This document shows, one piece after another, positions 1-64,000 of a stretch of DNA of 64,000 nt (the first letter of the stretch is position 1; each line of letters starts with the position of its first letter). Under the pieces are notes generated by a model. The model was not told where the DNA came from. It saw only the letters and a list, made by a program, of their open reading frames with translations, and did not search any database. A program made the position numbers and the translations under genes. The DNA is from Steroidobacteraceae bacterium (GTDB lineage: Bacteria > Pseudomonadota > Gammaproteobacteria > Steroidobacterales > Steroidobacteraceae), in the NCBI GenBank assembly GCA_036824505.1, contig DAITAA010000007.1:6677-70676 (forward strand). Direction: 5' to 3'.

Positions 1-1
1 C

Positions 2-373
2 GAGGAATCCGGTGGCTTCTTCGTCGAGCCGACGGTGTTCGACGGCGTCAAGATGGACATGCGCATCGCGCGCGAGGAAGTATTCGGGCCGGTGCTTTCG
101 GCACTCACATTCAGGAGCCTCAATGAAGCCGTGAAGATGGCGAATGACGTCATGTACGGGTTGGCCGCGGCGGTCTGGACCCGGGACCTCGCGACCGCGC
201 ATCGCGTCGCCAAGTCGATCCGCGCCGGCACCGTATTCGTGAACTGCTATGACGCCGATGACATCACGGTGCCATTTGGCGGCTTCAAGCAGTCCGGCAA
301 TGGCCGCGACAAGTCGCTGCATGCGCTGCACAAGTACACCGAACTCAAGACGACCTGGATTGACCTCTCATGA
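2..373 (+). CDS. Aldehyde dehydrogenase family protein, C-terminal part (5' end outside window)
   Basis: The frame is open from the window edge to TGA at 371-373. The translation ...GGFFVEPTVFDGV..REEVFGPVL..VNCY..PFGGFKQSGNGRD.. carries the conserved ALDH C-terminal blocks. Confidence 0.85.
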   Translation, partial: EESGGFFVEPTVFDGVKMDMRIAREEVFGPVLSALTFRSLNEAVKMANDVMYGLAAAVWTRDLATAHRVAKSIRAGTVFVNCYDADDITVPFGGFKQSGNGRDKSLHALHKYTELKTTWIDLS

Positions 374-1239
374 AGATCACCGTGGCAGCCACGCAGATGG
401 CCTGCGGCTCCGATCGCACGGCCAATATCGCGAATGCCGAGCGCCTGATCCGCGAAGCGGCCAGCCGCGGCGCCAATGTGATCCTGATCCAGGAGTTGTT
501 CGAATCGCCGTACTTCTGCAAGGACCATCTGGCGAAGCATTTTGAACTCGCGACGCCCATTGCCGAGAATCCCGCGATCGCGCGGCTCTCGAAGGTCGCT
601 GCGGAACTGAAAGTCGTGTTGCCCGTGTCGGTGTTCGAGCGCGCGCACAATGCCTATTTCAATACGCTCGCGATGCTGGATGCCGACGGCAGCCTGCTCG
701 GCATCTATCGCAAGTCGCACATACCCGAAGGCCCCGGCTATCACGAGAAGTTCTATTTCTCGCCCGGAGACACGGGATTCAAGGCCTGGAAGACGCGCTT
801 CGGAACGCTGGGCGTCGCGGTCTGCTGGGACCAGTGGTTTCCGGAGGCTGCGCGCGCGATGGCGCTGATGGGCGCCGAAATCCTTCTCTATCCGACGGCA
901 ATTGGCTCCGAGCCGCAGGACCCCACGCTCGATTCGCGCTGGCACTGGCAACGGACGATGCAGGGTCATGCAGCGGCGAATGTCATGCCGCTGGTGGCCT
1001 CGAATCGCATCGGCAAGGAGCGTGGCGAGAAGGTCGAAATGACGTTCTACGGGCATTCATTCATCGCGGATCACACGGGTGAAGTGGTCGCGCAGGCCGA
1101 TGACCATAGCGAGCAGATTCTCACCGCGAGCTTTGATCTCGAGGCGATTCGCCGCTATCGCCATGCCTGGGGCGTGTTCCGCGACCGGCGCCCTGATCTG
1201 TACTCGCCGTTGCTGACTCTGGACGGTGCCGCCGATTGA
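370..1239 (+). CDS. aguB: N-carbamoylputrescine amidase (nitrilase superfamily)
   Basis: 289 aa with an ATGA overlap to the upstream stop. It aligns by eye end to end with AguB (VAATQMAC..., IQELFE.PYFC, YRKSHIP.GPGY.EKFYFSPGDTGFK.W, CWDQWFPE.AR, YPTAIGSEPQD, HWQ..MQGHA.AN). Confidence 0.85.
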   Translation: MKITVAATQMACGSDRTANIANAERLIREAASRGANVILIQELFESPYFCKDHLAKHFELATPIAENPAIARLSKVAAELKVVLPVSVFERAHNAYFNTLAMLDADGSLLGIYRKSHIPEGPGYHEKFYFSPGDTGFKAWKTRFGTLGVAVCWDQWFPEAARAMALMGAEILLYPTAIGSEPQDPTLDSRWHWQRTMQGHAAANVMPLVASNRIGKERGEKVEMTFYGHSFIADHTGEVVAQADDHSEQILTASFDLEAIRRYRHAWGVFRDRRPDLYSPLLTLDGAAD

Positions 1240-2632
1240 CGCTTTGCTTGCGGGCGAGCTCGCCTGCGTCGACCTCGAGACGACGGGTGGCAATGCCTTG
1301 CGCGATCGGGTCATCGAGGCGGGGGTCGTGCTGCTTTCCGGTGGCCGCGTCATCGACGAGTATTCGACGCTCGTCAATCCGGGCGTACGCATCCCCTATG
1401 CGATCCAGCAATTCACTGGCATCACCGAGGACATGGTGGCCGATGCGCCGCCGTTCGCCGCGGTCTGCGACGAGCTGCTGGCGCGGCTCGGCGGCCGGCT
1501 GTTCGTCGCGCACAACGCGCGCTTCGACTATGGCTTCCTGCGCGGCGAATTCCGGCGACTCGGCCGGCAATTCCGCGCACCCGTGCTCTGTACCGTCCGG
1601 CTATCCCGCGCGCTGACACCGGGCGAACGCCGCCACAACCTCGACGCTGTGATGGCACGCTATGGGATCGAATGCGCGGCGCGGCATCGCGCGCTCGGCG
1701 ATGCGCAGGTATTGGCGGAGCTGTTGCGCATCGCCCGGGAACGATGGCCGCCGGATGAGCTCAATGCAATCGTCGCCAGGTTGCTGCAGGCGCCGCGGCT
1801 GCCGCCACAGCTCGACGCGGGCCTCGTGGACGAGCTCCCCGAAGGACCCGGTGTCTACCTGTTCCACGGCGAGGGAGATGCGCTGCTCTACGTCGGCAAG
1901 GCGAAGAACATCCAGTCGCGCGTGCTGGCGCATTTCGCGGCGGATACGCGCTCACGCCGCGAACTGGAACTCTCGCGCCTGGTCCGGCGCGTCGAATGGA
2001 TCGCGACGGCCGGCGAATTCGGCGCGCTGATCACCGAGGCGCGCCTGATCAAGGAGCGCCGGCCGCTCTTGAATCGCCAGCTACGCGCAAGCCCCGCTCT
2101 CTGGGTCATACGATTCGGTGACGACGCCGGGGGCGTGCGCGCAAGCATCGGCGAACTGGATCCCGGCGCGGACACGGGCGAGAGCTACGGGATGTTCCGC
2201 AGCCGCGGCGATGCCGAGCGGGCTCTCAAGGGCATTGTTCGCGATCAGGAGCTTTGCGCGAAGCGGCTGGGACTCGAATCGGGTGACGGATCCTGTTTTG
2301 CCTATCAGCTCGGACAATGCCGCGGCGCTTGCGTCGGTCAGGAGCCGGAACCAGTGCACGCGATCCGCGTGCGTCTGGCGTTTGCGCGCCTGAAGCGCCG
2401 CGACTGGCCATTCGCGGGCCGGATCGGCATCCGCGAACGCGACTGGAGCGGCGTCGAGGACATACATGTCTTCGACCGCTGGTGCTACCAGGGAAGCTAT
2501 CACGGCGGCGTTGAACCGGAAGGGCTCGAGCGCGGCCGTGGACTCTTTGATCAGGACATCTATCGGATCCTGTTGCGCACCCTGGAGCGGCCGGTCCGCG
2601 GCCTGCAGATGATCGAGCTCGATCGATCGTGA
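1226..2632 (+). CDS. DnaQ-like DEDDh 3'-5' exonuclease fused to a GIY-YIG / UvrC-homology (Cho-type) nuclease domain
   Basis: 468 aa with a GTG start at 1226. The N-terminus has CVDLETTG...FVAHNARFDYGFL...HRALGDA (exonuclease ExoI-III motifs). The centre has GPGVYLFHG..LLYVGKAKNIQSRV (GIY-YIG). The start codon is uncertain. Confidence 0.7.
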   Translation: MPPIDALLAGELACVDLETTGGNALRDRVIEAGVVLLSGGRVIDEYSTLVNPGVRIPYAIQQFTGITEDMVADAPPFAAVCDELLARLGGRLFVAHNARFDYGFLRGEFRRLGRQFRAPVLCTVRLSRALTPGERRHNLDAVMARYGIECAARHRALGDAQVLAELLRIARERWPPDELNAIVARLLQAPRLPPQLDAGLVDELPEGPGVYLFHGEGDALLYVGKAKNIQSRVLAHFAADTRSRRELELSRLVRRVEWIATAGEFGALITEARLIKERRPLLNRQLRASPALWVIRFGDDAGGVRASIGELDPGADTGESYGMFRSRGDAERALKGIVRDQELCAKRLGLESGDGSCFAYQLGQCRGACVGQEPEPVHAIRVRLAFARLKRRDWPFAGRIGIRERDWSGVEDIHVFDRWCYQGSYHGGVEPEGLERGRGLFDQDIYRILLRTLERPVRGLQMIELDRS

Positions 2633-4815
2633 CGACAAATCCTGTTTTCGTCACGGCGGCAACCGGCACGGCCGATCTGCTGGTGGCCGAGCTCGGAGCA
2701 ATCGGCATCGGCAATGCGCGCGAAGCGCAGGGCGGCGCCACCTGCACGGCGACCCTTGCCGATGCCTATCGTGCCTGCCTCTGGTCCCGCGTCGGCCTGC
2801 GCGTGCTGTGGCGCATTGCGGAATTTCCGGTGGCGAATGAGGGCGGGCTGTATGACGGCGTCCGCACCGTGGACTGGTCGGAGCACATGAGCCAGACGGA
2901 TACGCTCGCCGTCGACTTTTCCGGCAGCGTGCCCGGAATCGACCACACGCAGTTCGGCGCCCAGCGCGTCAAGGATGCGATCGTCGACCAGTTCCGCGAC
3001 AAGACCGGGGAGCGGCCGTCGGTGGATCGCGCGGCGCCTACGCTCCGCATCAATGTGCACGTCGGGCGCGGCACGGCCGTCGTCGCCATCGATCTCTCCG
3101 GCGACAGCCTTCACCGGCGCGGCTATCGCGGCGGACAGGGCGCCGCACCGCTCAAGGAGCATCTGGCGGCCGCGATCCTGTTGCGCGCCGGCTGGCAGTC
3201 GATCGCGGAAGCAGGCGGTTATTTCGTCGATCCGCTCTGCGGTTCCGGCACGCTGCCGATCGAAGCGGCGCTGGTCGCCGCCGGCATTGCGCCGGGGCTC
3301 ACGCGCGCGCGTTTTGGCTTTGAGCGCTGGCGCCGGCACGATGCGGCGCTGTGGCGCGACTTGCGCGCGGAGGCGGCATCACGCGGTTCAGCGGATCGCA
3401 TTGCACCCGGGCGCATCCGTGGCTACGACCGCGATCCGTTCGTGTTGAAGGATGCCGAAGCGAATGCCATCCGTGCAGGACTCGGTGACCGCATTGCATT
3501 CACTCGTTGTGAACTTGCCGCGCTTCCGAAGGCGCCTGCGCCATCCGGTCTGATCGCGGTCAATCCACCCTATGGCGAACGGCTTGGCGAGACCGAGGAG
3601 TTGCGCCAGCTGTATGCGCTGCTCGGTGCGCGGATGCGCGAGGGCTATCTCGGTTGGGAAGCGGCGGTCTTCACCGGCAATCCGGCGCTCGGGCGCGAGC
3701 TTGGAATCAATGCGCGGCGCACGCACCGCATGATGAACGGGCCGATCGAGTGCCGGCTGCTGCGGATCAGGATCGAGCCGGCAGAATTCGACCGACCTCA
3801 TGAACCGGGCCGGCCGCCGCCCATCGACGCGGAAGCGGCGCGTGCCCGGCCCGGCGCGCAGATGTTCGGGAATCGCCTGCGCAAGAATTTCAAGGCGCGC
3901 TCCCGCTGGGCGCGCAGGGAGGCGGTCTCCTGCTATCGCCTCTACGACGCCGATATGCCGGAGTACGCATTCGCGATCGACCTCTATCAATCGGATCCGC
4001 AGGGATCCGGCGGCCGTTGGCTGTACGTGCAGGAATACGCGCCGCCGGCCACGGTGGACCGCGCGAATGCCCGGGCGCGACGCGAAGAGGCGCTGTCCAT
4101 GATCCCCGAAGTGACCGGATTGCCGGCGGAGGCGATCTACTGGCGTACGCGGCGGCCGCAGAAAGGCGGCGGACAATACGAGGCGCTCGACGACAGCCGC
4201 GAGCGCGTCGTCGTTGAGGAGGCCGGGCTGAAATTCCTGGTCAATTTCACCGACTACCTCGATACCGGACTGTTCCTCGACCACCGCATGACGCGCGCGC
4301 GCATCCGCGACGCCGCGAGGGGCGGGCGATTCCTGAACCTGTTCTGCTATACGGGCGCGGCAAGCGTGTATGCGGCGGCGGGCGGCGCGCGGACCACGAA
4401 ATCCGTCGACATGTCGCGCACCTACCTCGACTGGGCGCGCGCCAATATGGAGATCAACGGCTTTCGCGGCGAGGTCCACCGTTTCGTGCAGGCCGACTGC
4501 CTGCAATGGCTCGACGAGGATGACGGCGAGCGCTACGACCTGCTATTCCTGGATCCACCGACATTCTCGAACTCGAAACGGATGGAGCGGGAATTCGACG
4601 TGCAGCGCGATCATGTTGCGCTGGTCCGTTCGGCCCTCGCACGGCTCGCGCCGGATGGGCTGCTGCTGTTCTCGACAAACTTCCGGAAGTTCAGGCTGGA
4701 CGCGGATGCGCTGAAGGATGTTGCGGTTACCGACATCACGCAGCAGACCATTCCACAGGATTTCGAGCGCGACCAGCGCGCTCATCACTGCTTCGAGATC
4801 CGCCTGGCGCCCTGA
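2629..4815 (+). CDS. rlmL: Bifunctional 23S rRNA methyltransferase RlmKL (m2G2445 / m7G2069)
   Basis: 728 aa with a GTGA overlap to the upstream gene. It has a THUMP-like N-terminus, two SAM-methyltransferase cores (DPLCGSGTL, NPPYGERL; LNLFCYTG..., DPPTFSNSK) and the size typical of RlmL. Confidence 0.85.
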   Translation: MTTNPVFVTAATGTADLLVAELGAIGIGNAREAQGGATCTATLADAYRACLWSRVGLRVLWRIAEFPVANEGGLYDGVRTVDWSEHMSQTDTLAVDFSGSVPGIDHTQFGAQRVKDAIVDQFRDKTGERPSVDRAAPTLRINVHVGRGTAVVAIDLSGDSLHRRGYRGGQGAAPLKEHLAAAILLRAGWQSIAEAGGYFVDPLCGSGTLPIEAALVAAGIAPGLTRARFGFERWRRHDAALWRDLRAEAASRGSADRIAPGRIRGYDRDPFVLKDAEANAIRAGLGDRIAFTRCELAALPKAPAPSGLIAVNPPYGERLGETEELRQLYALLGARMREGYLGWEAAVFTGNPALGRELGINARRTHRMMNGPIECRLLRIRIEPAEFDRPHEPGRPPPIDAEAARARPGAQMFGNRLRKNFKARSRWARREAVSCYRLYDADMPEYAFAIDLYQSDPQGSGGRWLYVQEYAPPATVDRANARARREEALSMIPEVTGLPAEAIYWRTRRPQKGGGQYEALDDSRERVVVEEAGLKFLVNFTDYLDTGLFLDHRMTRARIRDAARGGRFLNLFCYTGAASVYAAAGGARTTKSVDMSRTYLDWARANMEINGFRGEVHRFVQADCLQWLDEDDGERYDLLFLDPPTFSNSKRMEREFDVQRDHVALVRSALARLAPDGLLLFSTNFRKFRLDADALKDVAVTDITQQTIPQDFERDQRAHHCFEIRLAP

Positions 4816-5829
4816 TCAGGCACGCTTCTGAAGCAGACGAGTGCGCAGATACATCGCTGCGCCGAGCAGTCCCGGCGTGGCATGCGTGATCACCCCGATC
4901 GTGGCGGACTCGACATAGGCGGCCATGCGGCCCTTGGCGAGGAAGCGTTCGCGAAACGCGCTGCTGCGCAGGAACGGGATGAAGCGCGGCACGATGCCGC
5001 CCGCGATCATGACCGTGCGTGCGCCGTGGATCAGCGCCGCATCGCCGGCGACGCTGCCGAGCACGGCGCAAAAGCGGGCAAGCGCGCGGCGCGCGACGAG
5101 GTCGTGGCCGGCGAGCGCGGCGTCGACGATCGCGGCCGGATCGCGGAACGTCGCGCGCTGGTCGGCCGCCCGGGAGAGGTCGCCAGCGGACGCCAGTGCG
5201 GCATCGATGTGCGACAGCCCGGTACCGCTCAGCAGGCGCTCGTTCGAGACGCGGTCGAATCGTGCATTGAGCCACGCCGCAATCTGCTTCTCTTCCTCGC
5301 CGAGCGGCGCGAAACTGACATGTCCCCCTTCGGTTTCGACCACGTTCCAGCCGCGTGCGGCGTCCCCGGTCAGCAACGCAACACCGAAGCCAGTACCAGG
5401 CCCAAGCACGCTGACGGGACTGGATGGCGGCACGCGGTACTCGCCGTGCAGTGTCTCGACATCGGCCGGCGCGAGTGCCGGCACCGCCCAGGCGACGGCG
5501 CCGAAGTCGTTCAGCACGTCGAGCGCGTCCAGACCGAGGCTCTTCTGCAGTTCGCGCCGGCTGAATGACCAGGCGCGATTGGTCAGGCGGATCTCGTCGC
5601 CGCCGCCCGGCGATGCGACCGCGATTGCCGCGCGCGTGGGCTTCTCGCCGACGCTTTCGAGGTAGTACTCGGCCGCGTGCTGCAGGCTCGCGAATTCGGC
5701 ACAAGGCAGCGAGCGCTGCTGCGAAAGGGGCATTGCCCCACTTTGCAGATTGGCCAGGGCAAAGCGCGCGTTGGTACCGCCGATGTCGGCGACCATCGCG
5801 AGCGGCGCACGCCTGGAGCCCGCAGTCAT
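4816..5829 (-). CDS. glk: Glucokinase
   Basis: 337 aa. MVADIGGTNARFAL at the N-terminus and overall Glk architecture. The ATG at 5829 overlaps the GH97 stop (ATGA). Confidence 0.85.
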   Translation of the reverse strand: MTAGSRRAPLAMVADIGGTNARFALANLQSGAMPLSQQRSLPCAEFASLQHAAEYYLESVGEKPTRAAIAVASPGGGDEIRLTNRAWSFSRRELQKSLGLDALDVLNDFGAVAWAVPALAPADVETLHGEYRVPPSSPVSVLGPGTGFGVALLTGDAARGWNVVETEGGHVSFAPLGEEEKQIAAWLNARFDRVSNERLLSGTGLSHIDAALASAGDLSRAADQRATFRDPAAIVDAALAGHDLVARRALARFCAVLGSVAGDAALIHGARTVMIAGGIVPRFIPFLRSSAFRERFLAKGRMAAYVESATIGVITHATPGLLGAAMYLRTRLLQKRA

Positions 5830-7868
5830 GGTCCATCCGCCGCGGCGGCGAAGCGGATCGCCTGGCCGCCGCCGGGCGCCAGTGCGAGCTCCCAGACGTC
5901 GCCGTGCTTCGCTGCCCGGGTCTCTAGCACGATCGAATGGGCATTGGTCTTCCAGTCCGCGTCGTCGCCGTCGCGGTAGACCTGCGCGGTATAGCTGCGG
6001 CCGGGGTCCAGGAAATCGAGCGGAACGCGCAGGCGGCGCGCCTGTTCGTCAGTCACGCTGCCCAGATACCAGTCCTCGCTGTTGCGGTCCTTGCGTGCGA
6101 TCGTGGCGCAGTCGCCGACTTCGCCGTTCAGCACGCGGGTATCGGCCCAGTCCACCGGTACGTCGCGGATGAACCGGAACGGTCCGGGGTACTTCGCGTA
6201 GTTCTCCGGCAGGTCGGCCGCCATCTGGATCGGACTATAGATCACCACGTAGAGCGCCAGCTGCTTTGCGATCGTCGACTGGATCGGCTGGCCGCCACGG
6301 CCGACCAGACTCAGCACGCCGGGCGTGAAATCCATCGGGCCGGCCAGCATGCGCGTGAAGACGAGATTTGCCTCGTGCTCGGGCGGGTTTGGCGGATTGC
6401 CCCAGGCGTTGTACTCCATGCCGCGCGCGCCCTCGCGCGCAACCCAGTTGGGATAGGTGCGCCTCAAGCCCGTGTCCTTGATCGGCTCGTGCGGGTTGAC
6501 CATGATGTGGCGCTTCGCTGCCTCGGTCACCACTTTGAGATGGTGCCGCGACATCACCTGGCCATCGTGCCATTCGTAGCGGATCGCACCATCGGGGCCA
6601 CGGGCCTTGACGCCGCCGGCATCGGCGACATATCCCGTCTTGACGCTGTCGACGCCGAGGCGCGCGTAAAGGTCGAGCGCGTCCGCGAGCTGATCCTCGT
6701 AGTGGGCAATGAATCCCGATGTCTCGTGATGGCCGATCAGGTGCACGCCGCGCTCGCGGGCATAGGCCGCGACCGCGGCAAGATCGAAGTCCGGATACGG
6801 TTCGGTAAAGCTGAAGGAACTGCCATCGGCGAACCAGTCGCCGTCCCAGCCCTTGTTCCAGCCCTCGATCAGTACGCCACGGAATCCGTTCTCCGCCGCA
6901 AAATCGATATAGCGCTTCGCATGCTCCGTCGTCGCACCATGCAGCGGTCCCGAAGCCCAGGTCTCGGTGCCGAGGTGCAGGCTCCACCAGATGCCGACAT
7001 ACTTGAACGGCCGGACCCAGGAGACGTCACCCAGTGCGTTCGGCTCGTTGAGATTCAGGATCAGGTCGGACATGTAGAGGCCGGCAGCGCTGTCGGCGAT
7101 CTGCAGCGTGCGCCACGGCGTCGTGAAAGGAGCGGTGCGGCGCACGCGGGCGCCGTCGGCAGACGGAGAAAGCGTCGATTTGAGGCGCTGGCCGTCGACC
7201 CGACGCAGCCACATCGAAGCGTAGTCGACCAGGGCGGCCTCGTGGATCGCGATATGCAGGCCGGTCTCCGAGCGCATGGTCAGCGGCGTATGGGCCTGGC
7301 CCAGCTCGGGCAGTGGCGTCCGGCGGTAAAGGTATTCGTAGCGGTTCCATTCACCGGCAGGGATCCACCACGCCGTCGCGGGCTCGACCACGTCGAATTC
7401 GGTCAGCTCGTCGGCAATGTTCACCTGTTTGAGCCCCGCCTGGTCCGGGAATTCGTAGCGGAAACCCACCCCGTCGTCGTACACGCGAAAGACGATTTCC
7501 AGGCTGCGCTTGAGCGCCGTCTTTTCCCGGAGGCGGACCCGCAATTCATTGAACACGTTGCGAACGAAGCGGCGCTCACCCCAGGGCTGCTCCCAGGTCT
7601 CGTCGACGCTGCGCGTGCGGCTGTCCGTCAGCTCGAAATTGCGTTCGAGTTTCGGCGCGTCGGTCAGCAGGAAGCCGAGGCGGGACTCCTCGATGATCGG
7701 CTTGCCGTTGCGATCGATGGTGTAGCCGGGCCGGCCCTCGCCGTTGATTGTTATCGTTACCGTCAGCGTGCCGCCCGGGGAGGACACCCTGGCAACGGGT
7801 TCGGCGTTGGCAGCGGCGCACAGTACCCAGGCCAGAGTGTACAGAAACCACAAATGGCAGCGATGCAT
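5826..7868 (-). CDS. Glycoside hydrolase family 97 (SusB-type alpha-glucosidase), secreted
   Basis: 680 aa with an N-terminal signal peptide. The N-domain parallels SusB (SPGG.L.V.....G.P.Y....NGK..IE.SRLG....DETWEQPWGE....N.YNEL.V.L.....R...I.FR.YDDGVGFRYEFP.Q). Confidence 0.85.
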   Translation of the reverse strand: MHRCHLWFLYTLAWVLCAAANAEPVARVSSPGGTLTVTITINGEGRPGYTIDRNGKPIIEESRLGFLLTDAPKLERNFELTDSRTRSVDETWEQPWGERRFVRNVFNELRVRLREKTALKRSLEIVFRVYDDGVGFRYEFPDQAGLKQVNIADELTEFDVVEPATAWWIPAGEWNRYEYLYRRTPLPELGQAHTPLTMRSETGLHIAIHEAALVDYASMWLRRVDGQRLKSTLSPSADGARVRRTAPFTTPWRTLQIADSAAGLYMSDLILNLNEPNALGDVSWVRPFKYVGIWWSLHLGTETWASGPLHGATTEHAKRYIDFAAENGFRGVLIEGWNKGWDGDWFADGSSFSFTEPYPDFDLAAVAAYARERGVHLIGHHETSGFIAHYEDQLADALDLYARLGVDSVKTGYVADAGGVKARGPDGAIRYEWHDGQVMSRHHLKVVTEAAKRHIMVNPHEPIKDTGLRRTYPNWVAREGARGMEYNAWGNPPNPPEHEANLVFTRMLAGPMDFTPGVLSLVGRGGQPIQSTIAKQLALYVVIYSPIQMAADLPENYAKYPGPFRFIRDVPVDWADTRVLNGEVGDCATIARKDRNSEDWYLGSVTDEQARRLRVPLDFLDPGRSYTAQVYRDGDDADWKTNAHSIVLETRAAKHGDVWELALAPGGGQAIRFAAAADGP

Positions 7869-7895
7869 ATGCAGCTATTATCCCGTACGGTCGGA

Positions 7896-7909
7896 TGTAT
7901 ACGTATGCA
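7896..7909. promoter_or_regulatory. Candidate LacI-type operator TGTATACGTATGCA (13/14 palindrome, central CG)
   Basis: It lies in the 115-nt divergent region between GH97 and the TBDR. It shares the 11-mer ATACGTATGCA with the site at 14754..14767. Confidence 0.35.
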
Positions 7910-7983
7910 GTGTATTGCGGCCGCAACTACCGCTGCCTAACATCATCGGAATCCGGGGACCGAATTCATCTAAGGGGGATCCA

Positions 7984-10851
7984 ATGGGCAAGTATCAGCA
8001 TCGGACGAATGCCGTCCTTACAGGTTCGGGGGTTGTCGGCTCAGGTCTCAGCCGCCGCGGCATCCTGTCGATCGCGATCACCGCGGCTCTGGCCGCATCG
8101 GCGAGCGCCGCCGCCCAGGATCAGCCAGCCGGGTCGGCCGAGCTCGGCGAAGTCGTCGTTTCCGGCATTCGCGTTGGCATCGAGAAAGCAATCGCGGTCA
8201 AGCGCGATTCAGGCAGCATCGTCGAGGCGGTCTCCGCCGAGGACATCGGCAAGCTGCCGGATACCAGCATCGCCGAGTCCATCTCGCGCCTGCCGGGCCT
8301 CACCTCCCAGCGCGCCGAGGGTCGTGCATCCGCAATCAGCCTGCGCGGCACCGACCCGGGTTTCACCACCGCATTGATGAACGGCCGCGAACAGGTCAGC
8401 ACCGGCGATAACCGCAGCGTCGAGTTCGACCAATATCCCTCCGAGCTCCTGAGCTCGGTGGTCGTCTACAAGACGCCGGATTCGCAATTGATGGGCCAGG
8501 GACTCGCCGGCACCATCGACTTGCGTACGGTCCGGCCACTGCAGTACGGCCGCCGCGCTGTGGCATTGAATATCCGAGGCGAAAAGAATTCGAACGATAA
8601 TCTCGGCGCAAACGCAGACGATAACGGCTACCGGGCAAGTTTCTCTTTTATCGACCAGTTCGCTGAAGGCAGGGTCGGCTTTGCCTTCGGCTACGCGCAC
8701 CTCGACTCGCCGTTGGCGACCAAGGGCTTCGGCACTTACGAGCCGTGGAACCCGTCGGGCGGCGGCGACACCACGTTCGATTGCCCGGGCGGGAATGCGG
8801 GCGCGTGCCAGAACAATCCCGGCGTGGCGCCCGGCCAGTTCGCGACCAACGGCATGAAGGTCCGCGCCGACATGGGTTCGACAGAGCGTGATGGCGTCAT
8901 GGCGACCCTGCAGTTCGAACCGAACGACGTCTACAGCGGCATCATTGACCTGTACTACTCGACGATGAAGCAGACGGACAACGCGCGCAGCCTCGAGGTC
9001 AATCTCGGCGGTTACCCGGCGCCGTGCTGCGTCCCCGGCCCGTTCGCGGACGGTACAGTTTTTGGTTACTCGGGTACGACGATCGAGAACGACACCGTCG
9101 TTGCCGGCACACTGAACAATGTCACTCCGCTGGCGCGGAACTTCCTGTTCACGACGGACGACGAAATCGTGGCCGGTGGCTGGCGCAACGAGTTCCAGAT
9201 GAACGACACATGGTCGCTGATGGCGGACGTCAGCTACTCGAAAGCCACGCGCGACCAGCTTCAGCCGGAGATCAACGCGCAGCTCGGACCGGCCCTTGTC
9301 TTTGACACTGGCACATTCCAGCTGCGTGGCAACCACGACATGCCGTCTCTCTCGTTCCTGTTGGACTACGCCGACCCGACACAAGTGCTCGTCGGACCGA
9401 CCATCTACGGAGCCGGATACACCAAGAAGCCGCACATCGAGGATGAGCTGACCTCTTTGCGCGTGGACGCAACACGTGCCGCCGACATGGGCTGGTTCAC
9501 GAGCACGTCTTTCGGCGTCAACTACAGCGACCGCACCAAGGACAAGACATCGCCCGAGTCAGGTCTCAGCACCATTGATGGCCTGGCCCACGTGATCGAT
9601 CCCCAGTACCTGCTGAGTCCGACGAACCTGAGCTATGCGGACGCCGGCAGCGCGCTTGCTGTGGACGTGTATGGCGTTCTGAGAACGTACTTCGCCCCGA
9701 TCACCTACGGAAACCCTGAGACGCTGCCATATCTCGCGCCCAAGTACTGGGGCGTCGATGAAAAAGTCCTGACGGGTTTCGTGCGCGGCGAGATGGACCA
9801 TGACATCTCCGACACCGTCACCCTGAAGGGCAATGTCGGCCTCCAGGTCATCAACACGGACCAGAGCTCGAACTCGTTCCTGGCCGCATACGCCTTCACG
9901 CCGGACCAGGTGGTCTTGCCGGTGTCGGACGGCAGGAAGTACACCGACGTCCTCCCGCAGGTCAACTTCGCGTTCATCCTCCCGAACGAACAGAGTTTCC
10001 GGATCGGCGTGGCGAAAGAACTGGCCCGCGCCCGCATGGACGAGCTCAAGGCCACGGAGGAAAGCGGGTACGACTTCAACACCGGCATCCCGGGCGGCAG
10101 CGGCGGCAACGCGCGGCTCGAGCCGTGGCGCGCCTGGGCCCTGGATGTTTCGTACGAGAAGTACCTCGCGGACAGCAAGGGCTACGTCTCGGTCGCCGCT
10201 TTCTACAAGGACCTGGAGAGCTACATCTACAAGCAAACTGACCCCAATCATGACTTCTCTGAATTACGCGCCGCGACCCCCGATGCGTTATTCAACGTCC
10301 CCCTCGACCAAGTCCAGACGACGGGCAACTTCTCGCTGCCGGTCAATGGCCAGGGCGGCTACCTGTACGGTTTCGAGTTCTCGGCCTCCTTGCCGTTCGA
10401 GATGTTCTCCGATGCGCTGGACGGTTTCGGTGCGATCGTCAGCTACTCGTACACCAAGAGCGACATCGAGATCGTGGGTGCAGTCAGCTCGGTGTCGAAC
10501 GACCACATTCCGCTGCCGGGACTGTCGCAGGACGTGTGGAACGCGACGCTGTACTATGAGAAGTACGGCTTCGGCGCGCGCATCGCAACGCGCTACCGTT
10601 CCGAGTACATCGGCGAGGTGACGAACTTCGCGAACGAACGTGGGCTGCGTTTCGTGGACGCCGACATGATCACGGATGCGCAGTTGAGCTACCTGTTCGA
10701 AGACGGCATGCTGAAAGGTCTGCAGATCCTGGCCCAGGTCAACAACCTGACGAACGAGCCGTACATCGCCTATTCCCAGAACAAGTCGCGCCTAATCGAC
10801 TTCCAGGAGTACGGCACGCAGTACCTGCTCGGCGTCAACTACAAGTTCTGA
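7984..10851 (+). CDS. TonB-dependent outer-membrane receptor
   Basis: ATG at 7984 is preceded by TAAGGGGGA. It has a signal peptide ending ASASAAAQD, a plug region (VVVSGIR...DSGSIVEAVSAEDIGKLPDTSIAESISRLPGL), a long beta-barrel and a terminal aromatic (..GVNYKF). The upstream 240 nt of the listed ORF were rejected as coding. Confidence 0.88.
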   Translation: MGKYQHRTNAVLTGSGVVGSGLSRRGILSIAITAALAASASAAAQDQPAGSAELGEVVVSGIRVGIEKAIAVKRDSGSIVEAVSAEDIGKLPDTSIAESISRLPGLTSQRAEGRASAISLRGTDPGFTTALMNGREQVSTGDNRSVEFDQYPSELLSSVVVYKTPDSQLMGQGLAGTIDLRTVRPLQYGRRAVALNIRGEKNSNDNLGANADDNGYRASFSFIDQFAEGRVGFAFGYAHLDSPLATKGFGTYEPWNPSGGGDTTFDCPGGNAGACQNNPGVAPGQFATNGMKVRADMGSTERDGVMATLQFEPNDVYSGIIDLYYSTMKQTDNARSLEVNLGGYPAPCCVPGPFADGTVFGYSGTTIENDTVVAGTLNNVTPLARNFLFTTDDEIVAGGWRNEFQMNDTWSLMADVSYSKATRDQLQPEINAQLGPALVFDTGTFQLRGNHDMPSLSFLLDYADPTQVLVGPTIYGAGYTKKPHIEDELTSLRVDATRAADMGWFTSTSFGVNYSDRTKDKTSPESGLSTIDGLAHVIDPQYLLSPTNLSYADAGSALAVDVYGVLRTYFAPITYGNPETLPYLAPKYWGVDEKVLTGFVRGEMDHDISDTVTLKGNVGLQVINTDQSSNSFLAAYAFTPDQVVLPVSDGRKYTDVLPQVNFAFILPNEQSFRIGVAKELARARMDELKATEESGYDFNTGIPGGSGGNARLEPWRAWALDVSYEKYLADSKGYVSVAAFYKDLESYIYKQTDPNHDFSELRAATPDALFNVPLDQVQTTGNFSLPVNGQGGYLYGFEFSASLPFEMFSDALDGFGAIVSYSYTKSDIEIVGAVSSVSNDHIPLPGLSQDVWNATLYYEKYGFGARIATRYRSEYIGEVTNFANERGLRFVDADMITDAQLSYLFEDGMLKGLQILAQVNNLTNEPYIAYSQNKSRLIDFQEYGTQYLLGVNYKF

Positions 10852-10876
10852 TTTTCGGACAGCCGGTTGGAAACAT

Positions 10877-10912
10877 GCCCCTTGCCAGTTTGCTGGCAAG
10901 GGGCTTCTTTTT
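10877..10912 (+). terminator. Rho-independent terminator of the TBDR gene
   Basis: GCCCCTTGCCAG-TTTG-CTGGCAAGGGGC forms a perfect 12-bp stem followed by TTCTTTTT, 25 nt after the stop codon. Confidence 0.75.
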
Positions 10913-10913
10913 G

Positions 10914-10945
10914 GGTGCCGGGTCGGGGGTTTCGGGGGTTTGGGG
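10914..10945 (+). repeat. G-rich repeat, left copy (GGTGCCGGGTCGGGGGTTTCGGGGG TTTGGGG)
   Basis: The 25-mer at 10914..10938 is the exact reverse complement of 12018..12042. Its first 24 nt are the exact reverse complement of 11968..11991. Confidence 0.9.
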
Positions 10946-10949
10946 AACA

Positions 10950-11837
10950 CTACCGACGACAAGAGGGGTGGTGCCTTGCCACCAGCTCCCGTAACGATGA
11001 CTCGTCTCGATGCAGGTGGCGAGCCACCTCCGAAATGCTCGCTATCCGTCGCGCGACGGCCTGGTGGGCGATCCATGCGCGCACCGTCGTCAATCGTCGC
11101 TGGCGGATGTCCGACACAAGGTCGTCGAGTTCCACTTCGTGCGTCCGGCAAGCCTCTTCGATCAACTGGGAGAGGGACCCAATTGAGCTTGCTTGTCCGA
11201 TCGGTACCCCGATGCTCTTGCGAAACTCGTCATCACCGAGTATTCGAGAGTCATCAGGGTGGACATTAGAGAAAGGCGAGGAAATATTGACCGCGTGCGG
11301 CCCTTCGACGAATGCCCGATAACCCGCAACGGCCTTTGCGCGGCTGGGCCCCCACAATCTCAATGCAAAATCCGTTGTGACCCACGGCTCTGATCGGGTA
11401 CCCACGTAGACAGGATGGCTCGACCAGGGATAGTCGCAGACTTCGGCGACCAGCCCGGCGCGGACGGGGTTGAGATGAACATAGCGCAGCACGGCCAGCA
11501 GGTACCGGTCGGCATCGACCATCACTGCATGGTACCTGCGCTCGAAAAGGTGCCCGGTTGTCGAGAGCCGGGCCTGGACAGTCCTCGCGTACCGACTGGC
11601 GATGCGGAGAATGACGCGTCCAATGGGCATGTCGCCCGCCTGGATGAGCAGGTGAATGTGGTTGCTCATCCAGCAATAGGCGTGCACCCGGGCAGGGAAG
11701 CGCTCGATCGTAGCGGCCACGATGTCGCCGAGCAGCTGCCGGTCATCCTCGCAAAAGAAGATAAGCTGCCGGTGATTGCCTCGCAGTGTGACGTGATAGA
11801 AGGCGCCTGGGACATGTATGCGAAGCCGGCGGGGCAT
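10950..11837 (-). CDS. REP-associated tyrosine (Y1/HUH, IS200-like) transposase with a DnaA-domain-IV-like C-terminal HTH
   Basis: 295 aa. MPRRLRIHVPGAFYHVTLRGN, the HUH motif in WMSNHIHLLIQ, and ERRYHAVMV..DRYLLAVLRYVHLNPVRAGLV (catalytic Tyr block). The C-terminus (..RQRRLTTVRAWIAHQAVARRIASISEVARHLHRDESSL) resembles DnaA domain IV. Confidence 0.8.
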   Translation of the reverse strand: MPRRLRIHVPGAFYHVTLRGNHRQLIFFCEDDRQLLGDIVAATIERFPARVHAYCWMSNHIHLLIQAGDMPIGRVILRIASRYARTVQARLSTTGHLFERRYHAVMVDADRYLLAVLRYVHLNPVRAGLVAEVCDYPWSSHPVYVGTRSEPWVTTDFALRLWGPSRAKAVAGYRAFVEGPHAVNISSPFSNVHPDDSRILGDDEFRKSIGVPIGQASSIGSLSQLIEEACRTHEVELDDLVSDIRQRRLTTVRAWIAHQAVARRIASISEVARHLHRDESSLRELVARHHPSCRR

Positions 11838-11963
11838 CCTTGCCTCTGCAGGTTTCAGTGAAACGTCTAGTGATCATGCAGCGATCGCCGCCGGCTCAGC
11901 CGCCAACATTCTGACGCGTCCCTTCAGAAACGCCGGGTATCGCCGGAGTCGCTGCTATTCGCG

Positions 11964-12049
11964 AAAACCCCGAAACCCCCGACCCGGCACCTGACTCACG
12001 GCACCTGACTCACCTCACCCCCGAAACCCCCGACCCGGCACCTGACTCA
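11964..12049 (+). repeat. G-rich repeat, two right-hand copies (inverted relative to the left copy) plus three copies of GGCACCTGACTCA
   Basis: CCCCGAAACCCCCGACCCGGCACC lies at 11968..11991 and CCCCCGAAACCCCCGACCCGGCACC at 12018..12042. The 13-mer GGCACCTGACTCA lies at 11986, 12000 and 12037. Confidence 0.9.
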
Positions 12050-14691
12050 AGCAGGAACTTCAAGGGCACGTCGACGCGCGCGCGCCAGTCCCTTTCTGAA
12101 TGCTCGTCGCCCTGGTACTTCCTGGTGATCCAGTTGACGCCCTCGGCATAACCGGCCTCGCGCATCAGCCCGTCCACGCGACTCTGGTAGGGCCCGTAGT
12201 CGGCGTCGAGCGTCGACGTGCCGAAGTCGAAGTAGATGCGATGTTCCGCAGCAGGCGGCAGATGCTTCGCGAGGTAATCGATCACGATGCCGTCGCCGAT
12301 CGGAAAGTGCGTCGAGACGCAGCCCGCACCGCCGAAAACCCCGGGATACTCGCTGATCGCGTAAGCCGACATCAGCCCGCCCATGCTCGAGCCCATCACG
12401 AAGGTGTTCCCCCGGTCGGGCAGCGTGCGATAGGTCGAATCGATGAACGGCTTGAGCTCCTCGACGAGGAAGCGAAGGTAGCGGTCACCCAGCAGCCGCT
12501 CGGCCTTCATGCCGTCGACCCGGCTGCCGGTGACCGCCTTCTGCGGCATCAACTCCTCAAACCGCTTCGGCGTGGTCCAGACACCGACGACGATCGCTTC
12601 GCGAACCGCTCCCTGGCGGACCAGCCGCGCCATGGCCGTATCCACGCCCCAGTTGACACCCGAGATCGATCGCCACGGCGATGCGTCGAACAGGTTCTGG
12701 CCGTCGTGCATGTAAAGGACCGGGTAGCGATGCGCCGCGTCCTGGTCGTAGCCTGGCGGCAGCCAGACTTCGATGTTGCGGGCGTCCACCTGACTCGAGG
12801 CAAATTGCTGGTGGAGAACGATCCGGCCCGCAGCGCTGTCGCCCGCGGGCGTAAGTTCGAGGATCGTCGCGCTGCGGCCCGCGACCTCGAGGCCCTGGTC
12901 GAGCCGCTGCTGCCGCCCCGAAAGGACGTCGGTCGCAAGCGTATCGCCGCCGATCACTTCCTGGAACCGCGCGGTGTCGAGGCGCTGCGCATCCGGCGAC
13001 TTGTTGATCACGACCATGAGTTTCTGCCGGTCGGACTGGCGGAAATAGACGTAGCTGCCATCCACGGGCGCGAACTGCGTCAGCCGGCCACGATGAATCG
13101 CGTCCGCACCCTTCCGCCATTGCAGCAATCTACGCGTGTACTCCCGGGCCTCGCGCTGCGTAGTCTTCAGGCCCTCACCTGTGAAGCCGCTCACCGGGTC
13201 TCCGGCCCAGCCGCCGGGAAAGTCGCTGCGGATCACACCGTGAGCCTCGGTTCCCGCGTTCGACATCAGGATCTCGTCGCCGTAGAACAACTGCGGGATG
13301 CCGCGGGTGGTCAGGAAGAAAGCAAGCGCCATCCGCGCAAGCTCGGGCCGCCCGCCGAGCTGCGTCAAGATGCGGCTCATGTCGTGATTGTCGGGGAACA
13401 CCACCAGGTTGTACGGATCCGCATAGAGGGAGTCATCCGCAATTGCGCGATAGATCCTCACCAGGCCCGTCGTCCTGCCCTCTTCTTCCGTGATGGCGCG
13501 GATGGCGGCGTCCTGCAGCGGAAAGTCCATCAAGCCCGGTAGTTGCGACGCATAGCCGTCGGCCCGGGGTCTCCCACGTTGCCAGTACGACACGATGGCC
13601 GGGTCCGTGCTCCATTCCTCGCCGACGATGTTCAGTGCCGGGTACTCAGCCAGCACGCGTCGCGTCCACTCGATGAGGAAATCCTTGTCGGAGTAGGGCC
13701 AGGTGTCGACGCGCAGGCCCGAGAGCCCCGCGTACTCGATCCACCAGAGGCTGTTCTGGATCAGGTATCGCGCCAGCAACGGGTTTCTCTGGTTGAGGTC
13801 CGGCATGGTCGGCACGAACCAGCCGCTGCTCATGGCTTCCCGATCCGCGGCGGCGCCGTGGGGATCCTGCAGGGCTTCGCGGTTGTGGCTGGTGGCCACG
13901 AATTGACCGCCGTGGTTGATCCAGTCGCGGGCAGGCAGGTCGCGCATCCACCAATGCTCCGAGCCGCAATGATTCAGCACGATATCCATGATGAGCCCGA
14001 TGCCCCTGGCGTGCGCCTCGCGCGAAAGCGAACGATAGAGCGCGTTGTCACCGAAGCGCGCATCGACCTGGTAGTAGTCGGTGATTGCATAGCCGTGATA
14101 GGACCCCTGTGGCTGGTCGTTCAGGAGCACGGGATTCAGCCAGAGTTGCGTGAATCCCATGCCGGCGAGGTAATCCAGGTGATCGAGCAGGCCCTGGAGG
14201 TCGCCACCGTGGCGGCCATTGGGGTCGCGGCGATTCGGGGCCTGCCGGTAGCCCGCGATGGCGTCGTTCCCTGGAACGCCGTTCGCGAAGCGGTCAGGCG
14301 TGACCAGGTAGATCACGTCAGCAGGGCCGAAGCCGGCCCTGTCGGCGGAACCGGACTCGCGTGCGAGGAGTTCGTAGTCGTGGCTCAGCGCCGGCACGCC
14401 GTCGCGGCGGAAGTCGATGCGGAATCGGCCAGGGCGCGTATTCTCCGCGAGCGTCAGGTCAATGAACAGGAAGTTCGGGTTGTCGGTCCGAGTGACGCCG
14501 TCGATCGAGACACCGGGATAGTCGAGTGCCGGTTCCAGTTCGGCGATCTGTTCGCCGTGCACCATCAACTGCAGGTGGCTGTCCTTCATGCCAACCCACC
14601 AGAACGCGGGCTCCAGGTGCTCGATGCCGTTCGCCGCGCCTGCGCTTGAGACGAACAGCCACAGCGCGGCGGATAGCAGCCATTTCGTCAT
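12010..14691 (-). CDS. GH13 alpha-amylase/cyclomaltodextrinase-type enzyme fused to a C-terminal alpha/beta-hydrolase 'putative esterase' domain, secreted
   Basis: The start is taken at ATG 14691 (GGGAGG lies 10 nt upstream; the signal peptide is MTKWLLSAALWLFVSSAGA). The ORF track begins at 14748. GH13 regions I-IV are present: DIVLNHCG, GLRVDTWPY, VGEEW, FPDNHDMSR. The C-terminal ~270 aa read EVWLPPGYD..RYPVLYMHDGQNLF...FVMGSSMGG (esterase family). Confidence 0.8.
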   Translation of the reverse strand: MTKWLLSAALWLFVSSAGAANGIEHLEPAFWWVGMKDSHLQLMVHGEQIAELEPALDYPGVSIDGVTRTDNPNFLFIDLTLAENTRPGRFRIDFRRDGVPALSHDYELLARESGSADRAGFGPADVIYLVTPDRFANGVPGNDAIAGYRQAPNRRDPNGRHGGDLQGLLDHLDYLAGMGFTQLWLNPVLLNDQPQGSYHGYAITDYYQVDARFGDNALYRSLSREAHARGIGLIMDIVLNHCGSEHWWMRDLPARDWINHGGQFVATSHNREALQDPHGAAADREAMSSGWFVPTMPDLNQRNPLLARYLIQNSLWWIEYAGLSGLRVDTWPYSDKDFLIEWTRRVLAEYPALNIVGEEWSTDPAIVSYWQRGRPRADGYASQLPGLMDFPLQDAAIRAITEEEGRTTGLVRIYRAIADDSLYADPYNLVVFPDNHDMSRILTQLGGRPELARMALAFFLTTRGIPQLFYGDEILMSNAGTEAHGVIRSDFPGGWAGDPVSGFTGEGLKTTQREAREYTRRLLQWRKGADAIHRGRLTQFAPVDGSYVYFRQSDRQKLMVVINKSPDAQRLDTARFQEVIGGDTLATDVLSGRQQRLDQGLEVAGRSATILELTPAGDSAAGRIVLHQQFASSQVDARNIEVWLPPGYDQDAAHRYPVLYMHDGQNLFDASPWRSISGVNWGVDTAMARLVRQGAVREAIVVGVWTTPKRFEELMPQKAVTGSRVDGMKAERLLGDRYLRFLVEELKPFIDSTYRTLPDRGNTFVMGSSMGGLMSAYAISEYPGVFGGAGCVSTHFPIGDGIVIDYLAKHLPPAAEHRIYFDFGTSTLDADYGPYQSRVDGLMREAGYAEGVNWITRKYQGDEHSERDWRARVDVPLKFLLESGAGSGVSGVR

Positions 14692-14753
14692 GGTCAAAGT
14701 GCCTCCCGGCATGCGCGACAGTGAATCATCCGGCACACGACCCTTCAAGCCCC

Positions 14754-14767
14754 TGAATACGTATGCA
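14754..14767. promoter_or_regulatory. Candidate LacI-type operator TGAATACGTATGCA (13/14 palindrome, central CG)
   Basis: It lies in the divergent region between the GH13-esterase gene and the xylF-like gene. It shares ATACGTATGCA with 7896..7909 and CTGAATACG with 50511..50519. Confidence 0.35.
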
Positions 14768-14827
14768 TCCGGGGCGGCGACTGATCCGGTCCGGCTTTAT
14801 TGTTAGACTTCTTCGCCGAGGTGCCTG

Positions 14828-15901
14828 GTGAACATCCGCATTCTGCTGGTCATCGTTTCGCTGGTCGTCAGCGTCCTCATCGGCCTGACTCTGGCAAAGG
14901 GCGGACTCGACGTTGCCGGCCCGCGCAAGGCCGGCATCACGATCGGGCTGTCACTCGATACGCTGAAGGAAGCGCGCTGGCAGGCTGACCGGGACATGTT
15001 CGTCAAGCGCGCCGGAGAGCTGGGCGCGCGCGTGCTCGTGCTCGCCGCGAACAGCGACGACACGGTGCAGATCGGCGATGTCGAAAAGCTGATCACGAAC
15101 CGGGTGGACGTGCTGGTCGTGGTCCCGCATGACGGCACGGCCATGGCGAAGGCAGTCGCGATGGCGCACGACGCCGGAATTCCGGTCATCGCCTACGACC
15201 GCATCATCCGCGACAGCGATCCGGACCTGTATGTCAGCTTCGACAACGTGCACGTCGGCGAGCTGCAGGCACGCTACCTGATCGAGCACCTGCCGACGCC
15301 GGGCAGGGGCAGGATCGTCCGCATCTACGGCGCCAAGACGGACAACAACGCGGCTCAGTTCAAGCAGGGCCAGGATCTCGTGCTCGAACCCCTGATCGCC
15401 CGCGGCGATATCAAGGTTCTCCACGAGGACTGGGCCGAGGACTGGAAGCCCGAGAACGCGAAGCGCATCGTCAATGCGGCAATCACCGCGAATGGCCCGG
15501 ACATCGACGCGGTGCTCGCGAGCAACGACGGCACTGCCGGTGGCGCAATCCAGGCGCTCAGCGAAGAGGGCCTGGCGGGCAAGGTGATGGTGACGGGCAT
15601 GGATGCCGAGATCGTCGCGCTGCAACGCATCGCTGCCGGGACGCAGACGATGACCATCTACAAGCCGCTGCGCACGTTGGCGCAGGGTGCAGCGGAACTT
15701 GCGGTCCGCCTCGCCGGACGCCGCGTCGTGGTGGCACGCCAGACGGTGAACAACGGCCAGACCGACGTGCCCGCAGTGCTCTATGACGTGGTCACCGTCA
15801 CGAAAAACAACATCATCGACACCGTCGTCCACGACGGGCTCGCCAGCTACGACGAGGTCTACCGCGGCATTCCCGAATCCGCGCGACCACCGCGCCCGTG
15901 A
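14828..15901 (+). CDS. xylF: D-xylose-type ABC transporter periplasmic sugar-binding protein
   Basis: 357 aa with a GTG start. Strong by-eye colinearity with E. coli XylF (RWQ.DRD.FVK.A..LGA.V.V..AN......Q....E..I...VDVLV..P......A.DRII.D.D.D.Y.SFDN..VGELQA..L; ASNDGTAGGAIQALS..GLAGKV.V.G.DA......RIAAGTQTMT.YKP). Confidence 0.8.
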   Translation: MNIRILLVIVSLVVSVLIGLTLAKGGLDVAGPRKAGITIGLSLDTLKEARWQADRDMFVKRAGELGARVLVLAANSDDTVQIGDVEKLITNRVDVLVVVPHDGTAMAKAVAMAHDAGIPVIAYDRIIRDSDPDLYVSFDNVHVGELQARYLIEHLPTPGRGRIVRIYGAKTDNNAAQFKQGQDLVLEPLIARGDIKVLHEDWAEDWKPENAKRIVNAAITANGPDIDAVLASNDGTAGGAIQALSEEGLAGKVMVTGMDAEIVALQRIAAGTQTMTIYKPLRTLAQGAAELAVRLAGRRVVVARQTVNNGQTDVPAVLYDVVTVTKNNIIDTVVHDGLASYDEVYRGIPESARPPRP

Positions 15902-17427
15902 GCGGTGACGTCATTCTGTCGGCCCACGGCGTCATCAAGCGTTTTGGCGGCGTCACGGCGCTCGATGGCGTGAGCTTCGAGCTGCGCGCGGGCGAAGTGC
16001 ACGCGCTCTGCGGCGAGAACGGCGCGGGCAAGTCGACGCTCATCAAGCTGCTGGCCGGCGTGCACGTCCATGGCAGCTACGAAGGCGAGGTGCAGATCGA
16101 CGGGAAGCCGGCGTCCTTCCGCTCGACCCGCGACGCCGAGCGTGCAGGGATCGCCATCATCCACCAGGAACTCGCACTGTTTCCCGAGATGTCGGTCGGC
16201 GAGAACCTGTTCCTCGGCGCGCTGCCGCTCCATCACGGCTTGATCGACTGGGACCAGGTGTATGCGCGTGCGGCCAAGACTCTCTCGGAATGCGGCATGC
16301 GTCTCGACCCGGCGACCCGCGTCGCCGATCTGGGGGTTGGCCAGCAGCAGCTCGTCGAGATCGCGCGCGCGATTGCGCGCAAGCCGCGCGTGCTGGTGCT
16401 GGACGAGCCGACGGCGGCGCTCGCTCAGCACGAAATCGACGCGCTGCTCGGCCTGGTCCGCGAACTGCGCAAGCGCGGCACGGCCTGCATCTACATTTCG
16501 CACAAGCTGGACGAGGTATTCGCGATCGCCGACCGGATAACGGTGCTGCGTGACGGCGCCGCGCAGGGAACCCTCGATGTCCGCGCCACCTCCGTCGATG
16601 AGGTGATACGGCTGATGGTCGGCCGCCGGATCGAGGACTTCTTCCCGCGCCGCCAGCCCGCGCCGGGCAAGACGCTGCTTGCCGTCCGCGGGCTCAGCGT
16701 GGCGCTGACGGAGGAGTCACCGCCGCTGTTGCGCGACATCGGATTCGAGGCGAAGGCGGGCGAAGTACTCGGCATCGGCGGGCTGATGGGTGCCGGCCGC
16801 ACGGAGCTGCTGCTGCACCTGATCGGGCTCTGGGGCACCCGCACGGGCGGTACCGTGGAGCTCGACGGCGCAACACTCGATGCACATGGGCCACGTGCGG
16901 CATTGCGTGACGGGCTGGTGCTCGTGTCGGAGGACCGCAAACGCTACGGTCTCGTGCTGCCGCAAGGCGTGGCGTTCAATGTGTCGTTGTCCTCGCTGGC
17001 AAGATTGTGCCGCGGACCATTCATCGATGACGACCTCGAGATCAAGCAAACGAAGGCCACCGTCGCGGACCTGCGCATCAAGGCACACACACTCGACCAG
17101 CCTGTCGCCACGCTGTCGGGCGGCAACCAGCAGAAGGTCGTCCTGGGCAAAGTACTGATGACCTTGCCGAAGGTGCTGTTGCTCGACGAGCCGACGCGCG
17201 GCATCGACGTCGGCGCAAAACTCGAGGTTTACGAACTCATCAATCGCCTGACCGGCGACGGCAAGGCCATCGTGCTGGTGTCGAGCGAACTCGGGGAACT
17301 CATCGGGATGAGCGATCGCATCGTGATGCTTTGCGAGGGCCGGATCGGTGGCGTATTCACGCGCGCCGAGGCGACCCAGGAACGGCTGCTCGCGGCCGCG
17401 ATGGGCCGGCTCAACCAGGCGGCCTGA
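15898..17427 (+). CDS. xylG: Sugar ABC transporter ATP-binding protein (two ABC domains)
   Basis: 509 aa with a GTGA overlap. Walker A is GENGAGKST and the signature is LSGGNQQK in the second half. The duplicated NBD architecture is typical of CUT2 transporters. Confidence 0.85.
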   Translation: MSGDVILSAHGVIKRFGGVTALDGVSFELRAGEVHALCGENGAGKSTLIKLLAGVHVHGSYEGEVQIDGKPASFRSTRDAERAGIAIIHQELALFPEMSVGENLFLGALPLHHGLIDWDQVYARAAKTLSECGMRLDPATRVADLGVGQQQLVEIARAIARKPRVLVLDEPTAALAQHEIDALLGLVRELRKRGTACIYISHKLDEVFAIADRITVLRDGAAQGTLDVRATSVDEVIRLMVGRRIEDFFPRRQPAPGKTLLAVRGLSVALTEESPPLLRDIGFEAKAGEVLGIGGLMGAGRTELLLHLIGLWGTRTGGTVELDGATLDAHGPRAALRDGLVLVSEDRKRYGLVLPQGVAFNVSLSSLARLCRGPFIDDDLEIKQTKATVADLRIKAHTLDQPVATLSGGNQQKVVLGKVLMTLPKVLLLDEPTRGIDVGAKLEVYELINRLTGDGKAIVLVSSELGELIGMSDRIVMLCEGRIGGVFTRAEATQERLLAAAMGRLNQAA

Positions 17428-17428
17428 G

Positions 17429-18556
17429 TTGAAGAAGATCGCCACCCGCGAGCTGTCGATGGCGATCGCGCTGATCGCGATCTGGGCGTTCTTCGCCTGG
17501 CAGGAGCCGGTATTCCTGTCGCCGCGCAACCTGTCGCTGCTGTCGGTCGAGCTCGCCGTAACCGCGATCCTCGCGCTTGGCATGCTGATCGTGCTGTTGC
17601 CGGGCCAGATCGACCTGTCGGCTGGCAGCGGCGTCGGGCTTGCGGGCGCGGTCGCGGCCGTGCTCGTGTTCTGGCACGACGTGCCGGCGCCGTTCGCGCT
17701 CCTGATCGCCACGATCGGGGCCGTGGTGGTCTGGGCCGGCATGGGCGCGCTCGTCGCGATCGAACGGATCCCGGCCTTCATCATGACCCTGGGCGGGCTG
17801 CTGGTGTTCCGCGGCCTGCACTGGCTCACGATCCACAACCAGACGGTCCCGGTCGTGGAGGGCGGCAACCAGAACCTGTATTCGCTGCTGACGACGTACT
17901 ACCTGCCGGCCGGCGCGGGCTACGTGCTCGCGACCGCAGTCGTGCTCGCGCTGGCGGCATCGATGCTGCGCGCTCGCGCGCGTCGCAAGGCTCATGGCTT
18001 CGAAATCGATGACGGCGAGCTGACGTTCCTCAAGCTGTTTGTGCTGGCGCAATTCGTGTTACTGGTCCTGCTCGTGACGAACAACTATCGTGGTGTGCCG
18101 CTTGCGCTCGTGATCCTCGGGGCCGTTGCCACACTCGTGCATCAGCTGACGACCAATACGCCGTTCGGCCGGTATCTGTACGCGATTGGCGGCAATGAAG
18201 ACGCGGCAACGGTTTCGGGCGTGCCGGTGCGCGCGACCATCATCGGCGCCTTTGCGCTCATGGGAGGCATCGTCGCGCTGACTGGATTCATGCAGACCGC
18301 GTATTCCGGCGCATCCACCTCGACCGTCGGTTCATTGATGGAGCTCGATGCCGTTGCCGCCTGCGTCATCGGCGGCACGAGCCTGCGTGGCGGGCGGGGC
18401 ACGGTACTCGGCGTGCTGTTCGGCGCGCTGATCATGGCGAGCCTGCTGAACGGCATGACGCTGATGGCCGTGTCGCCCGAGGCCAAGTACATCGCGCGCG
18501 GGCTGGTGCTGGCGCTCGCGGTCTGGCTGGACCTGCGCATGGCGAAAGGCAACTAG
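17429..18556 (+). CDS. xylH: Sugar ABC transporter permease (CUT2, XylH-like)
   Basis: Polytopic membrane protein. ..FLSPRNLSLLSVELAVTAILALGMLIVLLPGQIDLSAGS.. parallels XylH. The start is taken at TTG 17429, just after the xylG stop; ATG 17459 is an alternative. The 5' 81 nt of the listed ORF overlap xylG and were rejected. Confidence 0.75.
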   Translation: MKKIATRELSMAIALIAIWAFFAWQEPVFLSPRNLSLLSVELAVTAILALGMLIVLLPGQIDLSAGSGVGLAGAVAAVLVFWHDVPAPFALLIATIGAVVVWAGMGALVAIERIPAFIMTLGGLLVFRGLHWLTIHNQTVPVVEGGNQNLYSLLTTYYLPAGAGYVLATAVVLALAASMLRARARRKAHGFEIDDGELTFLKLFVLAQFVLLVLLVTNNYRGVPLALVILGAVATLVHQLTTNTPFGRYLYAIGGNEDAATVSGVPVRATIIGAFALMGGIVALTGFMQTAYSGASTSTVGSLMELDAVAACVIGGTSLRGGRGTVLGVLFGALIMASLLNGMTLMAVSPEAKYIARGLVLALAVWLDLRMAKGN

Positions 18557-18584
18557 GCGCTGCGGGAAACCCTGTCGTCCTTCA

Positions 18585-20222
18585 ATGAACCGGCCTGCGC
18601 TGAATCGGGTACGAATCGCGGCAATGCTGCTCGGAATCGTCGGGCTGCAGGCCGCCGCATGCGCCGAAGCGATCCTCTTCGTCGGCAACAGCTTCACATT
18701 CGGCGGGGACTCGCCGCCGGTGCAGGCCTATCGGCCAGAGACCGTGACGGACCTCAATCACGAGGGCATCGGTGGTGTACCGGCATTGTTCAAGTGCTTC
18801 ACCCGCGAGGCGGGCCTGGCCTATGAGGTCAGTCTCGAAACGGCCCCCGGCACGAACCTGGATTTTCACCATGAGCAGAAGGCAGCGCTGATCGCAGGCG
18901 CCTGGGATCACGTGGTCCTGCAGGGCTACAGCACGCTCGATGCGGATTCGCCCGGCGATGCCGGCAAGATCATCGACTACTCGGCGCGGCTCGCAGAGCT
19001 GTTCCACGCTGCGAATCCAAAGGTCGACGTGCGCCTGGTCGCGACCTGGTCGCGGGCCGATCAAACCTATCTTGCATCCGGCCACTGGTTCGGCAAGCCC
19101 ATCGAAACCATGGCGGTCGATGTGCGCGCCGCGTATGACCAGGCGGCCGAGCACTCTGCACACATCCGCGCCGTGATACCGGTCGGCCAGGCCTGGAACC
19201 GGGCCATCGACCAAGGAATCGCGGCACGTAATCCCTATCAGGCGATTGGCCCCGGGCAAATCAATCTCTGGGCCGCCGACAACTACCATGCGAGCGTGTA
19301 CGGCTACTATCTCGAGGCGCTCGTCATCTTCGGCAGCGTCACCGGCCACGATCCGCGCAGCCTGGGACGCAAGGAACAGGCCGCGGCCCAGCTGGGGATT
19401 TCACCGGCCATGGCGCTCGCGCTTCAGCGCATTGCTTTCGAAACGCTCGCGGGCGAACGAACGAAAAAAGTGAATCCGGCGACCGTCGACGCCACGCCCA
19501 TCGGAAAATGGAATCTGGTCGTTGCAGCGTCGGATGAATTCGACGGTATCACTCTCGATGCCGCCAAGTGGAAGAAGGGCCTTTGGTACGACACATCGGG
19601 CGTTCTGGCGTTCAGGCAGGAGAACATCGCCGTATCCGGCGGCAATCTGGTTCTGACCGCAAGAAAAGAAGCGTTCAATGAAAAATCCTACACCGGTGGT
19701 GCTGTGGAATCCCTTTTTGATGTGCCGGGAGTGATCGGTTACGTGGAAGTCCGGGCCAAGGCGCTGCATCGCGATGCAAATGTGCTGAGCGCCATCTGGT
19801 TGCAGTCTTCACCCTTGACCTTGGCTGACAATCCAAATCCCGAAATAGACATTCAGGAAACCTTCAACTACGACGGCGTGGTCAGCACCCTGCACACCTG
19901 GGCCATCGGTCCTGAAACTCCTGCCCCGACTGCCCCGGATGAATATATTCATACCCAGACTGCCCCGAATGAATTCAAGACAGGGGTGGACGTCAGTGCG
20001 GGCTACCATGTCTATGGCCTGGAACGAAGCCATGGGAAACTTCGCTTCTATTTCGACGGAAAACTGGCCTGGGAAGTCGTGCCGTCAGATCCTTCGTTCG
20101 TGAACATGCCGCGCCATGTGGTGCTCAGTCTCGAAGGCCATCTGGGCGACCCAGTGGATAGGTATCTGCCCCAAAGTTTTCTGGTGGACTACGTGCGTAC
20201 CTACATCCCCGCGGCCGATTAG
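18585..20222 (+). CDS. Secreted fusion protein: N-terminal SGNH/DUF4886-like esterase domain + C-terminal GH16 domain
   Basis: 545 aa with a signal peptide. Block I is ILFVGNSFTFGG and block V-like is WAADNYHAS. The C-terminal half has SDEFDG..LD..KW....W and the GH16 catalytic motif EIDIQE. Confidence 0.7.
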   Translation: MNRPALNRVRIAAMLLGIVGLQAAACAEAILFVGNSFTFGGDSPPVQAYRPETVTDLNHEGIGGVPALFKCFTREAGLAYEVSLETAPGTNLDFHHEQKAALIAGAWDHVVLQGYSTLDADSPGDAGKIIDYSARLAELFHAANPKVDVRLVATWSRADQTYLASGHWFGKPIETMAVDVRAAYDQAAEHSAHIRAVIPVGQAWNRAIDQGIAARNPYQAIGPGQINLWAADNYHASVYGYYLEALVIFGSVTGHDPRSLGRKEQAAAQLGISPAMALALQRIAFETLAGERTKKVNPATVDATPIGKWNLVVAASDEFDGITLDAAKWKKGLWYDTSGVLAFRQENIAVSGGNLVLTARKEAFNEKSYTGGAVESLFDVPGVIGYVEVRAKALHRDANVLSAIWLQSSPLTLADNPNPEIDIQETFNYDGVVSTLHTWAIGPETPAPTAPDEYIHTQTAPNEFKTGVDVSAGYHVYGLERSHGKLRFYFDGKLAWEVVPSDPSFVNMPRHVVLSLEGHLGDPVDRYLPQSFLVDYVRTYIPAAD

Positions 20223-20241
20223 GCTGCTCCCGGAAAGGAAT

Positions 20242-21441
20242 TCATGCCTCCAATACTCGCCGCGGCAGCAGGCGGGCCAGCAGTGCCGGAGCGCCCGTGG
20301 CACGCAGATGCGGATGATCCGCGAGAAAGCTGCGTCGCGCGCTCGCCGCCGTGTGCGACTCGTCGCCGGGCGCCCAGCCCGGCGGCATCACAAGGTAAGC
20401 GAGCCGCTCGCGCCAGCCGCGCGCGCTGCGCACGTCGCGCGCCAGCAACAGCAGCTCGCCGAAGTAGAAATCGACGAAGCTGGTGACATTGATGTCGCGC
20501 GTGATGCCGTATTCGATTTTCACTTCATCGCGCAGCGGCTGCAATGTGCCGAACATCCAATCCCAGAACGGCAGCAGCGTGCAGAAGTTGGTGTCCATGT
20601 AGAGCGGGTTGCGGGCGTGATGAACCCGATGGTAGGACGGCGTGATGATGAAATAGCGCGCCGGGCCGAAGCGGCCCGTGCGAAACGAGCGTTCACCGGC
20701 GTGGATGAAGGTTCCCCAGGTAACCTCGAAGGCCATGATCACGACCAGCATGGCAGGCTCAACGCCGAGCAGCATCAACAGCGGCGCCTGCACCAGCGCG
20801 GAGTAATAGCCTTCAGCGAAGAAGTGCACCCAGGCCACCGTCATGTTCAGATTCTGGGGAGCGTGGTGTGGTGAGTGCAGGCACCACAGCAGGCGCACCT
20901 TGTGCGCGCCGTAGTGCCAGATCCAGGTGGACAGCTCCCACATCAGCAGGGCATAGAGCCATCCGTACCAGTGGTAGCCGACTCGAAACAGTGCAAATGG
21001 CTGGAAGTAAGGCAACAGCAACCAGAACACATCGATGACGATCAGCCGCGGCAGCAGGCCGAGCAGCAGTCCGGTAAAAAAGGTGGGCTGGTATTCGAGC
21101 GCCGTCGCCCGAAACAGCCGCGCCGCCATGCCCGGGCCGCGCCCCTGGGCGCGCTCCTCGCGGGCCAGCACGATGAGGAAACGCAACAACTCCCACAACG
21201 TGAGCAGTGAAATCAGCAGTCCCACCACTGCCAGCACACTGTCGTGGTAATGCCCGTCATTGAAAGGCTTGAGCAGGTCGGTGATGAAACCCTGGCCCGC
21301 TGCCGTCGTTTGCGCATAGTGCACGAGGCCGGCGGCGAGACCCCAGGTGGTGTAGACGAACACGCCGGCGAATAGCAATGCTTCGAGATGCCGCCATAAC
21401 GGCGGCGTGTGGCGCCACGCCGGAACATCACGCTGTGTCAT
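20242..21441 (-). CDS. Fatty acid hydroxylase / sterol desaturase family membrane di-iron oxygenase
   Basis: 399 aa and polytopic. Three His boxes: HYGAH, HSPHH, HRVHH. ATGA overlap with the upstream GH16 stop. Confidence 0.8.
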   Translation of the reverse strand: MTQRDVPAWRHTPPLWRHLEALLFAGVFVYTTWGLAAGLVHYAQTTAAGQGFITDLLKPFNDGHYHDSVLAVVGLLISLLTLWELLRFLIVLAREERAQGRGPGMAARLFRATALEYQPTFFTGLLLGLLPRLIVIDVFWLLLPYFQPFALFRVGYHWYGWLYALLMWELSTWIWHYGAHKVRLLWCLHSPHHAPQNLNMTVAWVHFFAEGYYSALVQAPLLMLLGVEPAMLVVIMAFEVTWGTFIHAGERSFRTGRFGPARYFIITPSYHRVHHARNPLYMDTNFCTLLPFWDWMFGTLQPLRDEVKIEYGITRDINVTSFVDFYFGELLLLARDVRSARGWRERLAYLVMPPGWAPGDESHTAASARRSFLADHPHLRATGAPALLARLLPRRVLEA

Positions 21442-22775
21442 CTGATGCGCGCGAATTCGACCGCGTCGATGTGGACCGCTCCCGACTCGTCAAAGACCTG
21501 GCCGAAGGCCAGCGACAGCCGGGCCTCGACCGCTCCGGCCGGGGCCACCGCTTCCAGTTCGTAGTCGTGCCAGGCATCGGTCGGCGTCGTCCCGTCGGCA
21601 ATCGCCCGCTCCTGGAATCCGAGCATTGCCGGGCCGCCGAAGTAGTCGCCCCAGTGGTTGTAGAACTCAATCTTCATCGTGGCGTGGTCTTGTGAGCCGG
21701 CCAGATCCTCTGCCGAACGCACGAACGCCGAGAGCCTGGCACGAACCCGCTCGCCGCCGGCGACGCTGATGCTTTGAGTCACGCCGGAATAATTTACCTC
21801 GCCAATCGCCTGACCGGAAATCTTCAATGCGTAAGTGCCATCGCGCACCACCTGCCGATGCACGAGCACATTCGGTTTGTCGTCGATGCGATTGCCGAAG
21901 ATGTGCCAGCCGGCCAGCGAGCCGCCGTGCTCGTCGAAACCGCCGTTGCGAAACGTGCGGCTGCCCGGTTCGTCGGTGAGCTCGTAGACGCGGACCCAAT
22001 CCACGAGCATTCGCTGCGGCCAGGCCGTCGTTTCGTTCGGCGGCGGCAGGAAGTCGCCGCCGATCGCCGTATCGATGATCAGTCGCATCGGCACGGTGAG
22101 TTTCGGCAGGAAGTATCCGACTTCGTCGTTGTAGAAAGTGCCGTGGTGGATGTCATCCACGTAGAACCGGAGCTGGTTCTCGACCCATTCGCAGGCGAAC
22201 GTGTGAAATCCGTCGGCGTAAGCGACGAGTTGGTCGGCGATCGCCGCTTGATGCTCGACCGCGAACGAATCCTGCGAAGCGGGATCATGCGTCGCCCAGC
22301 GGAATGCGCTCGACACGACCGTGGGCCGATCGCCGCGATGCTCCAGGATGTCGATCTCGCCCGCGGTCGGCCGCGGTGCGTCGGGCAGCAGCCGGATCGC
22401 GGGCCACAAGCCCCTCGAACCGGGCAGCCGGGCTCGCACTTCCCAGCGGCCGAACCGCTGTGCGCGCCGGCTGACGATCCGGCCCGAGCGATAAGGCAGG
22501 GCGCGCGACGGCTCGTTCTCGGACAGGATCTCCAGCTTGCCGTCCATGACGCGGATCTGTTCCGGCCGATAGTCCTGCAGCGAGGTATTCGTCGGCCGGC
22601 TGTCGTCGATCACATCCCATTTGTCGCGATCGAGCGTGTCGAAGTTGTCGCTCCACGCCAGGTGCCACTTGGGCGGCGGAACAACGACCGACTCCGCTTC
22701 ATCCGCGCCGATCGCCTGCGCCGCGCCCCACAGCAGCAGGCCAAGGGAGGCAAGGCCGGAACATGATCGCGCCAT
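21438..22775 (-). CDS. Secreted GH16 glucanase with C-terminal CBM4/9-like module
   Basis: 445 aa with a signal peptide. W.D.FD.LD..KW, catalytic EIDILE, then ..FRNGGFDEHGGSLAGWHIFGN.. typical of CBM_4_9. Confidence 0.8.
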   Translation of the reverse strand: MARSCSGLASLGLLLWGAAQAIGADEAESVVVPPPKWHLAWSDNFDTLDRDKWDVIDDSRPTNTSLQDYRPEQIRVMDGKLEILSENEPSRALPYRSGRIVSRRAQRFGRWEVRARLPGSRGLWPAIRLLPDAPRPTAGEIDILEHRGDRPTVVSSAFRWATHDPASQDSFAVEHQAAIADQLVAYADGFHTFACEWVENQLRFYVDDIHHGTFYNDEVGYFLPKLTVPMRLIIDTAIGGDFLPPPNETTAWPQRMLVDWVRVYELTDEPGSRTFRNGGFDEHGGSLAGWHIFGNRIDDKPNVLVHRQVVRDGTYALKISGQAIGEVNYSGVTQSISVAGGERVRARLSAFVRSAEDLAGSQDHATMKIEFYNHWGDYFGGPAMLGFQERAIADGTTPTDAWHDYELEAVAPAGAVEARLSLAFGQVFDESGAVHIDAVEFARIR

Positions 22776-25276
22776 CAGCGCCAGCGCACCACGATTTCCG
22801 GCGCATCGTCGATTTCGAGCGTCGCCTGCGGCTTCATCGGCTCCATCTGCCGCAGGCGCTCGAGGTACTGCTTGTCGTAATAGACGTCGCTCAGGGCTTC
22901 CAGAGGATCGAGCATGCGAACGACGCGCGATTGCACGGCAGCCGCCACCCCATTGACGGTCGCCCCGGTGACCGCATCGAAGCCATGCAGGATCACCTGG
23001 ATCCTGCGAAACGGCGAGGAATAGTTTCCGTCAGGGCGCGAGAAGCTGAGCTGCCTCGTGGCCGGATCGAACGCGATGAGCCGCCTGCGGAATTGCCCCT
23101 TGCGGTAGTCCAGCGTTTCACCGTCATCGTCGTAGTAAACGAATTCGCTCCGCTCGGCGCCGTTGAACAGGTGCACGGTGAGCACCGGTCCGGGATCGTC
23201 CCGGGTCGATTGCACCTTTCGCTGCATGGGAATGATTGCGGAAGCCTTCGCGAAGATCGGGATCCTGTGGCCCGCATACTCCGAGCGGATGACGCGACCG
23301 CCATCGAGCCGTTCGTCGGTGAAGAGATCAAACCATTGCCCGGCGGGCAGGTACGTGGACTTCTCCTGCTCCTTGCTGGTCATGGGATTCACCAGGAGCC
23401 CCGGACCGAACAGAAATTCGTACTGAAAGTCCGGCTTGAATACGTTGGCGTCGAAGGAATGGTCGATGCTCAAGCTGCGGCTCACGGGCATGCCGGTCTG
23501 AGTGGCTTCGTAGAACGCCGAATAGAGATAAGGCATCAGTTGGTACCGGAATCCGATATAGGCCTTCGAAATCGCCTCGACTTCCTCGCCGTAGGCCCAG
23601 GGCTCGTTGGCGGCGGTGAACTGCCCGCGATGATTGCGCAGATACGGGGCGAAGACGCCGACTTCGACCCAGCGACGGAACAGGTCCTTGTTGCCATCGC
23701 CGATATAGCCGCCGAGGTCGGGACCGGTGAACGGCACGCCGGACAATCCCATCTGGTTGACGAGCAGGGCGCCGAGCAGGATGTGCTCGTCCTTGGCCTG
23801 ATTGTCGCCGCTCCACACCGCGGCGTAGCGCTGGATGCCTGCGAATCCCGAACGGCTTAGAACGAAGGGTCGCCGGTTGCCGCCATATTGCTCGGCCGAT
23901 TCGAACGCGGCGCGCGCCATCAGCATGCCGTAGTAGTTCTGCGCTTCGAGCGCCGAGGTCTTCTGGCCGTCGAAATTGAACACCACGTTGTCCGGCATGG
24001 CCTGGCCGTCGATTGCAGGTTCGTTCATGTCGTTCCACAAGCCGTGGATCCCGAGATCCTGGTAAAGCTTCATATTGTCGATCCACCAGCGCCGCCCGCG
24101 CGGATCGGAAAAATCCACGAAGTGATTGGTGTTGGGCGCGATGTCCGCGACCCACAGCTCGCCGTCAGCGTAGCGCAGGAACACGTTCTCCTTCAGACCG
24201 CTCTTGTATTGTTCGTACGTGTCGTCGATGGCAATGCCGGGATTGACCGAGGCAGTGAGTTCGACGTTCATGCCGCGCAGGGTATCGGCGAGGCGCCGCA
24301 TGTCCGGGAAGCGCTCGCGATTGATGCGAAACGGCTGGTATCGGTGCAGGTAGTCGGCATCGAGTGTGATTCCGTCCAGAGGAATCCGCTTGGCGCGAAA
24401 TGTGTTGGCGATGAACATCACCTGTTCTTCCGGATAGTAGCTGCAGCGCGACTGCTGATAGCCGAGGCTCCAGCGCGGCGGCAGCGGCATCCTTCCGGTG
24501 AGCGAGGTGTAGTGCTCCAGGATCTTGCTAACCGACGCATCGAAAATGAAGAACTGGTCCAGAGAGCCGCCGTCGAAGCTAAAGGACGCGAAGCGGCGAT
24601 TGGACGCGCCGAAGTTGAATACGGATCGAAAGGAATTGTTGAAGAAGAGTCCATAGGCCTTGCCGTCATGCAGCCCCATGAAAAACGGAATGCTCACGTA
24701 CATCGGAACCTTGGGATCGTCGTACCGATAGTTGTCCGTGTTCTTGAGCGTAAGAACGGTCCCGCGCCGGTCGAGATTGCCGAGCTGCTCGCCCATGCCG
24801 ATGAAGCGCTCGTCGCTCTGCAGCCGCTTGTACACGGTGATCTTGTCGCCGACGAGCGTCATGCCGAGCTCTTTGCCGGGCAGATCCTCGTTGATGACGT
24901 TGCCGTTTGCATCCTTGAACGTGATGCGCAGGTCGGGGCGTAGCTCCACCTCGGCCGCGATGCTCAAAGTCTTGAGCACGACGACGGGGCCGGCGGCGCT
25001 GACGCTGAACTGCGAAAAATCGGGCGGCTCGTCCGTGGTCAGGGCATAGCCGACGTGTCGCGGCGACCCCAGAGGCGTCACGCGCACCCGGATAATGTGA
25101 GGTGAATACGCATCGACTGAGAATTCGGCCATGGCGGTTCGCCCGGCGATGCCGTGCGCAGTTTTCTCATACGACTGCACGGCGCCAAGATTGGCGGCGC
25201 GCGCTGCGGGAGCGAGGCTGCCCAGCATCAGAAGGCTGACGCTGGCCACCCGGATGAACGCTCGAATTGCCGTCAT
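22775..25276 (-). CDS. GH31 alpha-glucosidase (or alpha-xylosidase-type), secreted
   Basis: 833 aa with a signal peptide. The GH31 nucleophile block is GLWNDMNEP and the acid/base region is RSGFAGIQRYAAVWSGDN. Confidence 0.85.
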   Translation of the reverse strand: MTAIRAFIRVASVSLLMLGSLAPAARAANLGAVQSYEKTAHGIAGRTAMAEFSVDAYSPHIIRVRVTPLGSPRHVGYALTTDEPPDFSQFSVSAAGPVVVLKTLSIAAEVELRPDLRITFKDANGNVINEDLPGKELGMTLVGDKITVYKRLQSDERFIGMGEQLGNLDRRGTVLTLKNTDNYRYDDPKVPMYVSIPFFMGLHDGKAYGLFFNNSFRSVFNFGASNRRFASFSFDGGSLDQFFIFDASVSKILEHYTSLTGRMPLPPRWSLGYQQSRCSYYPEEQVMFIANTFRAKRIPLDGITLDADYLHRYQPFRINRERFPDMRRLADTLRGMNVELTASVNPGIAIDDTYEQYKSGLKENVFLRYADGELWVADIAPNTNHFVDFSDPRGRRWWIDNMKLYQDLGIHGLWNDMNEPAIDGQAMPDNVVFNFDGQKTSALEAQNYYGMLMARAAFESAEQYGGNRRPFVLSRSGFAGIQRYAAVWSGDNQAKDEHILLGALLVNQMGLSGVPFTGPDLGGYIGDGNKDLFRRWVEVGVFAPYLRNHRGQFTAANEPWAYGEEVEAISKAYIGFRYQLMPYLYSAFYEATQTGMPVSRSLSIDHSFDANVFKPDFQYEFLFGPGLLVNPMTSKEQEKSTYLPAGQWFDLFTDERLDGGRVIRSEYAGHRIPIFAKASAIIPMQRKVQSTRDDPGPVLTVHLFNGAERSEFVYYDDDGETLDYRKGQFRRRLIAFDPATRQLSFSRPDGNYSSPFRRIQVILHGFDAVTGATVNGVAAAVQSRVVRMLDPLEALSDVYYDKQYLERLRQMEPMKPQATLEIDDAPEIVVRWR

Positions 25277-25848
25277 TTCCGCTCGCCGCCGCGGAAGGTC
25301 ATTCGCTGCAGCGTCGGCACACGGTCAAACCACTGGTGCTTGAACGCGCCAATCAGGTGCGCCGCGAGCAGGGCGTAAAACAGGTAGCTCAGCCATTCGT
25401 GCACGGTGTGGGCCAACTCGTCGAGCGCCTTTTTCGGCTCCGGCGCCATGTTTGCCACCCAGGCGATCCGCGGCATCTCGAAGAGCCCGAAAACGTTGAT
25501 CGGGACATCGGCAGCATATTCCCACGCCGAATCGTAGATCCACCCCGAGAGCGGCATCGCCAGGATCATGAAATACAGGGCGGCATGGCCTGTGCGCGCG
25601 GCGACGACCTGCCAACGGGGTATCGCCGGGCTGAACGGAGGAGGGCGATGCCCGATCCGCCACAGGAGCCTCATCAGCGCGAGACCCAGCACCGTAATGC
25701 CGAAGGTCTTGTGCGTGTCGGTGACGGATTGCGTCCACGAGTAATCCGGCCAAATCTTGAACGTCCATGCCAGGACCATATTGGCGATGACCAGGACGGC
25801 AATGACCCAGTGGAAAATAATCGCCGTTCGCGTGTAGCGATCGCTCAC
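25273..25848 (-). CDS. Cytochrome b561 family (CybB-like) membrane di-heme protein
   Basis: GTG start at 25848 (VSDRYTRTAIIFHWVIAVLV...), overlapping the PhyH stop as GTGA. It has four TM segments with conserved His (HW.., H.T.G, H..LY, H....HL). The 407-aa ORF in the track is an out-of-gene extension. Confidence 0.75.
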   Translation of the reverse strand: MSDRYTRTAIIFHWVIAVLVIANMVLAWTFKIWPDYSWTQSVTDTHKTFGITVLGLALMRLLWRIGHRPPPFSPAIPRWQVVAARTGHAALYFMILAMPLSGWIYDSAWEYAADVPINVFGLFEMPRIAWVANMAPEPKKALDELAHTVHEWLSYLFYALLAAHLIGAFKHQWFDRVPTLQRMTFRGGERK

Positions 25849-26684
25849 CGCGGCAGATTCCGCGCAGTCGTGTCGCGCTCTTCGGCAAGCCAGACGTCGC
25901 TCGCCTCGTCGCCGATGAAGCGCCGCGATCCGTACTCGCGAATGCGGCTGTCCGGAACCTTGACGAGCGGCGTATAGCGAGGATGCTGCGATTCCTTGTA
26001 AGGGTCGTTGCGCGCGGCGTTGTAGCTGCAGATCATCGACCAGCGCGGGTGCTTCGACTTGTTCTGATCCGACCGGTGTAGCGTATTGCAATGGAAGAAG
26101 AGGACGTCGCCCGGTTCCATGTCGACGTGCACGAGCTCCAGGCGCTTGAGGACTTCCTTCACTCGTTCCATATCCGCGCCGGCCTGTTCGCCGGTGAGGG
26201 CGTGATCGAGACGACCCAGCTGATGCGAGCCGCGCACCACCTGCAGACAGCCGTTCTCGCGCGTGGCGCGGTCGACCGCGATGAAGGCGCTGGCCATCCA
26301 CGGATTGAGGACGCCGTTGTGATACCAGTAGCCGTAGTCCTGGTGCCAGGTCCACGCGCCTCCGATCAGCGGGTCTTTCATGATCATCTTCGAGTGATAG
26401 TGGTAGACCTCGCCGCCCAGGAGTTTTTCCATTGAGCCGACGATCGACTCCGAGCGCGCGATCATGCCGTAGATCGTGTCGGTAGGATGGTTCCACAGTG
26501 ACAGGCGCACTGTACCGCCTTCGCCGTCCGCCCGGCCGAAGGAATGCTGGTCGAGCACGCGGTCGGCGCGCGCCGCGCGCCCGAGCAGGTCGACCTCGAC
26601 GGCGTCGAGCATGCCGCGTACCAGCACAAAGCCGTCAGCGTTGAACGCGCCGACTTCCGCATCGCCGATCGGTCCCCTGGCCAT
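25845..26684 (-). CDS. Phytanoyl-CoA dioxygenase (PhyH) family Fe(II)/2-oxoglutarate oxygenase
   Basis: 279 aa. WHQDYGYW (HxD), ATRENGCLQVVRGSH, and FFHCNTLHRS (distal His). A GAGGAGAAG RBS lies upstream. Confidence 0.8.
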   Translation of the reverse strand: MARGPIGDAEVGAFNADGFVLVRGMLDAVEVDLLGRAARADRVLDQHSFGRADGEGGTVRLSLWNHPTDTIYGMIARSESIVGSMEKLLGGEVYHYHSKMIMKDPLIGGAWTWHQDYGYWYHNGVLNPWMASAFIAVDRATRENGCLQVVRGSHQLGRLDHALTGEQAGADMERVKEVLKRLELVHVDMEPGDVLFFHCNTLHRSDQNKSKHPRWSMICSYNAARNDPYKESQHPRYTPLVKVPDSRIREYGSRRFIGDEASDVWLAEERDTTARNLPR

Positions 26685-26699
26685 TGGCTTCTCCTCGCC

Positions 26700-28058
26700 T
26701 CAGATCCGTGTCTGGCGGCGCAGCGTCCGCGCCGGCACCGGCGTTTCCGACCAGTACTTCTCGATCTCCTCCAGCGTCCGGTTCCTGGTTTCCGGCACGT
26801 ACTTCCAGGTAAATAGCGCCTGCGCCAGCGAAAACGCGGCCAGGATCGCGAAAGTCGGCGCCTGCCCCAGCCGATGCAATGCCGCGGGGAACAACAGGAC
26901 CACCACGGCGTTCGCCACCCACTGTGTCAGCACCGGCACGATCATCGCCGTGCCGCGGATGCGGGTCGGCAGGATTTCCGGCACCAGCGTCCAGAATACC
27001 GGACCGATGCACGAGCAGAAGAAAATCAGATATCCAAGGATCAGGATGAGAGCCAATGGACCCTTGAAATGTCCGAGCAACACGGCGATGGTCAGCGCGG
27101 AGAGCATCGCGGCCATCCCCAGCGATCCGACGATGTACAAAGGGCGGCGGCCGTAGCGATCGATCGTCCAGAAGGCCACCAGTGTGAACGCGAAGTTGGT
27201 GAGGCCCACGACGAACGTCGAAAGCAGGGCCGCATCCATCTGCCATCCCGCCGACAGGAAGATGACGGGCGCATAGTCGATGACGGTATTGATGCCGGAG
27301 AAGTGAATCAGAATGGCGAGCCAGAAGCCGACGAACACCGCGCGGCGCACGCCCGGCTGGAAAACTTCCCTCCACGAGTGATGGGTGGTCGCCGGCGCCG
27401 AAGCGCTGGCCAGTGAAACCTCGTACTGCGAGTCTCCGAGTTTCTCCATGACGGCGCGCGCCACGTCGGGGCGTCCTGCCATGAAGAGGAACCGCGGCGT
27501 CTCGGGGGCACGCAACAACAATCCGAAAAAAATCACGGACGGGATCACGCCCGTGCCGAACATCCAGCGCCAGTTGTCCGGACCGATGTCGTGCAGCAGA
27601 TAGTTGATGCAATAGGACACCAGAATGCCCGTGACGATGGACATCTGATAGAGCGCGCCCAACCTCCCGCGCACGGCCGCTGGTGCGACTTCCGCGATGT
27701 ACATCGGCGAGACCAGCGACACTCCACCAACGGCGAGGCCACCGATGAATCGCGCGGCGAGAAAGCTCGGAAAATCCCAGGCAATGGCCGTCGCGACCGA
27801 GGTCAACGCGAACAGCATTGCAATCCACAGCAGAACGTAACGGCGGCCGTAGCGATCGCTCAATCGACCGGCAATGGCGGCACCGATAGCGCAGCCGAAC
27901 AGCAGCGAGCTGAACGCCACCCCCAACCCAAAATCACCGAGCTCGAAATGCCGGGCCAGAAACGGGCCCGCGCCGCTGATGATGGCCACGTCGAATCCAA
28001 ACAGCAGGCCACCGGTTGCGGCTGTGCAGGCGAGAAACAGGACGTAGCGGAGGTTCAT
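26700..28058 (-). CDS. MFS sugar porter family transporter
   Basis: 452 aa with 12 TM segments. [18 protein letters not shown] and [12 protein letters not shown] are sugar-porter signatures. Confidence 0.85.
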
Positions 28059-30310
28059 GGCTGCTTACCGGTCTCTACGGCGAGCTTTTTCAGCATCTCA
28101 CCGATCTCGGGATTCGACATGAACGCGCGCCACAGCAGGCCGGAGCGATGGTTCTCGACCATGGCGACGATCGGTGCCTGGTTGAGGCCCATGTAGTGAT
28201 AGGCGAGCCAGTCCTGGCTCGGGTTGTAGTTGTCGCGCGGGCCGTAGATGCCCCAGAGCTCGGCGCCGAGCTCGCGGTAAAAGTGCTTGAAGGCGGCCAT
28301 CGACGCTTCGGGCGTGAACGGGAACGACGCCAGCGCCCCGGTCAGCGTGATCGTGCCGTCGTCGTTCCACTGGTCGGGTGCGGGCGTCGTGTAGCCGTTC
28401 CAGCCGAAGCTCGCCGTCAATCCCCAAGCGTCCGGGCCGTAGCCCTTGAAGCCCTTGGGGTTCGCGATGCAATACGCGCGATTGATGGCGGCGATGCTGC
28501 GGCTATTGTCGAAGTAGGACGCAGTGTAACGGTCGCGCAACTGGCGCGGATCGAATCCCATGAAGATGTAGTGGATGAAGAACAGCGGACCGCCGGTGCT
28601 GACGCCGACGTCGAGCTTGATCCCGTAATAGCTGTTGCCGTTGGCATAGAGCCGGCCGTCCGGGCTGCCCGACCAGCCCTGCCGGTAATCCTGCGCGCGC
28701 TGCTCCTGGCTCGCCCAGCCGCTGTAGTACATGGATGCCGGCACCGGATGCGTGGGCGATGCGATCGCGAACAGATAGGTCGGGACCGTCTCGTTGAATC
28801 CGATCAGCGGGTGCTGGATCCGGTGACCCCACTGTGGCGACCAGTGCCAGTACAGATACGGACTGTCAGGCGACATCCGGAACCAGTCCCATTCCACGGC
28901 TTCCCAGAGCGCCGTGATGCGATCGCGCAGCGACTGCTCGCGCTTCTCCTTGCGGTCGAAATAGCCGCGCGCCGTGAGCAGGCCCTGGATCACGTACGAT
29001 GTCTCGATGATGTCGCCGCCGTTGTCGTACATGCCGAAGAGCGGCATGGTCTCGCCGGTCTCGTCGTTGTAGTAATGCGACCAGGCGCCGTGGAAGCGCG
29101 GCGCGCGCTCGAGGAACGACAGGAGTTTTTCGAGCCGCCCGAGGCCCTGGTCGCGCGTGATGAACTGGCGGTGGACCGCCGCCACGAGGGCGCTGATGCC
29201 GAGCCCAGTCGCGCCCGTCGCGACGATGCGGTCGTCTCCCGGAAGGTTCTCGTGGGCCATGCCGGTATTGGCGCCTGAAGCTTCCCAGTAATAGCGGAAT
29301 GCCGCTTCCTGCAGCATGTCGAGCAGCTCCTCGTCGCTCAGCTCGCGCGTCGCCGCCGTGACGACGGCCGACGGCCCCGATTCGCGTCCCTCCCAGTCGG
29401 CAGCCGCGACGCGGTAGCTCGCCTTCGCGCCCGAACGGCCGATGAAGTCGGCGTAGCGATTGACGCCCGGCCGCTGCGTGCCGACCGGCAGAAACGGACC
29501 GCCGTCGATCGAGCGGGAAACAACGTAATAGGCGGCGGCGTTTTCCGCGGGCGCCTGCCATTGCACGTCGATGTGGCGGTCGAAGCCCTTCGCCGATACG
29601 CCGTCCGGTACCGGCAGCGTCGCGGCGGCGGCCGCCGGCTCGTCGTCGATCCGGATGTCGTCGACGATCAGCACGCGCTTCTTTCCGTCCGCGCGCCGCT
29701 GGTGGAAGATGACGCTTTGCAGGCGCTCGGAGCGGAACTGGTATACCGAGGCTGAGCGGAGCTTCTCGAACGGAATGCGGACCGGAACCCATTTTCCCGC
29801 AGGCAGGTCGCCCGTGTAGGTCGCGAGCGGTTCCTCGACGGTGAAGCTGCCCGGCATCGTCGCCACCTGGAGGCCGCCGCGCGCATCGGACAGCACCACG
29901 TTGGGCAGGTCATCGGCCGCGATGGCTTCCGGCGAATAGACCCAGAAAAAAAGCGTCCCCCCGGCGAAATCCGGAAATCGGTTCGGGAAGCTGACGAATT
30001 GAATCTGTGCGTCCCAGCTGCCGCCGGGCGCCGACTGCCATTCGATGCGGATGGCGTTCGGCGGCGTGCGGAAATGCTTCGCTTCCACGGGCAGGCGCCA
30101 ACCGACCGAGCGGAGCTCGCTCGGCGCGGTCTTTGCCGCGCTGCTCTGGAAGTACACCTCGCGCTGGAGGCTGTTGTCGAAGAACACGTGGCGGTAGTAA
30201 TCCGATTGCGCCGCGGCAGGATCGACGCAAAAGCTGGCCATGAGAAGGAGAATTCCCGACACTCGAATATTCATCCGCATGCTTTGGCTCCGTACCGCTA
30301 GCCGCTTCAT
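28055..30310 (-). CDS. Secreted multidomain 'glucoamylase family' (PF10091 / GH144-like beta-glucanase) protein with N-terminal CBM-like and Fn3-like modules
   Basis: 751 aa. The core ..[74 protein letters not shown].. matches my memory of the PF10091 family block (RFHGAW.H..N..TG......DDGGD.VET). The family assignment needs an HMM search. Confidence 0.6.
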
Positions 30311-31908
30311 GGCCGGTATCCGCCGGCCGTGAGGGCGGGTCCGAGCGTTGCGACGTGTGGCGCGAGCTCCCTCGCGAAATGCCGCCAGCGCCCGACCGAG
30401 CGGTCATTGACCTTCTCCGCGACGCGCGCGTAGCTCGGTGTCGGCGCATAGCGCCGGTTCTCATGAAAGTGCAGGCACGCATCCTCGAAGGGCAGGCCGA
30501 CGTGCGCAAGCAGGCGGCGCGTCTCCGCTTCCGGGTCCGCCACGAACAGCTCGTATTGCAGCACGTACGCCGTGCGCCCGAATTCGCGCTGGTAGCCCGC
30601 GATCAACGTGTCGGTTGCCGCCAGATGATGCACGATGTCCTCGATCCGGAACGCGCAATGGAATCCATGCGAAAGGTTGTTCGATAGCATCGAGACGGCG
30701 ACATCGCGTGGGTCGCGCTTCACCAGGACGAGCTTCGCTTCCGGGAAGGCCATGAGCAGGAGCGGCAGGTTGATCTCGTTAAACGGCGTCTTGTCGGTGA
30801 ACAAGCGCGCGCCCGGGCCGGTGAGGCCCGCAGTCTCCGCGCGCGCGAAGTAGTGGTCGCGTAGAACCGCGGCAAGATGCCGCTCGTCCGCCGCTGCGGT
30901 CGAGTCGAGGCAGCCGGGGAAGTCCCCCCCGTGCGGGCACAGGCGCTGCGCCACGGCGCGCAGCTCGCTGAGCCATGCGTGTTCGCCTCCCGCGCGCACG
31001 GCACTGTGTGCTGAGAGCACCTGCTCAATCAGAGTCGTGCCGGAGCGCGGCGCCCCCAGGATAAAGACCGGCTGCGGCACGTCGCCGCGCGTGGTCGCGC
31101 GCGGCATCCGCGCCATCGTCGTGGCGCTGAAGTATTCGCGCAACGCGCGGTAGAGAGCCGCGACGCCCGCGGCGTCGTAGGCAAGGCCGCCCAGCTCGGC
31201 CGCGAGCTTGCGCTTGCCTTCGACGTAGTCGGCCCAGGCCTCGACATGACGGCCGACGCGCTCGTAGAGTCGCCCCCGCTCGAGTTGCCCTTCACCGTTG
31301 ATGTTGCGGGCCGCCTCGATGATCGCGAGTGCCTCGGCGTCGCGCCCGGTCCGGGCGAGGTATTGCACGCGCAGCAGGTTGATTGCCTCGGCGGAGGACG
31401 CCGCCTGCGCGGCGTCGAGGAGCCGCTCCGCGCCAGCGAAGTCACCCTGCACCTCCCGGAGCTTCGACCAGTGCGCGAGGATCCGGAAGGTCCGCGGCGC
31501 GAGCCGGTCCGCCTCCGTAAAGGCCGCCTCCGATTCGGCGGTGCGTCCCTGCTGCATCAAGTTGAGTGCGAGGTTCGCAAGCGGCCCCGCGTTCGTCCCA
31601 CCGGTCTCGAGCGCACGCCTGAAGTGCCATTCGCCCGCCGGAAGGTCGTTTTCCACGGACAGCAGGGTACCCAACTGGTCGTGCGCAGCCGCATTGTCGG
31701 GATTCGCGACGATGGCGCGGCGCGCGACGACGAGCGCATCCGCGCGCCCGCCGTGATTCGCCAGCAGGGAGATGAGATTGACGAAGGCCCAGTCAGCGCG
31801 GCGATCGATTTCAATGATGCCGGTCAGTACCTTTGCGGCACCCGCCACGTCCCCGCGCGCAATCGCCTCGCGCACCGCCGCAGGTGTCGGTTCAATTAAC
31901 TTGGACAT
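30307..31908 (-). CDS. TPR-repeat protein fused to a PAPS-dependent sulfotransferase domain
   Basis: The start is taken at ATG 31908 (MSKLIEP...). The longer listed ORF runs antisense-overlapping into GH3. The N-terminal ~300 aa are TPR-like. The C-terminal domain has the 5'-PSB loop GAPRSGTTL and the 3'-PB motif [10 protein letters not shown]. Confidence 0.75.
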
Positions 31909-34135
31909 CGCGAATGTCGACCTCCTGCACCAGGGGCAGTATCCGCGACGATGCGCCGACGTGCATACGATAGCGCCCGGCAGGGTGGCGCCACTCGCTT
32001 GCGCTCGTGTCCCAGACTCGAAGAGCGTAGGGATCCGCTGCGATCCGAACGCGACGCCGCTCGCCGGGCGCCAGCTCCACGCGAACCCAGCCCGCCAGCC
32101 GCTTCGCGGGTTCGCCGGCCGCCGGCGGAAACTCAACATACAACTGCGCGACTTCCACGCCCGCGCGCTTTCCGGTGTTGGTCAGGTCGAAAGTCACCGA
32201 GAGATCCGGATCCACCGCGAGGTTCGCATACGCGAAGGTCGTGTAGGAGAGCCCGAAGCCGAACTCGTATGCCGGGACCTTGTTTCGCGAGACGTACCAT
32301 CGGTAGCCGACCGCCAGCCCTTCGTCCAGCGCGACGACCGGGGATCGCGCCGGAACAGAATCAGGCTTCATGGGGTCGGCCTGCGGCTCGGGCGGGTAGG
32401 GGCGCGGCAGGTCCGCCTCGGCGCGCGGAAAGCTGATCGGCAGCCGGCCGGAGGGATCGACGCGGCCGAACAGGATGGCGGCGATCGCCTCCGCGCCGCG
32501 ATTGCCCGGATACCAGGCTTCGAGGATGGCGCCAGCCTGCGCCGCCCAGGGCGTCAGCACCGCACCGCCGGTCTGCAGGACGACGACGGTCCGGGGATTG
32601 GCGGCCGCTACTTTCCGGATCAGCTCGTCCTGACCGGCCGGCAGCGACAGGTTGGAAAGGTCCTTGCCTTCCGTGCGTGCCTGCCAGGCGAAGACGATTG
32701 CCACGTCGGCGGATGCCGCGAGGCGCGCTGCCGCCTCGACATCTTCACCGGATGCGAACGTCACATCCGCCGAGGGCGACTCGGCTTCGATCGCCGTCAC
32801 CGGCGACGAGTGATGCCAGACGGTGCTGGCGAACTGGACCAGCTCGGCCGCGGTGCCGGGCGGCGTATCGTCGATCGTGACGCCGCCGATCGACTCGACG
32901 CAGGACGAGCCGCCGCCGGCCAGCACGCCCACATCGGCGCGACGGCCGATCACTGCGATCTTTCCGGCGGAATCCGCCCGCAGCGGCAGCAGACCGTCGC
33001 GGTTCTGGAGGAGGACGATGCCGCTTTCGGCCACTCGCCGCGCGACGGCGAGTCCGGCTGTCGTATCGACGGGCCTCACGGCCTCCTGCCGGTCCAGTGC
33101 ACCGACCGAGGCGAGGCCGCGCAGGATGCGGCGGGCCATGTCGTTGACGCGCGATTCGGAGACCTCTCCTTTCTCCACTGCTGTCTTCAGCGCGCCCGCG
33201 AAGTAGCGCTCCTGGTAGAACTCCTGGTCGAGTCCGGCTTGCGCCGACTGCACGGTGCTGTGGGTTGCGCCCCAGTCGGACATGACCCAGCCCTTGAAGC
33301 CCCATTCGGTTTTCAGGATGCCGTCGAGGAGCCGGGCGTTCTCGCAGGCGTAGACGCCGTTCACCTTGTTGTAGGCGCACATGACGCTGCCGGCGCCCGA
33401 TTCCTTCACGGCGATCTCGAACGGCAAGAGGTCGATCTCGCGCAGCGCCCGCTCGTCGACGACCATGTCGACGGTATGGCGGTTCGTCTCCTGCGTGTTG
33501 GCGACGAGGTGCTTGACGGTGGATACGACGCCCTGCGACTGGATGCCGCGCAGCTGCGCCGTCACCAGGCGCCCTGCCAGGACCGGGTCTTCGCCCAGGT
33601 ACTCGAAGTTGCGGCCGTTCCAGGCGTCGCGCTCGACGTTGGCGCCGCCGGCGAGCAGCACGTTGAACCCGCGGTCGCGGGCCTCGCGGCCCATGATTCG
33701 CCCGCTTTCGAACGCGAGCTCCGGGTCGAAGCTCGCGGCCAGTGCCTGCGCGGAAGGGAAGGCCGTCGCGCGGCCGTCCGCACCGCCGGAGATGTTCCTC
33801 ACGCCGAGGGGTCCGTCGTTCAGCTGCAGCGCGGGGATGCCGAGGCGCGGCAGCGGCGCGATGAAGCCGGCTCCGCCTCCCGCTCCGGCCGGCGTCGGCT
33901 GCCCCGCGTAGGCAAACCCGAGCGGTCCGTGGAGCAGGTGAATCTTCTCGTCCAGCGTCATCTGCCGGACGAGCGCCAGGGCGCGCTGGTCCGGGTCCGG
34001 GCTCTCGTCACGCGGGACCTCACTTGCCTGCACGGTCAGGACCATCGCAGCGGAAACAGCCAGGCCGCCTGCGACGCAGAGGAGGTACGGGGCCGCACCG
34101 GCCCAGCGCCTGGGCGCATGGCCGGCGGGACCCAT
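31892..34135 (-). CDS. GH3 beta-glucosidase, secreted/periplasmic
   Basis: 747 aa. MTLDEKI..L, GFKGWVMSDWGA (GH3 nucleophile block SDW), and a C-terminal Fn3-like domain (FGFGLSYTTF). Confidence 0.85.
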   Translation of the reverse strand: MGPAGHAPRRWAGAAPYLLCVAGGLAVSAAMVLTVQASEVPRDESPDPDQRALALVRQMTLDEKIHLLHGPLGFAYAGQPTPAGAGGGAGFIAPLPRLGIPALQLNDGPLGVRNISGGADGRATAFPSAQALAASFDPELAFESGRIMGREARDRGFNVLLAGGANVERDAWNGRNFEYLGEDPVLAGRLVTAQLRGIQSQGVVSTVKHLVANTQETNRHTVDMVVDERALREIDLLPFEIAVKESGAGSVMCAYNKVNGVYACENARLLDGILKTEWGFKGWVMSDWGATHSTVQSAQAGLDQEFYQERYFAGALKTAVEKGEVSESRVNDMARRILRGLASVGALDRQEAVRPVDTTAGLAVARRVAESGIVLLQNRDGLLPLRADSAGKIAVIGRRADVGVLAGGGSSCVESIGGVTIDDTPPGTAAELVQFASTVWHHSSPVTAIEAESPSADVTFASGEDVEAAARLAASADVAIVFAWQARTEGKDLSNLSLPAGQDELIRKVAAANPRTVVVLQTGGAVLTPWAAQAGAILEAWYPGNRGAEAIAAILFGRVDPSGRLPISFPRAEADLPRPYPPEPQADPMKPDSVPARSPVVALDEGLAVGYRWYVSRNKVPAYEFGFGLSYTTFAYANLAVDPDLSVTFDLTNTGKRAGVEVAQLYVEFPPAAGEPAKRLAGWVRVELAPGERRRVRIAADPYALRVWDTSASEWRHPAGRYRMHVGASSRILPLVQEVDIRDVQVN

Positions 34136-34172
34136 CGCTCAGCTGCGGAACTTCATGTCGGCGCGTACCCCG

Positions 34173-37100
34173 CTACCACTTGAAGTTCAGGCTCAGCTTG
34201 AAGGTGCGCGGCACGCCCGAGATGTCCCCGTCCTTGAAGTAGTCCGGCGGCCCTGGGAACGTGTTGATGAACTGGACGTAGTTCTTGTGATTCGTGACAT
34301 TGAGCGCGTCGAGGCGGACCTGGATCGCCGACCCGTTGCCGAACTCGAATGACTTCGTCAGCTGCAGGTCGAGCGCCATGTAGCCGATGTCGTCCTTCGG
34401 AAACTGCGAGAGCTTGAAGTAGTTGTAGTTGAGGCCGTTCGGCGGATCGGTTCGTCCGGGCGAGGTGCCGATGCCGTTGAACCCGGTGTTCGCTTTTGGC
34501 GATTCGATGACGAACTTGGCTCCCCCCAGCATTCCCCAGGGCAAGTCCATGGTGCCGATCGCGACCAGGCGGTTCTTCGCAACCTGGTCCGAGAGCACGT
34601 ACAGCGAGTAGTACGGAGAGGCGTATTGGAACTGGTAGTCGCCGGGAAAGTCGCGAACCTTGGCCCACGTGTACGTGTACGCAATGCTTGCGGACCAGGG
34701 CGATTCACTGCTGTAGGGTTTGTCGGCGGAGATCAGGAGCTGCGTGCTCCGGGTCGCCTCGGCGTTGTCGAAGAGGTAAAGCCCGCCGCCGCCGGCGTTC
34801 GGGACTGGTGCTTGAAAGGCGGCGTAATCAAACGTGTCATACCAGTACCAGGTTCCGTCACCAAAGCGGTTACCGTTGCTTGCGATCACGCCTTTGTAGC
34901 TCTTGATGTATGCCAATGCGACGCTCGTGTTCCAGTCAGCCACCCGGTTGCGCATGCCGAGCGTGAACTGGTCGGAATAGGGAGTCTCGAGATTGTTGTT
35001 GATGAAGTGCATCTCGCCGAAGTTGCCCGGGGCGATTGACGCCAGCCCTTCCGGCGTCAGGTAGGCGTCGTTCCACTCGATGCACTGGGGGCTGGCGTCC
35101 ACCGGGCCTTCGCAGCCCGGATTGTTCGCGTTCCAGAACTGGGTCGTCGGTGTGTACAGCGTCGCCTTGTTGCTCTCGAGCTGCAGGATGCTGAACGTAT
35201 TGCGGTCGTAGCTGCGGGCGGCGCCGCCGAAGATCACGTGCGCCTGGTCGGCGAAGAGGTCGTAGGAAAAGCCGAACCGCGGCGCGATCTGGTCCGTGGG
35301 ATTGCTGCGATTGTGGCCGTTGCTGATGTAGTCGTTGATGTCGATGCCGCCATTAGCCAGCGATTCGGCGTACGTCTGGCCGGGTACGTGGCAACTGGGG
35401 GTGTTGACGGGGCAGGCGTTGGTATCGAGGGCGAAGATCGCGTCCACGAAGCGCTGCGGCGTGACGTAATCCGTGTACGTCGGCGTCTCTTCGTAGTCGT
35501 AACGCACGCCGATGTTCAGCACCAGCTTGTCGTTGACCACCCAGTCGTCCTGGAGGTAGATGCCGTATTGCTTGTTCTTCGAGATCGCGGTCGCGTTGAT
35601 GGTGGGGTCAGCCTGTGCGCCGAAGAGCACCTCGAAGGGATCCGCCTCGACGCCATTGTCGGGGATGGCGGGATCGACAAAGAACGTATAGAGCGCTTCG
35701 GTCGAGGCATCGCTCATCTGCAGCTCGACGTCCTTGAACTTGACGCCCGTCTTGATCGTGTGCTCGCCATGCCAGCTGAAGTCGGTGAACGTGATGTCGT
35801 CCTGGAGGGAGTAGCCGCTCTGTGCCGCGAAGAAGTAACCCAGGGGGTCGACGCCGTCGACCTGCAGGATGATGTCGAAACCCGTGCCCCGGGTCCCCAG
35901 GGCCCGGTACCTCTTGCCCGGCTCGCTGCCCGCCTTCGACGGTGAGTCCTCCGTGTCCTCGTAGGTGACGGTCGCTTCGTTGAAATAGCGCTCGCCGGAG
36001 TGCTCCCAGCGCAGCGCCAGTCGCTTGTCGTCGTTGACGTAGGTCGTCGCCGCGGACTCGGCAACCACGCCGGCGGCGCCGGTCTGCTGCCGCTCCTCGC
36101 GGGACTTGGCCGACAGCTCGAGGCGATCGGAGTAGCCGAGTTCCCAGTCCAGCTTGACGAAGATCAGATCCTCGTCGAACGGATTCGCCACCGGGCCGTA
36201 GTTCTCCCGAAGCTCCGGCGTCAGCGCGCCAACCCAGTCGAGCGCGACGTTGTTGTCGTCGACCAGATTCTGCGGCGCCTGCACGGTGTTGGGTGTCGTG
36301 AAATCCTTGCGCTCGTATGTGACGAAAAAGTGCATCTTGTCCTTGATGATCGGACCGCCGAGCGAAAAGCCGTACTCCTGGCTGTCGCCGCCCTCCTTGC
36401 CAGTACCGGCGAACTCCTCGGCCGGGGTCTTCTCCCGCAGGCTTGCGTCCGTATACGTCATGAACGCGGAGGCCTCGAATTCGTTCGTTCCCGACTTGGT
36501 GACGGCCGTGATCGCAGCGCCGGAGACCTGGTCGTACTCGGCCTTGTAGTTCGACGTGATGACTTTATATTCGGCGATCGCGAGCTGCGGGAAAGGGTTG
36601 CCGGAGGAGCCCACCGTACTCTGGTTCGCACCAGACCTCGGGTTGGAATCGACGCCGGCTTGCCCGCTCGCTCCGCTCGGACGCACGTAGTTCTTCTGCC
36701 CGACGCCGTCGATGTAGACGTTGGTGGTACCCGTATTGAGGGCGCCGCTGCGGATCTGGTTTCTGCCCTTGGCGTCTACCGAAAACTGCATGCCGGGCAC
36801 TGCGTCGGCGAACTCGAGGAAGTTGCGCGTGATCTGGGGCGAAACCTCGATCTGGCGCAGCGAGATGCCGCTGCCGACTTCCGAAGTCCTGACCTCGCGC
36901 AGTCTTGCGCCGCTGACTCTCACTTCGCCGAGTGCGGTGGCCTGCGCCGCATCGAAATCCAGTGTGGCGGTGGAGGCGACGCCGAGGCTGACAACGTACT
37001 CGCTGCCTCCGCCCGTGACCCGGTAGGTGCCGGGCGGCAGGCCGACGAGCACGTAGTTGCCGTCGCTGCCCGACTGGACGCTGCGAGTCAGTCCGGTCTC

Positions 37101-37274
37101 GGTGTTGGTTGCCTTGACTTCAGTGCTGGCTGGCGCCTTGCCGCGCAGGGCCGCGCTCGCCGACTGTGCCGCGGCTTGTTGCGGAAGTGCGCTCGACAGC
37201 AGGATCGCACTGATCGCCGTCGCAAGGCGCCAATCACGCCGGGCCGCCGTCTTCATCTTTGTGCTAGTGTTCAT
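34173..37274 (-). CDS. TonB-dependent receptor, Oar-like (N-terminal carboxypeptidase-regulatory-like domain)
   Basis: ATG at 37274 is preceded by AAGGGA. Signal peptide ..LPQQAAAQS, then TGLTRSVQSGSDGNYVLVGLPPGTYRV (CarboxypepD_reg), a long barrel and a terminal ..LSLNFKW. Confidence 0.85.
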   Translation of the reverse strand: MNTSTKMKTAARRDWRLATAISAILLSSALPQQAAAQSASAALRGKAPASTEVKATNTETGLTRSVQSGSDGNYVLVGLPPGTYRVTGGGSEYVVSLGVASTATLDFDAAQATALGEVRVSGARLREVRTSEVGSGISLRQIEVSPQITRNFLEFADAVPGMQFSVDAKGRNQIRSGALNTGTTNVYIDGVGQKNYVRPSGASGQAGVDSNPRSGANQSTVGSSGNPFPQLAIAEYKVITSNYKAEYDQVSGAAITAVTKSGTNEFEASAFMTYTDASLREKTPAEEFAGTGKEGGDSQEYGFSLGGPIIKDKMHFFVTYERKDFTTPNTVQAPQNLVDDNNVALDWVGALTPELRENYGPVANPFDEDLIFVKLDWELGYSDRLELSAKSREERQQTGAAGVVAESAATTYVNDDKRLALRWEHSGERYFNEATVTYEDTEDSPSKAGSEPGKRYRALGTRGTGFDIILQVDGVDPLGYFFAAQSGYSLQDDITFTDFSWHGEHTIKTGVKFKDVELQMSDASTEALYTFFVDPAIPDNGVEADPFEVLFGAQADPTINATAISKNKQYGIYLQDDWVVNDKLVLNIGVRYDYEETPTYTDYVTPQRFVDAIFALDTNACPVNTPSCHVPGQTYAESLANGGIDINDYISNGHNRSNPTDQIAPRFGFSYDLFADQAHVIFGGAARSYDRNTFSILQLESNKATLYTPTTQFWNANNPGCEGPVDASPQCIEWNDAYLTPEGLASIAPGNFGEMHFINNNLETPYSDQFTLGMRNRVADWNTSVALAYIKSYKGVIASNGNRFGDGTWYWYDTFDYAAFQAPVPNAGGGGLYLFDNAEATRSTQLLISADKPYSSESPWSASIAYTYTWAKVRDFPGDYQFQYASPYYSLYVLSDQVAKNRLVAIGTMDLPWGMLGGAKFVIESPKANTGFNGIGTSPGRTDPPNGLNYNYFKLSQFPKDDIGYMALDLQLTKSFEFGNGSAIQVRLDALNVTNHKNYVQFINTFPGPPDYFKDGDISGVPRTFKLSLNFKW

Positions 37275-37338
37275 GAAATTTCCCTTGCTCGTTGATTCCT
37301 GCAGCGCCGCCCTACGCCGGCGCAGCCCCAAGTCCACG

Positions 37339-38295
37339 TCACCGAACCGTCGAGCCCTCGACGGCGCTCAAAGCCGCACCGATCATTCCGCCGCGCGCGC
37401 CGAGGCGCGCGCGGCGCACGCGCACGCGTCGTGCGTATCGCCCCCAGGTGAACCTCGGAAGCGCGGCGCGAAAACTGTTCCAGTACCGACCGGGAGCCGC
37501 GCCCACGCCGCCGCCCAGGACGACCAGCGACGGGTCCAGTGCATTGACCAGGATCGCGACGTGGGCGGCGAGGTCGGTCGCGGCGGAATCGACCACGCGG
37601 CGAGCGATGCCCGATTGCGCGCGCGCTGCGCGGCAAACTTCCGCCGCGTCCCCGGCGTGATAGCCCAGGGCCTTTGCACGGCTAACCAATGCCGGTCCCG
37701 ACGCGCGGGATTCGAGTGGGGCGAAAACCGTTCTGCCATCGCTGGCCGTAGCCGCGCATGTCGGGCCGCTCGCGAACGCGATGGCGTGACCATGCGCGCC
37801 GAGATAAGGCCGGCCATCGATGAACAAGGTCGAGCTGATGCCCGTGCCGACGCCGACATAGAGGAAGTTGGGACTGCCGCGCGCCGCCCCGAGGCGCGCT
37901 TCGGCGAGCGCCGCTGCCCGCACGTCGGATTCGATGGTCACCTCGCCATAAGCAGCGAACACCCTGCGGACGCCGGCAGAACGCCACGACAGGATGGCGG
38001 CGCTCTCGATCTCGCCTCCGGGGCCGACCAGCTCGGGTACGCCGATTCCAACTTTGTGCACCGTCAATCCGGCGCGGCTGCCGGCTTCGACGACTTCGCG
38101 CGCAACCGCCGCCGCGCGTGCGAGCGCCTGGCGTGCGCCGTTCGTCGCGTCCGTGTGGATCGCGCGGACGTGCCGCAGCGACCCGGAGCGTGGAACGAAG
38201 AGGCCGGCGCGAATGCTGGTTCCGCCGACGTCGATGCCGAGCACGCACCGCTGGCGCTGACGCATCCGCGTCGAGCGGCGCGCGGCGCGGCTCAC
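37339..38295 (-). CDS. ROK family sugar kinase
   Basis: VLGIDVGGTSIRAGL, and later GVGTGI..... with ROK-like Gly-rich blocks. The GTG at 38295 overlaps the bicupin stop (GTGA); ATG 38265 is an alternative start. Confidence 0.75.
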   Translation of the reverse strand: MSRAARRSTRMRQRQRCVLGIDVGGTSIRAGLFVPRSGSLRHVRAIHTDATNGARQALARAAAVAREVVEAGSRAGLTVHKVGIGVPELVGPGGEIESAAILSWRSAGVRRVFAAYGEVTIESDVRAAALAEARLGAARGSPNFLYVGVGTGISSTLFIDGRPYLGAHGHAIAFASGPTCAATASDGRTVFAPLESRASGPALVSRAKALGYHAGDAAEVCRAARAQSGIARRVVDSAATDLAAHVAILVNALDPSLVVLGGGVGAAPGRYWNSFRAALPRFTWGRYARRVRVRRARLGARGGMIGAALSAVEGSTVR

Positions 38296-39137
38296 GGCAG
38301 GTACCTCGGCGCGACGCCGAGCAAGGCGGTAGCGGATCCGGAGAACGACAGGATTTCGTATTGCGCGGTCTCGGGAATGAACACGGCATCGCGCGGGCCG
38401 AGCTCCATCGTTGCAACCTGGGACTTCCAGTACGTGCGGATCATCAGCTCGCCTGACAGGCCAACGATCATCGCATCGCCGCCGTGCGCGGTTCTCTCGC
38501 CAGCGGCTCCCGCCGGCACGTTCAGCTCCGCAACAGTGAGATGCTCGGTGCTGACGATCAGGCCGACGGCGATTTCGCCCTCCAGCCGCAGCGAGCGCTC
38601 ACGCGCCCCGATTCGATGCAGGGTCGCAGGCGGAGCCGCGCCGACGTAATTGCCGAGTAACTCGTCGCGCTTATAGACCGGCGTTTCCAGGTATTCCTGA
38701 TTCATCGCGTAGGCACCGCTCGTGCCCTGCGATGGGGGCGGTGCGAAGAATTCAAGTATACGCAGCGGCTCGGCGCCCTGCGCTCGCACGTGGTGCCAGG
38801 TGTCCTTGCGAAAGAACAAGGATTCGCCGGCCAGGCATTCGACGACCTCTCCAGTCTGCGGATTGCAGGCGAGCATCGCACCCTGCAACACGTAGAGGAC
38901 TTCGTCCGCGGCAAACACGGTTCGGTACGCCCTCGAATGCTTGAACCAGCATCCGGGAGCCAATCTGAACTCGAGAACGTGAACCTTGTTGGTGGAAGCG
39001 TACAACCAGTCGCCCACCAGGCCGGACTGCTTGTCGCCCCAGATGTGGTGCTTGATGTCGCTGCGACGAACGAGCGTAGGAGCATCGTAGGTCGGTCGCG
39101 GCGAGGGCGCGTATCCCGTTGAAGCACTATCGGCCAA
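38292..39137 (-). CDS. Bicupin-fold protein of unknown function
   Basis: There are two cupin-like halves (..VLEFRLAPGCWF.HS.....DEVLYVLQG... and ..VAELNVPAGAAGERTAHGGDAMIVGLSGEL..). The start is uncertain: TTG 39137 (GGCGGA upstream) or ATG 39233. The 39138..39233 stretch has atypical third-position usage and contains the 10-bp repeat array. Confidence 0.55.
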   Translation of the reverse strand: MADSASTGYAPSPRPTYDAPTLVRRSDIKHHIWGDKQSGLVGDWLYASTNKVHVLEFRLAPGCWFKHSRAYRTVFAADEVLYVLQGAMLACNPQTGEVVECLAGESLFFRKDTWHHVRAQGAEPLRILEFFAPPPSQGTSGAYAMNQEYLETPVYKRDELLGNYVGAAPPATLHRIGARERSLRLEGEIAVGLIVSTEHLTVAELNVPAGAAGERTAHGGDAMIVGLSGELMIRTYWKSQVATMELGPRDAVFIPETAQYEILSFSGSATALLGVAPRYLP

Positions 39138-39215
39138 TGCCCATCCGCCTTCTTCGAGGTGGTGATTCGACGACCAGGGCTCTGGCCCGGAATATAGGCG
39201 AGCCCTCGCGCCCTT

Positions 39216-39255
39216 GCAACCAGTAGCAACCATTGGGAACCAGTCGGAACCAGGG
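39216..39255. promoter_or_regulatory. Four tandem 10-bp repeats G(C/G)AACCAnnn (candidate operator array)
   Basis: GCAACCAGTA GCAACCATTG GGAACCAGTC GGAACCAGGG are contiguous, in the bicupin/GntR divergent region. Confidence 0.4.
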
Positions 39256-39405
39256 TCGATGGCGCGGCAGTCGCGCAGGCGAGGCGACGCGGGTACAGCG
39301 GTTTACAGCGCAGTTTGGGCGCGTTGCGCCCGTATGGCGTTGCCTCGTCGCAGGACACTCGGTAATCTGCGCGGGCGGACGCAGGCGGCGATGCTGCACC
39401 GCAAG

Positions 39406-39425
39406 ACAACCAAAGGCAACCAAGG
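39406..39425. promoter_or_regulatory. Two more tandem 10-bp repeats (ACAACCAAAG GCAACCAAGG)
   Basis: Same core (C)AACCA at the same 10-bp period, ending 13 nt upstream of the GntR start codon. Confidence 0.35.
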
Positions 39426-39438
39426 TGATCGGTCGACC

Positions 39439-40212
39439 ATGACCCGGACGAGACACCGCCGTCGTCCCCGCTCGCCTCTGGCGAGGCTCAATACCACGTC
39501 CCTCTACGAAACCTGCGCCACAGCGCTCAACCGCGAAATCGAAACGGGCGCCCTGCGGCCAGGACAACGCTTGCCGTCGGAACGCTCCCTCGGCGATGCG
39601 CTCGGATTCACGCGTCTCACCGTGCGGCGCGCCTTGCAGGTGCTCGCCCAGCGCGGCCTGCTCGAGCCGGACGAACGCCGCGGCTGGCAGGTGCGCGGCG
39701 GCCAGGTCAGCGACAGCCTGTCGACGCTCATGGGCTTCACGCAGATGGCCCGGATGCGGGGGCTGGTGGCCAGCTCGCGCATCCTGTCGCTCGAATACCG
39801 CGACGCGACCTTCGACGAGTCGGAAGCATTGCGGGTGGCACCCGGCGCGCCGATCCTGGATCTCTCGCGATTGCGCCTTCTCGATGACCGGCCCACAGCG
39901 ATTGAGCGCCTGCGCATGCCGACGAGCCGCCTGCGCTGGCCGGACGGTTTCGACTTCACCGGCTCGATCTACGCCGCCCTGGAATCGCAAGGCATCGTTC
40001 CCACGATCGCGGATGCCTACGTCGACGTCGTCGATGCGACCGAAGCCGAGGCAAGTTTGTTCGGCGTCGCGACGGGACGGGGCCTCTTGCGTATGAACTG
40101 CGTGACCAACGACGCCGACGGGGTGGCCATCAGCCTCGAAACGTCCATGTACCATCCAGATCGCTATCGATTCCGCGCGATTCTGCAGAAGCGCGCCAAA
40201 CGATGGACTTGA
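39439..40212 (+). CDS. GntR family (HutC subfamily, UTRA effector domain) transcriptional regulator
   Basis: ATG at 39439 (AAGGTGA upstream). The winged HTH is ..LRPGQRLPSERSLGDALGFTRLTVRRALQVLAQRGLL.., followed by a UTRA-like C-terminal half. Confidence 0.8.
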   Translation: MTRTRHRRRPRSPLARLNTTSLYETCATALNREIETGALRPGQRLPSERSLGDALGFTRLTVRRALQVLAQRGLLEPDERRGWQVRGGQVSDSLSTLMGFTQMARMRGLVASSRILSLEYRDATFDESEALRVAPGAPILDLSRLRLLDDRPTAIERLRMPTSRLRWPDGFDFTGSIYAALESQGIVPTIADAYVDVVDATEAEASLFGVATGRGLLRMNCVTNDADGVAISLETSMYHPDRYRFRAILQKRAKRWT

Positions 40213-41564
40213 TCCCGAGAGCCCGGCGTCGCTACGCGCTGCACGGTTTGATGGCGGCGCTGGTCATCGCAGGGATCTTGGTTGGTTGCGGCTCGAACGA
40301 TCGTGACGGCGCGGTTGAGCCCGGGCGCGATGCGGCCGCAGGCGGCCGCCACGCCCTGGAGGTCTGGACGCCAGAGAGCGGAACACGCCTGCAACTGGTG
40401 CAGCGGCGCGCAGATGAGTTTTCCGCCGCGCATCCCGACGTGAAGGTCAACTTCACTATCCGCGACTTCGGCTCCTACCCCGCACAGCTCAAGCTGGCGC
40501 TCGCGTCGGACAGTGCGCCGGATGTCGTCATCGGCAACCTCGGATGGTCTCTCGACGGCCCATTGATCAAAGCCGGCCAGCTGCGCGCTCTCGACCCATG
40601 GGCGACGCGCTACGGTTGGGACAAGCGCTTTGCGGAGGTGGCGCAGCGGCAGATGCGCTTTACCGACGACGGCAAGCAATTTGGCCGCGGCTCGATTTTC
40701 GGCATCCCATACGCCGCCGACGTCATCGGCTGGTTCTACAACGTCGGCAAGCTCAAGATTCTCAATATCGGCGTCCCGGCCACTCTGGACGAGCTCGAGG
40801 CGGCCCTCGGGACCGCTCGCAGGGCGGGCGAAGTGCCGATCATGCTGGGAAACAGGCCGCAATGGCCCGGACTGCACCTTTTCTATCTTGTCAGCGGCGA
40901 TCTTGCGTCCGACCGTGAGATCAACGGCATCGTCTTCGGCGACCGATCGGTGAAGTGGACGGCCCCGAGCTTCGTCGCAAGTGCCCGCAAACTGGCGCAA
41001 TGGAATGCCAAGGGATACATCGCGGCCGGTGCCAACAGCATGTCACCGGACGATGCCCTCGCAAAATTCGTCCGCGGCACCGGCGTTTTCCTGCCGACCG
41101 GTTCCTGGAATGCCGCGGAACTCTCGGCCGCCATGGATGACAACGTCGCGTTCTTTCTGACGCCGCCGATCCGCAAGGGGGACCCGCGTCGCGCGACAGG
41201 CAGCGTCGGCTATGGCTGGCACATCACGGCAGCGAGTCGCCAGGCGGATCTCGCCGCCGAATTCATTGACTTCATGACTCAGGAAGCGTTCGCAATCCAA
41301 CTGGCGGCGAGCGGCGACATATCGCCGCTCGCAATTGGCGGCGGCCTGCCACAGGCACCCTCCCGCCTGGCCGGTGAAATCTTCGCGGCCTGGCAAAGCG
41401 TCCTTGCGAACGGCACATTGCTGCCGTATCTCGATTTTTCGGCGCCGGACGGGGCCGAAGTCCTCTATCCGACGATGCAGTCGATCATTGCGGGCCAGGA
41501 AACACCGGAGCGGGGCCTCGCCCTCATCGAGCAGTCACGCGAAAGATTCCTGGATTCGCTGTGA
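40203..41564 (+). CDS. ABC transporter extracellular solute-binding lipoprotein (family 1, CUT1 sugar type)
   Basis: 453 aa. Lipobox LVGC in ..AGILVGCGSN. The size and pattern are those of sugar SBP_bac_1 proteins. Confidence 0.75.
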   Translation: MDLIPRARRRYALHGLMAALVIAGILVGCGSNDRDGAVEPGRDAAAGGRHALEVWTPESGTRLQLVQRRADEFSAAHPDVKVNFTIRDFGSYPAQLKLALASDSAPDVVIGNLGWSLDGPLIKAGQLRALDPWATRYGWDKRFAEVAQRQMRFTDDGKQFGRGSIFGIPYAADVIGWFYNVGKLKILNIGVPATLDELEAALGTARRAGEVPIMLGNRPQWPGLHLFYLVSGDLASDREINGIVFGDRSVKWTAPSFVASARKLAQWNAKGYIAAGANSMSPDDALAKFVRGTGVFLPTGSWNAAELSAAMDDNVAFFLTPPIRKGDPRRATGSVGYGWHITAASRQADLAAEFIDFMTQEAFAIQLAASGDISPLAIGGGLPQAPSRLAGEIFAAWQSVLANGTLLPYLDFSAPDGAEVLYPTMQSIIAGQETPERGLALIEQSRERFLDSL

Positions 41565-42436
41565 AGACCAGGCGTGGCCGCGCGGCGTTGCCGTATCTCT
41601 ACCTGTTGCCCGCGTTCCTTTTCTTCGTGCCTTTCGTTCTCGTGCCGTTTGCCCACACGGTGGGCCTGTCCTTCTACGATTGGGATGGACTCACGCGGGC
41701 TGCATTCACCGGATTCGAAAATTATCGCGAGGCCTTCGCCAGCCCGCTCGTGCGGTCGGCCTTCGGCCACGCGCTCGTACTCATATTCTTCTTCGGTGTG
41801 CTTCCCGTCTTGCTGGCCCTGCCGCTTGCCGTCGGCAGCTCGCGGACGAGCGTCCCGGGCCGCAACACGCTTCGAACCCTGATCTTCCTGCCGCAAGCGA
41901 TATCCACGGTCGTGGTCGGGGTGAGCTGGGGCTGGATCCTGGCCCTGGACGGCCCGATCAATGCCGGATTGCGCGCACTGGGCCTCGATTGGGCCGCGGT
42001 CGACTGGCTCGGGAGCTTCACCTGGGCTCTGCCAAGCCTCGGTATCGTCGGCACGTGGACGCTGATCGGATTATGCGTCACCCTGTTTTTCGCGGGCCTT
42101 CAGCAGATTCCTGTCTCGCTCTACGATGCGGCGGCAGTCGATGGGGCCGGACCTTGGCGGGAATTCCTTGCCGTCACCTTGCCAGGCCTCAAGGGCCCGA
42201 TCGCGGTCGCGTTGACCGTCACCGTGATCTCCGCGTTGCGGGCATTCGATCTCATATTCGTGACGACGCGCGGCGGCCCTGGCACGGAGACCGTCGTGCC
42301 GGGGATCCTGATCTATCGGCGCGCCTTTGAAGACGGCCGGCTGGGCTCCGCGGCGGCGATTGCCGTGATACTGAGCATCGTCGTGTTTGCCGTGACCTTC
42401 CTCATCAACCGGATTGCGGACCGCAGAGCGCCGTGA
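41561..42436 (+). CDS. Carbohydrate ABC transporter permease (MalF-type)
   Basis: 291 aa with 6 TM segments. EAA-loop region ..LYDAAAVDGAGPWREFLAVTLPGL... GTGA overlap. Confidence 0.85.
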   Translation: MKTRRGRAALPYLYLLPAFLFFVPFVLVPFAHTVGLSFYDWDGLTRAAFTGFENYREAFASPLVRSAFGHALVLIFFFGVLPVLLALPLAVGSSRTSVPGRNTLRTLIFLPQAISTVVVGVSWGWILALDGPINAGLRALGLDWAAVDWLGSFTWALPSLGIVGTWTLIGLCVTLFFAGLQQIPVSLYDAAAVDGAGPWREFLAVTLPGLKGPIAVALTVTVISALRAFDLIFVTTRGGPGTETVVPGILIYRRAFEDGRLGSAAAIAVILSIVVFAVTFLINRIADRRAP

Positions 42437-43257
42437 CCGCAGCGCCGAGAACGGGGACCCTGGGCGCCGCGATCCTGATCGCGTTCGCGGCGATCACCGT
42501 ATTGCCGATCCTCGGTGTCGTGCTCCTCAGCCTGCAGCCGGAACAGACCCAGCTGTCCGGATTCGAGTTGCCGGACCGCCTGCACTTCGAAAATTACGCG
42601 CGCGCCTTCGACGTTGCGCACTTCGCGAACTACCTGCAATCGAGCCTGATCGTCAGCATCGCGGTGGTCGTGGGAACCGTCGTGGTGTCCACGTTGAGCG
42701 GCTATGCCTTCGGCACCATGCGCTTTGCCGGTGAGAACGCCCTCTTTTACCTGCTCCTGGCCGGTCTCATAATTCCTTTCGAGGCGGTCATCGTGCCGCT
42801 GTATGTCGAGTTGCGGGCCGGGCACCTCACGAACTCCTACTGGTCGGTCATCCTGCCGCTGATCGGCACGAATTCCGCGTTCGGCACGTTCTGGATGCGC
42901 GCGTATTTTCGCGCCGTGCCGCGCCAGCTGATGGAAGCGGCGGCGCTGGACGGCGCGGGTTCGTTGCGCATTCTCTGGAAGGTCCTGTTGCCCGGGGCCC
43001 GCCCGGCGTTGCTGACGCTGGTGGTGCTCGTGTTCATGTGGTCCTGGAACGAGTTTCTGCTTCCGCTCGTTATGTTGTCGCGCGAGGATCTGCGCACGGC
43101 TCCGCTCGGCCTCGCTTTCTTCGCTGGCCGCTACACGACCGACCGCGTCGGCATGGCCGCCGCAGCCGTGATGGTCGCGCTGCCGGTGGTGGTATTGTTC
43201 ATCGCCACGCATCGGCGCTTCGTGCACGGCATGTGGGTGGGAGCATTGAAGCAATGA
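42433..43257 (+). CDS. Carbohydrate ABC transporter permease (MalG-type)
   Basis: 274 aa with 6 TM segments. EAA loop ..LMEAAALDGAGSLRILWKVLLPG... GTGA overlap. Confidence 0.85.
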   Translation: MTAAPRTGTLGAAILIAFAAITVLPILGVVLLSLQPEQTQLSGFELPDRLHFENYARAFDVAHFANYLQSSLIVSIAVVVGTVVVSTLSGYAFGTMRFAGENALFYLLLAGLIIPFEAVIVPLYVELRAGHLTNSYWSVILPLIGTNSAFGTFWMRAYFRAVPRQLMEAAALDGAGSLRILWKVLLPGARPALLTLVVLVFMWSWNEFLLPLVMLSREDLRTAPLGLAFFAGRYTTDRVGMAAAAVMVALPVVVLFIATHRRFVHGMWVGALKQ

Positions 43258-44018
43258 CGGCTCAAGGCCTGCCAGCACCTCTTCGGCTGACGGATGCGCA
43301 GCTGGCATCGTTCCAGCGCGACGGGTTCCTTTGCATCGACGCGCTCACCGACGACGCCGAGGTCGAAGTCCTGCTCGGGCTATACGACGAGTTGTTTCAG
43401 CGGGACGGCGGCTTCGATGCTGGCGATCGCATCGAATTGAACGCAGACGTGGCTCGTGCGCCGCTGCCGCAGATCGTCAACCCCGAGCGTTATGCGCCAC
43501 GACTTATTCAGGGACTGGCGTATCGCAATGCGCGAGAGATCGCGCGACAGTTGCTGGGATCCGGCTGCGTGCCGACCGGCAATCACGCCATCCTGAAGCC
43601 GCCTCGAATCGGCGGCGCCACGCCCTGGCACCAGGACGAAGCGTACTGGGACCCCCGATACGCTCATCGTGCCGTGAGCATCTGGCTTGCGCTGCAACCC
43701 GCGACGCGCGAGAACGGCTGCATGCAGTTCCTCCCCGGGAGTCATCGCGGACCCGTGTTGCCGCACGAGCTGATTTCCGCCGATTCGCATGGACTGCGTT
43801 TGAGTAGGATGCCGCCCGATGCTGCGGAAACCACTTGCGAACTGCCGGCGGCCGGGGCGACCATCCACGATGGACGCACGCTCCATGGGGCCGGGCCCAA
43901 TTTGTCCGGGCGGCCGCGCCGCGCACTCGTGTTCGGGTTCGGCCTCCCTCCCGTCCGGCTCGACACGCCCAATCACTATCCCTGGCAGAGGCCGGAATGG
44001 TTGAGCGGCATCCACTGA
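43254..44018 (+). CDS. Phytanoyl-CoA dioxygenase (PhyH) family Fe(II)/2OG oxygenase, second copy
   Basis: ATG at 43254 overlaps the permease stop (ATGA). ..QRDGFLCI.., PWHQDEAYW (HxD), ATRENGCMQFLPGSH, IHDGRTLHGA. The upstream 216 nt of the listed ORF were rejected. Confidence 0.8.
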   Translation: MTAQGLPAPLRLTDAQLASFQRDGFLCIDALTDDAEVEVLLGLYDELFQRDGGFDAGDRIELNADVARAPLPQIVNPERYAPRLIQGLAYRNAREIARQLLGSGCVPTGNHAILKPPRIGGATPWHQDEAYWDPRYAHRAVSIWLALQPATRENGCMQFLPGSHRGPVLPHELISADSHGLRLSRMPPDAAETTCELPAAGATIHDGRTLHGAGPNLSGRPRRALVFGFGLPPVRLDTPNHYPWQRPEWLSGIH

Positions 44019-44052
44019 ATCGAAGGCCTCTCCGTCAAGGACACTGTCACAC

Positions 44053-45156
44053 ATGCTTCGACTCGGAGTACTTGGACTCGGTAGCGTCTTTCAGGGGCCA
44101 TACGGCAAATTGATTCGCCAGCTCGAGCAAAGCGGCCAGGCTCGACTGACCGCCGTGTTCGACATCGACCGCGACAAGACGGCGGCGGTCGCGAGCCTGT
44201 ATCCATCGATCGCGACGCCCGCCACTGCGGCGGCGCTCATCGCGCGTGACGATGTCGATGCGATTCTCGTGCTGACCAGCATGAATGAGCACGCCGAACT
44301 GGCGCAGGCCGGCCTCCAGGCGGGCAAACACGTCCTGGTCGAAAAGCCGATGGCGACCAGCATCGCCGCGGCGCACGATCTGCTGAGGCTCAGCAAGGAC
44401 GCGAAGGGTCTCCTGGTCTGCGCGCCGCACATCGTGCTGTCGCCGACCTACCGGGCCATGCATGCCGAGGTGGTCTCGGGAAAAATTGGCAAGATCCTGC
44501 TGGCTCGCGCACGTTACGGATGGGCCGGTCCCTGGTGGGGGCAATGGTTCTACCGCCCGGGCGGGGGAGCCCTGTTCGATCTTGGCGTCTACAACCTGAC
44601 GAGCCTCTGCGGATTCATGGGATCCGTGCGACGCGTGTGCGCAATGGTCGGCACGGCGATCCCGCAGCGCATGGCCGAAGGCGTCAAGATCGCCGTCCAG
44701 GCGGATGACAATGCGCAGGTGCTGCTCGATTTCGGGGACAGCCGATTTGCCTGTATCACCACCGGCTTCACGATGCAGAAGTACCGCAGCCCTGCCATCG
44801 AGCTCTACGGCACGGAAGGCGTCCTGCAATTGCTCGGCGACGATTGGGCGCCCCAGGGTTTTGAGCGATGGACCAAGGAACGCGGGGTGTGGGAAATAAA
44901 TGAGGAAAGCGAGCCGCAGTGGCCGTGGACTGCAGGCTTGCGCCACCTCGTCGAGTGCGTTGCCGCCGGAACACGGCCTGTCAGCCAGCCTGAGCACGCC
45001 TTGCACTGTCTGGAGGTCATGCTGGCGGCTCAAGCCTCGGCTCGAGAAGGACGATTCGTGTCGATCGAATCCGGTTTTCCGGCGCTCGACTACCAGCACA
45101 TGCCGGCGGGCGGGGCGGACAGTCATCGGCGCCGGCATGATCCGAGAACTGCGTAG
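44053..45156 (+). CDS. Gfo/Idh/MocA family NAD(P)-dependent oxidoreductase
   Basis: 367 aa. Rossmann N-terminus LGVLGLGSV and the family motif HVLVEKPMA. Confidence 0.8.
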   Translation: MLRLGVLGLGSVFQGPYGKLIRQLEQSGQARLTAVFDIDRDKTAAVASLYPSIATPATAAALIARDDVDAILVLTSMNEHAELAQAGLQAGKHVLVEKPMATSIAAAHDLLRLSKDAKGLLVCAPHIVLSPTYRAMHAEVVSGKIGKILLARARYGWAGPWWGQWFYRPGGGALFDLGVYNLTSLCGFMGSVRRVCAMVGTAIPQRMAEGVKIAVQADDNAQVLLDFGDSRFACITTGFTMQKYRSPAIELYGTEGVLQLLGDDWAPQGFERWTKERGVWEINEESEPQWPWTAGLRHLVECVAAGTRPVSQPEHALHCLEVMLAAQASAREGRFVSIESGFPALDYQHMPAGGADSHRRRHDPRTA

Positions 45157-45171
45157 GGATCGAGCACAACG

Positions 45172-46272
45172 ATGGCATCGATCTCGATCGAAGGCGCCAG
45201 CCGCACTTTTGCCGACGGTACCCGGGCTCTGGATGACGTGAACCTTGCCATCGGAGATGGCGAATTTCTGGTGCTCGTGGGGCCTTCCGGTTGTGGCAAG
45301 TCGACGCTGCTGCGCGCTGTAGCGGGCCTGGAACAGCTCGACCGCGGTCGTGTGCTCATCGGTGAGGCCGACGTCACCGGCAAGCCCGCGGGCGAGCGCG
45401 ATATCGCGATGGTGTTCCAGAATTACGCGCTGTACCCGCAGATGTCGGTTCGCGACAACATTGAATTCGGCCTCAAGTCACGCCGCATGAGCGAGCGCGA
45501 GCGGCGCGAGCGCGTTGCCGATATCGCCGGTTTGCTCGGACTCGGATCGCTGCTGTCGCGGCGCCCGGCCGAACTATCCGGTGGTCAGCTGCAGCGCGTC
45601 GCCATGGGCCGCGCCATCGCGCGACGGCCGCAGGCGTTCCTGATGGACGAGCCACTCTCCAATCTGGATGCGCAATTGCGCACGTCCATGCGCGCCGAAC
45701 TGGCCAGGATGCGCGAGCGGCTCGGGGTCACGACCCTCTACGTCACGCACGATCAGATCGAAGCCATGACGCTGGGCGAGCGGGTGGCCGTAATGTGCGA
45801 AGGCACGATCCAGCAATGCGACACTCCGCGCAGACTCTACGATCAGCCCCGCAACGTATTCGTGGCGACATTCATGGGTTCGCCGCCGATGAACCTGTTG
45901 AAGGCGAATTTCACCGCGGGAGGCATTCGCTTCGGCCGGTTCGAGCTGCCACTGCAAGCGGGCGTCAGGATACCGAAAGCGATCCCATCGACATTGCTCA
46001 TGGGTCTGCGGCCCGGCGATCTGGCACTCGATCGCAGTGCGCCCGGCCATTGGCCGCGAATCGAGGTCGTGCCGCATGCCGTGGAGGAATACGGCCACCA
46101 GCGGATCGTGCGCTTTCGCTGCGATGCCCCGCCCGAAGCAGGCGCTGAGCTTGACGTCAGCGCGCTGTTGAGCGGCCGGGATGTCATCGCAGTCGGCGAG
46201 CGGCTAAGTCTTGGCGTCGACACGGCGCATCTGCATTTCTTCGATCCGGAAAGCGGTAATGCCCTGGCCTGA
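45172..46272 (+). CDS. Sugar ABC transporter ATP-binding protein (MalK/UgpC/MsiK type)
   Basis: 366 aa. Walker A GPSGCGKST, signature LSGGQLQRV, Walker B FLMDEPLSNLD, and a C-terminal TOBE-like domain. Confidence 0.88.
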   Translation: MASISIEGASRTFADGTRALDDVNLAIGDGEFLVLVGPSGCGKSTLLRAVAGLEQLDRGRVLIGEADVTGKPAGERDIAMVFQNYALYPQMSVRDNIEFGLKSRRMSERERRERVADIAGLLGLGSLLSRRPAELSGGQLQRVAMGRAIARRPQAFLMDEPLSNLDAQLRTSMRAELARMRERLGVTTLYVTHDQIEAMTLGERVAVMCEGTIQQCDTPRRLYDQPRNVFVATFMGSPPMNLLKANFTAGGIRFGRFELPLQAGVRIPKAIPSTLLMGLRPGDLALDRSAPGHWPRIEVVPHAVEEYGHQRIVRFRCDAPPEAGAELDVSALLSGRDVIAVGERLSLGVDTAHLHFFDPESGNALA

Positions 46273-46328
46273 ATGCAGGGCTTTCACGTGATGAGCGCGG
46301 TTCACCAACTGGAACGGGTGAGACTCAA

Positions 46329-48674
46329 ATGATGCGAAAACTGTGCACCACAATTGGCGTTTCTGTCTTGCTGATGTGCCACGCCCTGGAGGCACAGGCT
46401 GGCACGCCGACCTCAGCGACTGATGCCCGCGCCGGTATCTATAACTCCAGTCTCGACGCTCGGGTGGAAACCCTGCTCGGCAAGATGACGCTGGAGGAGA
46501 AGGTTGGCCAGCTGGTCCAGTATTCAGCGGGCCAACCGACGGGCCCTGGCACCGGCCGCACGGACTACGAGGACATGATCGCCAAAGGGCAGATCGGCGC
46601 CCTGTTCAACATCTCGACGGCAAAAGAAACCAACGCGTACCAGCGAATTGCGGTCGAGAAATCCCGCCTCCGGATTCCGATCATTTTCGGACTGGATGTC
46701 ATTCACGGTTTCCGCACGGTATTTCCGGTTCCGCTGGCTCTCGCATCAACCTGGGATCCGCCCCTGGTGGAGCAGGCGGCGAGGGTAGCGGCGCGCGAAG
46801 CCTCGGCAACCGGAATTCGCTGGACGTTTTCTCCCATGGTCGACATTGCCCGCGACGCTCGCTGGGGCCGCATCACGGAAGGTGCCGGAGAAGATCCATT
46901 CCTTGGTTCAGAGATGGCGGCTGCTTACGTTCGTGGCTATCAAGGAACGCGCCTGGACGCACCAGATAGCATCGCCGCCTGCGCCAAGCACTTCGTCGGA
47001 TACGGAGCGGCCGAGGGCGGACGCGAGTACAACACCACGGAGATCTCCGAGCACACGTTGCGCCAGATCTATCTGCCTCCTTTTCATGCAGCCGTAGACG
47101 CCGGAGCGGCAACCATTATGGCTGCTTTCAACTCGATCAACGGCGTGCCGGCATCCGCCAATCCGCTCACCCTGCGGCAGGTTCTGCGCGAGGAGTGGGG
47201 ATTTCGCGGCGTCGTCGACAGTGACTGGGAATCGGTGAGCGAACTGATTCAGCACGGGATCGCCAACGATCGCGCTACGGCGGCCCGCAAGGGTTTTCTG
47301 GCTGGCGTAGACATGGACATGGCCAGCAGCGTTTATCACGATCACCTTGCGTCTTTGGTGAGTTCCGGTCAGGTTTCACAAGAACGTCTCGACGAGTCGG
47401 TGCGGAACGTCTTGCGATTGAAGTTCGCACTCGGCCTTTTCGAGCACCCCTATGCCGATGAAACACGCGAGGCTGAAGCCATGCTGCGGCCGGAGAGCGT
47501 CACTCTGGCCCAACGGGCGGCTGAGCGCTCCTTTGTATTGCTGAAGAATTCCCCCGGACCGGATAACGCGCTGATACTCCCGCTGTCGAACCGCGTTCAA
47601 CGCATCGCCCTGATCGGGCCGCTTGCCGACGATCTGCCGAGTGCGTTGGGATCCTGGGCCGGACTGGGTCGCGGCGAGGACGTGATCTCTTTTCACGCTG
47701 CACTCGCCAAACACGTGGGAGAGCAGAATCTGATTCACCTCAGGGGCGTCGGCATCAAGGGCGGGTCTGACGAAGACCTGGCCGCCGCTGTGGCTGCTTC
47801 CGGGAAAGCGGACGTCGTCATCCTGGCACTGGGGGAGAGTGGCGGGGAAATGACGGGCGAGGCCACGTCGCGGGCATATCTCGGACTGCCGGGGCGTCAA
47901 CAGGAGCTGCTCGAGAAGATCGTCGCCACAGGCAAGCCGGTGGTTCTCATTCTGTTCAGCGGACGCCCCCTGACATTGCCCTGGGCGTTTGAGCACGTTC
48001 CGGCGGTGCTGGCCGCGTGGCTCCCCGGCATCCAGGCGGGACCGGCTCTCGTGCGCACGCTGTATGGCGAATCCATTCCCACCGGAAAGCTGGTGGTGAG
48101 CTGGCCTCGCAGCGTAGGACAGGAGCCGCTCTACTACAACGCGCTCAATACGGGACGCCCGGCGGACAAGACTGATCTCACGAATCCTCCCGGCGGAAGC
48201 GACGACACCTACGTTTCGCGTTACATCGACGAGCGAAACGATCCGCAATTTCCATTTGGCCACGGCCTTTCCTACACCACCTTTCGCTACGGCCCAACCG
48301 AGATCAGCGGGAGTCAGCTCAAAGCCTCCGAACTTTCGGCGGGCCTCCACGACAGTACAGATCGGACCAAGGCTGTGTTGACAGCCAGTGTTGACGTTAC
48401 GAACACAGGCTCACGCCCGGGCGAAGAGGTTGTTCAACTTTATGTCCGGCTCAACGGAACCAGTGTTGCTCAGCCGGTTCGCGCCCTGAAGGGTTTTCAG
48501 CGAATCTCGCTGGCTCCTGGTGAAACGAAGAAAGTAGCATTTGCCCTGGTGCCCGATGCTTTCGCGCTGTGGAATGACCGCAATCAGTGGGTCGTCGAGC
48601 CGGAGAAAGTGACCGTGTGGATCAGTCCTGATTCGGCGCATGGTTCGCCCGCCACTGTCCAGATTCTGCCGTAG
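46329..48674 (+). CDS. GH3 beta-glucosidase (BglX-like), secreted; compositionally atypical
   Basis: 781 aa with a signal peptide. MTLEEKVGQL, GFRGVVDSDW (nucleophile block) and FGHGLSYTTF. Hand-counted GC is about 53-58% on three 60-nt lines, against about 72-77% in the flanking genes. Confidence 0.85.
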   Translation: MMRKLCTTIGVSVLLMCHALEAQAGTPTSATDARAGIYNSSLDARVETLLGKMTLEEKVGQLVQYSAGQPTGPGTGRTDYEDMIAKGQIGALFNISTAKETNAYQRIAVEKSRLRIPIIFGLDVIHGFRTVFPVPLALASTWDPPLVEQAARVAAREASATGIRWTFSPMVDIARDARWGRITEGAGEDPFLGSEMAAAYVRGYQGTRLDAPDSIAACAKHFVGYGAAEGGREYNTTEISEHTLRQIYLPPFHAAVDAGAATIMAAFNSINGVPASANPLTLRQVLREEWGFRGVVDSDWESVSELIQHGIANDRATAARKGFLAGVDMDMASSVYHDHLASLVSSGQVSQERLDESVRNVLRLKFALGLFEHPYADETREAEAMLRPESVTLAQRAAERSFVLLKNSPGPDNALILPLSNRVQRIALIGPLADDLPSALGSWAGLGRGEDVISFHAALAKHVGEQNLIHLRGVGIKGGSDEDLAAAVAASGKADVVILALGESGGEMTGEATSRAYLGLPGRQQELLEKIVATGKPVVLILFSGRPLTLPWAFEHVPAVLAAWLPGIQAGPALVRTLYGESIPTGKLVVSWPRSVGQEPLYYNALNTGRPADKTDLTNPPGGSDDTYVSRYIDERNDPQFPFGHGLSYTTFRYGPTEISGSQLKASELSAGLHDSTDRTKAVLTASVDVTNTGSRPGEEVVQLYVRLNGTSVAQPVRALKGFQRISLAPGETKKVAFALVPDAFALWNDRNQWVVEPEKVTVWISPDSAHGSPATVQILP

Positions 48675-48725
48675 CCAGCGCGCGGTCTGACTGAACCTGC
48701 GCATGGCGAAGCGCAAATAGGCGAT

Positions 48726-50420
48726 TCAGGGCACCCTGGCGTCTGGCAGTCTTGCGAAGAACGCGCCGAACGCCGGAATCTCAACGGCGCCCGGCGACGG
48801 CCTGCAGCGAGCGAAGCCGTGGCCGCTCAGTTCCTTTGGATCGAGGCCGGCCAGATCCACCTTGCAGGCGCTCGAAGAGAAGTTGAAACAGGCCAGCATC
48901 GACTGGCCCTCATGCTCGCGGATGAAGCAAAGCGTGTCGGCGGGCGACTCGATGAACCGGATGCCGCCGTGGCGCAGCACCGGATGCTGCCGCCGCCAGC
49001 GCAGGAACGTGCGGTAAGAACTCAGGACCGATTCCGGGTCGGCCTGCTGCCGGCTCACGGCGCTGGCGCGGTGCTGCGCGGGTATCGGCAGCCAGGGTTT
49101 CGCGCTCGAGAAGCCGCAGGCATCGCCCTGCGCGTTCCAGGGAAGCGGCGTGCGGCAGCCATCGCGCCCCTTGAACGCGGGCCAGAAAGCGAGCCCGTAT
49201 GGGTCCTGCAGGACTTCCCTTGGCAGATCGGCTTCCTGCAAGCCGAGCTCCTCGCCCTGATAGCTGCACACGGTGCCCTTCAAAGAAAGAAGGAAGGCAT
49301 TGAGCAGCTTCGCTCGTGGCTCCGATGCATTGCGGCCCCACCAGCGGGTGGCGACGCGCGCCACGTCGTGATTGCCGATGGCCCAGCAGGGCCAGCAGTC
49401 CACTGCCCTGGACTCGAGCATCTCGATCACGTTGCGGATGTGCGAGGTCGAGAATGTATCGACCAGCAACTCGAAGTTGTAGGCCATGTGCAGGCGCTTG
49501 TTGCCGCTCGTGTACTGGACGGTCGTGGCGAGCGGGTCCTCGCTGGACACTTCCCCGAGCGTGATCGCCGGAGGATAGCGGTCGATCAGACGGCGCAGCG
49601 CTTCGAGGAAGTCCAGAGCCTCTGGCCGCGTGTTGTCGTAAACATGGAACTGGTAGGCATAGGGGTTATCGGCCGTATAGCCGCGACCCTTGCGTTGCGA
49701 CGCGGGCTTCGCCGGGTTGTCCCGCAGCAGCGGGTCGTGGAAGCAGAAGTTGATCGCGTCGAGTCTCAGCCCGTGCACGCCGCGCTTCAGCCAGAACTCC
49801 ACTTCCTCCAGCATCTGCGCGACGACTGCGGGACTGTGGTAGTTCAGGTCCGGCTGGCTGACCAGGAAGTTGTGCAGGTAGTACTGCGCGCGCCGCGGTT
49901 CCCACTGCCAAGCCGAGCCGCCGAAAATCGACAACCAGTTACTGGGCGGGGAGCCGTCGGGCTTGGGCTCGGCCCAGACGTACCAGTCGGACTTGTCGTT
50001 GGTACGGTCCTGCCGGCTGGCCTGGAACCACGGATGCTGGTCCGATGTGTGGCTCAGCACCTGATCGATGATGATCCTGATTCCGCGCCGGCGGGCCTGG
50101 CTGACGAGTTGATCGAAGTCGTCGAGCGTTCCGAAGATCGGGTCGACCTGACGGTAGTCGCTGACGTCGTAGCCGAAATCCTTCATCGGCGACACGAAGA
50201 ACGGAGTGATCCAGACGGCATCGACGCCGAGCCCCGCGAGGTAGTCCAGGTGCTCGATCACGCCGCGCAGGTCGCCGGTCCCGTCGCCGCTGCTGTCGGC
50301 GAAGCTGCGCAGGTAGATCTGGTAGATGACGGCACCGCGCCACCAGTCCTTGTCCGGTTGCGCCGAAACGAGCGCGGACACATCGCCCGGCCTGTTTTCT
50401 GCGTCGTCGAAATTCAGCAT
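48726..50420 (-). CDS. GH13 alpha-glucosidase / oligo-1,6-glucosidase type (cytoplasmic)
   Basis: ATG at 50420 (MLNFDD..DWWRGAVIYQIYLRSFADS.GDGTGDL.G). GH13 regions DQVLSHTS, GLRLDAINF, GEVSSE, GNHDVAR. The 48 N-terminal codons of the listed ORF were rejected. Confidence 0.85.
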   Translation of the reverse strand: MLNFDDAENRPGDVSALVSAQPDKDWWRGAVIYQIYLRSFADSSGDGTGDLRGVIEHLDYLAGLGVDAVWITPFFVSPMKDFGYDVSDYRQVDPIFGTLDDFDQLVSQARRRGIRIIIDQVLSHTSDQHPWFQASRQDRTNDKSDWYVWAEPKPDGSPPSNWLSIFGGSAWQWEPRRAQYYLHNFLVSQPDLNYHSPAVVAQMLEEVEFWLKRGVHGLRLDAINFCFHDPLLRDNPAKPASQRKGRGYTADNPYAYQFHVYDNTRPEALDFLEALRRLIDRYPPAITLGEVSSEDPLATTVQYTSGNKRLHMAYNFELLVDTFSTSHIRNVIEMLESRAVDCWPCWAIGNHDVARVATRWWGRNASEPRAKLLNAFLLSLKGTVCSYQGEELGLQEADLPREVLQDPYGLAFWPAFKGRDGCRTPLPWNAQGDACGFSSAKPWLPIPAQHRASAVSRQQADPESVLSSYRTFLRWRRQHPVLRHGGIRFIESPADTLCFIREHEGQSMLACFNFSSSACKVDLAGLDPKELSGHGFARCRPSPGAVEIPAFGAFFARLPDARVP

Positions 50421-50511
50421 GCCTGGCCCCGTTCCGCCTCGCGCATTGGCCGCAGCGCGTCGGCGGGCGGCCAGGCACAATTGTCGGCCGAATCGCGGGC
50501 GTACCGACCAC

Positions 50512-50525
50512 TGAATACGATTGCA
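50512..50525. promoter_or_regulatory. Candidate LacI-type operator TGAATACGATTGCA (central CG, weaker symmetry)
   Basis: It lies in the divergent region between the GH13 alpha-glucosidase and the MFS/amylase operon. It matches the 14754 site at 12/14 positions. Confidence 0.3.
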
Positions 50526-50576
50526 TCGCGTTGTGCGGCTCGCCGGCCGGCGTGAGACTCGCAAGCAGGGGGGAAC

Positions 50577-52082
50577 ATGCGCGAAAAACCGGGGCTGAGT
50601 TTCTGGCAGATCTGGAACATGAGTTTCGGGTTCCTAGGGATCCAGTTCGGATTCGCGCTTCAAAACGCCAACGTGAGCCGTATCTTCCAGTCGCTCGGAG
50701 CGTCGGTCGACGCCCTGCCTATCCTCTGGCTGGCCGCGCCGGCCACGGGGCTCCTGGTGCAACCGATCATCGGGTACATGAGCGACCGGACTTGGGGCCG
50801 GCTCGGCAGACGCAGGCCCTATTTCCTGGTTGGTGCCATCCTCGCGACGCTGGCGCTAATAGTGATGCCCAACAGCCCCTGGCTTTGGGTTGCTGCGGGC
50901 ACCCTGTGGATCCTCGATGCCTCCATCAACATCACCATGGAACCGTTCCGCGCGCTGGTCGGCGACATGCTGCCCGACCGGCAGCGAACCTTCGGCTTCT
51001 CCTTGCAGAGTCTGTTCATCGGCGTCGGGGCAGTGGTCGCTTCGGCGCTGCCCTGGATCCTCGCCAACTGGGCCGGGGTCAGCAATGTCGCCGTCGACGG
51101 CGGTATTCCGGACTCCGTCAAATGGGCTTTCTATCTGGGTGCTTTCGCGTTCATCGGCGCAGTGCTGTGGACCATTGCCTCCACGAAAGAGTATTCGCCG
51201 GCGGAGCTCGCCGGTTTCAGCTCCACACGCGAAGCGGCGGTCGCGGCGGCGACGACCGTGGCTCGCGGCACGAAGCGCTACCTGGCTTCGGGGGCGGCCT
51301 GGATCCTCGCGGGCGGTGCTTTCAGCGTTGCCGTCGCAATACTCGATTGGGAAAAGCAGCTTTACGTGCTCGGCATCGGCAGCCTGGTTTTCGGCGTGCT
51401 GCAGCTCGCCACTGCATGGCTCCAGTCCAGGGGCCGAACCGGGGGCGCGCTCTACGGCATCGTCAACGACCTGTTCGACATGCCCCGGGCCATGCGCCAG
51501 CTCGCAGTGGTCCAGTTCCTGTCGTGGTTCGGGCTGTTCGCGATGTGGATCTATACGACCTCCGCGGTGACCAGCCGCTTCTACGGCACCACGGACACTG
51601 CATCGGCAGCCTTCAACGAAGGCGCCAACTGGGTCGGCGTGCTGTTTGCCGCTTACAATGGCTTTGCCGCGCTGGCTGCAATCATGATTCCGTTCATCGC
51701 CGCGCGGATCGGGCGCAGGCGCGCCCATCTACTCAGTCTCTCGCTCGGCGGGGCCGGCCTGATCGCATTCCTGTTGATCGACGATCCGCACATGCTGCTG
51801 CTGGCAATGGTCGGGGTCGGGATCGCCTGGGCCTCGATCCTCTCGCTGCCCTACGCGATGCTGTCGGGTGCCGTGCCGCCGGCGAAAATGGGCGTGTACA
51901 TGGGCATCTTCAACTTCTTCATCGTCATCCCGCAGATCATGGCAGCCAGCGTTCTCGGGGTAATGGTGCGGGTCCTGTTCGGCGGTCAGAGCGTCTATGC
52001 GCTCGCGACTGGCGGCGTGTTGATGGTATTCGCTGGGCTGGCGACGCTGCGGGTGGATGATCACGAGGATCCAAAGCGATGA
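50577..52082 (+). CDS. MFS transporter, SLC45/GPH-like (candidate maltose/maltodextrin inner-membrane symporter)
   Basis: 501 aa with 12 TM segments. The N-terminal block ..[26 protein letters not shown]......[31 protein letters not shown].. is typical of SLC45-like sugar/H+ symporters. Confidence 0.75.
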
Positions 52083-53794
52083 GCAACGCCTGGAGTCGGC
52101 GATGCATCTTGGCGACGGGCTCGCTCGTGCTTGCCGCTTGCACGACGACGATGCAGGCGGGTTATTACGGCACGTCCGAGCCGTTCGCATCGGAAGCCGT
52201 CTACTTCGTGCTGACCGATCGGTTCGTCGATGGAGACAGTACGAACGATCATCGCGAGCAGGGCGGTGCGAATCGCACTTTCGACCGGCCGCTGCCCGGG
52301 GCGAACGGCGTGATGGACAATATCGGCTACCTCGGCGGCGATTTCCGCGGCCTGCTTGACAACGCTGAGTACATCCGTGAGATGGGGTTCACCGCTGTCT
52401 GGATCACGCCGATCGTGGACAACCCGGACGAAGCCTTTACAGGCGGATTCAGGATCGGCGAAGGATTCTTTGCGGACCATGGCAAGACCGGCTACCACGG
52501 CTACTGGGGCGTCAACTTTTACCGGGTGGACGAGCACCTCGAGTCGACGGGTCTGAGCTTCGCCGATTTCGCGCGCCGTATGCGCTCCGAACACGGCCTG
52601 CGGATCGTCCTCGACATCGTCTGCAACCACGGCTCACCGTCCTACACCATGCCCGTGGACCAGCCGGGCTTCGGCGAGATCTACGACAGGAACGGCAAGC
52701 TTGTGGCGGACCACCAGAACTTGCGGCCCGAGAAACTCGACCCGGCAAATCCGCTGCACCGCTGGTTTCACCGCGAGCCGGATCTTGCGGAGCTCTCCAA
52801 CCTCGACGACACGAATCCCCAGGTCATGAACTACCTGGTGGGCGCCTACCTGCAATGGATCGACCAGGGCGCGAGCGCATTTCGTATCGACACGATGGGC
52901 CAGATGCCGCTCGCCTTCTGGCGTGAGTTCACGGCGCGCATCCGGGCCAAGCACCCCGGCTTCTTCATGTTCGGCGAAGACTTCAACTACGACGCGAACA
53001 GGATCGCCGAGCACACCTGGCCCGAGAACGGCGCCGTCAGCGTGCTGGACTTCCCCGGCCGCGCGAGCATCGTCGAGGTGTTCGAAAACCCGGGCAGCGA
53101 TTACGCGCGCCTGCTCGACTACCTGCACCTCGAGGACGGCGTCTACCGGAATCCCTACGAGTTGATGACCTTCTACGATAACCATGACATGACGCGCATG
53201 AAGGCGAGCGAGGACGGCTTCATCGACGCGCACAACTGGCTGTTCACGTCGCGCGGCATCCCGGTCGTCTACTACGGCTCCGAGATGGCGTTCATGGCCG
53301 GCAACAAGGAGCACGAGGGCAACCGCAATTACTTCGGCACCGAGGGAATGATGGCTGCCCGCGAAAGCCGCATTCGCCGCGCGCTTTCACAGATCGCGCA
53401 GATCCGCCGCGCGTCGCCCGCGCTGCAACGCGGCCTGCAACTCAATCTCGGAATCGGCGGCGACCGGGCGGCGTTATTGAGGGTCTACGAGAAGGGCGGC
53501 GTCAACCAGACGGCGCTGGTCCTGCTGAACAAAGGCGCGGCGGAGGCGCACTTCGCGATCGACCACTGGTTGAGCGCCGGGTGGTGGCGCGATGCGTCGT
53601 CCGGGGAGCAGGTCGAAGTGAAGGGAGGTGGCGGGCCGCTAGAGTTGGCCGTCCCGGCGCATGGCGTGCGAGTGCTGCTGCGGAATTTGCGCAACGACGA
53701 TCCGCGCCTGCTGGCGGAACTGAAACGCGCAATGAGTGCCGGAATCGCGGCCTCAGGCCGGCATCTGGCCGCCACAGGAGGAGCGAACCACTAG
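52079..53794 (+). CDS. GH13 alpha-amylase family lipoprotein
   Basis: 571 aa with an ATGA overlap. Lipobox LAAC. GH13 regions DIVCNHGS, AFRIDTMGQMP, FGEDF, FYDNHDMTR. Confidence 0.85.
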   Translation: MSNAWSRRCILATGSLVLAACTTTMQAGYYGTSEPFASEAVYFVLTDRFVDGDSTNDHREQGGANRTFDRPLPGANGVMDNIGYLGGDFRGLLDNAEYIREMGFTAVWITPIVDNPDEAFTGGFRIGEGFFADHGKTGYHGYWGVNFYRVDEHLESTGLSFADFARRMRSEHGLRIVLDIVCNHGSPSYTMPVDQPGFGEIYDRNGKLVADHQNLRPEKLDPANPLHRWFHREPDLAELSNLDDTNPQVMNYLVGAYLQWIDQGASAFRIDTMGQMPLAFWREFTARIRAKHPGFFMFGEDFNYDANRIAEHTWPENGAVSVLDFPGRASIVEVFENPGSDYARLLDYLHLEDGVYRNPYELMTFYDNHDMTRMKASEDGFIDAHNWLFTSRGIPVVYYGSEMAFMAGNKEHEGNRNYFGTEGMMAARESRIRRALSQIAQIRRASPALQRGLQLNLGIGGDRAALLRVYEKGGVNQTALVLLNKGAAEAHFAIDHWLSAGWWRDASSGEQVEVKGGGGPLELAVPAHGVRVLLRNLRNDDPRLLAELKRAMSAGIAASGRHLAATGGANH

Positions 53795-54787
53795 CTGCGG
53801 CGCGATCAGCGTCGAGTCCACGGTCTCGCCCTCGATCAGCTTGATCACATTGCCGACCAGCAATTCGCCCGCCAGGCGAGTGTCCTGGCGCACCGTCGTG
53901 AGCGGCGGATTGACATGAGCGGCGGAGGCGATGTCATCGAATCCCACGACGGCCACATCGCCCGGCACCGTCAGGCCTCGGTCCTGCAGCGCGTGGATGA
54001 CGCCCATTGCGATCAGGTCACTGGCCGACATCACCGCGTCGAACTTCACGCCAGAGTCCAGCAGTTGCGTGGCCGCGCGGTAGCCATCGTTCTCGAGGCT
54101 TTGCGCATCGGCCTGCAGACGCGGGTCCGGCGCGTGGCCGGCCGCGCGCAGGGCCTCGACGTGGCCAAGGTAACGCAGCTGAAACTCGGGGTAATTGTCC
54201 GAGGCGCTGCCGGCGAAAGCGATGCTGCGCCGGCCGAGGCGCAGCAGATGCTGCGTCGCCAGCTTTGCGCCGAGCGCGTTGTCGCAGCACAGGTAATGAC
54301 CCGGCTGGTTTTCCACGACGGGTCCCCAGATGACGAAATGCGCGTCGGTCTCGGCCAGCTGGCGCAGCCGGCCGGCATAGCTCAGGTAGTCGCCGTAGCC
54401 GAGCAGGATCAGGCCATCCGCACGGTTGCAGACCTCATAGTCGGTATGCCAGTCGTCGCTGAGCTGCTGGAAGGCGACCAACAGGTCGAATTTCCGCCGC
54501 GCGGCCGCCCGCGTGACGTGTCCGAGCATGGACAGGAAGAACGGGTTGATCGGCGCTTCATCCGATGATTCTTCGAAGAGCAGAAGTGCCAGAGTCTGGC
54601 TGCGCCTCGTGCGTAAACCTGCGGCACTGCGGTCGGTCCGGTAGTGCAGTTCGCGGGCGAATTCCTGAATGCGTTCGCGGGTCTCCGGCCGGACCAGCGG
54701 GCTGTCGCGGAGCGCGCGCGACACGGTCGCCTGCGACACGTGTGCAAGCTCCGCTATATCGAGTGATGTTGGCTTGGTTATCTTCAC
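53753..54787 (-). CDS. LacI family transcriptional regulator
   Basis: GTG start at 54787 (VKITKPTSLDIAELAHVSQATVSRAL = LacI HTH). A periplasmic-binding-fold effector domain follows. The 66 extra N-terminal codons of the listed ORF were rejected. Confidence 0.85.
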   Translation of the reverse strand: MKITKPTSLDIAELAHVSQATVSRALRDSPLVRPETRERIQEFARELHYRTDRSAAGLRTRRSQTLALLLFEESSDEAPINPFFLSMLGHVTRAAARRKFDLLVAFQQLSDDWHTDYEVCNRADGLILLGYGDYLSYAGRLRQLAETDAHFVIWGPVVENQPGHYLCCDNALGAKLATQHLLRLGRRSIAFAGSASDNYPEFQLRYLGHVEALRAAGHAPDPRLQADAQSLENDGYRAATQLLDSGVKFDAVMSASDLIAMGVIHALQDRGLTVPGDVAVVGFDDIASAAHVNPPLTTVRQDTRLAGELLVGNVIKLIEGETVDSTLIAPQLVVRSSCGGQMPA

Positions 54788-55045
54788 TGAAGAAATTCCC
54801 GAAAAGCCCGGATCGGCAATCGGTTCCTGGCACCGTCCATGCCCGGCTGGCTGGCCTGATCCTAGCGCGGCTGCGCGCTCAACGCATCCCCCAGAGCTGA
54901 CCGGACCAACGGCATGGCACGCTACTGGCAGCCTGGCCCCTGTTTGATCCAGTATTATGCAATGCAGCGCGGCAGCAGGTAGCACGCTTGCTTATGCGGG
55001 CTATGTCCTGTACTGCCTGGACGGCACATTCTGGATGATGCTTGC

Positions 55046-57613
55046 ATGGCCCAGTTGATCGAAGTCACGTCCGTTGTTCCCGAATCGCTTCAACGCCTGA
55101 GGGAGCTGGCGGGCAATCTGTTCTTCAGCTGGCATCGGCCGACGCGTGCGTTGTTCGAGGATCTGGATCCCGAATTGTGGGAACAGGTCAACGGCAACCC
55201 GCGGCTGCTGCTGCGCTGTGTTGACCAGCAGCATCTCGATTGGGCCGCGGCCAATCCGGAGTATCTGGCGCGCTATGAGCGCGTGGTGAACACCTTCGAT
55301 GCTTACCTGGCCGCGCCCGTGCCGCCAGCCGACGCGCCGCTGGTGGCTTACTTCTGCGCGGAATATGGCTTCCATGAAAGCTTTCCAATCTACTCAGGTG
55401 GCCTCGGAATTCTGGCCGGCGACTACTGCAAGGCGGCGAGCGACGAACAGCTGAACTTCGTGGCGGTCGGTTTGTTGTATCGGCAGGGCTACTTCTCCCA
55501 GTCCGTGGACAGTGATGGCACGCAGCATGCGCGTTACGCGGACAGCGACCCGCGCGATCTGCCGGTGGAACCGGTGCGTGACGCGCACGGCACGTGGCTC
55601 ACCGTGAAGATCCCGATCGCCGCCGGGGAGGTGACGGCGCGCGTGTGGAAAGCGCAGGTCGGCCGCGTATCGGTCTATCTTCTCGACTCCGACTACTCGG
55701 ACAATTCGCCGGCTGATCGCGACATCACGCACCGCCTCTATGGCGGGGATGAAAGCCTGCGCATCCGCCAGGAAATGATTCTGGGAATGGGCGGCGTGCG
55801 CACGCTGCGCGCACTGGGGCTCGCACCGTCGGTCTGGCATGTCAACGAAGGGCACGCGGCGTTCCTGATCCTCGAGTTGCTGCGCGAGAATCTGGCCCGG
55901 GGGCTGGACTTCAATGCGGCGCTGGAACTGGCCGCGGCGGCCTGTGTATTCACCACGCACACGCCGGTCGCCGCCGGTCACGATGCATTCAGGGATGATT
56001 TGTTCACGAGTTGCTTTGCGGATTTCGCGAAGTCGCTGGGTGTTTCCATGGAGCGGCTGCTGGAACTGGGGCGGGCTCCCGGCGTGCCGAACTGGTTCAA
56101 CATGACACGCCTGGCGCTCGCGGGCTCCCGCTACGTGAATGGCGTGAGCCGCATTCACGGCGGTGTTTCGGCGCAGCTGTGCGCGGATCGCTGGCCGGAG
56201 ATCAGCGCCGCAGAAAACCCGGTCGGCTATGTCACCAACGGTGTCCACGTACCGACCTTTCTCGCGCAGACCTGGCATGCATTCTTCGACAGCCACATCG
56301 GCCGCGATTGGCGCGAGCGCTTGTCCGACAACAGTTACTGGCAGGCGCTCGAAGCGGTGCCCGATGAGTTGTTCTGGGAAGTGGCGCAGGACACCAAGGC
56401 ACGCATGCTGGCCGGAGTGCGGGGAAGGCTGCAGCGCGAATTCGCACGCAAGTCCCTGAGCGCCGCGCAATTGCGTCATGTCACGCGACTGCTCGACCCG
56501 GAGCGACCAGGCGTGCTGACGATCGGCTTTGCGCGGCGATTCGCAACTTACAAACGTGCCGCGCTGCTGCTGCGTGACCGCGCCCGGCTGGCGCGCCTGC
56601 TGGATGGATCAGAACGCCCGGTGTTGTTCCTGTTCGCCGGCAAGGCGCATCCGGCCGACCAGCCCGGCCAGGAGATATTGCGCGATATCAAGCAGCTGAT
56701 GCTCGCGCCCGAGTTTGCGGGCAATGTCGTGTTTCTCGAGGATTACGACATGCAGCTGGGGCGCTGGCTGGTGTCGGGTGTCGATGTGTGGCTCAACACG
56801 CCGATCGCACCGCTCGAAGCCAGCGGCACTTCCGGCATGAAGGCGGCCATCAACGGCCGTCTGAACCTGAGCATCCTCGATGGCTGGTGGGCCGAGGGCT
56901 TCGATGGCAGCAACGGATGGGGCATCCCGCCAACCCAGACGCAAGACCCGGACCGGCGCGATGCGCTCGACAGCGACGCGATCATCGACACGCTGGAAGA
57001 AGAGGTGGTGCCGCTGTATTACGAACGCGGCAGCGCCGGGCTGTCCCCGGAATGGGTGCATTACTGCAAGCGCGCGATGATGACCGTGATTCCGCAGTTC
57101 AACATGCGCCGCATGGTCGCCGATTACGTACGCGGCATGTATCGGCCGGCGGCTGCGCATGGCGCGGCGCTGCTGGCCGGAGACGCGGCAGGTGCGCGCG
57201 ACCTGGGCCAATGGAAGCAAGTTGTTGCGACTGCCTGGCCGGGCGTGTCGCTGCGCGGCATGTCGGATGTACCGCGCGAGCTGGCGCACGGCGGCCATCT
57301 GCAGGTACGTGTGGCTGTGGCACTGAACGGGCTCGCGCCCAAAGACGTCGCAGTTGAATTCTACGGCCAGCGTTTGCTGCCACGTGGCGGACACGAGCCG
57401 CCGCCATTGTGCTCGTTCGACCACCAGGCGGACGACGACGCCTGGCGTGCGACGCTGACCCCGAGTGGCGAAACCGACAGCGACGGCTCGCAGATCTACA
57501 CGCTCGACTCGGCGCCACCCAGCGCCGGGCAGTTCAGCACCGAAGTGCGCATCCGCCCGGCGCATCCGCTGCTATCGCACCCGCTCGAGCTCGGTCTGCA
57601 GAAGCGCCTCTGA
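55046..57613 (+). CDS. glgP: Alpha-glucan (glycogen/maltodextrin) phosphorylase, GT35, 'alpha-glucan family' type
   Basis: 855 aa. N-terminal DUF3417-like block (LAGNLFFSWH....LF..LDPELWE...NP), FPIYSGGLGILAGD, and the PLP-lysine region EASGTSGMKAA.NG. Confidence 0.85.
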   Translation: MAQLIEVTSVVPESLQRLRELAGNLFFSWHRPTRALFEDLDPELWEQVNGNPRLLLRCVDQQHLDWAAANPEYLARYERVVNTFDAYLAAPVPPADAPLVAYFCAEYGFHESFPIYSGGLGILAGDYCKAASDEQLNFVAVGLLYRQGYFSQSVDSDGTQHARYADSDPRDLPVEPVRDAHGTWLTVKIPIAAGEVTARVWKAQVGRVSVYLLDSDYSDNSPADRDITHRLYGGDESLRIRQEMILGMGGVRTLRALGLAPSVWHVNEGHAAFLILELLRENLARGLDFNAALELAAAACVFTTHTPVAAGHDAFRDDLFTSCFADFAKSLGVSMERLLELGRAPGVPNWFNMTRLALAGSRYVNGVSRIHGGVSAQLCADRWPEISAAENPVGYVTNGVHVPTFLAQTWHAFFDSHIGRDWRERLSDNSYWQALEAVPDELFWEVAQDTKARMLAGVRGRLQREFARKSLSAAQLRHVTRLLDPERPGVLTIGFARRFATYKRAALLLRDRARLARLLDGSERPVLFLFAGKAHPADQPGQEILRDIKQLMLAPEFAGNVVFLEDYDMQLGRWLVSGVDVWLNTPIAPLEASGTSGMKAAINGRLNLSILDGWWAEGFDGSNGWGIPPTQTQDPDRRDALDSDAIIDTLEEEVVPLYYERGSAGLSPEWVHYCKRAMMTVIPQFNMRRMVADYVRGMYRPAAAHGAALLAGDAAGARDLGQWKQVVATAWPGVSLRGMSDVPRELAHGGHLQVRVAVALNGLAPKDVAVEFYGQRLLPRGGHEPPPLCSFDHQADDDAWRATLTPSGETDSDGSQIYTLDSAPPSAGQFSTEVRIRPAHPLLSHPLELGLQKRL

Positions 57614-57618
57614 AGCGG

Positions 57619-59793
57619 CTATTCAGGCGCGAGGATCAGCGCGCCGAGTGGCGGCAACGTGATCGTCAGCGAATGCCGCTGCCCCTGGTGCGAGTGAGTG
57701 CCGGCGCGCAGGCGCCCGGCGTTGCCGAGGTTGCTGCCGCCGTAATGGCCGGAGTCGGAATTGAATAATTCACGGTAATTCCCGTCATGGGGTGCGCCGA
57801 CGCGATAGCCGTGACGCGGCACCGGAGTGAAATTCAGCGCGACGATCAGGTGCCGCCCGTCACCCCAACGCAGATAGCTCAGGACTGAGCTGGCGGCGTC
57901 ATCGCAATCGAGCCAGCTGAAGCCACCCGGTTCGAATTCCAGCTTGTGCAGCGCGGGCTCGCTGCGATAGAGACGATTCAGGTCAGTGACCGTGCGCTGC
58001 ACGCCGCGATGCTCGGCATGATCCAGCAGCCACCACGGCAATGATTGGCGGAAGTCCCACTCCCACGGCTGAGCAAGCTCGCCGCCCATGAACAGGAGCT
58101 TCTTGCCCGGAAACGTCCACATATAGGAGTACAGCAGGCGTAGATTCGCGAATTGCTGCCAGCGATCGCCCGGCATGCGGCCGAGCAGCGAGCGCTTCAG
58201 GTGCACCACTTCGTCGTGTGACAGCGGTAACACGAAGTTCTCCGTGTACGCGTACATCATGGCAAATGTCAGCTTGTGGTGATGATGCCGGCGATGCACC
58301 GGGTCTTCCGTGAAATAGTCCAGCGTGTCGTGCATCCAGCCCATGTTCCATTTCATCGAAAACCCGAGGCCGCCGCCGTCGGCAGGCCGGCTGACCTGCG
58401 GCCAGTCGGTCGATTCTTCGGCGATGACCAGCGTGCCGGGGAAACGCAGGTGCGTGGTCGCATTCAGCGCGCGCAGGAAATCGATTGCCTCGAGGTTGTG
58501 GCGTCCGCCGTAGCGGTTTGGCACGAAGTCATCCTTGCGCCCGAAGTCCAGGTAGAGCATGGAAGCCACGGCGTCGACGCGCAGTCCGTCGAAATGAAAT
58601 TCCTCCAGCCAGTAACAGGCGCTGGAAAGCAGAAAAGAGCGCACCTCGTGCCGCTCATAGTTGAATATCAGCGTGCCCCAGTCGCGGTGCTCAGCCCTGC
58701 GCGGATCGTGATACTCATACAGCGCGGCCCCATCGAAATTCGCCAGGCCATGGGCGTCGCGCGGGAAATGCCCGGGCACCCAGTCGAGCAATACGCCGAT
58801 GCCGGACTGATGGCACTGATCGATGAACTGGCGCAGCTCGTCCGGGGAACCGTGACGGCTGGTGGGCGCAAAGAAGCCGGTGGTTTGATAACCCCAGGAG
58901 TCATCCAGCGGGTGTTCGGTGATCGGCAACAGTTCGATATGCGTGAAGCCGGCATCGCGGACATACGGGATCAATTCGGAGGCGAGCTCGCTCCACGAAT
59001 AAAAGCGTCCGTCGCCATGCCGTCGCCATGAGCCGCAGTGCACCTCATAGATGCTCGCCGGTGCGTGCAGCCAGTCGCGCTGCGTGCGCGCCGCCAGCCA
59101 GTCGCCATCGCGCCACTGGTAGCCGGACTGCACGACGAGCGAAGCGGTACCGGGGCGTTGCTCGGCGGCCCGGCCGTATGGATCGGTCTTGAGCATGACA
59201 GCGCCGGTGGTGCGATTCCGGATCTCGAACTTGTAAAGCGCGCCAGTCTCGAGTCCGGGGAGGAATATCTCCCACACGCCGCTCGCGCCCAGCACGCGCA
59301 TCGGAAAGCGCCGGCCGTCCCAGTCGCAAAAGGGGCCCACCACGCTGACGCGTTCGGCATTGGGCGCCCAGGTGGAAAAGCGCACGCCGTCAATGCCGTC
59401 GATGCGCATGGGTTGGGCGCCGAGCAGTTGCCAGGCGCTGGTGTGGTGGCCCTCCGAGAAGGCGGCCAGCCCCCCGGTGTCGATGGCGGGAGCGAAACTG
59501 TACGGATCGATCTGCGCCCGCGCGATGCCGTGGCTGTCGGTCCAATTCAGCAAGTAGTGTGCCGGCAGCTGACCCGCGGAGCCCTGCCAGCAGAAGAAAT
59601 CGCTGTCCCGGAGACGCTCGAGTTCGTGGTCTCCGGCCTGCACAGCCCGCACGGACGGCAGGTATGCGAGCAGGGTCAACCTGCCCTGGCGCTCATGCGC
59701 TCCGAGCACGGCATGCGGATCGTGGTGACGGCCCGATGCGATGCGGTCCAGATCCTGCTGCAGCGGCCCCAGCCAGCCGAAGACCGTATTCAC
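57619..59793 (-). CDS. glgB: 1,4-alpha-glucan branching enzyme
   Basis: 724 aa. [32 protein letters not shown], and [10 protein letters not shown] (GH13_9 regions). Confidence 0.9.
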
Positions 59794-59868
59794 GTTGACG
59801 CCTGTTACCGAATGACGAAAGGCGGGATCATGGCCGCCCCGGTCACGGTACTATACTTTCTTGTACAT

Positions 59869-61149
59869 ATGCCGAAGACCCCCAAACGCACCTCGTCAGG
59901 CCGATACGTCAGCCGGCTCACCAGCGGCGCGCTGGCCGTCGTCATGGCCGGCGGCCGCGGCGAGCGCCTGTACGATCTGACGGCTCACCGCTGCAAACCG
60001 GCCACGCCGTTCGGCGGCAAGTTCCGCATCATCGATTTCGTGCTCTCGAACTGCGTCAATTCCGGCATCCGCCAGATTTTCCTGATGACCCAGTACAAGG
60101 GGCAATCCCTGATCCAGCACGTGCAGCGCGGCTGGAGTTATCTGCGCGGCGAATTCGGCGAGTTCATCGATGTGGTACCGGCGCAGCAGCAGATCGGCCC
60201 GCACTGGTACCAGGGCACAGCGGACTGCGTGTACCAGAATCTGGATCTGATCCGCTCGCAACGCCCGCGGTACGTGCTGGTGCTGGCCGGCGATCACATC
60301 TACAAGATGGACTACGGCCCGATGATCGCCTCGCACGTCGAGAAGGGTGCCGATATCACCGTGGGCGTCGTGCAGGTGCCGCTGGCGAAGGCACGTGACT
60401 TCGGCGTGCTGTCGGTGACCGACCTGAATCGCGTGACGAGTTTCGATGAAAAACCGGACAGCCCGAATCCGATGCCCGGCAATCCGGAAGTCGCTCTGGC
60501 GTCAATGGGCATCTATGTGTTCAATAACCGGCTGCTGGACCAGCTGCTGAATGACGATGCCGAGAATCCGAATTCGGCGCACGATTTTGGCAAGGACATC
60601 ATACCGGCGTCGATCGACAAGCTGCAGGTGTACGCCTATCCATTCTCCGATGTGAGGACGCGCGCGCAGTACTACTGGCGTGACGTCGGCACCGTGGATG
60701 CATTTTACGATGCCAATATCGAACTCGTGCATATCGCGCCAGAATTGAACCTGTATGACGAGCAATGGCCGATATGGACCTACCAGCCGCATCAGCCACC
60801 GGCCAAGTTCGTGCTGGATGAAGATGGCCGGCGCGGCATCGCCATCAATTCGATGGTCTCCGGCGGCTGCATCATCTCGGGTGCGCGTGTCGAGCAGTCG
60901 CTGCTGTTCTCGGACGTGCATGTCGACGAGCGCTCGAAAATCTTTCGTTCGGTTGTGATGCCGAACGTCAGAATCGGTGCCGACTGCACTATTCGTAATG
61001 CCATTCTCGATGAGGGCTGCGAAGTGCCGCAGGGAACGGAGATCGGCGTCGACCGCGCCGCCGATTCGCGGCGCTTTCATGTGACCGGCAATGGCGTGGT
61101 GCTGGTGACGGCCGACATGCTGCAAGCAATTACCCCCGCTAAAGCATGA
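59869..61149 (+). CDS. glgC: Glucose-1-phosphate adenylyltransferase
   Basis: ATG at 59869. VMAGGRGERLYDLT..R.KPA.PFGGKFRIIDF.LSNC.NSGI and later FDEKP. About 426 aa. The 277 upstream codons of the listed ORF are antisense to glgB and were rejected. Confidence 0.9.
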   Translation: MPKTPKRTSSGRYVSRLTSGALAVVMAGGRGERLYDLTAHRCKPATPFGGKFRIIDFVLSNCVNSGIRQIFLMTQYKGQSLIQHVQRGWSYLRGEFGEFIDVVPAQQQIGPHWYQGTADCVYQNLDLIRSQRPRYVLVLAGDHIYKMDYGPMIASHVEKGADITVGVVQVPLAKARDFGVLSVTDLNRVTSFDEKPDSPNPMPGNPEVALASMGIYVFNNRLLDQLLNDDAENPNSAHDFGKDIIPASIDKLQVYAYPFSDVRTRAQYYWRDVGTVDAFYDANIELVHIAPELNLYDEQWPIWTYQPHQPPAKFVLDEDGRRGIAINSMVSGGCIISGARVEQSLLFSDVHVDERSKIFRSVVMPNVRIGADCTIRNAILDEGCEVPQGTEIGVDRAADSRRFHVTGNGVVLVTADMLQAITPAKA

Positions 61150-62867
61150 AAGCGGCGTTCCGCCATCCGGTCGTGCTGCTGTGGCACATGCACCAGCCGC
61201 AATACCGGGATCCCCTGAGTGGCGAATACATCCTGCCCTGGGTGTACCTGCACGCCATCAAGGACTATGTGGACATGGCCGCGCACCTGGAGGCCAATCC
61301 GGCGGCGCGTGCAGTAATCAATTTCACGCCCGTATTGCTCGAGCAGCTGGAAGACCTGGCGGACCGCGTTGCGGCGCATCTGCGTGATGGCCGAAGATTG
61401 CCTGATCCGGTGCTCGCCATGCTGGCCGAAGAGCCGTTGCCGGCCGATGCGGAGCTGCGATTGCAGCTGCTGCAAGCCTGCCTGCGGGCTAACCGCCAGC
61501 ACCTGGTCGAGCGCTATCCGCGCTACGCGGAGCTGGTCGAGCTTGCCGGCCCGCTGGCGACGACAGACCGCGTGAATTTTGCCTCAGACCAGTATCTCCG
61601 TGATCTGGCCATGTGGTTCCACATCGCCTGGCTGGGTGAAACCGTCAAGCGTTCGGACCCGCGCGTCGCGGCGCTGATTGAACGTGGGCACAATTTCACG
61701 GCACAGCACCGCCGCACAATGCTCGAACTGATCAGCGGGCTGCTGAGCGGTGTGTTGCCGCGTTACCGGATGCTGCAGAAACAGGGGCGGGCAGAACTTG
61801 CCACTTCACCCTATGCGCATCCGCTGATGCCACTGCTCGTGGATTTCCACAGTGCGCGCGATGCCATGCCGGACGTTCCGTTGCCGCGCGCCGGGAAATA
61901 CCCGGGCGGCACGGAACGTGCGCTCTGGCACATGCGCGTCGGCACGCAGGTATTCGAAGAGATATTCGGCGTGCGCCCGGCCGGCTGCTGGCCATCCGAG
62001 GGCGCCATCAGCTCGAAGACGCTTGAGATCATCGAGAATTGCGGCTATCGCTGGACGGCGAGTGGCGGCAACGTGCTGCGCGGCTGCCTAGCGGCGCAGG
62101 CTGATGGGACCCGGAACGACGCGGCGCCGGCAGAGCTCGGTCGCGCCTGGCGGGTGCCGGATCAACGCTTGCAAGTCTTCTTCAGGAACGACGAGCTGTC
62201 TGACCTGATCGGCTTTACCTACTCGAGCTGGCACGGAGACGATGCCGTCGGGCATCTTGTCAGCGAGCTTGAACGCATTGCACGGCAGGATTCAGGACAG
62301 CTTGGGCGCCTGACGCTGATTGCGCTTGATGGAGAAAATGCCTGGGAACACTATCCATTCAACGGCTTCTACTTTCTGAACGGCCTGTATGCCGCGTTGG
62401 CCGATCACGCCGAACTCGAGCTGATGACGCTTTCGACGTTTCTCGATCGCGGCCACGAGCCGACCCCGCTCTCCAAAGTGACGGCCGGCAGCTGGGTGTA
62501 TGGCACGCTCAGCACGTGGATCGGCGAGCGCGACAAGAATGCCGCCTGGGACTTGCTGGTCGAAGCAAAGCGCGCTGCCGATCTGGTGCTGTCGCAACCG
62601 GATCTTGCCGCGTCGGCGCGCGCACGCATCGAACAGCATCTGGCCCTGTGTGAAAGTTCCGACTGGTTCTGGTGGCTCGGGGAATATAACCCGGCCGAAT
62701 CGGTGCGCGAGTTCGATGAGTTGTTCCGGCATCGGTTGTCACGCCTGTACGACGCCCTTGGGCAGCCCGTGCCGGCAATTCTGGGGCAACCGCTGTCGGT
62801 GGGGCGGGGGCAGCCGGCGACTGGAGGCGTGATGCGCCGCGCCAGCAAGCACGGCGGACAACACTGA
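61146..62867 (+). CDS. Glycoside hydrolase family 57 protein (alpha-glucan acting)
   Basis: 573 aa with an ATGA overlap. GH57 signatures: LLWHMHQPQY, ALDGENAWEHY, and ESSDWFWW. Confidence 0.8.
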   Translation: MKAAFRHPVVLLWHMHQPQYRDPLSGEYILPWVYLHAIKDYVDMAAHLEANPAARAVINFTPVLLEQLEDLADRVAAHLRDGRRLPDPVLAMLAEEPLPADAELRLQLLQACLRANRQHLVERYPRYAELVELAGPLATTDRVNFASDQYLRDLAMWFHIAWLGETVKRSDPRVAALIERGHNFTAQHRRTMLELISGLLSGVLPRYRMLQKQGRAELATSPYAHPLMPLLVDFHSARDAMPDVPLPRAGKYPGGTERALWHMRVGTQVFEEIFGVRPAGCWPSEGAISSKTLEIIENCGYRWTASGGNVLRGCLAAQADGTRNDAAPAELGRAWRVPDQRLQVFFRNDELSDLIGFTYSSWHGDDAVGHLVSELERIARQDSGQLGRLTLIALDGENAWEHYPFNGFYFLNGLYAALADHAELELMTLSTFLDRGHEPTPLSKVTAGSWVYGTLSTWIGERDKNAAWDLLVEAKRAADLVLSQPDLAASARARIEQHLALCESSDWFWWLGEYNPAESVREFDELFRHRLSRLYDALGQPVPAILGQPLSVGRGQPATGGVMRRASKHGGQH

Positions 62868-62870
62868 TTC

Positions 62871-64000
62871 ATGGACGCTGAGGCTCCCCGGTTACCGGTG
62901 TTTGATCGACGGCGCGCCGGCGTGCTGCTTCATCCCACGGCGCTGCCGGGGGAGCGCGGCGCCTTCGGGGCGGCGGGGCGCGCGTTTGTCGACTGGCTAT
63001 CCAGCGGCGGTTTCTCGGTCTGGCAGGTGCTGCCGCTTGGCCCGGTCACGGAGAGCCGGTCACCGTACTGGACACGCTCCGATTTCGCATTGGATGCACA
63101 GTTCATCGACCACAGTGAGACTGTCGATCCGCAGCAGCAGCGTGGCGCATTCGAAGCGTTCCGCGAGGGCAATGCAGACTGGCTCGAGGACTATGCGCTG
63201 TTCGTGGCGCTGGGCGAGGACTGCGGCGGAGTGGCCTGGTGGGACTGGCCGGCGCCGCTGCGGTATCGGAAACGCACCGCGCTTGAGTCCGCGTGCCGGC
63301 GGCTGGCGCCGCGCCTGGACCAGCTTCGCACCGAACAATGGCAAGCCGCAAGGCAGCTCGCGGCGTTGCGCGAATATGCGCAACAGCGCGAGGTGCGCCT
63401 GTTCGGCGATCTGCCGTTCTATGTGGCGCCGGATTCGGCGACCACCTGGGCCCACCAGGAGCAACTGCAGCTGGCTGCGACTGGCAGGCCCGCGCTTCTC
63501 GCGGGCGTGCCACCGGACTATTTCTCCCCGGACGGTCAGCTGTGGGGCTACCCGCTATATGACTGGAACCAGGCGCAACGCGATCATTTTGCTTTCTGGC
63601 GCATGCGGCTGCGGGTGCAGCTCCGGCTCTTCGACGTGTTGCGCATCGATCATTTCCGGGGTCTGGTCGATTACTGGGCCGTGCCGGCGGACGCCGCCAA
63701 CGCGCGCAACGGTGCCTGGCATGCGGCGCCGGGCCGCGCCTTGCTCGAGACAGTCAGGCACGACTGGCCGGATTTGCCGTTCGTAGCGGAGGACCTGGGC
63801 GACATCACCAAGGCAGTCGAGGCGCTGCGCCGCGAATTCGGGTTGCCGGGCATGCGCGTGCTGCAGTTCGCATTCGATGGTTCGCCCGGCAATCCGCACC
63901 TGCCGCACCAGATCCAGCGCGACGCGGTGGTCTATACGGGTACACATGACAATGACACGACTCTCGGCTGGTATCGCGCGCTTGATCACGCAGCGCGTCA
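62871..64000 (+). CDS. malQ: 4-alpha-glucanotransferase (amylomaltase, GH77), 3' end outside window
   Basis: This gene is not in the ORF track because it runs off the window. I translated from ATG 62871 by hand: MDAEAPRLPVFDRRRAGVLLHPTALPGERGAFGAAGRAFVDWLSSGGFSVWQVLPLGPV..SPYW... and near the end ..VVYTGTHDNDTTLGWY.., both classic MalQ blocks. Confidence 0.85.
   Translation, partial: MDAEAPRLPVFDRRRAGVLLHPTALPGERGAFGAAGRAFVDWLSSGGFSVWQVLPLGPVTESRSPYWTRSDFALDAQFIDHSETVDPQQQRGAFEAFREGNADWLEDYALFVALGEDCGGVAWWDWPAPLRYRKRTALESACRRLAPRLDQLRTEQWQAARQLAALREYAQQREVRLFGDLPFYVAPDSATTWAHQEQLQLAATGRPALLAGVPPDYFSPDGQLWGYPLYDWNQAQRDHFAFWRMRLRVQLRLFDVLRIDHFRGLVDYWAVPADAANARNGAWHAAPGRALLETVRHDWPDLPFVAEDLGDITKAVEALRREFGLPGMRVLQFAFDGSPGNPHLPHQIQRDAVVYTGTHDNDTTLGWYRALDHAAR

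Follow-up and report, generated by a model that had tools for sequence, protein, structure and literature searches.

A PhyH-family oxygenase encoded inside a sugar import operon belongs to a conserved unit in which PhyH, a Gfo/Idh/MocA oxidoreductase, a bicupin, a ROK kinase and a GntR/UTRA regulator recur jointly in Steroidobacteraceae, Actinomycetota and Chloroflexota. Across the loci of this unit and their PhyH-less relatives, PhyH alternates near-exclusively with aminosugar-phosphate deaminase genes. The reading that we favour, albeit tentatively, is that PhyH strips a substituent from C2 by oxidation, the amino group of a hexosamine-type glycoside being the most likely target, and that Gfo, the bicupin and the ROK kinase then funnel the keto-sugar to hexose phosphate. 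An oxygenase recurring with the same partners in three phyla points to an undescribed oxygen-dependent step in the breakdown of modified (probably amino-) sugars, and a literature search found no paper describing a PhyH-Gfo-bicupin-ROK-GntR cluster.

An import operon with two redox genes and its divergent partners

The window, i.e. the whole stretch of 64,000 nucleotides that was analysed, comes from a soil bacterium of the Steroidobacteraceae. On its + strand, a run of eight closely packed genes (39439-48674) leads from a GntR/UTRA regulator to a secreted GH3 enzyme:

39439-40212, + strand: GntR/HutC-type regulator with a UTRA effector domain, first gene of the operon (Pfam GntR 1.9e-16, UTRA 1.4e-28)
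40203-41564, + strand: CUT1 solute-binding lipoprotein, SBP (SBP_bac_1 1.1e-24; lipobox LVGC)
41561-42436, + strand: ABC permease 1 (BPD_transp_1; 4-nt overlap with the SBP gene)
42433-43257, + strand: ABC permease 2 (BPD_transp_1; stop overlapping the PhyH start as ATGA)
43254-44018, + strand: PhyH-family Fe(II)/2-oxoglutarate oxygenase, EvdO2-like subfamily (PF05721, 119 bits against a cut-off of 22)
44053-45156, + strand: Gfo/Idh/MocA NAD(H) oxidoreductase (three Pfam domains)
45172-46272, + strand: MalK/UgpC-type ABC ATPase (ABC_tran and OB_MalK; UgpC subfamily, 404 bits)
46329-48674, + strand: secreted (periplasmic) GH3 beta-glucosidase of the BglX type (GH3 N and C domains, Fn3-like; signal peptide)

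The gene order and boundaries proposed in the initial annotation hold on ORF, Pfam and NCBIfam evidence, and the ATGA coupling of permease 2 to PhyH is real. The genes overlap by 10 nt (GntR/SBP) or 4 nt (SBP/permease 1 and permease 1/permease 2), the other intergenic gaps measure 34, 15 and 56 nt, and terminator-like sites are no more frequent than in shuffled sequence. The suggestion that the two redox genes are co-expressed with uptake is supported, since both lie in a single operon with the transporter. The GH3 enzyme, whose signal peptide was read from sequence, passes the NCBIfam BglX equivalog (685.9 against a cut-off of 666). The closest solved relatives of the SBP are the chitin-oligosaccharide binders NagB1 and NagB2, a weak match (E 3e-19). 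A MalK-type ATPase at this operon position was seen only in Steroidobacteraceae and Solirubrobacteraceae loci.

The conserved unit is larger than these eight genes and differently defined: the divergent bicupin, ROK and TonB receptor genes (34173-39137, - strand), which the initial annotation had left outside, are part of it. On this side of the operon lie:

38292-39137, - strand: 281-aa bicupin (Cupin_2), probably metal-dependent, divergent from the operon, core member of the unit
37339-38295, - strand: ROK-family sugar kinase (ROK 1.1e-33), start overlapping the bicupin stop by 4 nt
34173-37337, - strand: TonB-dependent outer-membrane receptor with a CarboxypepD_reg domain, directly after the ROK gene
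39215-39254, unstranded: four RSAACCA direct repeats in 10-bp phase within the divergent promoter region, a candidate operator
39405-39424, unstranded: second pair of the RSAACCA repeat (ACAACCAAAGGCAACCA), just 5' of the GntR start codon

The homologues of the bicupin are likewise 281 aa long; its AF2 model (pLDDT 91) has a two-barrel fold that retrieves generic bicupins only in Foldseek, and the protein matches neither PMI nor lyxose-isomerase models in Pfam and NCBIfam. The ROK kinase, kept in the module loci, matches the Thermus glucokinase 3vov (E 7e-28). The TonB receptor follows the ROK gene in every Steroidobacteraceae locus (L002-L008). Two to four RSAACCA repeats are retained at the divergent promoter site in each of L002-L006 and L008, and at least one copy of the second pair, usually both, in the six Steroidobacteraceae loci examined.

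A five-gene core in three phyla

Among the best 80 loci fetched from a one-genome-per-species collection, about 30, from three phyla, show PhyH next to Gfo with the same bicupin, ROK and GntR genes, a recurrence which shows that the arrangement is not accidental. Gfo (58-66% identity) adjoins PhyH in most module loci and the bicupin occurs together with PhyH in 18 of the 22 examined; two compact operons (L082 and L078) consist of the five core genes plus an ABC importer and nothing more. Two parts vary. The importer is of the CUT1 class in the majority of loci, L018, L022 and L034 having an Opp/Dpp-type system; the beta-glycosidase may be GH3, GH1 or GH35-like, and seven actinobacterial loci carry a genuine GH1 beta-glucosidase beside Gfo. 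Distant PhyH orthologues mostly have an AraC regulator adjacent instead. The recurring entity is therefore these five genes rather than the "importer + PhyH" module that had been suggested.

That suggestion involved a second oxygenase of the window:

25845-26699, - strand: second PhyH oxygenase, of a different subfamily and outside the module

It does exist directly downstream of an MFS Sugar_tr gene (26700-28064) and shares the WHQD..YW and ATRENGC(L/M)Q..(R/P)GSH motifs with the operon PhyH, as first described, but it is neither a close paralogue nor part of a paralogous module: the two proteins are 27% identical, fall in separate subfamilies and have different best PDB relatives. Of 80 loci related to the second PhyH, only 3 have the MFS gene immediately beside it, and its relatives usually neighbour xylose-isomerase-like TIM barrels and Gfo/Idh/MocA genes.

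The operon PhyH is related to oligosaccharide-acting oxygenases

The operon PhyH matches EvdO2 (4xab) with an E value of 1.4e-50. Residues H126, D128, H211 and R222 are invariant across 16 homologues; the HxD...H/Arg site is thus preserved and the enzyme catalytically intact. It falls in a distinct subfamily (402 representatives at E<=1e-30) whose only close solved relatives are the orthosomycin oxygenases, which act on oligosaccharides; EvdO2 itself forms a long basal branch outside the module clade. KanJ, also of the PhyH family, matches weakly (E 5e-5), and the score with the ectoine-hydroxylase model is 49.7 bits, the cut-off being 336. Together with the association with ABC sugar importers in three phyla, these relatives support the carbohydrate link envisaged in the initial annotation; placement in a non-carbohydrate clade and absence of conserved transporter linkage were both looked for, and neither applies to this protein. 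We propose that it is a sugar C-H hydroxylase or an oxidative deaminase.

PhyH alternates with aminosugar-phosphate deaminases

Ten bicupin loci lacking PhyH were sampled blind to their content. An aminosugar-6-phosphate deaminase/isomerase gene (NagB, AgaI, AgaS or SIS) is present in six of these ten as against one of 30 PhyH loci (Fisher p = 3e-4), a comparison limited to 10 PhyH-less loci and to PhyH loci that are not phylogenetically independent. The six genes are NagB-like (L084), an AgaI equivalog that passes the cut-off (L167), AgaS with AgaZ (L168) and GlmS-isomerase-like or NagB-II-like SIS genes (L086, L169 and L170); the sole PhyH locus with such a gene (L055) combines PhyH, GH4 and a NagB-like gene.

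The window bears the marks of both kinds of locus. SIS-type loci supply the nearest relatives of its regulator, bicupin, kinase and operator repeats: identities to L086, L170 and L171 are 57-73% for GntR (69-73% for the PhyH-less L086 and L170), 64-66% for the bicupin and 45-56% for ROK, and the same 10-bp-phased repeats, as TGGTY triplets, stand at the GntR-SIS junction of L086, before the SIS gene of L170 and before the bicupin gene of L171. The SBP-permease-PhyH-Gfo block, by contrast, is closest to actinobacterial loci, so that a PhyH cassette occupies the place that SIS, MFS and HAD genes hold in relatives. A Gfo orthologue (57-62% identity) accompanies the bicupin in loci without PhyH, and in L082, L084 and L169 the two are translationally coupled. 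In L169 and at one other site, the Gfo-bicupin pair has a GH4 enzyme, a BadF/G kinase and an ABC importer as neighbours; five PhyH loci contain a GH35 relative of exo-beta-D-glucosaminidase; and sulfamidase-like sulfatases flank PhyH in Caldilineaceae.

Proposed pathway and alternatives

We suggest that the locus forms one regulon through which the cell takes up a beta-linked oligosaccharide or glycoside and breaks it down in the cytoplasm. The sugar ring would bear a non-hydroxyl substituent, with a hexosamine residue (glucosamine-type) as the likeliest case. Delivery and trimming of the substrate would fall to the TonB receptor and periplasmic GH3 enzymes, and the SBP and ABC permease would import it. 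PhyH, with O2 and 2-oxoglutarate, would hydroxylate the substituent-bearing ring C-H, most likely at C2-NH2, and the carbinolamine would collapse to a keto-sugar and ammonia, as happens when KanJ acts on kanamycin B at its 2'-amino group. The NAD(H)-dependent Gfo and the bicupin may convert the keto-sugar to an ordinary hexose or hexoside, the ROK kinase would phosphorylate the resulting hexose, and PhyH would stand in for the kinase-then-deaminase (SIS/NagB) exit of the sister loci. We infer which substrate is used, which carbon PhyH attacks and what Gfo and the bicupin do, and in what order, from the following: (i), the PhyH site is intact, the enzyme has no close solved relatives other than ones acting on oligosaccharides, and KanJ matches it, if weakly; (ii), the core is kept across three phyla and stands almost alone in the compact operons; (iii), deaminase genes are mostly confined to PhyH-less loci; (iv), the window regulator, bicupin, ROK and operators are kin to those of SIS-type loci; and (v), as hints, the GH4 sets, glucosaminidase-related GH35 enzymes and sulfamidase-like sulfatases lie near Gfo-bicupin or PhyH. 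Replacing the amino group by a hydroxyl at the glycoside level would yield a beta-glucoside, in keeping with the GH1 enzymes of seven loci and the glucokinase-like ROK.

Several observations weaken this proposal. The similarity to KanJ is itself weak, and the presence of Gfo with the bicupin in PhyH-less loci implies that their job is not simply to reduce the PhyH product. Gfo carries an EKP motif and, at the end of beta-2, an Asp that suggests NAD and not the NADPH of KanK (both read from sequence). The window GH3 is periplasmic and BglX-like, the locus contains no deacetylase or chitosanase gene, PhyH and a NagB-like gene occur together in L055, and the alternation is subject to the small, non-independent sample noted above.

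Part of the evidence points to neutral beta-glucosides, an explanation that we consider unlikely. A sophorose-type gluco-oligosaccharide with beta-1,2 links, or some other O-substituted glucoside, would be the substrate; PhyH would hydroxylate either the ring carbon bearing the oxygen of the glycosidic or ether bond or, as proposed for orthoester-forming relatives, the anomeric C-H, the hemiketal would collapse to a keto-sugar (e.g. glucosone) and glucose, Gfo and the bicupin would reduce or isomerise the keto-sugar, and ROK would phosphorylate the products. EvdO2/AviO1/EvdMO1-type relatives are thought to take hydrogen off sugar carbons adjoining oxygen (PMC13374393). The window contains a GH144-like gene (PF10091, putative beta-1,2-glucanase; 28055-30403), and in L004 and L008 such a gene comes straight after that for the TonB receptor. 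The GH35-like neighbour aligns over residues 26-598 with the beta-1,2-glucosyltransferase 7vkw, which it matches about as well as a glucosaminidase. The GH144-like genes of L004 and L008 and the GH35 match, like the periplasmic BglX-like GH3, also count against a hexosamine. The BglX score of the window GH3 and the true GH1 enzymes fit too, GH1 and GH3 sophorosidases being known (PMC12369401). However, with hydrolases for such bonds already there, a cleavage consuming O2 and 2-oxoglutarate has no obvious advantage, PhyH, Gfo and bicupin genes are all missing from the sophoro-oligosaccharide cluster characterised in Streptomyces griseus, and neutral glucosides leave unexplained the deaminase genes of the PhyH-less sister loci and the regulator and operator common to both.

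Salvage of anhydro- or deoxy-sugars appears improbable, even though it gives all four enzymes roles without a glycosidase and matches the glycosidase-free L078 and L082. PhyH would hydroxylate the C-H beside an ether oxygen of the ring or bridge (for example C1 of 1,5-anhydro-D-mannitol or -glucitol, giving mannose or glucose, or C6 of levoglucosan, giving 6-oxo-glucose), Gfo would act as a 1,5-anhydrofructose-reductase-like enzyme or 6-oxo-glucose reductase, ROK would serve as hexokinase and the bicupin would be a cupin-type (phospho)mannose isomerase. C-1 oxygenation of 1,5-anhydromannitol has reportedly been seen in Sinorhizobium morelense. Gfo is moderately similar to 1,5-anhydro-D-fructose reductase (2glx, E 1.3e-15), JGI labels the bicupin "mannose-6-phosphate isomerase-like", the locus adjoins glycogen and starch genes in the window and glgB in L017 and L019, and sulfoquinovose breakdown pairs an oxygenase with a 6-oxo-glucose reductase within an ABC cluster (PMC8795539). 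Against it, the best PDB matches of Gfo are inositol and L-glucose dehydrogenases, its beta-2 Asp speaks against the NADPH that this reductase prefers, the isomerase models fail on the bicupin, the literature library that was searched gave no support, and the beta-glycosidases of most loci and the deaminase genes of the sister loci stay unexplained. Equally doubtful, if not slightly more so, is the route first envisaged for this operon, in which Gfo forms a 3-keto-glycoside and PhyH acts on it, the bicupin perhaps replacing a missing lyase/hydratase. Gfo/Idh/MocA enzymes do start such routes, DgpA- and levoglucosan-dehydrogenase-type matches were seen for Gfo, its Asp suits an NAD+-dependent dehydrogenase and its coupling to the bicupin (L082, L084, L169) would suit a dehydrogenase with an eliminase or tautomerase; but we found no specific support: the window locus and the compact operons have no xylose-isomerase-like TIM barrel that could serve as lyase/hydratase, a 2-oxoglutarate oxygenase is chemically unneeded after 3-oxidation, Gfo scores 33 against 650 and 29.5 against 750 bits with curated 3-dehydrogenase models, and its orthologue works with the bicupin in PhyH-less loci. 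Finally, we strongly disfavour PhyH being a chance passenger acting on a non-carbohydrate (amino acid, ectoine-like solute, lipid or protein). Automatic names of homologues ("ectoine hydroxylase-related", "L-proline 4-hydroxylase") and the varying neighbours of distant orthologues in Armatimonadota and Planctomycetota would allow it, but the gene overlaps the permease stop and keeps its place beside the same four partners in three phyla, the ectoine-hydroxylase score is far too low and its closest solved relatives act on oligosaccharides.

Comparison with known systems

EvdO2, AviO1 and EvdMO1 (PDB 4xab, 4xaa, 6ec3) belong to the same PhyH subfamily as the operon enzyme and have sugar substrates; EvdO2 is 41-46% identical to members across the subfamily, with an identical iron motif (WHQDEAY). 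The orthosomycin oxygenases are proposed to form orthoester or methylenedioxy bridges on a heptasaccharide, the substrate of EvdO2 itself still not being established (PMC13374393). Their genes lie in antibiotic biosynthetic clusters, whereas the operon PhyH sits in a catabolic import operon with a kinase.

The closest chemical parallel to oxidative removal of an amino group is the conversion of kanamycin B to kanamycin A. KanJ, a PhyH-family Fe/2-oxoglutarate dioxygenase, turns a 2-amino-2-deoxy-glucoside into a 2-oxo sugar, which a nicotinamide-dependent reductase takes to the 2-hydroxyl (PMC5533434); KanJ/KanK thus follow the two-step logic proposed here for PhyH and the oxidoreductase, in a biosynthetic rather than catabolic setting and with NADPH where the window Gfo looks NAD-type. 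In catabolism, the sulfo-SMO cluster of Agrobacterium tumefaciens combines an ABC importer with a CUT1-type SBP, a glycosidase, an oxygenase giving an oxo-sugar and a reductase giving glucose (PMC8795539). Its oxygenase, like the proposed PhyH, strips a non-hydroxyl substituent, but the families differ: a flavin-dependent SsuD-like oxygenase with flavin reductase, an aldo-keto reductase and a GH31 sulfoquinovosidase, none of which occurs in the window locus. These two precedents, for an oxygenase with a keto-sugar reductase in a sugar ABC cluster and for the chemistry, qualify the initial remark that a 2-oxoglutarate oxygenase in this role is not part of any known pathway of the kind. Oxidative 3-keto-glycoside and levoglucosan routes likewise place a Gfo/Idh/MocA enzyme within a sugar ABC cluster, yet they use a TIM-barrel lyase/hydratase where the window has a 2-oxoglutarate oxygenase, and the window Gfo falls far under the cut-offs of curated levoglucosan- and glycoside-3-dehydrogenase models.

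Finally, csnR-csnEFGHK of Streptomyces and the archaeal GlmA/GlmD pathway import glucosamine oligomers through CUT1 systems, followed by an intracellular glycosidase, a kinase and then deamination (PMC5635096; bioRxiv 10.1101/2023.09.20.558697). The csn operon as described in PMC5635096 has no PhyH, Gfo or bicupin and the window has no GH4, BadF/G kinase or deaminase, but the two worlds meet in related loci: the GH4, BadF/G kinase and ABC sets beside Gfo-bicupin resemble csnEFGHK, and the GH35 enzymes beside PhyH resemble GlmA.

Genomic organisation of the locus

The eight plus-strand genes at 39439-48674 are one operon, lying opposite three minus-strand genes:

34173-37337, minus strand: TonB-dependent receptor
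37339-38295, minus strand: ROK kinase
38292-39137, minus strand: bicupin
39215-39254: four RSAACCA direct repeats in 10-bp phase (TGGTY on the opposite strand), within the divergent promoter region
39405-39424: two more RSAACCA repeats, just before the GntR start
39439-48674, plus strand (Pfam and NCBIfam assignments), in order: GntR+UTRA regulator; SBP_bac_1 lipoprotein with lipobox LVGC; two BPD_transp_1 permeases; PhyH oxygenase (43254-44018); Gfo/Idh/MocA oxidoreductase with three domains (hereafter Gfo); ABC_tran+OB_MalK ATPase; GH3 glycosidase with a signal peptide, above the BglX equivalog cut-off (NCBIfam)

This order had been given in the initial annotation and each ORF was confirmed, as was the coupling of permease 2 to PhyH through an ATGA stop/start overlap. 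Successive upstream genes of the operon overlap by 10, 4 and 4 nt, the gaps after PhyH measure 34 (to Gfo), 15 and 56 nt, and terminator-like sites are not in excess of those in shuffled sequence. The GntR ORF remains open upstream as far as a TTG at 39214 (39214-39438), across the repeat-bearing promoter; the ATG at 39439 is favoured by homologues and by the Pfam match. The G+C content of the window is 61-70%, and the closest relatives of its proteins come from Steroidobacteraceae, a family of Gammaproteobacteria.

By its profile matches the importer is of the CUT1 type, with an SBP_bac_1 protein, two MalF/MalG-type permeases and a MalK-type ATPase with a C-terminal OB/TOBE domain. The best solved relatives of the SBP are chitin-oligosaccharide and xylo-oligosaccharide binders with weak E-values, too distant for its substrate to be inferred. 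In the Steroidobacteraceae loci a TonB-dependent receptor always follows ROK and is itself followed by a GH3 or GH144-like gene; the unit in the window therefore covers at least 34173-48674.

A five-gene core conserved across phyla

A PhyH profile run against a one-genome-per-species collection returned at least 589 related loci, the best 80 of which were fetched with 10-kb flanks and compared by tblastn with the window proteins, followed by neighbour clustering. Outside Steroidobacteraceae, Gfo is present in 19 of 22 module loci, usually immediately downstream of PhyH and at 58-66% identity. The divergent bicupin occurs in 18 of 22 module loci, and ROK and GntR/UTRA also travel with PhyH. Thus, while the gene order first proposed was right, the unit had been drawn too small, leaving out the bicupin and ROK, which together with GntR/UTRA recur beside PhyH. 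The module is found in Steroidobacteraceae (L001-L008), in Actinomycetota (Asanoa, Nocardioides, Microlunatus, Streptosporangiaceae, Ilumatobacteraceae and Solirubrobacteraceae) and in Chloroflexota (L042, L055, L068 and L078); its cultured carriers include Asanoa iriomotensis NBRC 100142, Nocardioides iriomotensis NBRC 105384 and Microlunatus parietis DSM 22083. Two minimal contiguous loci have no glycosidase, namely L082 (GntR, then SBP-permease-permease-PhyH-Gfo-bicupin-ROK) and L078 (GntR-Gfo-bicupin-ROK-PhyH-SBP-permease-permease).

The importer is variable: CUT1 in most loci but, in L018, L022 and L034, of the SBP_bac_5/Opp type and accompanied by a LacI regulator. The earlier view of an 'importer + PhyH' module must consequently be abandoned, since the importer is interchangeable and the constant part is PhyH with Gfo, bicupin, ROK and GntR; 'PhyH + Gfo/Idh/MocA' is what the two oxygenases of the window have in common. 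The glycosidase also varies, being a periplasmic GH3 in the Steroidobacteraceae loci, a cytoplasmic GH1 above the beta-glucosidase equivalog cut-off in seven actinobacterial loci and a GH35-like enzyme in five loci. Ten actinobacterial loci (L009-L012, L014, L016, L017, L019, L023 and L024) carry an AraC-type gene between permease 2 and PhyH, at about 9040-9930 in most. In three Caldilineaceae loci (L063, L069 and L073, at about 6800-12700), PhyH separates the SBP gene from the permease genes in a CUT1 operon that lacks Gfo and the bicupin, and is flanked by sulfatases with an N-sulphoglucosamine sulphohydrolase C-terminal domain.

The PhyH oxygenase belongs to an EvdO2-like subfamily

The window PhyH matches PF05721 at 119.3 bits (cut-off 22) over all profile positions (1-213 of 213). 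All 16 homologues compared keep the HxD...H triad and a distal Arg (H126, D128, H211 and R222), as well as about 70 further positions, and the four residues can be aligned with EvdO2; we take H211 and R222 to be the iron His and the 2-oxoglutarate Arg by motif analogy with EctD and PhyH. The best solved relative is EvdO2 of everninomicin biosynthesis (4xab, E 1.4e-50), followed by EvdMO1 (6ec3) and AviO1 (4xaa), and the matches to KanJ, EctD and human PhyH are far weaker than that to EvdO2. The EvdO2 family is thought to oxidise sugar carbons adjoining oxygen (PMC13374393). EvdO2 forms a long branch at the base of a neighbour-joining tree and shares 41-46% identity with members throughout the family; in this tree the window PhyH groups with Ilumatobacteraceae and other actinobacteria, and the second PhyH of the window falls as the outgroup (21% identity).

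A profile search of 1.84 billion representatives yielded 402 proteins at E<=1e-30, and at 50% identity the EvdO2-like subfamily falls into about 400 clusters. Scores above 400 bits are reached by only two representatives, so that the module-bearing clade is a narrow one within a broad subfamily. Orthologues sharing 43-50% identity are found in Armatimonadota, Planctomycetota, Verrucomicrobiota and other phyla in scattered contexts, the commonest neighbour being an AraC regulator (12 of about 50 loci, including Armatimonadota and Planctomycetota). Two members of the subfamily, P0252 and P0341, are fused to extra domains; the extensions are an N-terminal one of about 240 aa and a C-terminal one of about 300 aa, methyltransferase-like and recalling EvdMO1. 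A 441-aa homologue, P0063, was considered as a PhyH-Gfo fusion that might serve as Rosetta-stone evidence; on inspection it proved to be a frameshifted read-through and was discarded as an artefact.

Deaminase genes alternate with PhyH

Ten bicupin homologues, 49-68% identical and located on long contigs, were chosen blind to context. None of the ten loci contains PhyH; all have the regulator and usually also ROK and a Gfo gene, and six carry an aminosugar-6-phosphate deaminase/isomerase gene.

Aminosugar-phosphate deaminase/isomerase genes in bicupin loci that lack PhyH
L084: NagB-like
L086: GlmS-isomerase-like SIS
L167: AgaI, above the equivalog cut-off
L168: AgaS-family gene with an AgaZ equivalog
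L169: NagB-II-like SIS, beside a set of GH4, BadF/G-kinase and ABC genes of the csnEFGHK type (PMC5635096)
L170: SIS

A six-frame phmmer scan detected the same gene class in only one of 30 PhyH loci (L055, also with GH4) and nowhere in the 64-kb window. The deaminase genes thus alternate with PhyH (1/30 versus 6/10, Fisher p = 3e-4). The Gfo proteins of L084 and L169 are 57-62% identical to that of the window and hence the same orthologue; its presence beside the bicupin in these PhyH-less loci implies that Gfo and the bicupin work independently of PhyH.

The window locus itself is mosaic. Its GntR, bicupin and ROK share 57-73%, 64-66% and 45-56% identity, respectively, with their equivalents in L086, L170 and L171, which are loci of the SIS type, and only 33-47% with those in the actinobacterial loci. 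The opposite holds for the SBP-permease-PhyH-Gfo block, which shares 43-66% identity with the actinobacterial loci. The promoter repeats are kept in all six Steroidobacteraceae loci examined (two to four copies in the first block, at least one in the second). Phased TGGTY triplets are also found at the GntR-SIS junction of L086 (about 5420-5450), before the SIS gene of L170 (about 1140-1175) and before the bicupin gene of L171 (8839-8866). The RSAACCA/TGGTY half-site bears a resemblance to the TGGTCT half of DasR/NagR-type operators. Given the shared regulator and repeats, one regulator-operator system would control a SIS+MFS+HAD version elsewhere and an ABC+PhyH+Gfo version in the window. Judged from these sequence identities, the mosaic looks like a swap of a deaminase-type for a PhyH-type gene set.

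The partner enzymes

In Gfo the EKP motif is present and beta-2 ends in an Asp, suggesting NAD(H) as the cofactor. Its solved relatives are varied sugar and inositol dehydrogenases and keto-reductases (E 1e-22 to 1e-13), too diverse for a specific assignment. The ROK kinase is glucokinase-like in sequence. The bicupin, 281 aa long judging from homologues, is modelled by AlphaFold (AF2) as two beta-barrels with a pLDDT of 91, and conserved His, Asp and Glu residues suggest a metal site in the N-terminal barrel. Foldseek on this model returned generic bicupins only, at 10-15% identity (oxalate decarboxylase, quercetinase and ureidoglycine aminohydrolase), sequence searches of the PDB and NCBIfam gave no match, and neither did the PMI models of Pfam and NCBIfam. 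The idea of a flavonoid-glycoside substrate, with the bicupin as a quercetinase, was rejected: the resemblance is at the level of the fold only and there are no aromatic-catabolic neighbours.

The second PhyH and the surrounding carbohydrate genes

Several further carbohydrate-related genes lie on either side of the module:

20242-21489, minus strand: fatty-acid-hydroxylase-family gene (di-iron membrane oxygenase), adjoining a GH16 glucanase gene
22775-25324, minus strand: GH31
25845-28064, minus strand: second PhyH (25845-26699) and MFS gene, preceding the GH31
30307-32181, minus strand: TPR and sulfotransferase (Sulfotransfer_3) gene
48726-63998: glycogen/starch set (GH13, MFS, LacI, phosphorylase, GlgB, GlgC-like, GH57 and GH77), abutting the module

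The second PhyH lies directly after an MFS Sugar_tr gene, as first described. It has the motifs quoted for it and is likewise linked to sugar genes, but it is only 27% identical to the first and part of a different system; its best solved relatives are unnamed 'phytanoyl-CoA dioxygenases', a leucine hydroxylase and ectoine hydroxylases. 'MFS + PhyH' does not recur as a module: in the 80 metagenome loci related to it (62-81% identity), an MFS gene is directly adjacent three times and no more than a few kb away about nine times. The recurrent neighbours in these 80 loci are instead xylose-isomerase-like TIM barrels (9), an unknown 288-aa protein (8) and three kinds of Gfo/Idh/MocA (14), and the neighbourhood looks like another uncharacterised sugar-oxidising set.

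The fatty-acid-hydroxylase-family gene brings a third oxygenase type into this carbohydrate island, and the sulfotransferase gene, lying in a series of genes for glycoside hydrolases and TonB receptors, is odd for a degradative locus. A glgB gene also abuts the module in two Solirubrobacteraceae loci (L017, 11952-14141; L019, 13224-15440); the proximity of glycogen genes may be a coincidence or may reflect a link to alpha-glucan-derived sugars.

Discussion

What does the module degrade? The most economical reading, which we advance tentatively from the comparative analysis, is that it handles a hexosamine-type sugar, PhyH providing an O2-dependent route in place of phosphorylation and subsequent deamination. 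Hydroxylation by PhyH of the C-H at the carbon bearing the amino group would lead to the loss of ammonia and yield a keto-sugar; this would be processed by Gfo and the bicupin, whose product ROK would phosphorylate. If the conversion took place at the level of the glycoside, a glucosaminide would become a glucoside, which would account for the presence of true beta-glucosidases and a glucokinase-like ROK in the PhyH loci. This hexosamine reading has weak points: PhyH resembles KanJ only weakly, and neither version of the module offers an explanation for Gfo and the bicupin. Genuine signals also exist for a neutral beta-1,2-glucoside as the substrate, namely the GH144-like genes, the GH3 of BglX type and the GH35-like enzyme, which resembles a beta-1,2-glucosyltransferase no less closely than a glucosaminidase. 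These two readings share one mechanism, because attack at C2 of a 2-amino or a 2-O-glycosylated sugar gives the same 2-keto-sugar. An anhydro-sugar route is less well supported. Of the enzymes of the 1,5-anhydro-D-fructose pathway (an NADPH-dependent 1,5-anhydrofructose reductase, a mannose kinase and a phosphomannose isomerase), the reductase (2glx) is matched by Gfo at E 1.3e-15, though not as its top match. The 3-keto-glycoside scheme of the initial annotation is likewise less well supported than the hexosamine reading; for the 3-keto-glycoside and levoglucosan routes, the levoglucosan-dehydrogenase and BT_2158/2159 models give 29.5-50 bits, their cut-offs being 650-750. Among the genes scanned at 20242-63998 there is no xylose-isomerase-like TIM barrel (AP_endonuc_2).

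A broader proposal, which we regard as somewhat doubtful, is that the EvdO2-like PhyH subfamily consists of catabolic sugar-ring C-H hydroxylases. With O2 and 2-oxoglutarate, the module enzyme would remove the group at C2 (the amino group in a hexosamine, or else a sugar attached by a beta-1,2 linkage) to give a 2-keto-sugar, a route of primary catabolism bypassing phosphorylation-dependent deaminases and hydrolases; the subfamily would be the stock from which the orthoester-forming enzymes of the orthosomycins arose. If confirmed, this would introduce into mainstream bacterial sugar catabolism a step that depends on O2 and 2-oxoglutarate, provide a function for a widespread unannotated PhyH subfamily (402 representatives, at least 589 loci) and for an equally unannotated bicupin family, and identify an evolutionary source for antibiotic-tailoring oxygenases. 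It would also mean that, under one and the same regulator, an oxygenase exit and a kinase-plus-deaminase exit can replace each other. Because cultured strains carry the module, the idea can be tested directly.

Comparison with known systems

The window PhyH is alike in sequence to the orthosomycin oxygenases (4xab, 6ec3 and 4xaa), but the setting is different: in place of the glycosyltransferases, sugar methyltransferases and polyketide moiety of an orthosomycin cluster, the window and the related loci examined have an importer, a kinase, glycosidases and regulators. A precedent for the proposed chemistry is provided by KanJ/KanK, whose target in kanamycin B is the 2'-amino group (PMC5533434). 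The likeness extends to gene arrangement, as the PhyH-family gene of the window adjoins that of a nicotinamide-dependent Gfo, 34 nt away, and this adjacency is conserved; there is, however, no orthology to KanJ, the match being confined to residues 123-236 (E 5e-5).

The closest catabolic architecture is that of the sulfoquinovose monooxygenase cluster, with its ABC importer, SBP, glycosidase, oxygenase and oxo-sugar reductase (PMC8795539). Sulfoquinovose itself was rejected as the substrate on account of the beta-type glycosidases and of the absence from the locus of a GH31 and of a desulfonating (SsuD- or TauD-type) oxygenase; the only GH31 is 18 kb away, beside the second PhyH. The characterised sophoro-oligosaccharide cluster of Streptomyces griseus is without PhyH, Gfo or bicupin, and our literature search found no published description of a PhyH-Gfo-bicupin-ROK-GntR cluster. 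An oxygenase and an oxidoreductase within a sugar ABC operon are of an already known kind; what is new here are the enzyme families, the conserved five-gene core and its apparent swap with deaminase genes.
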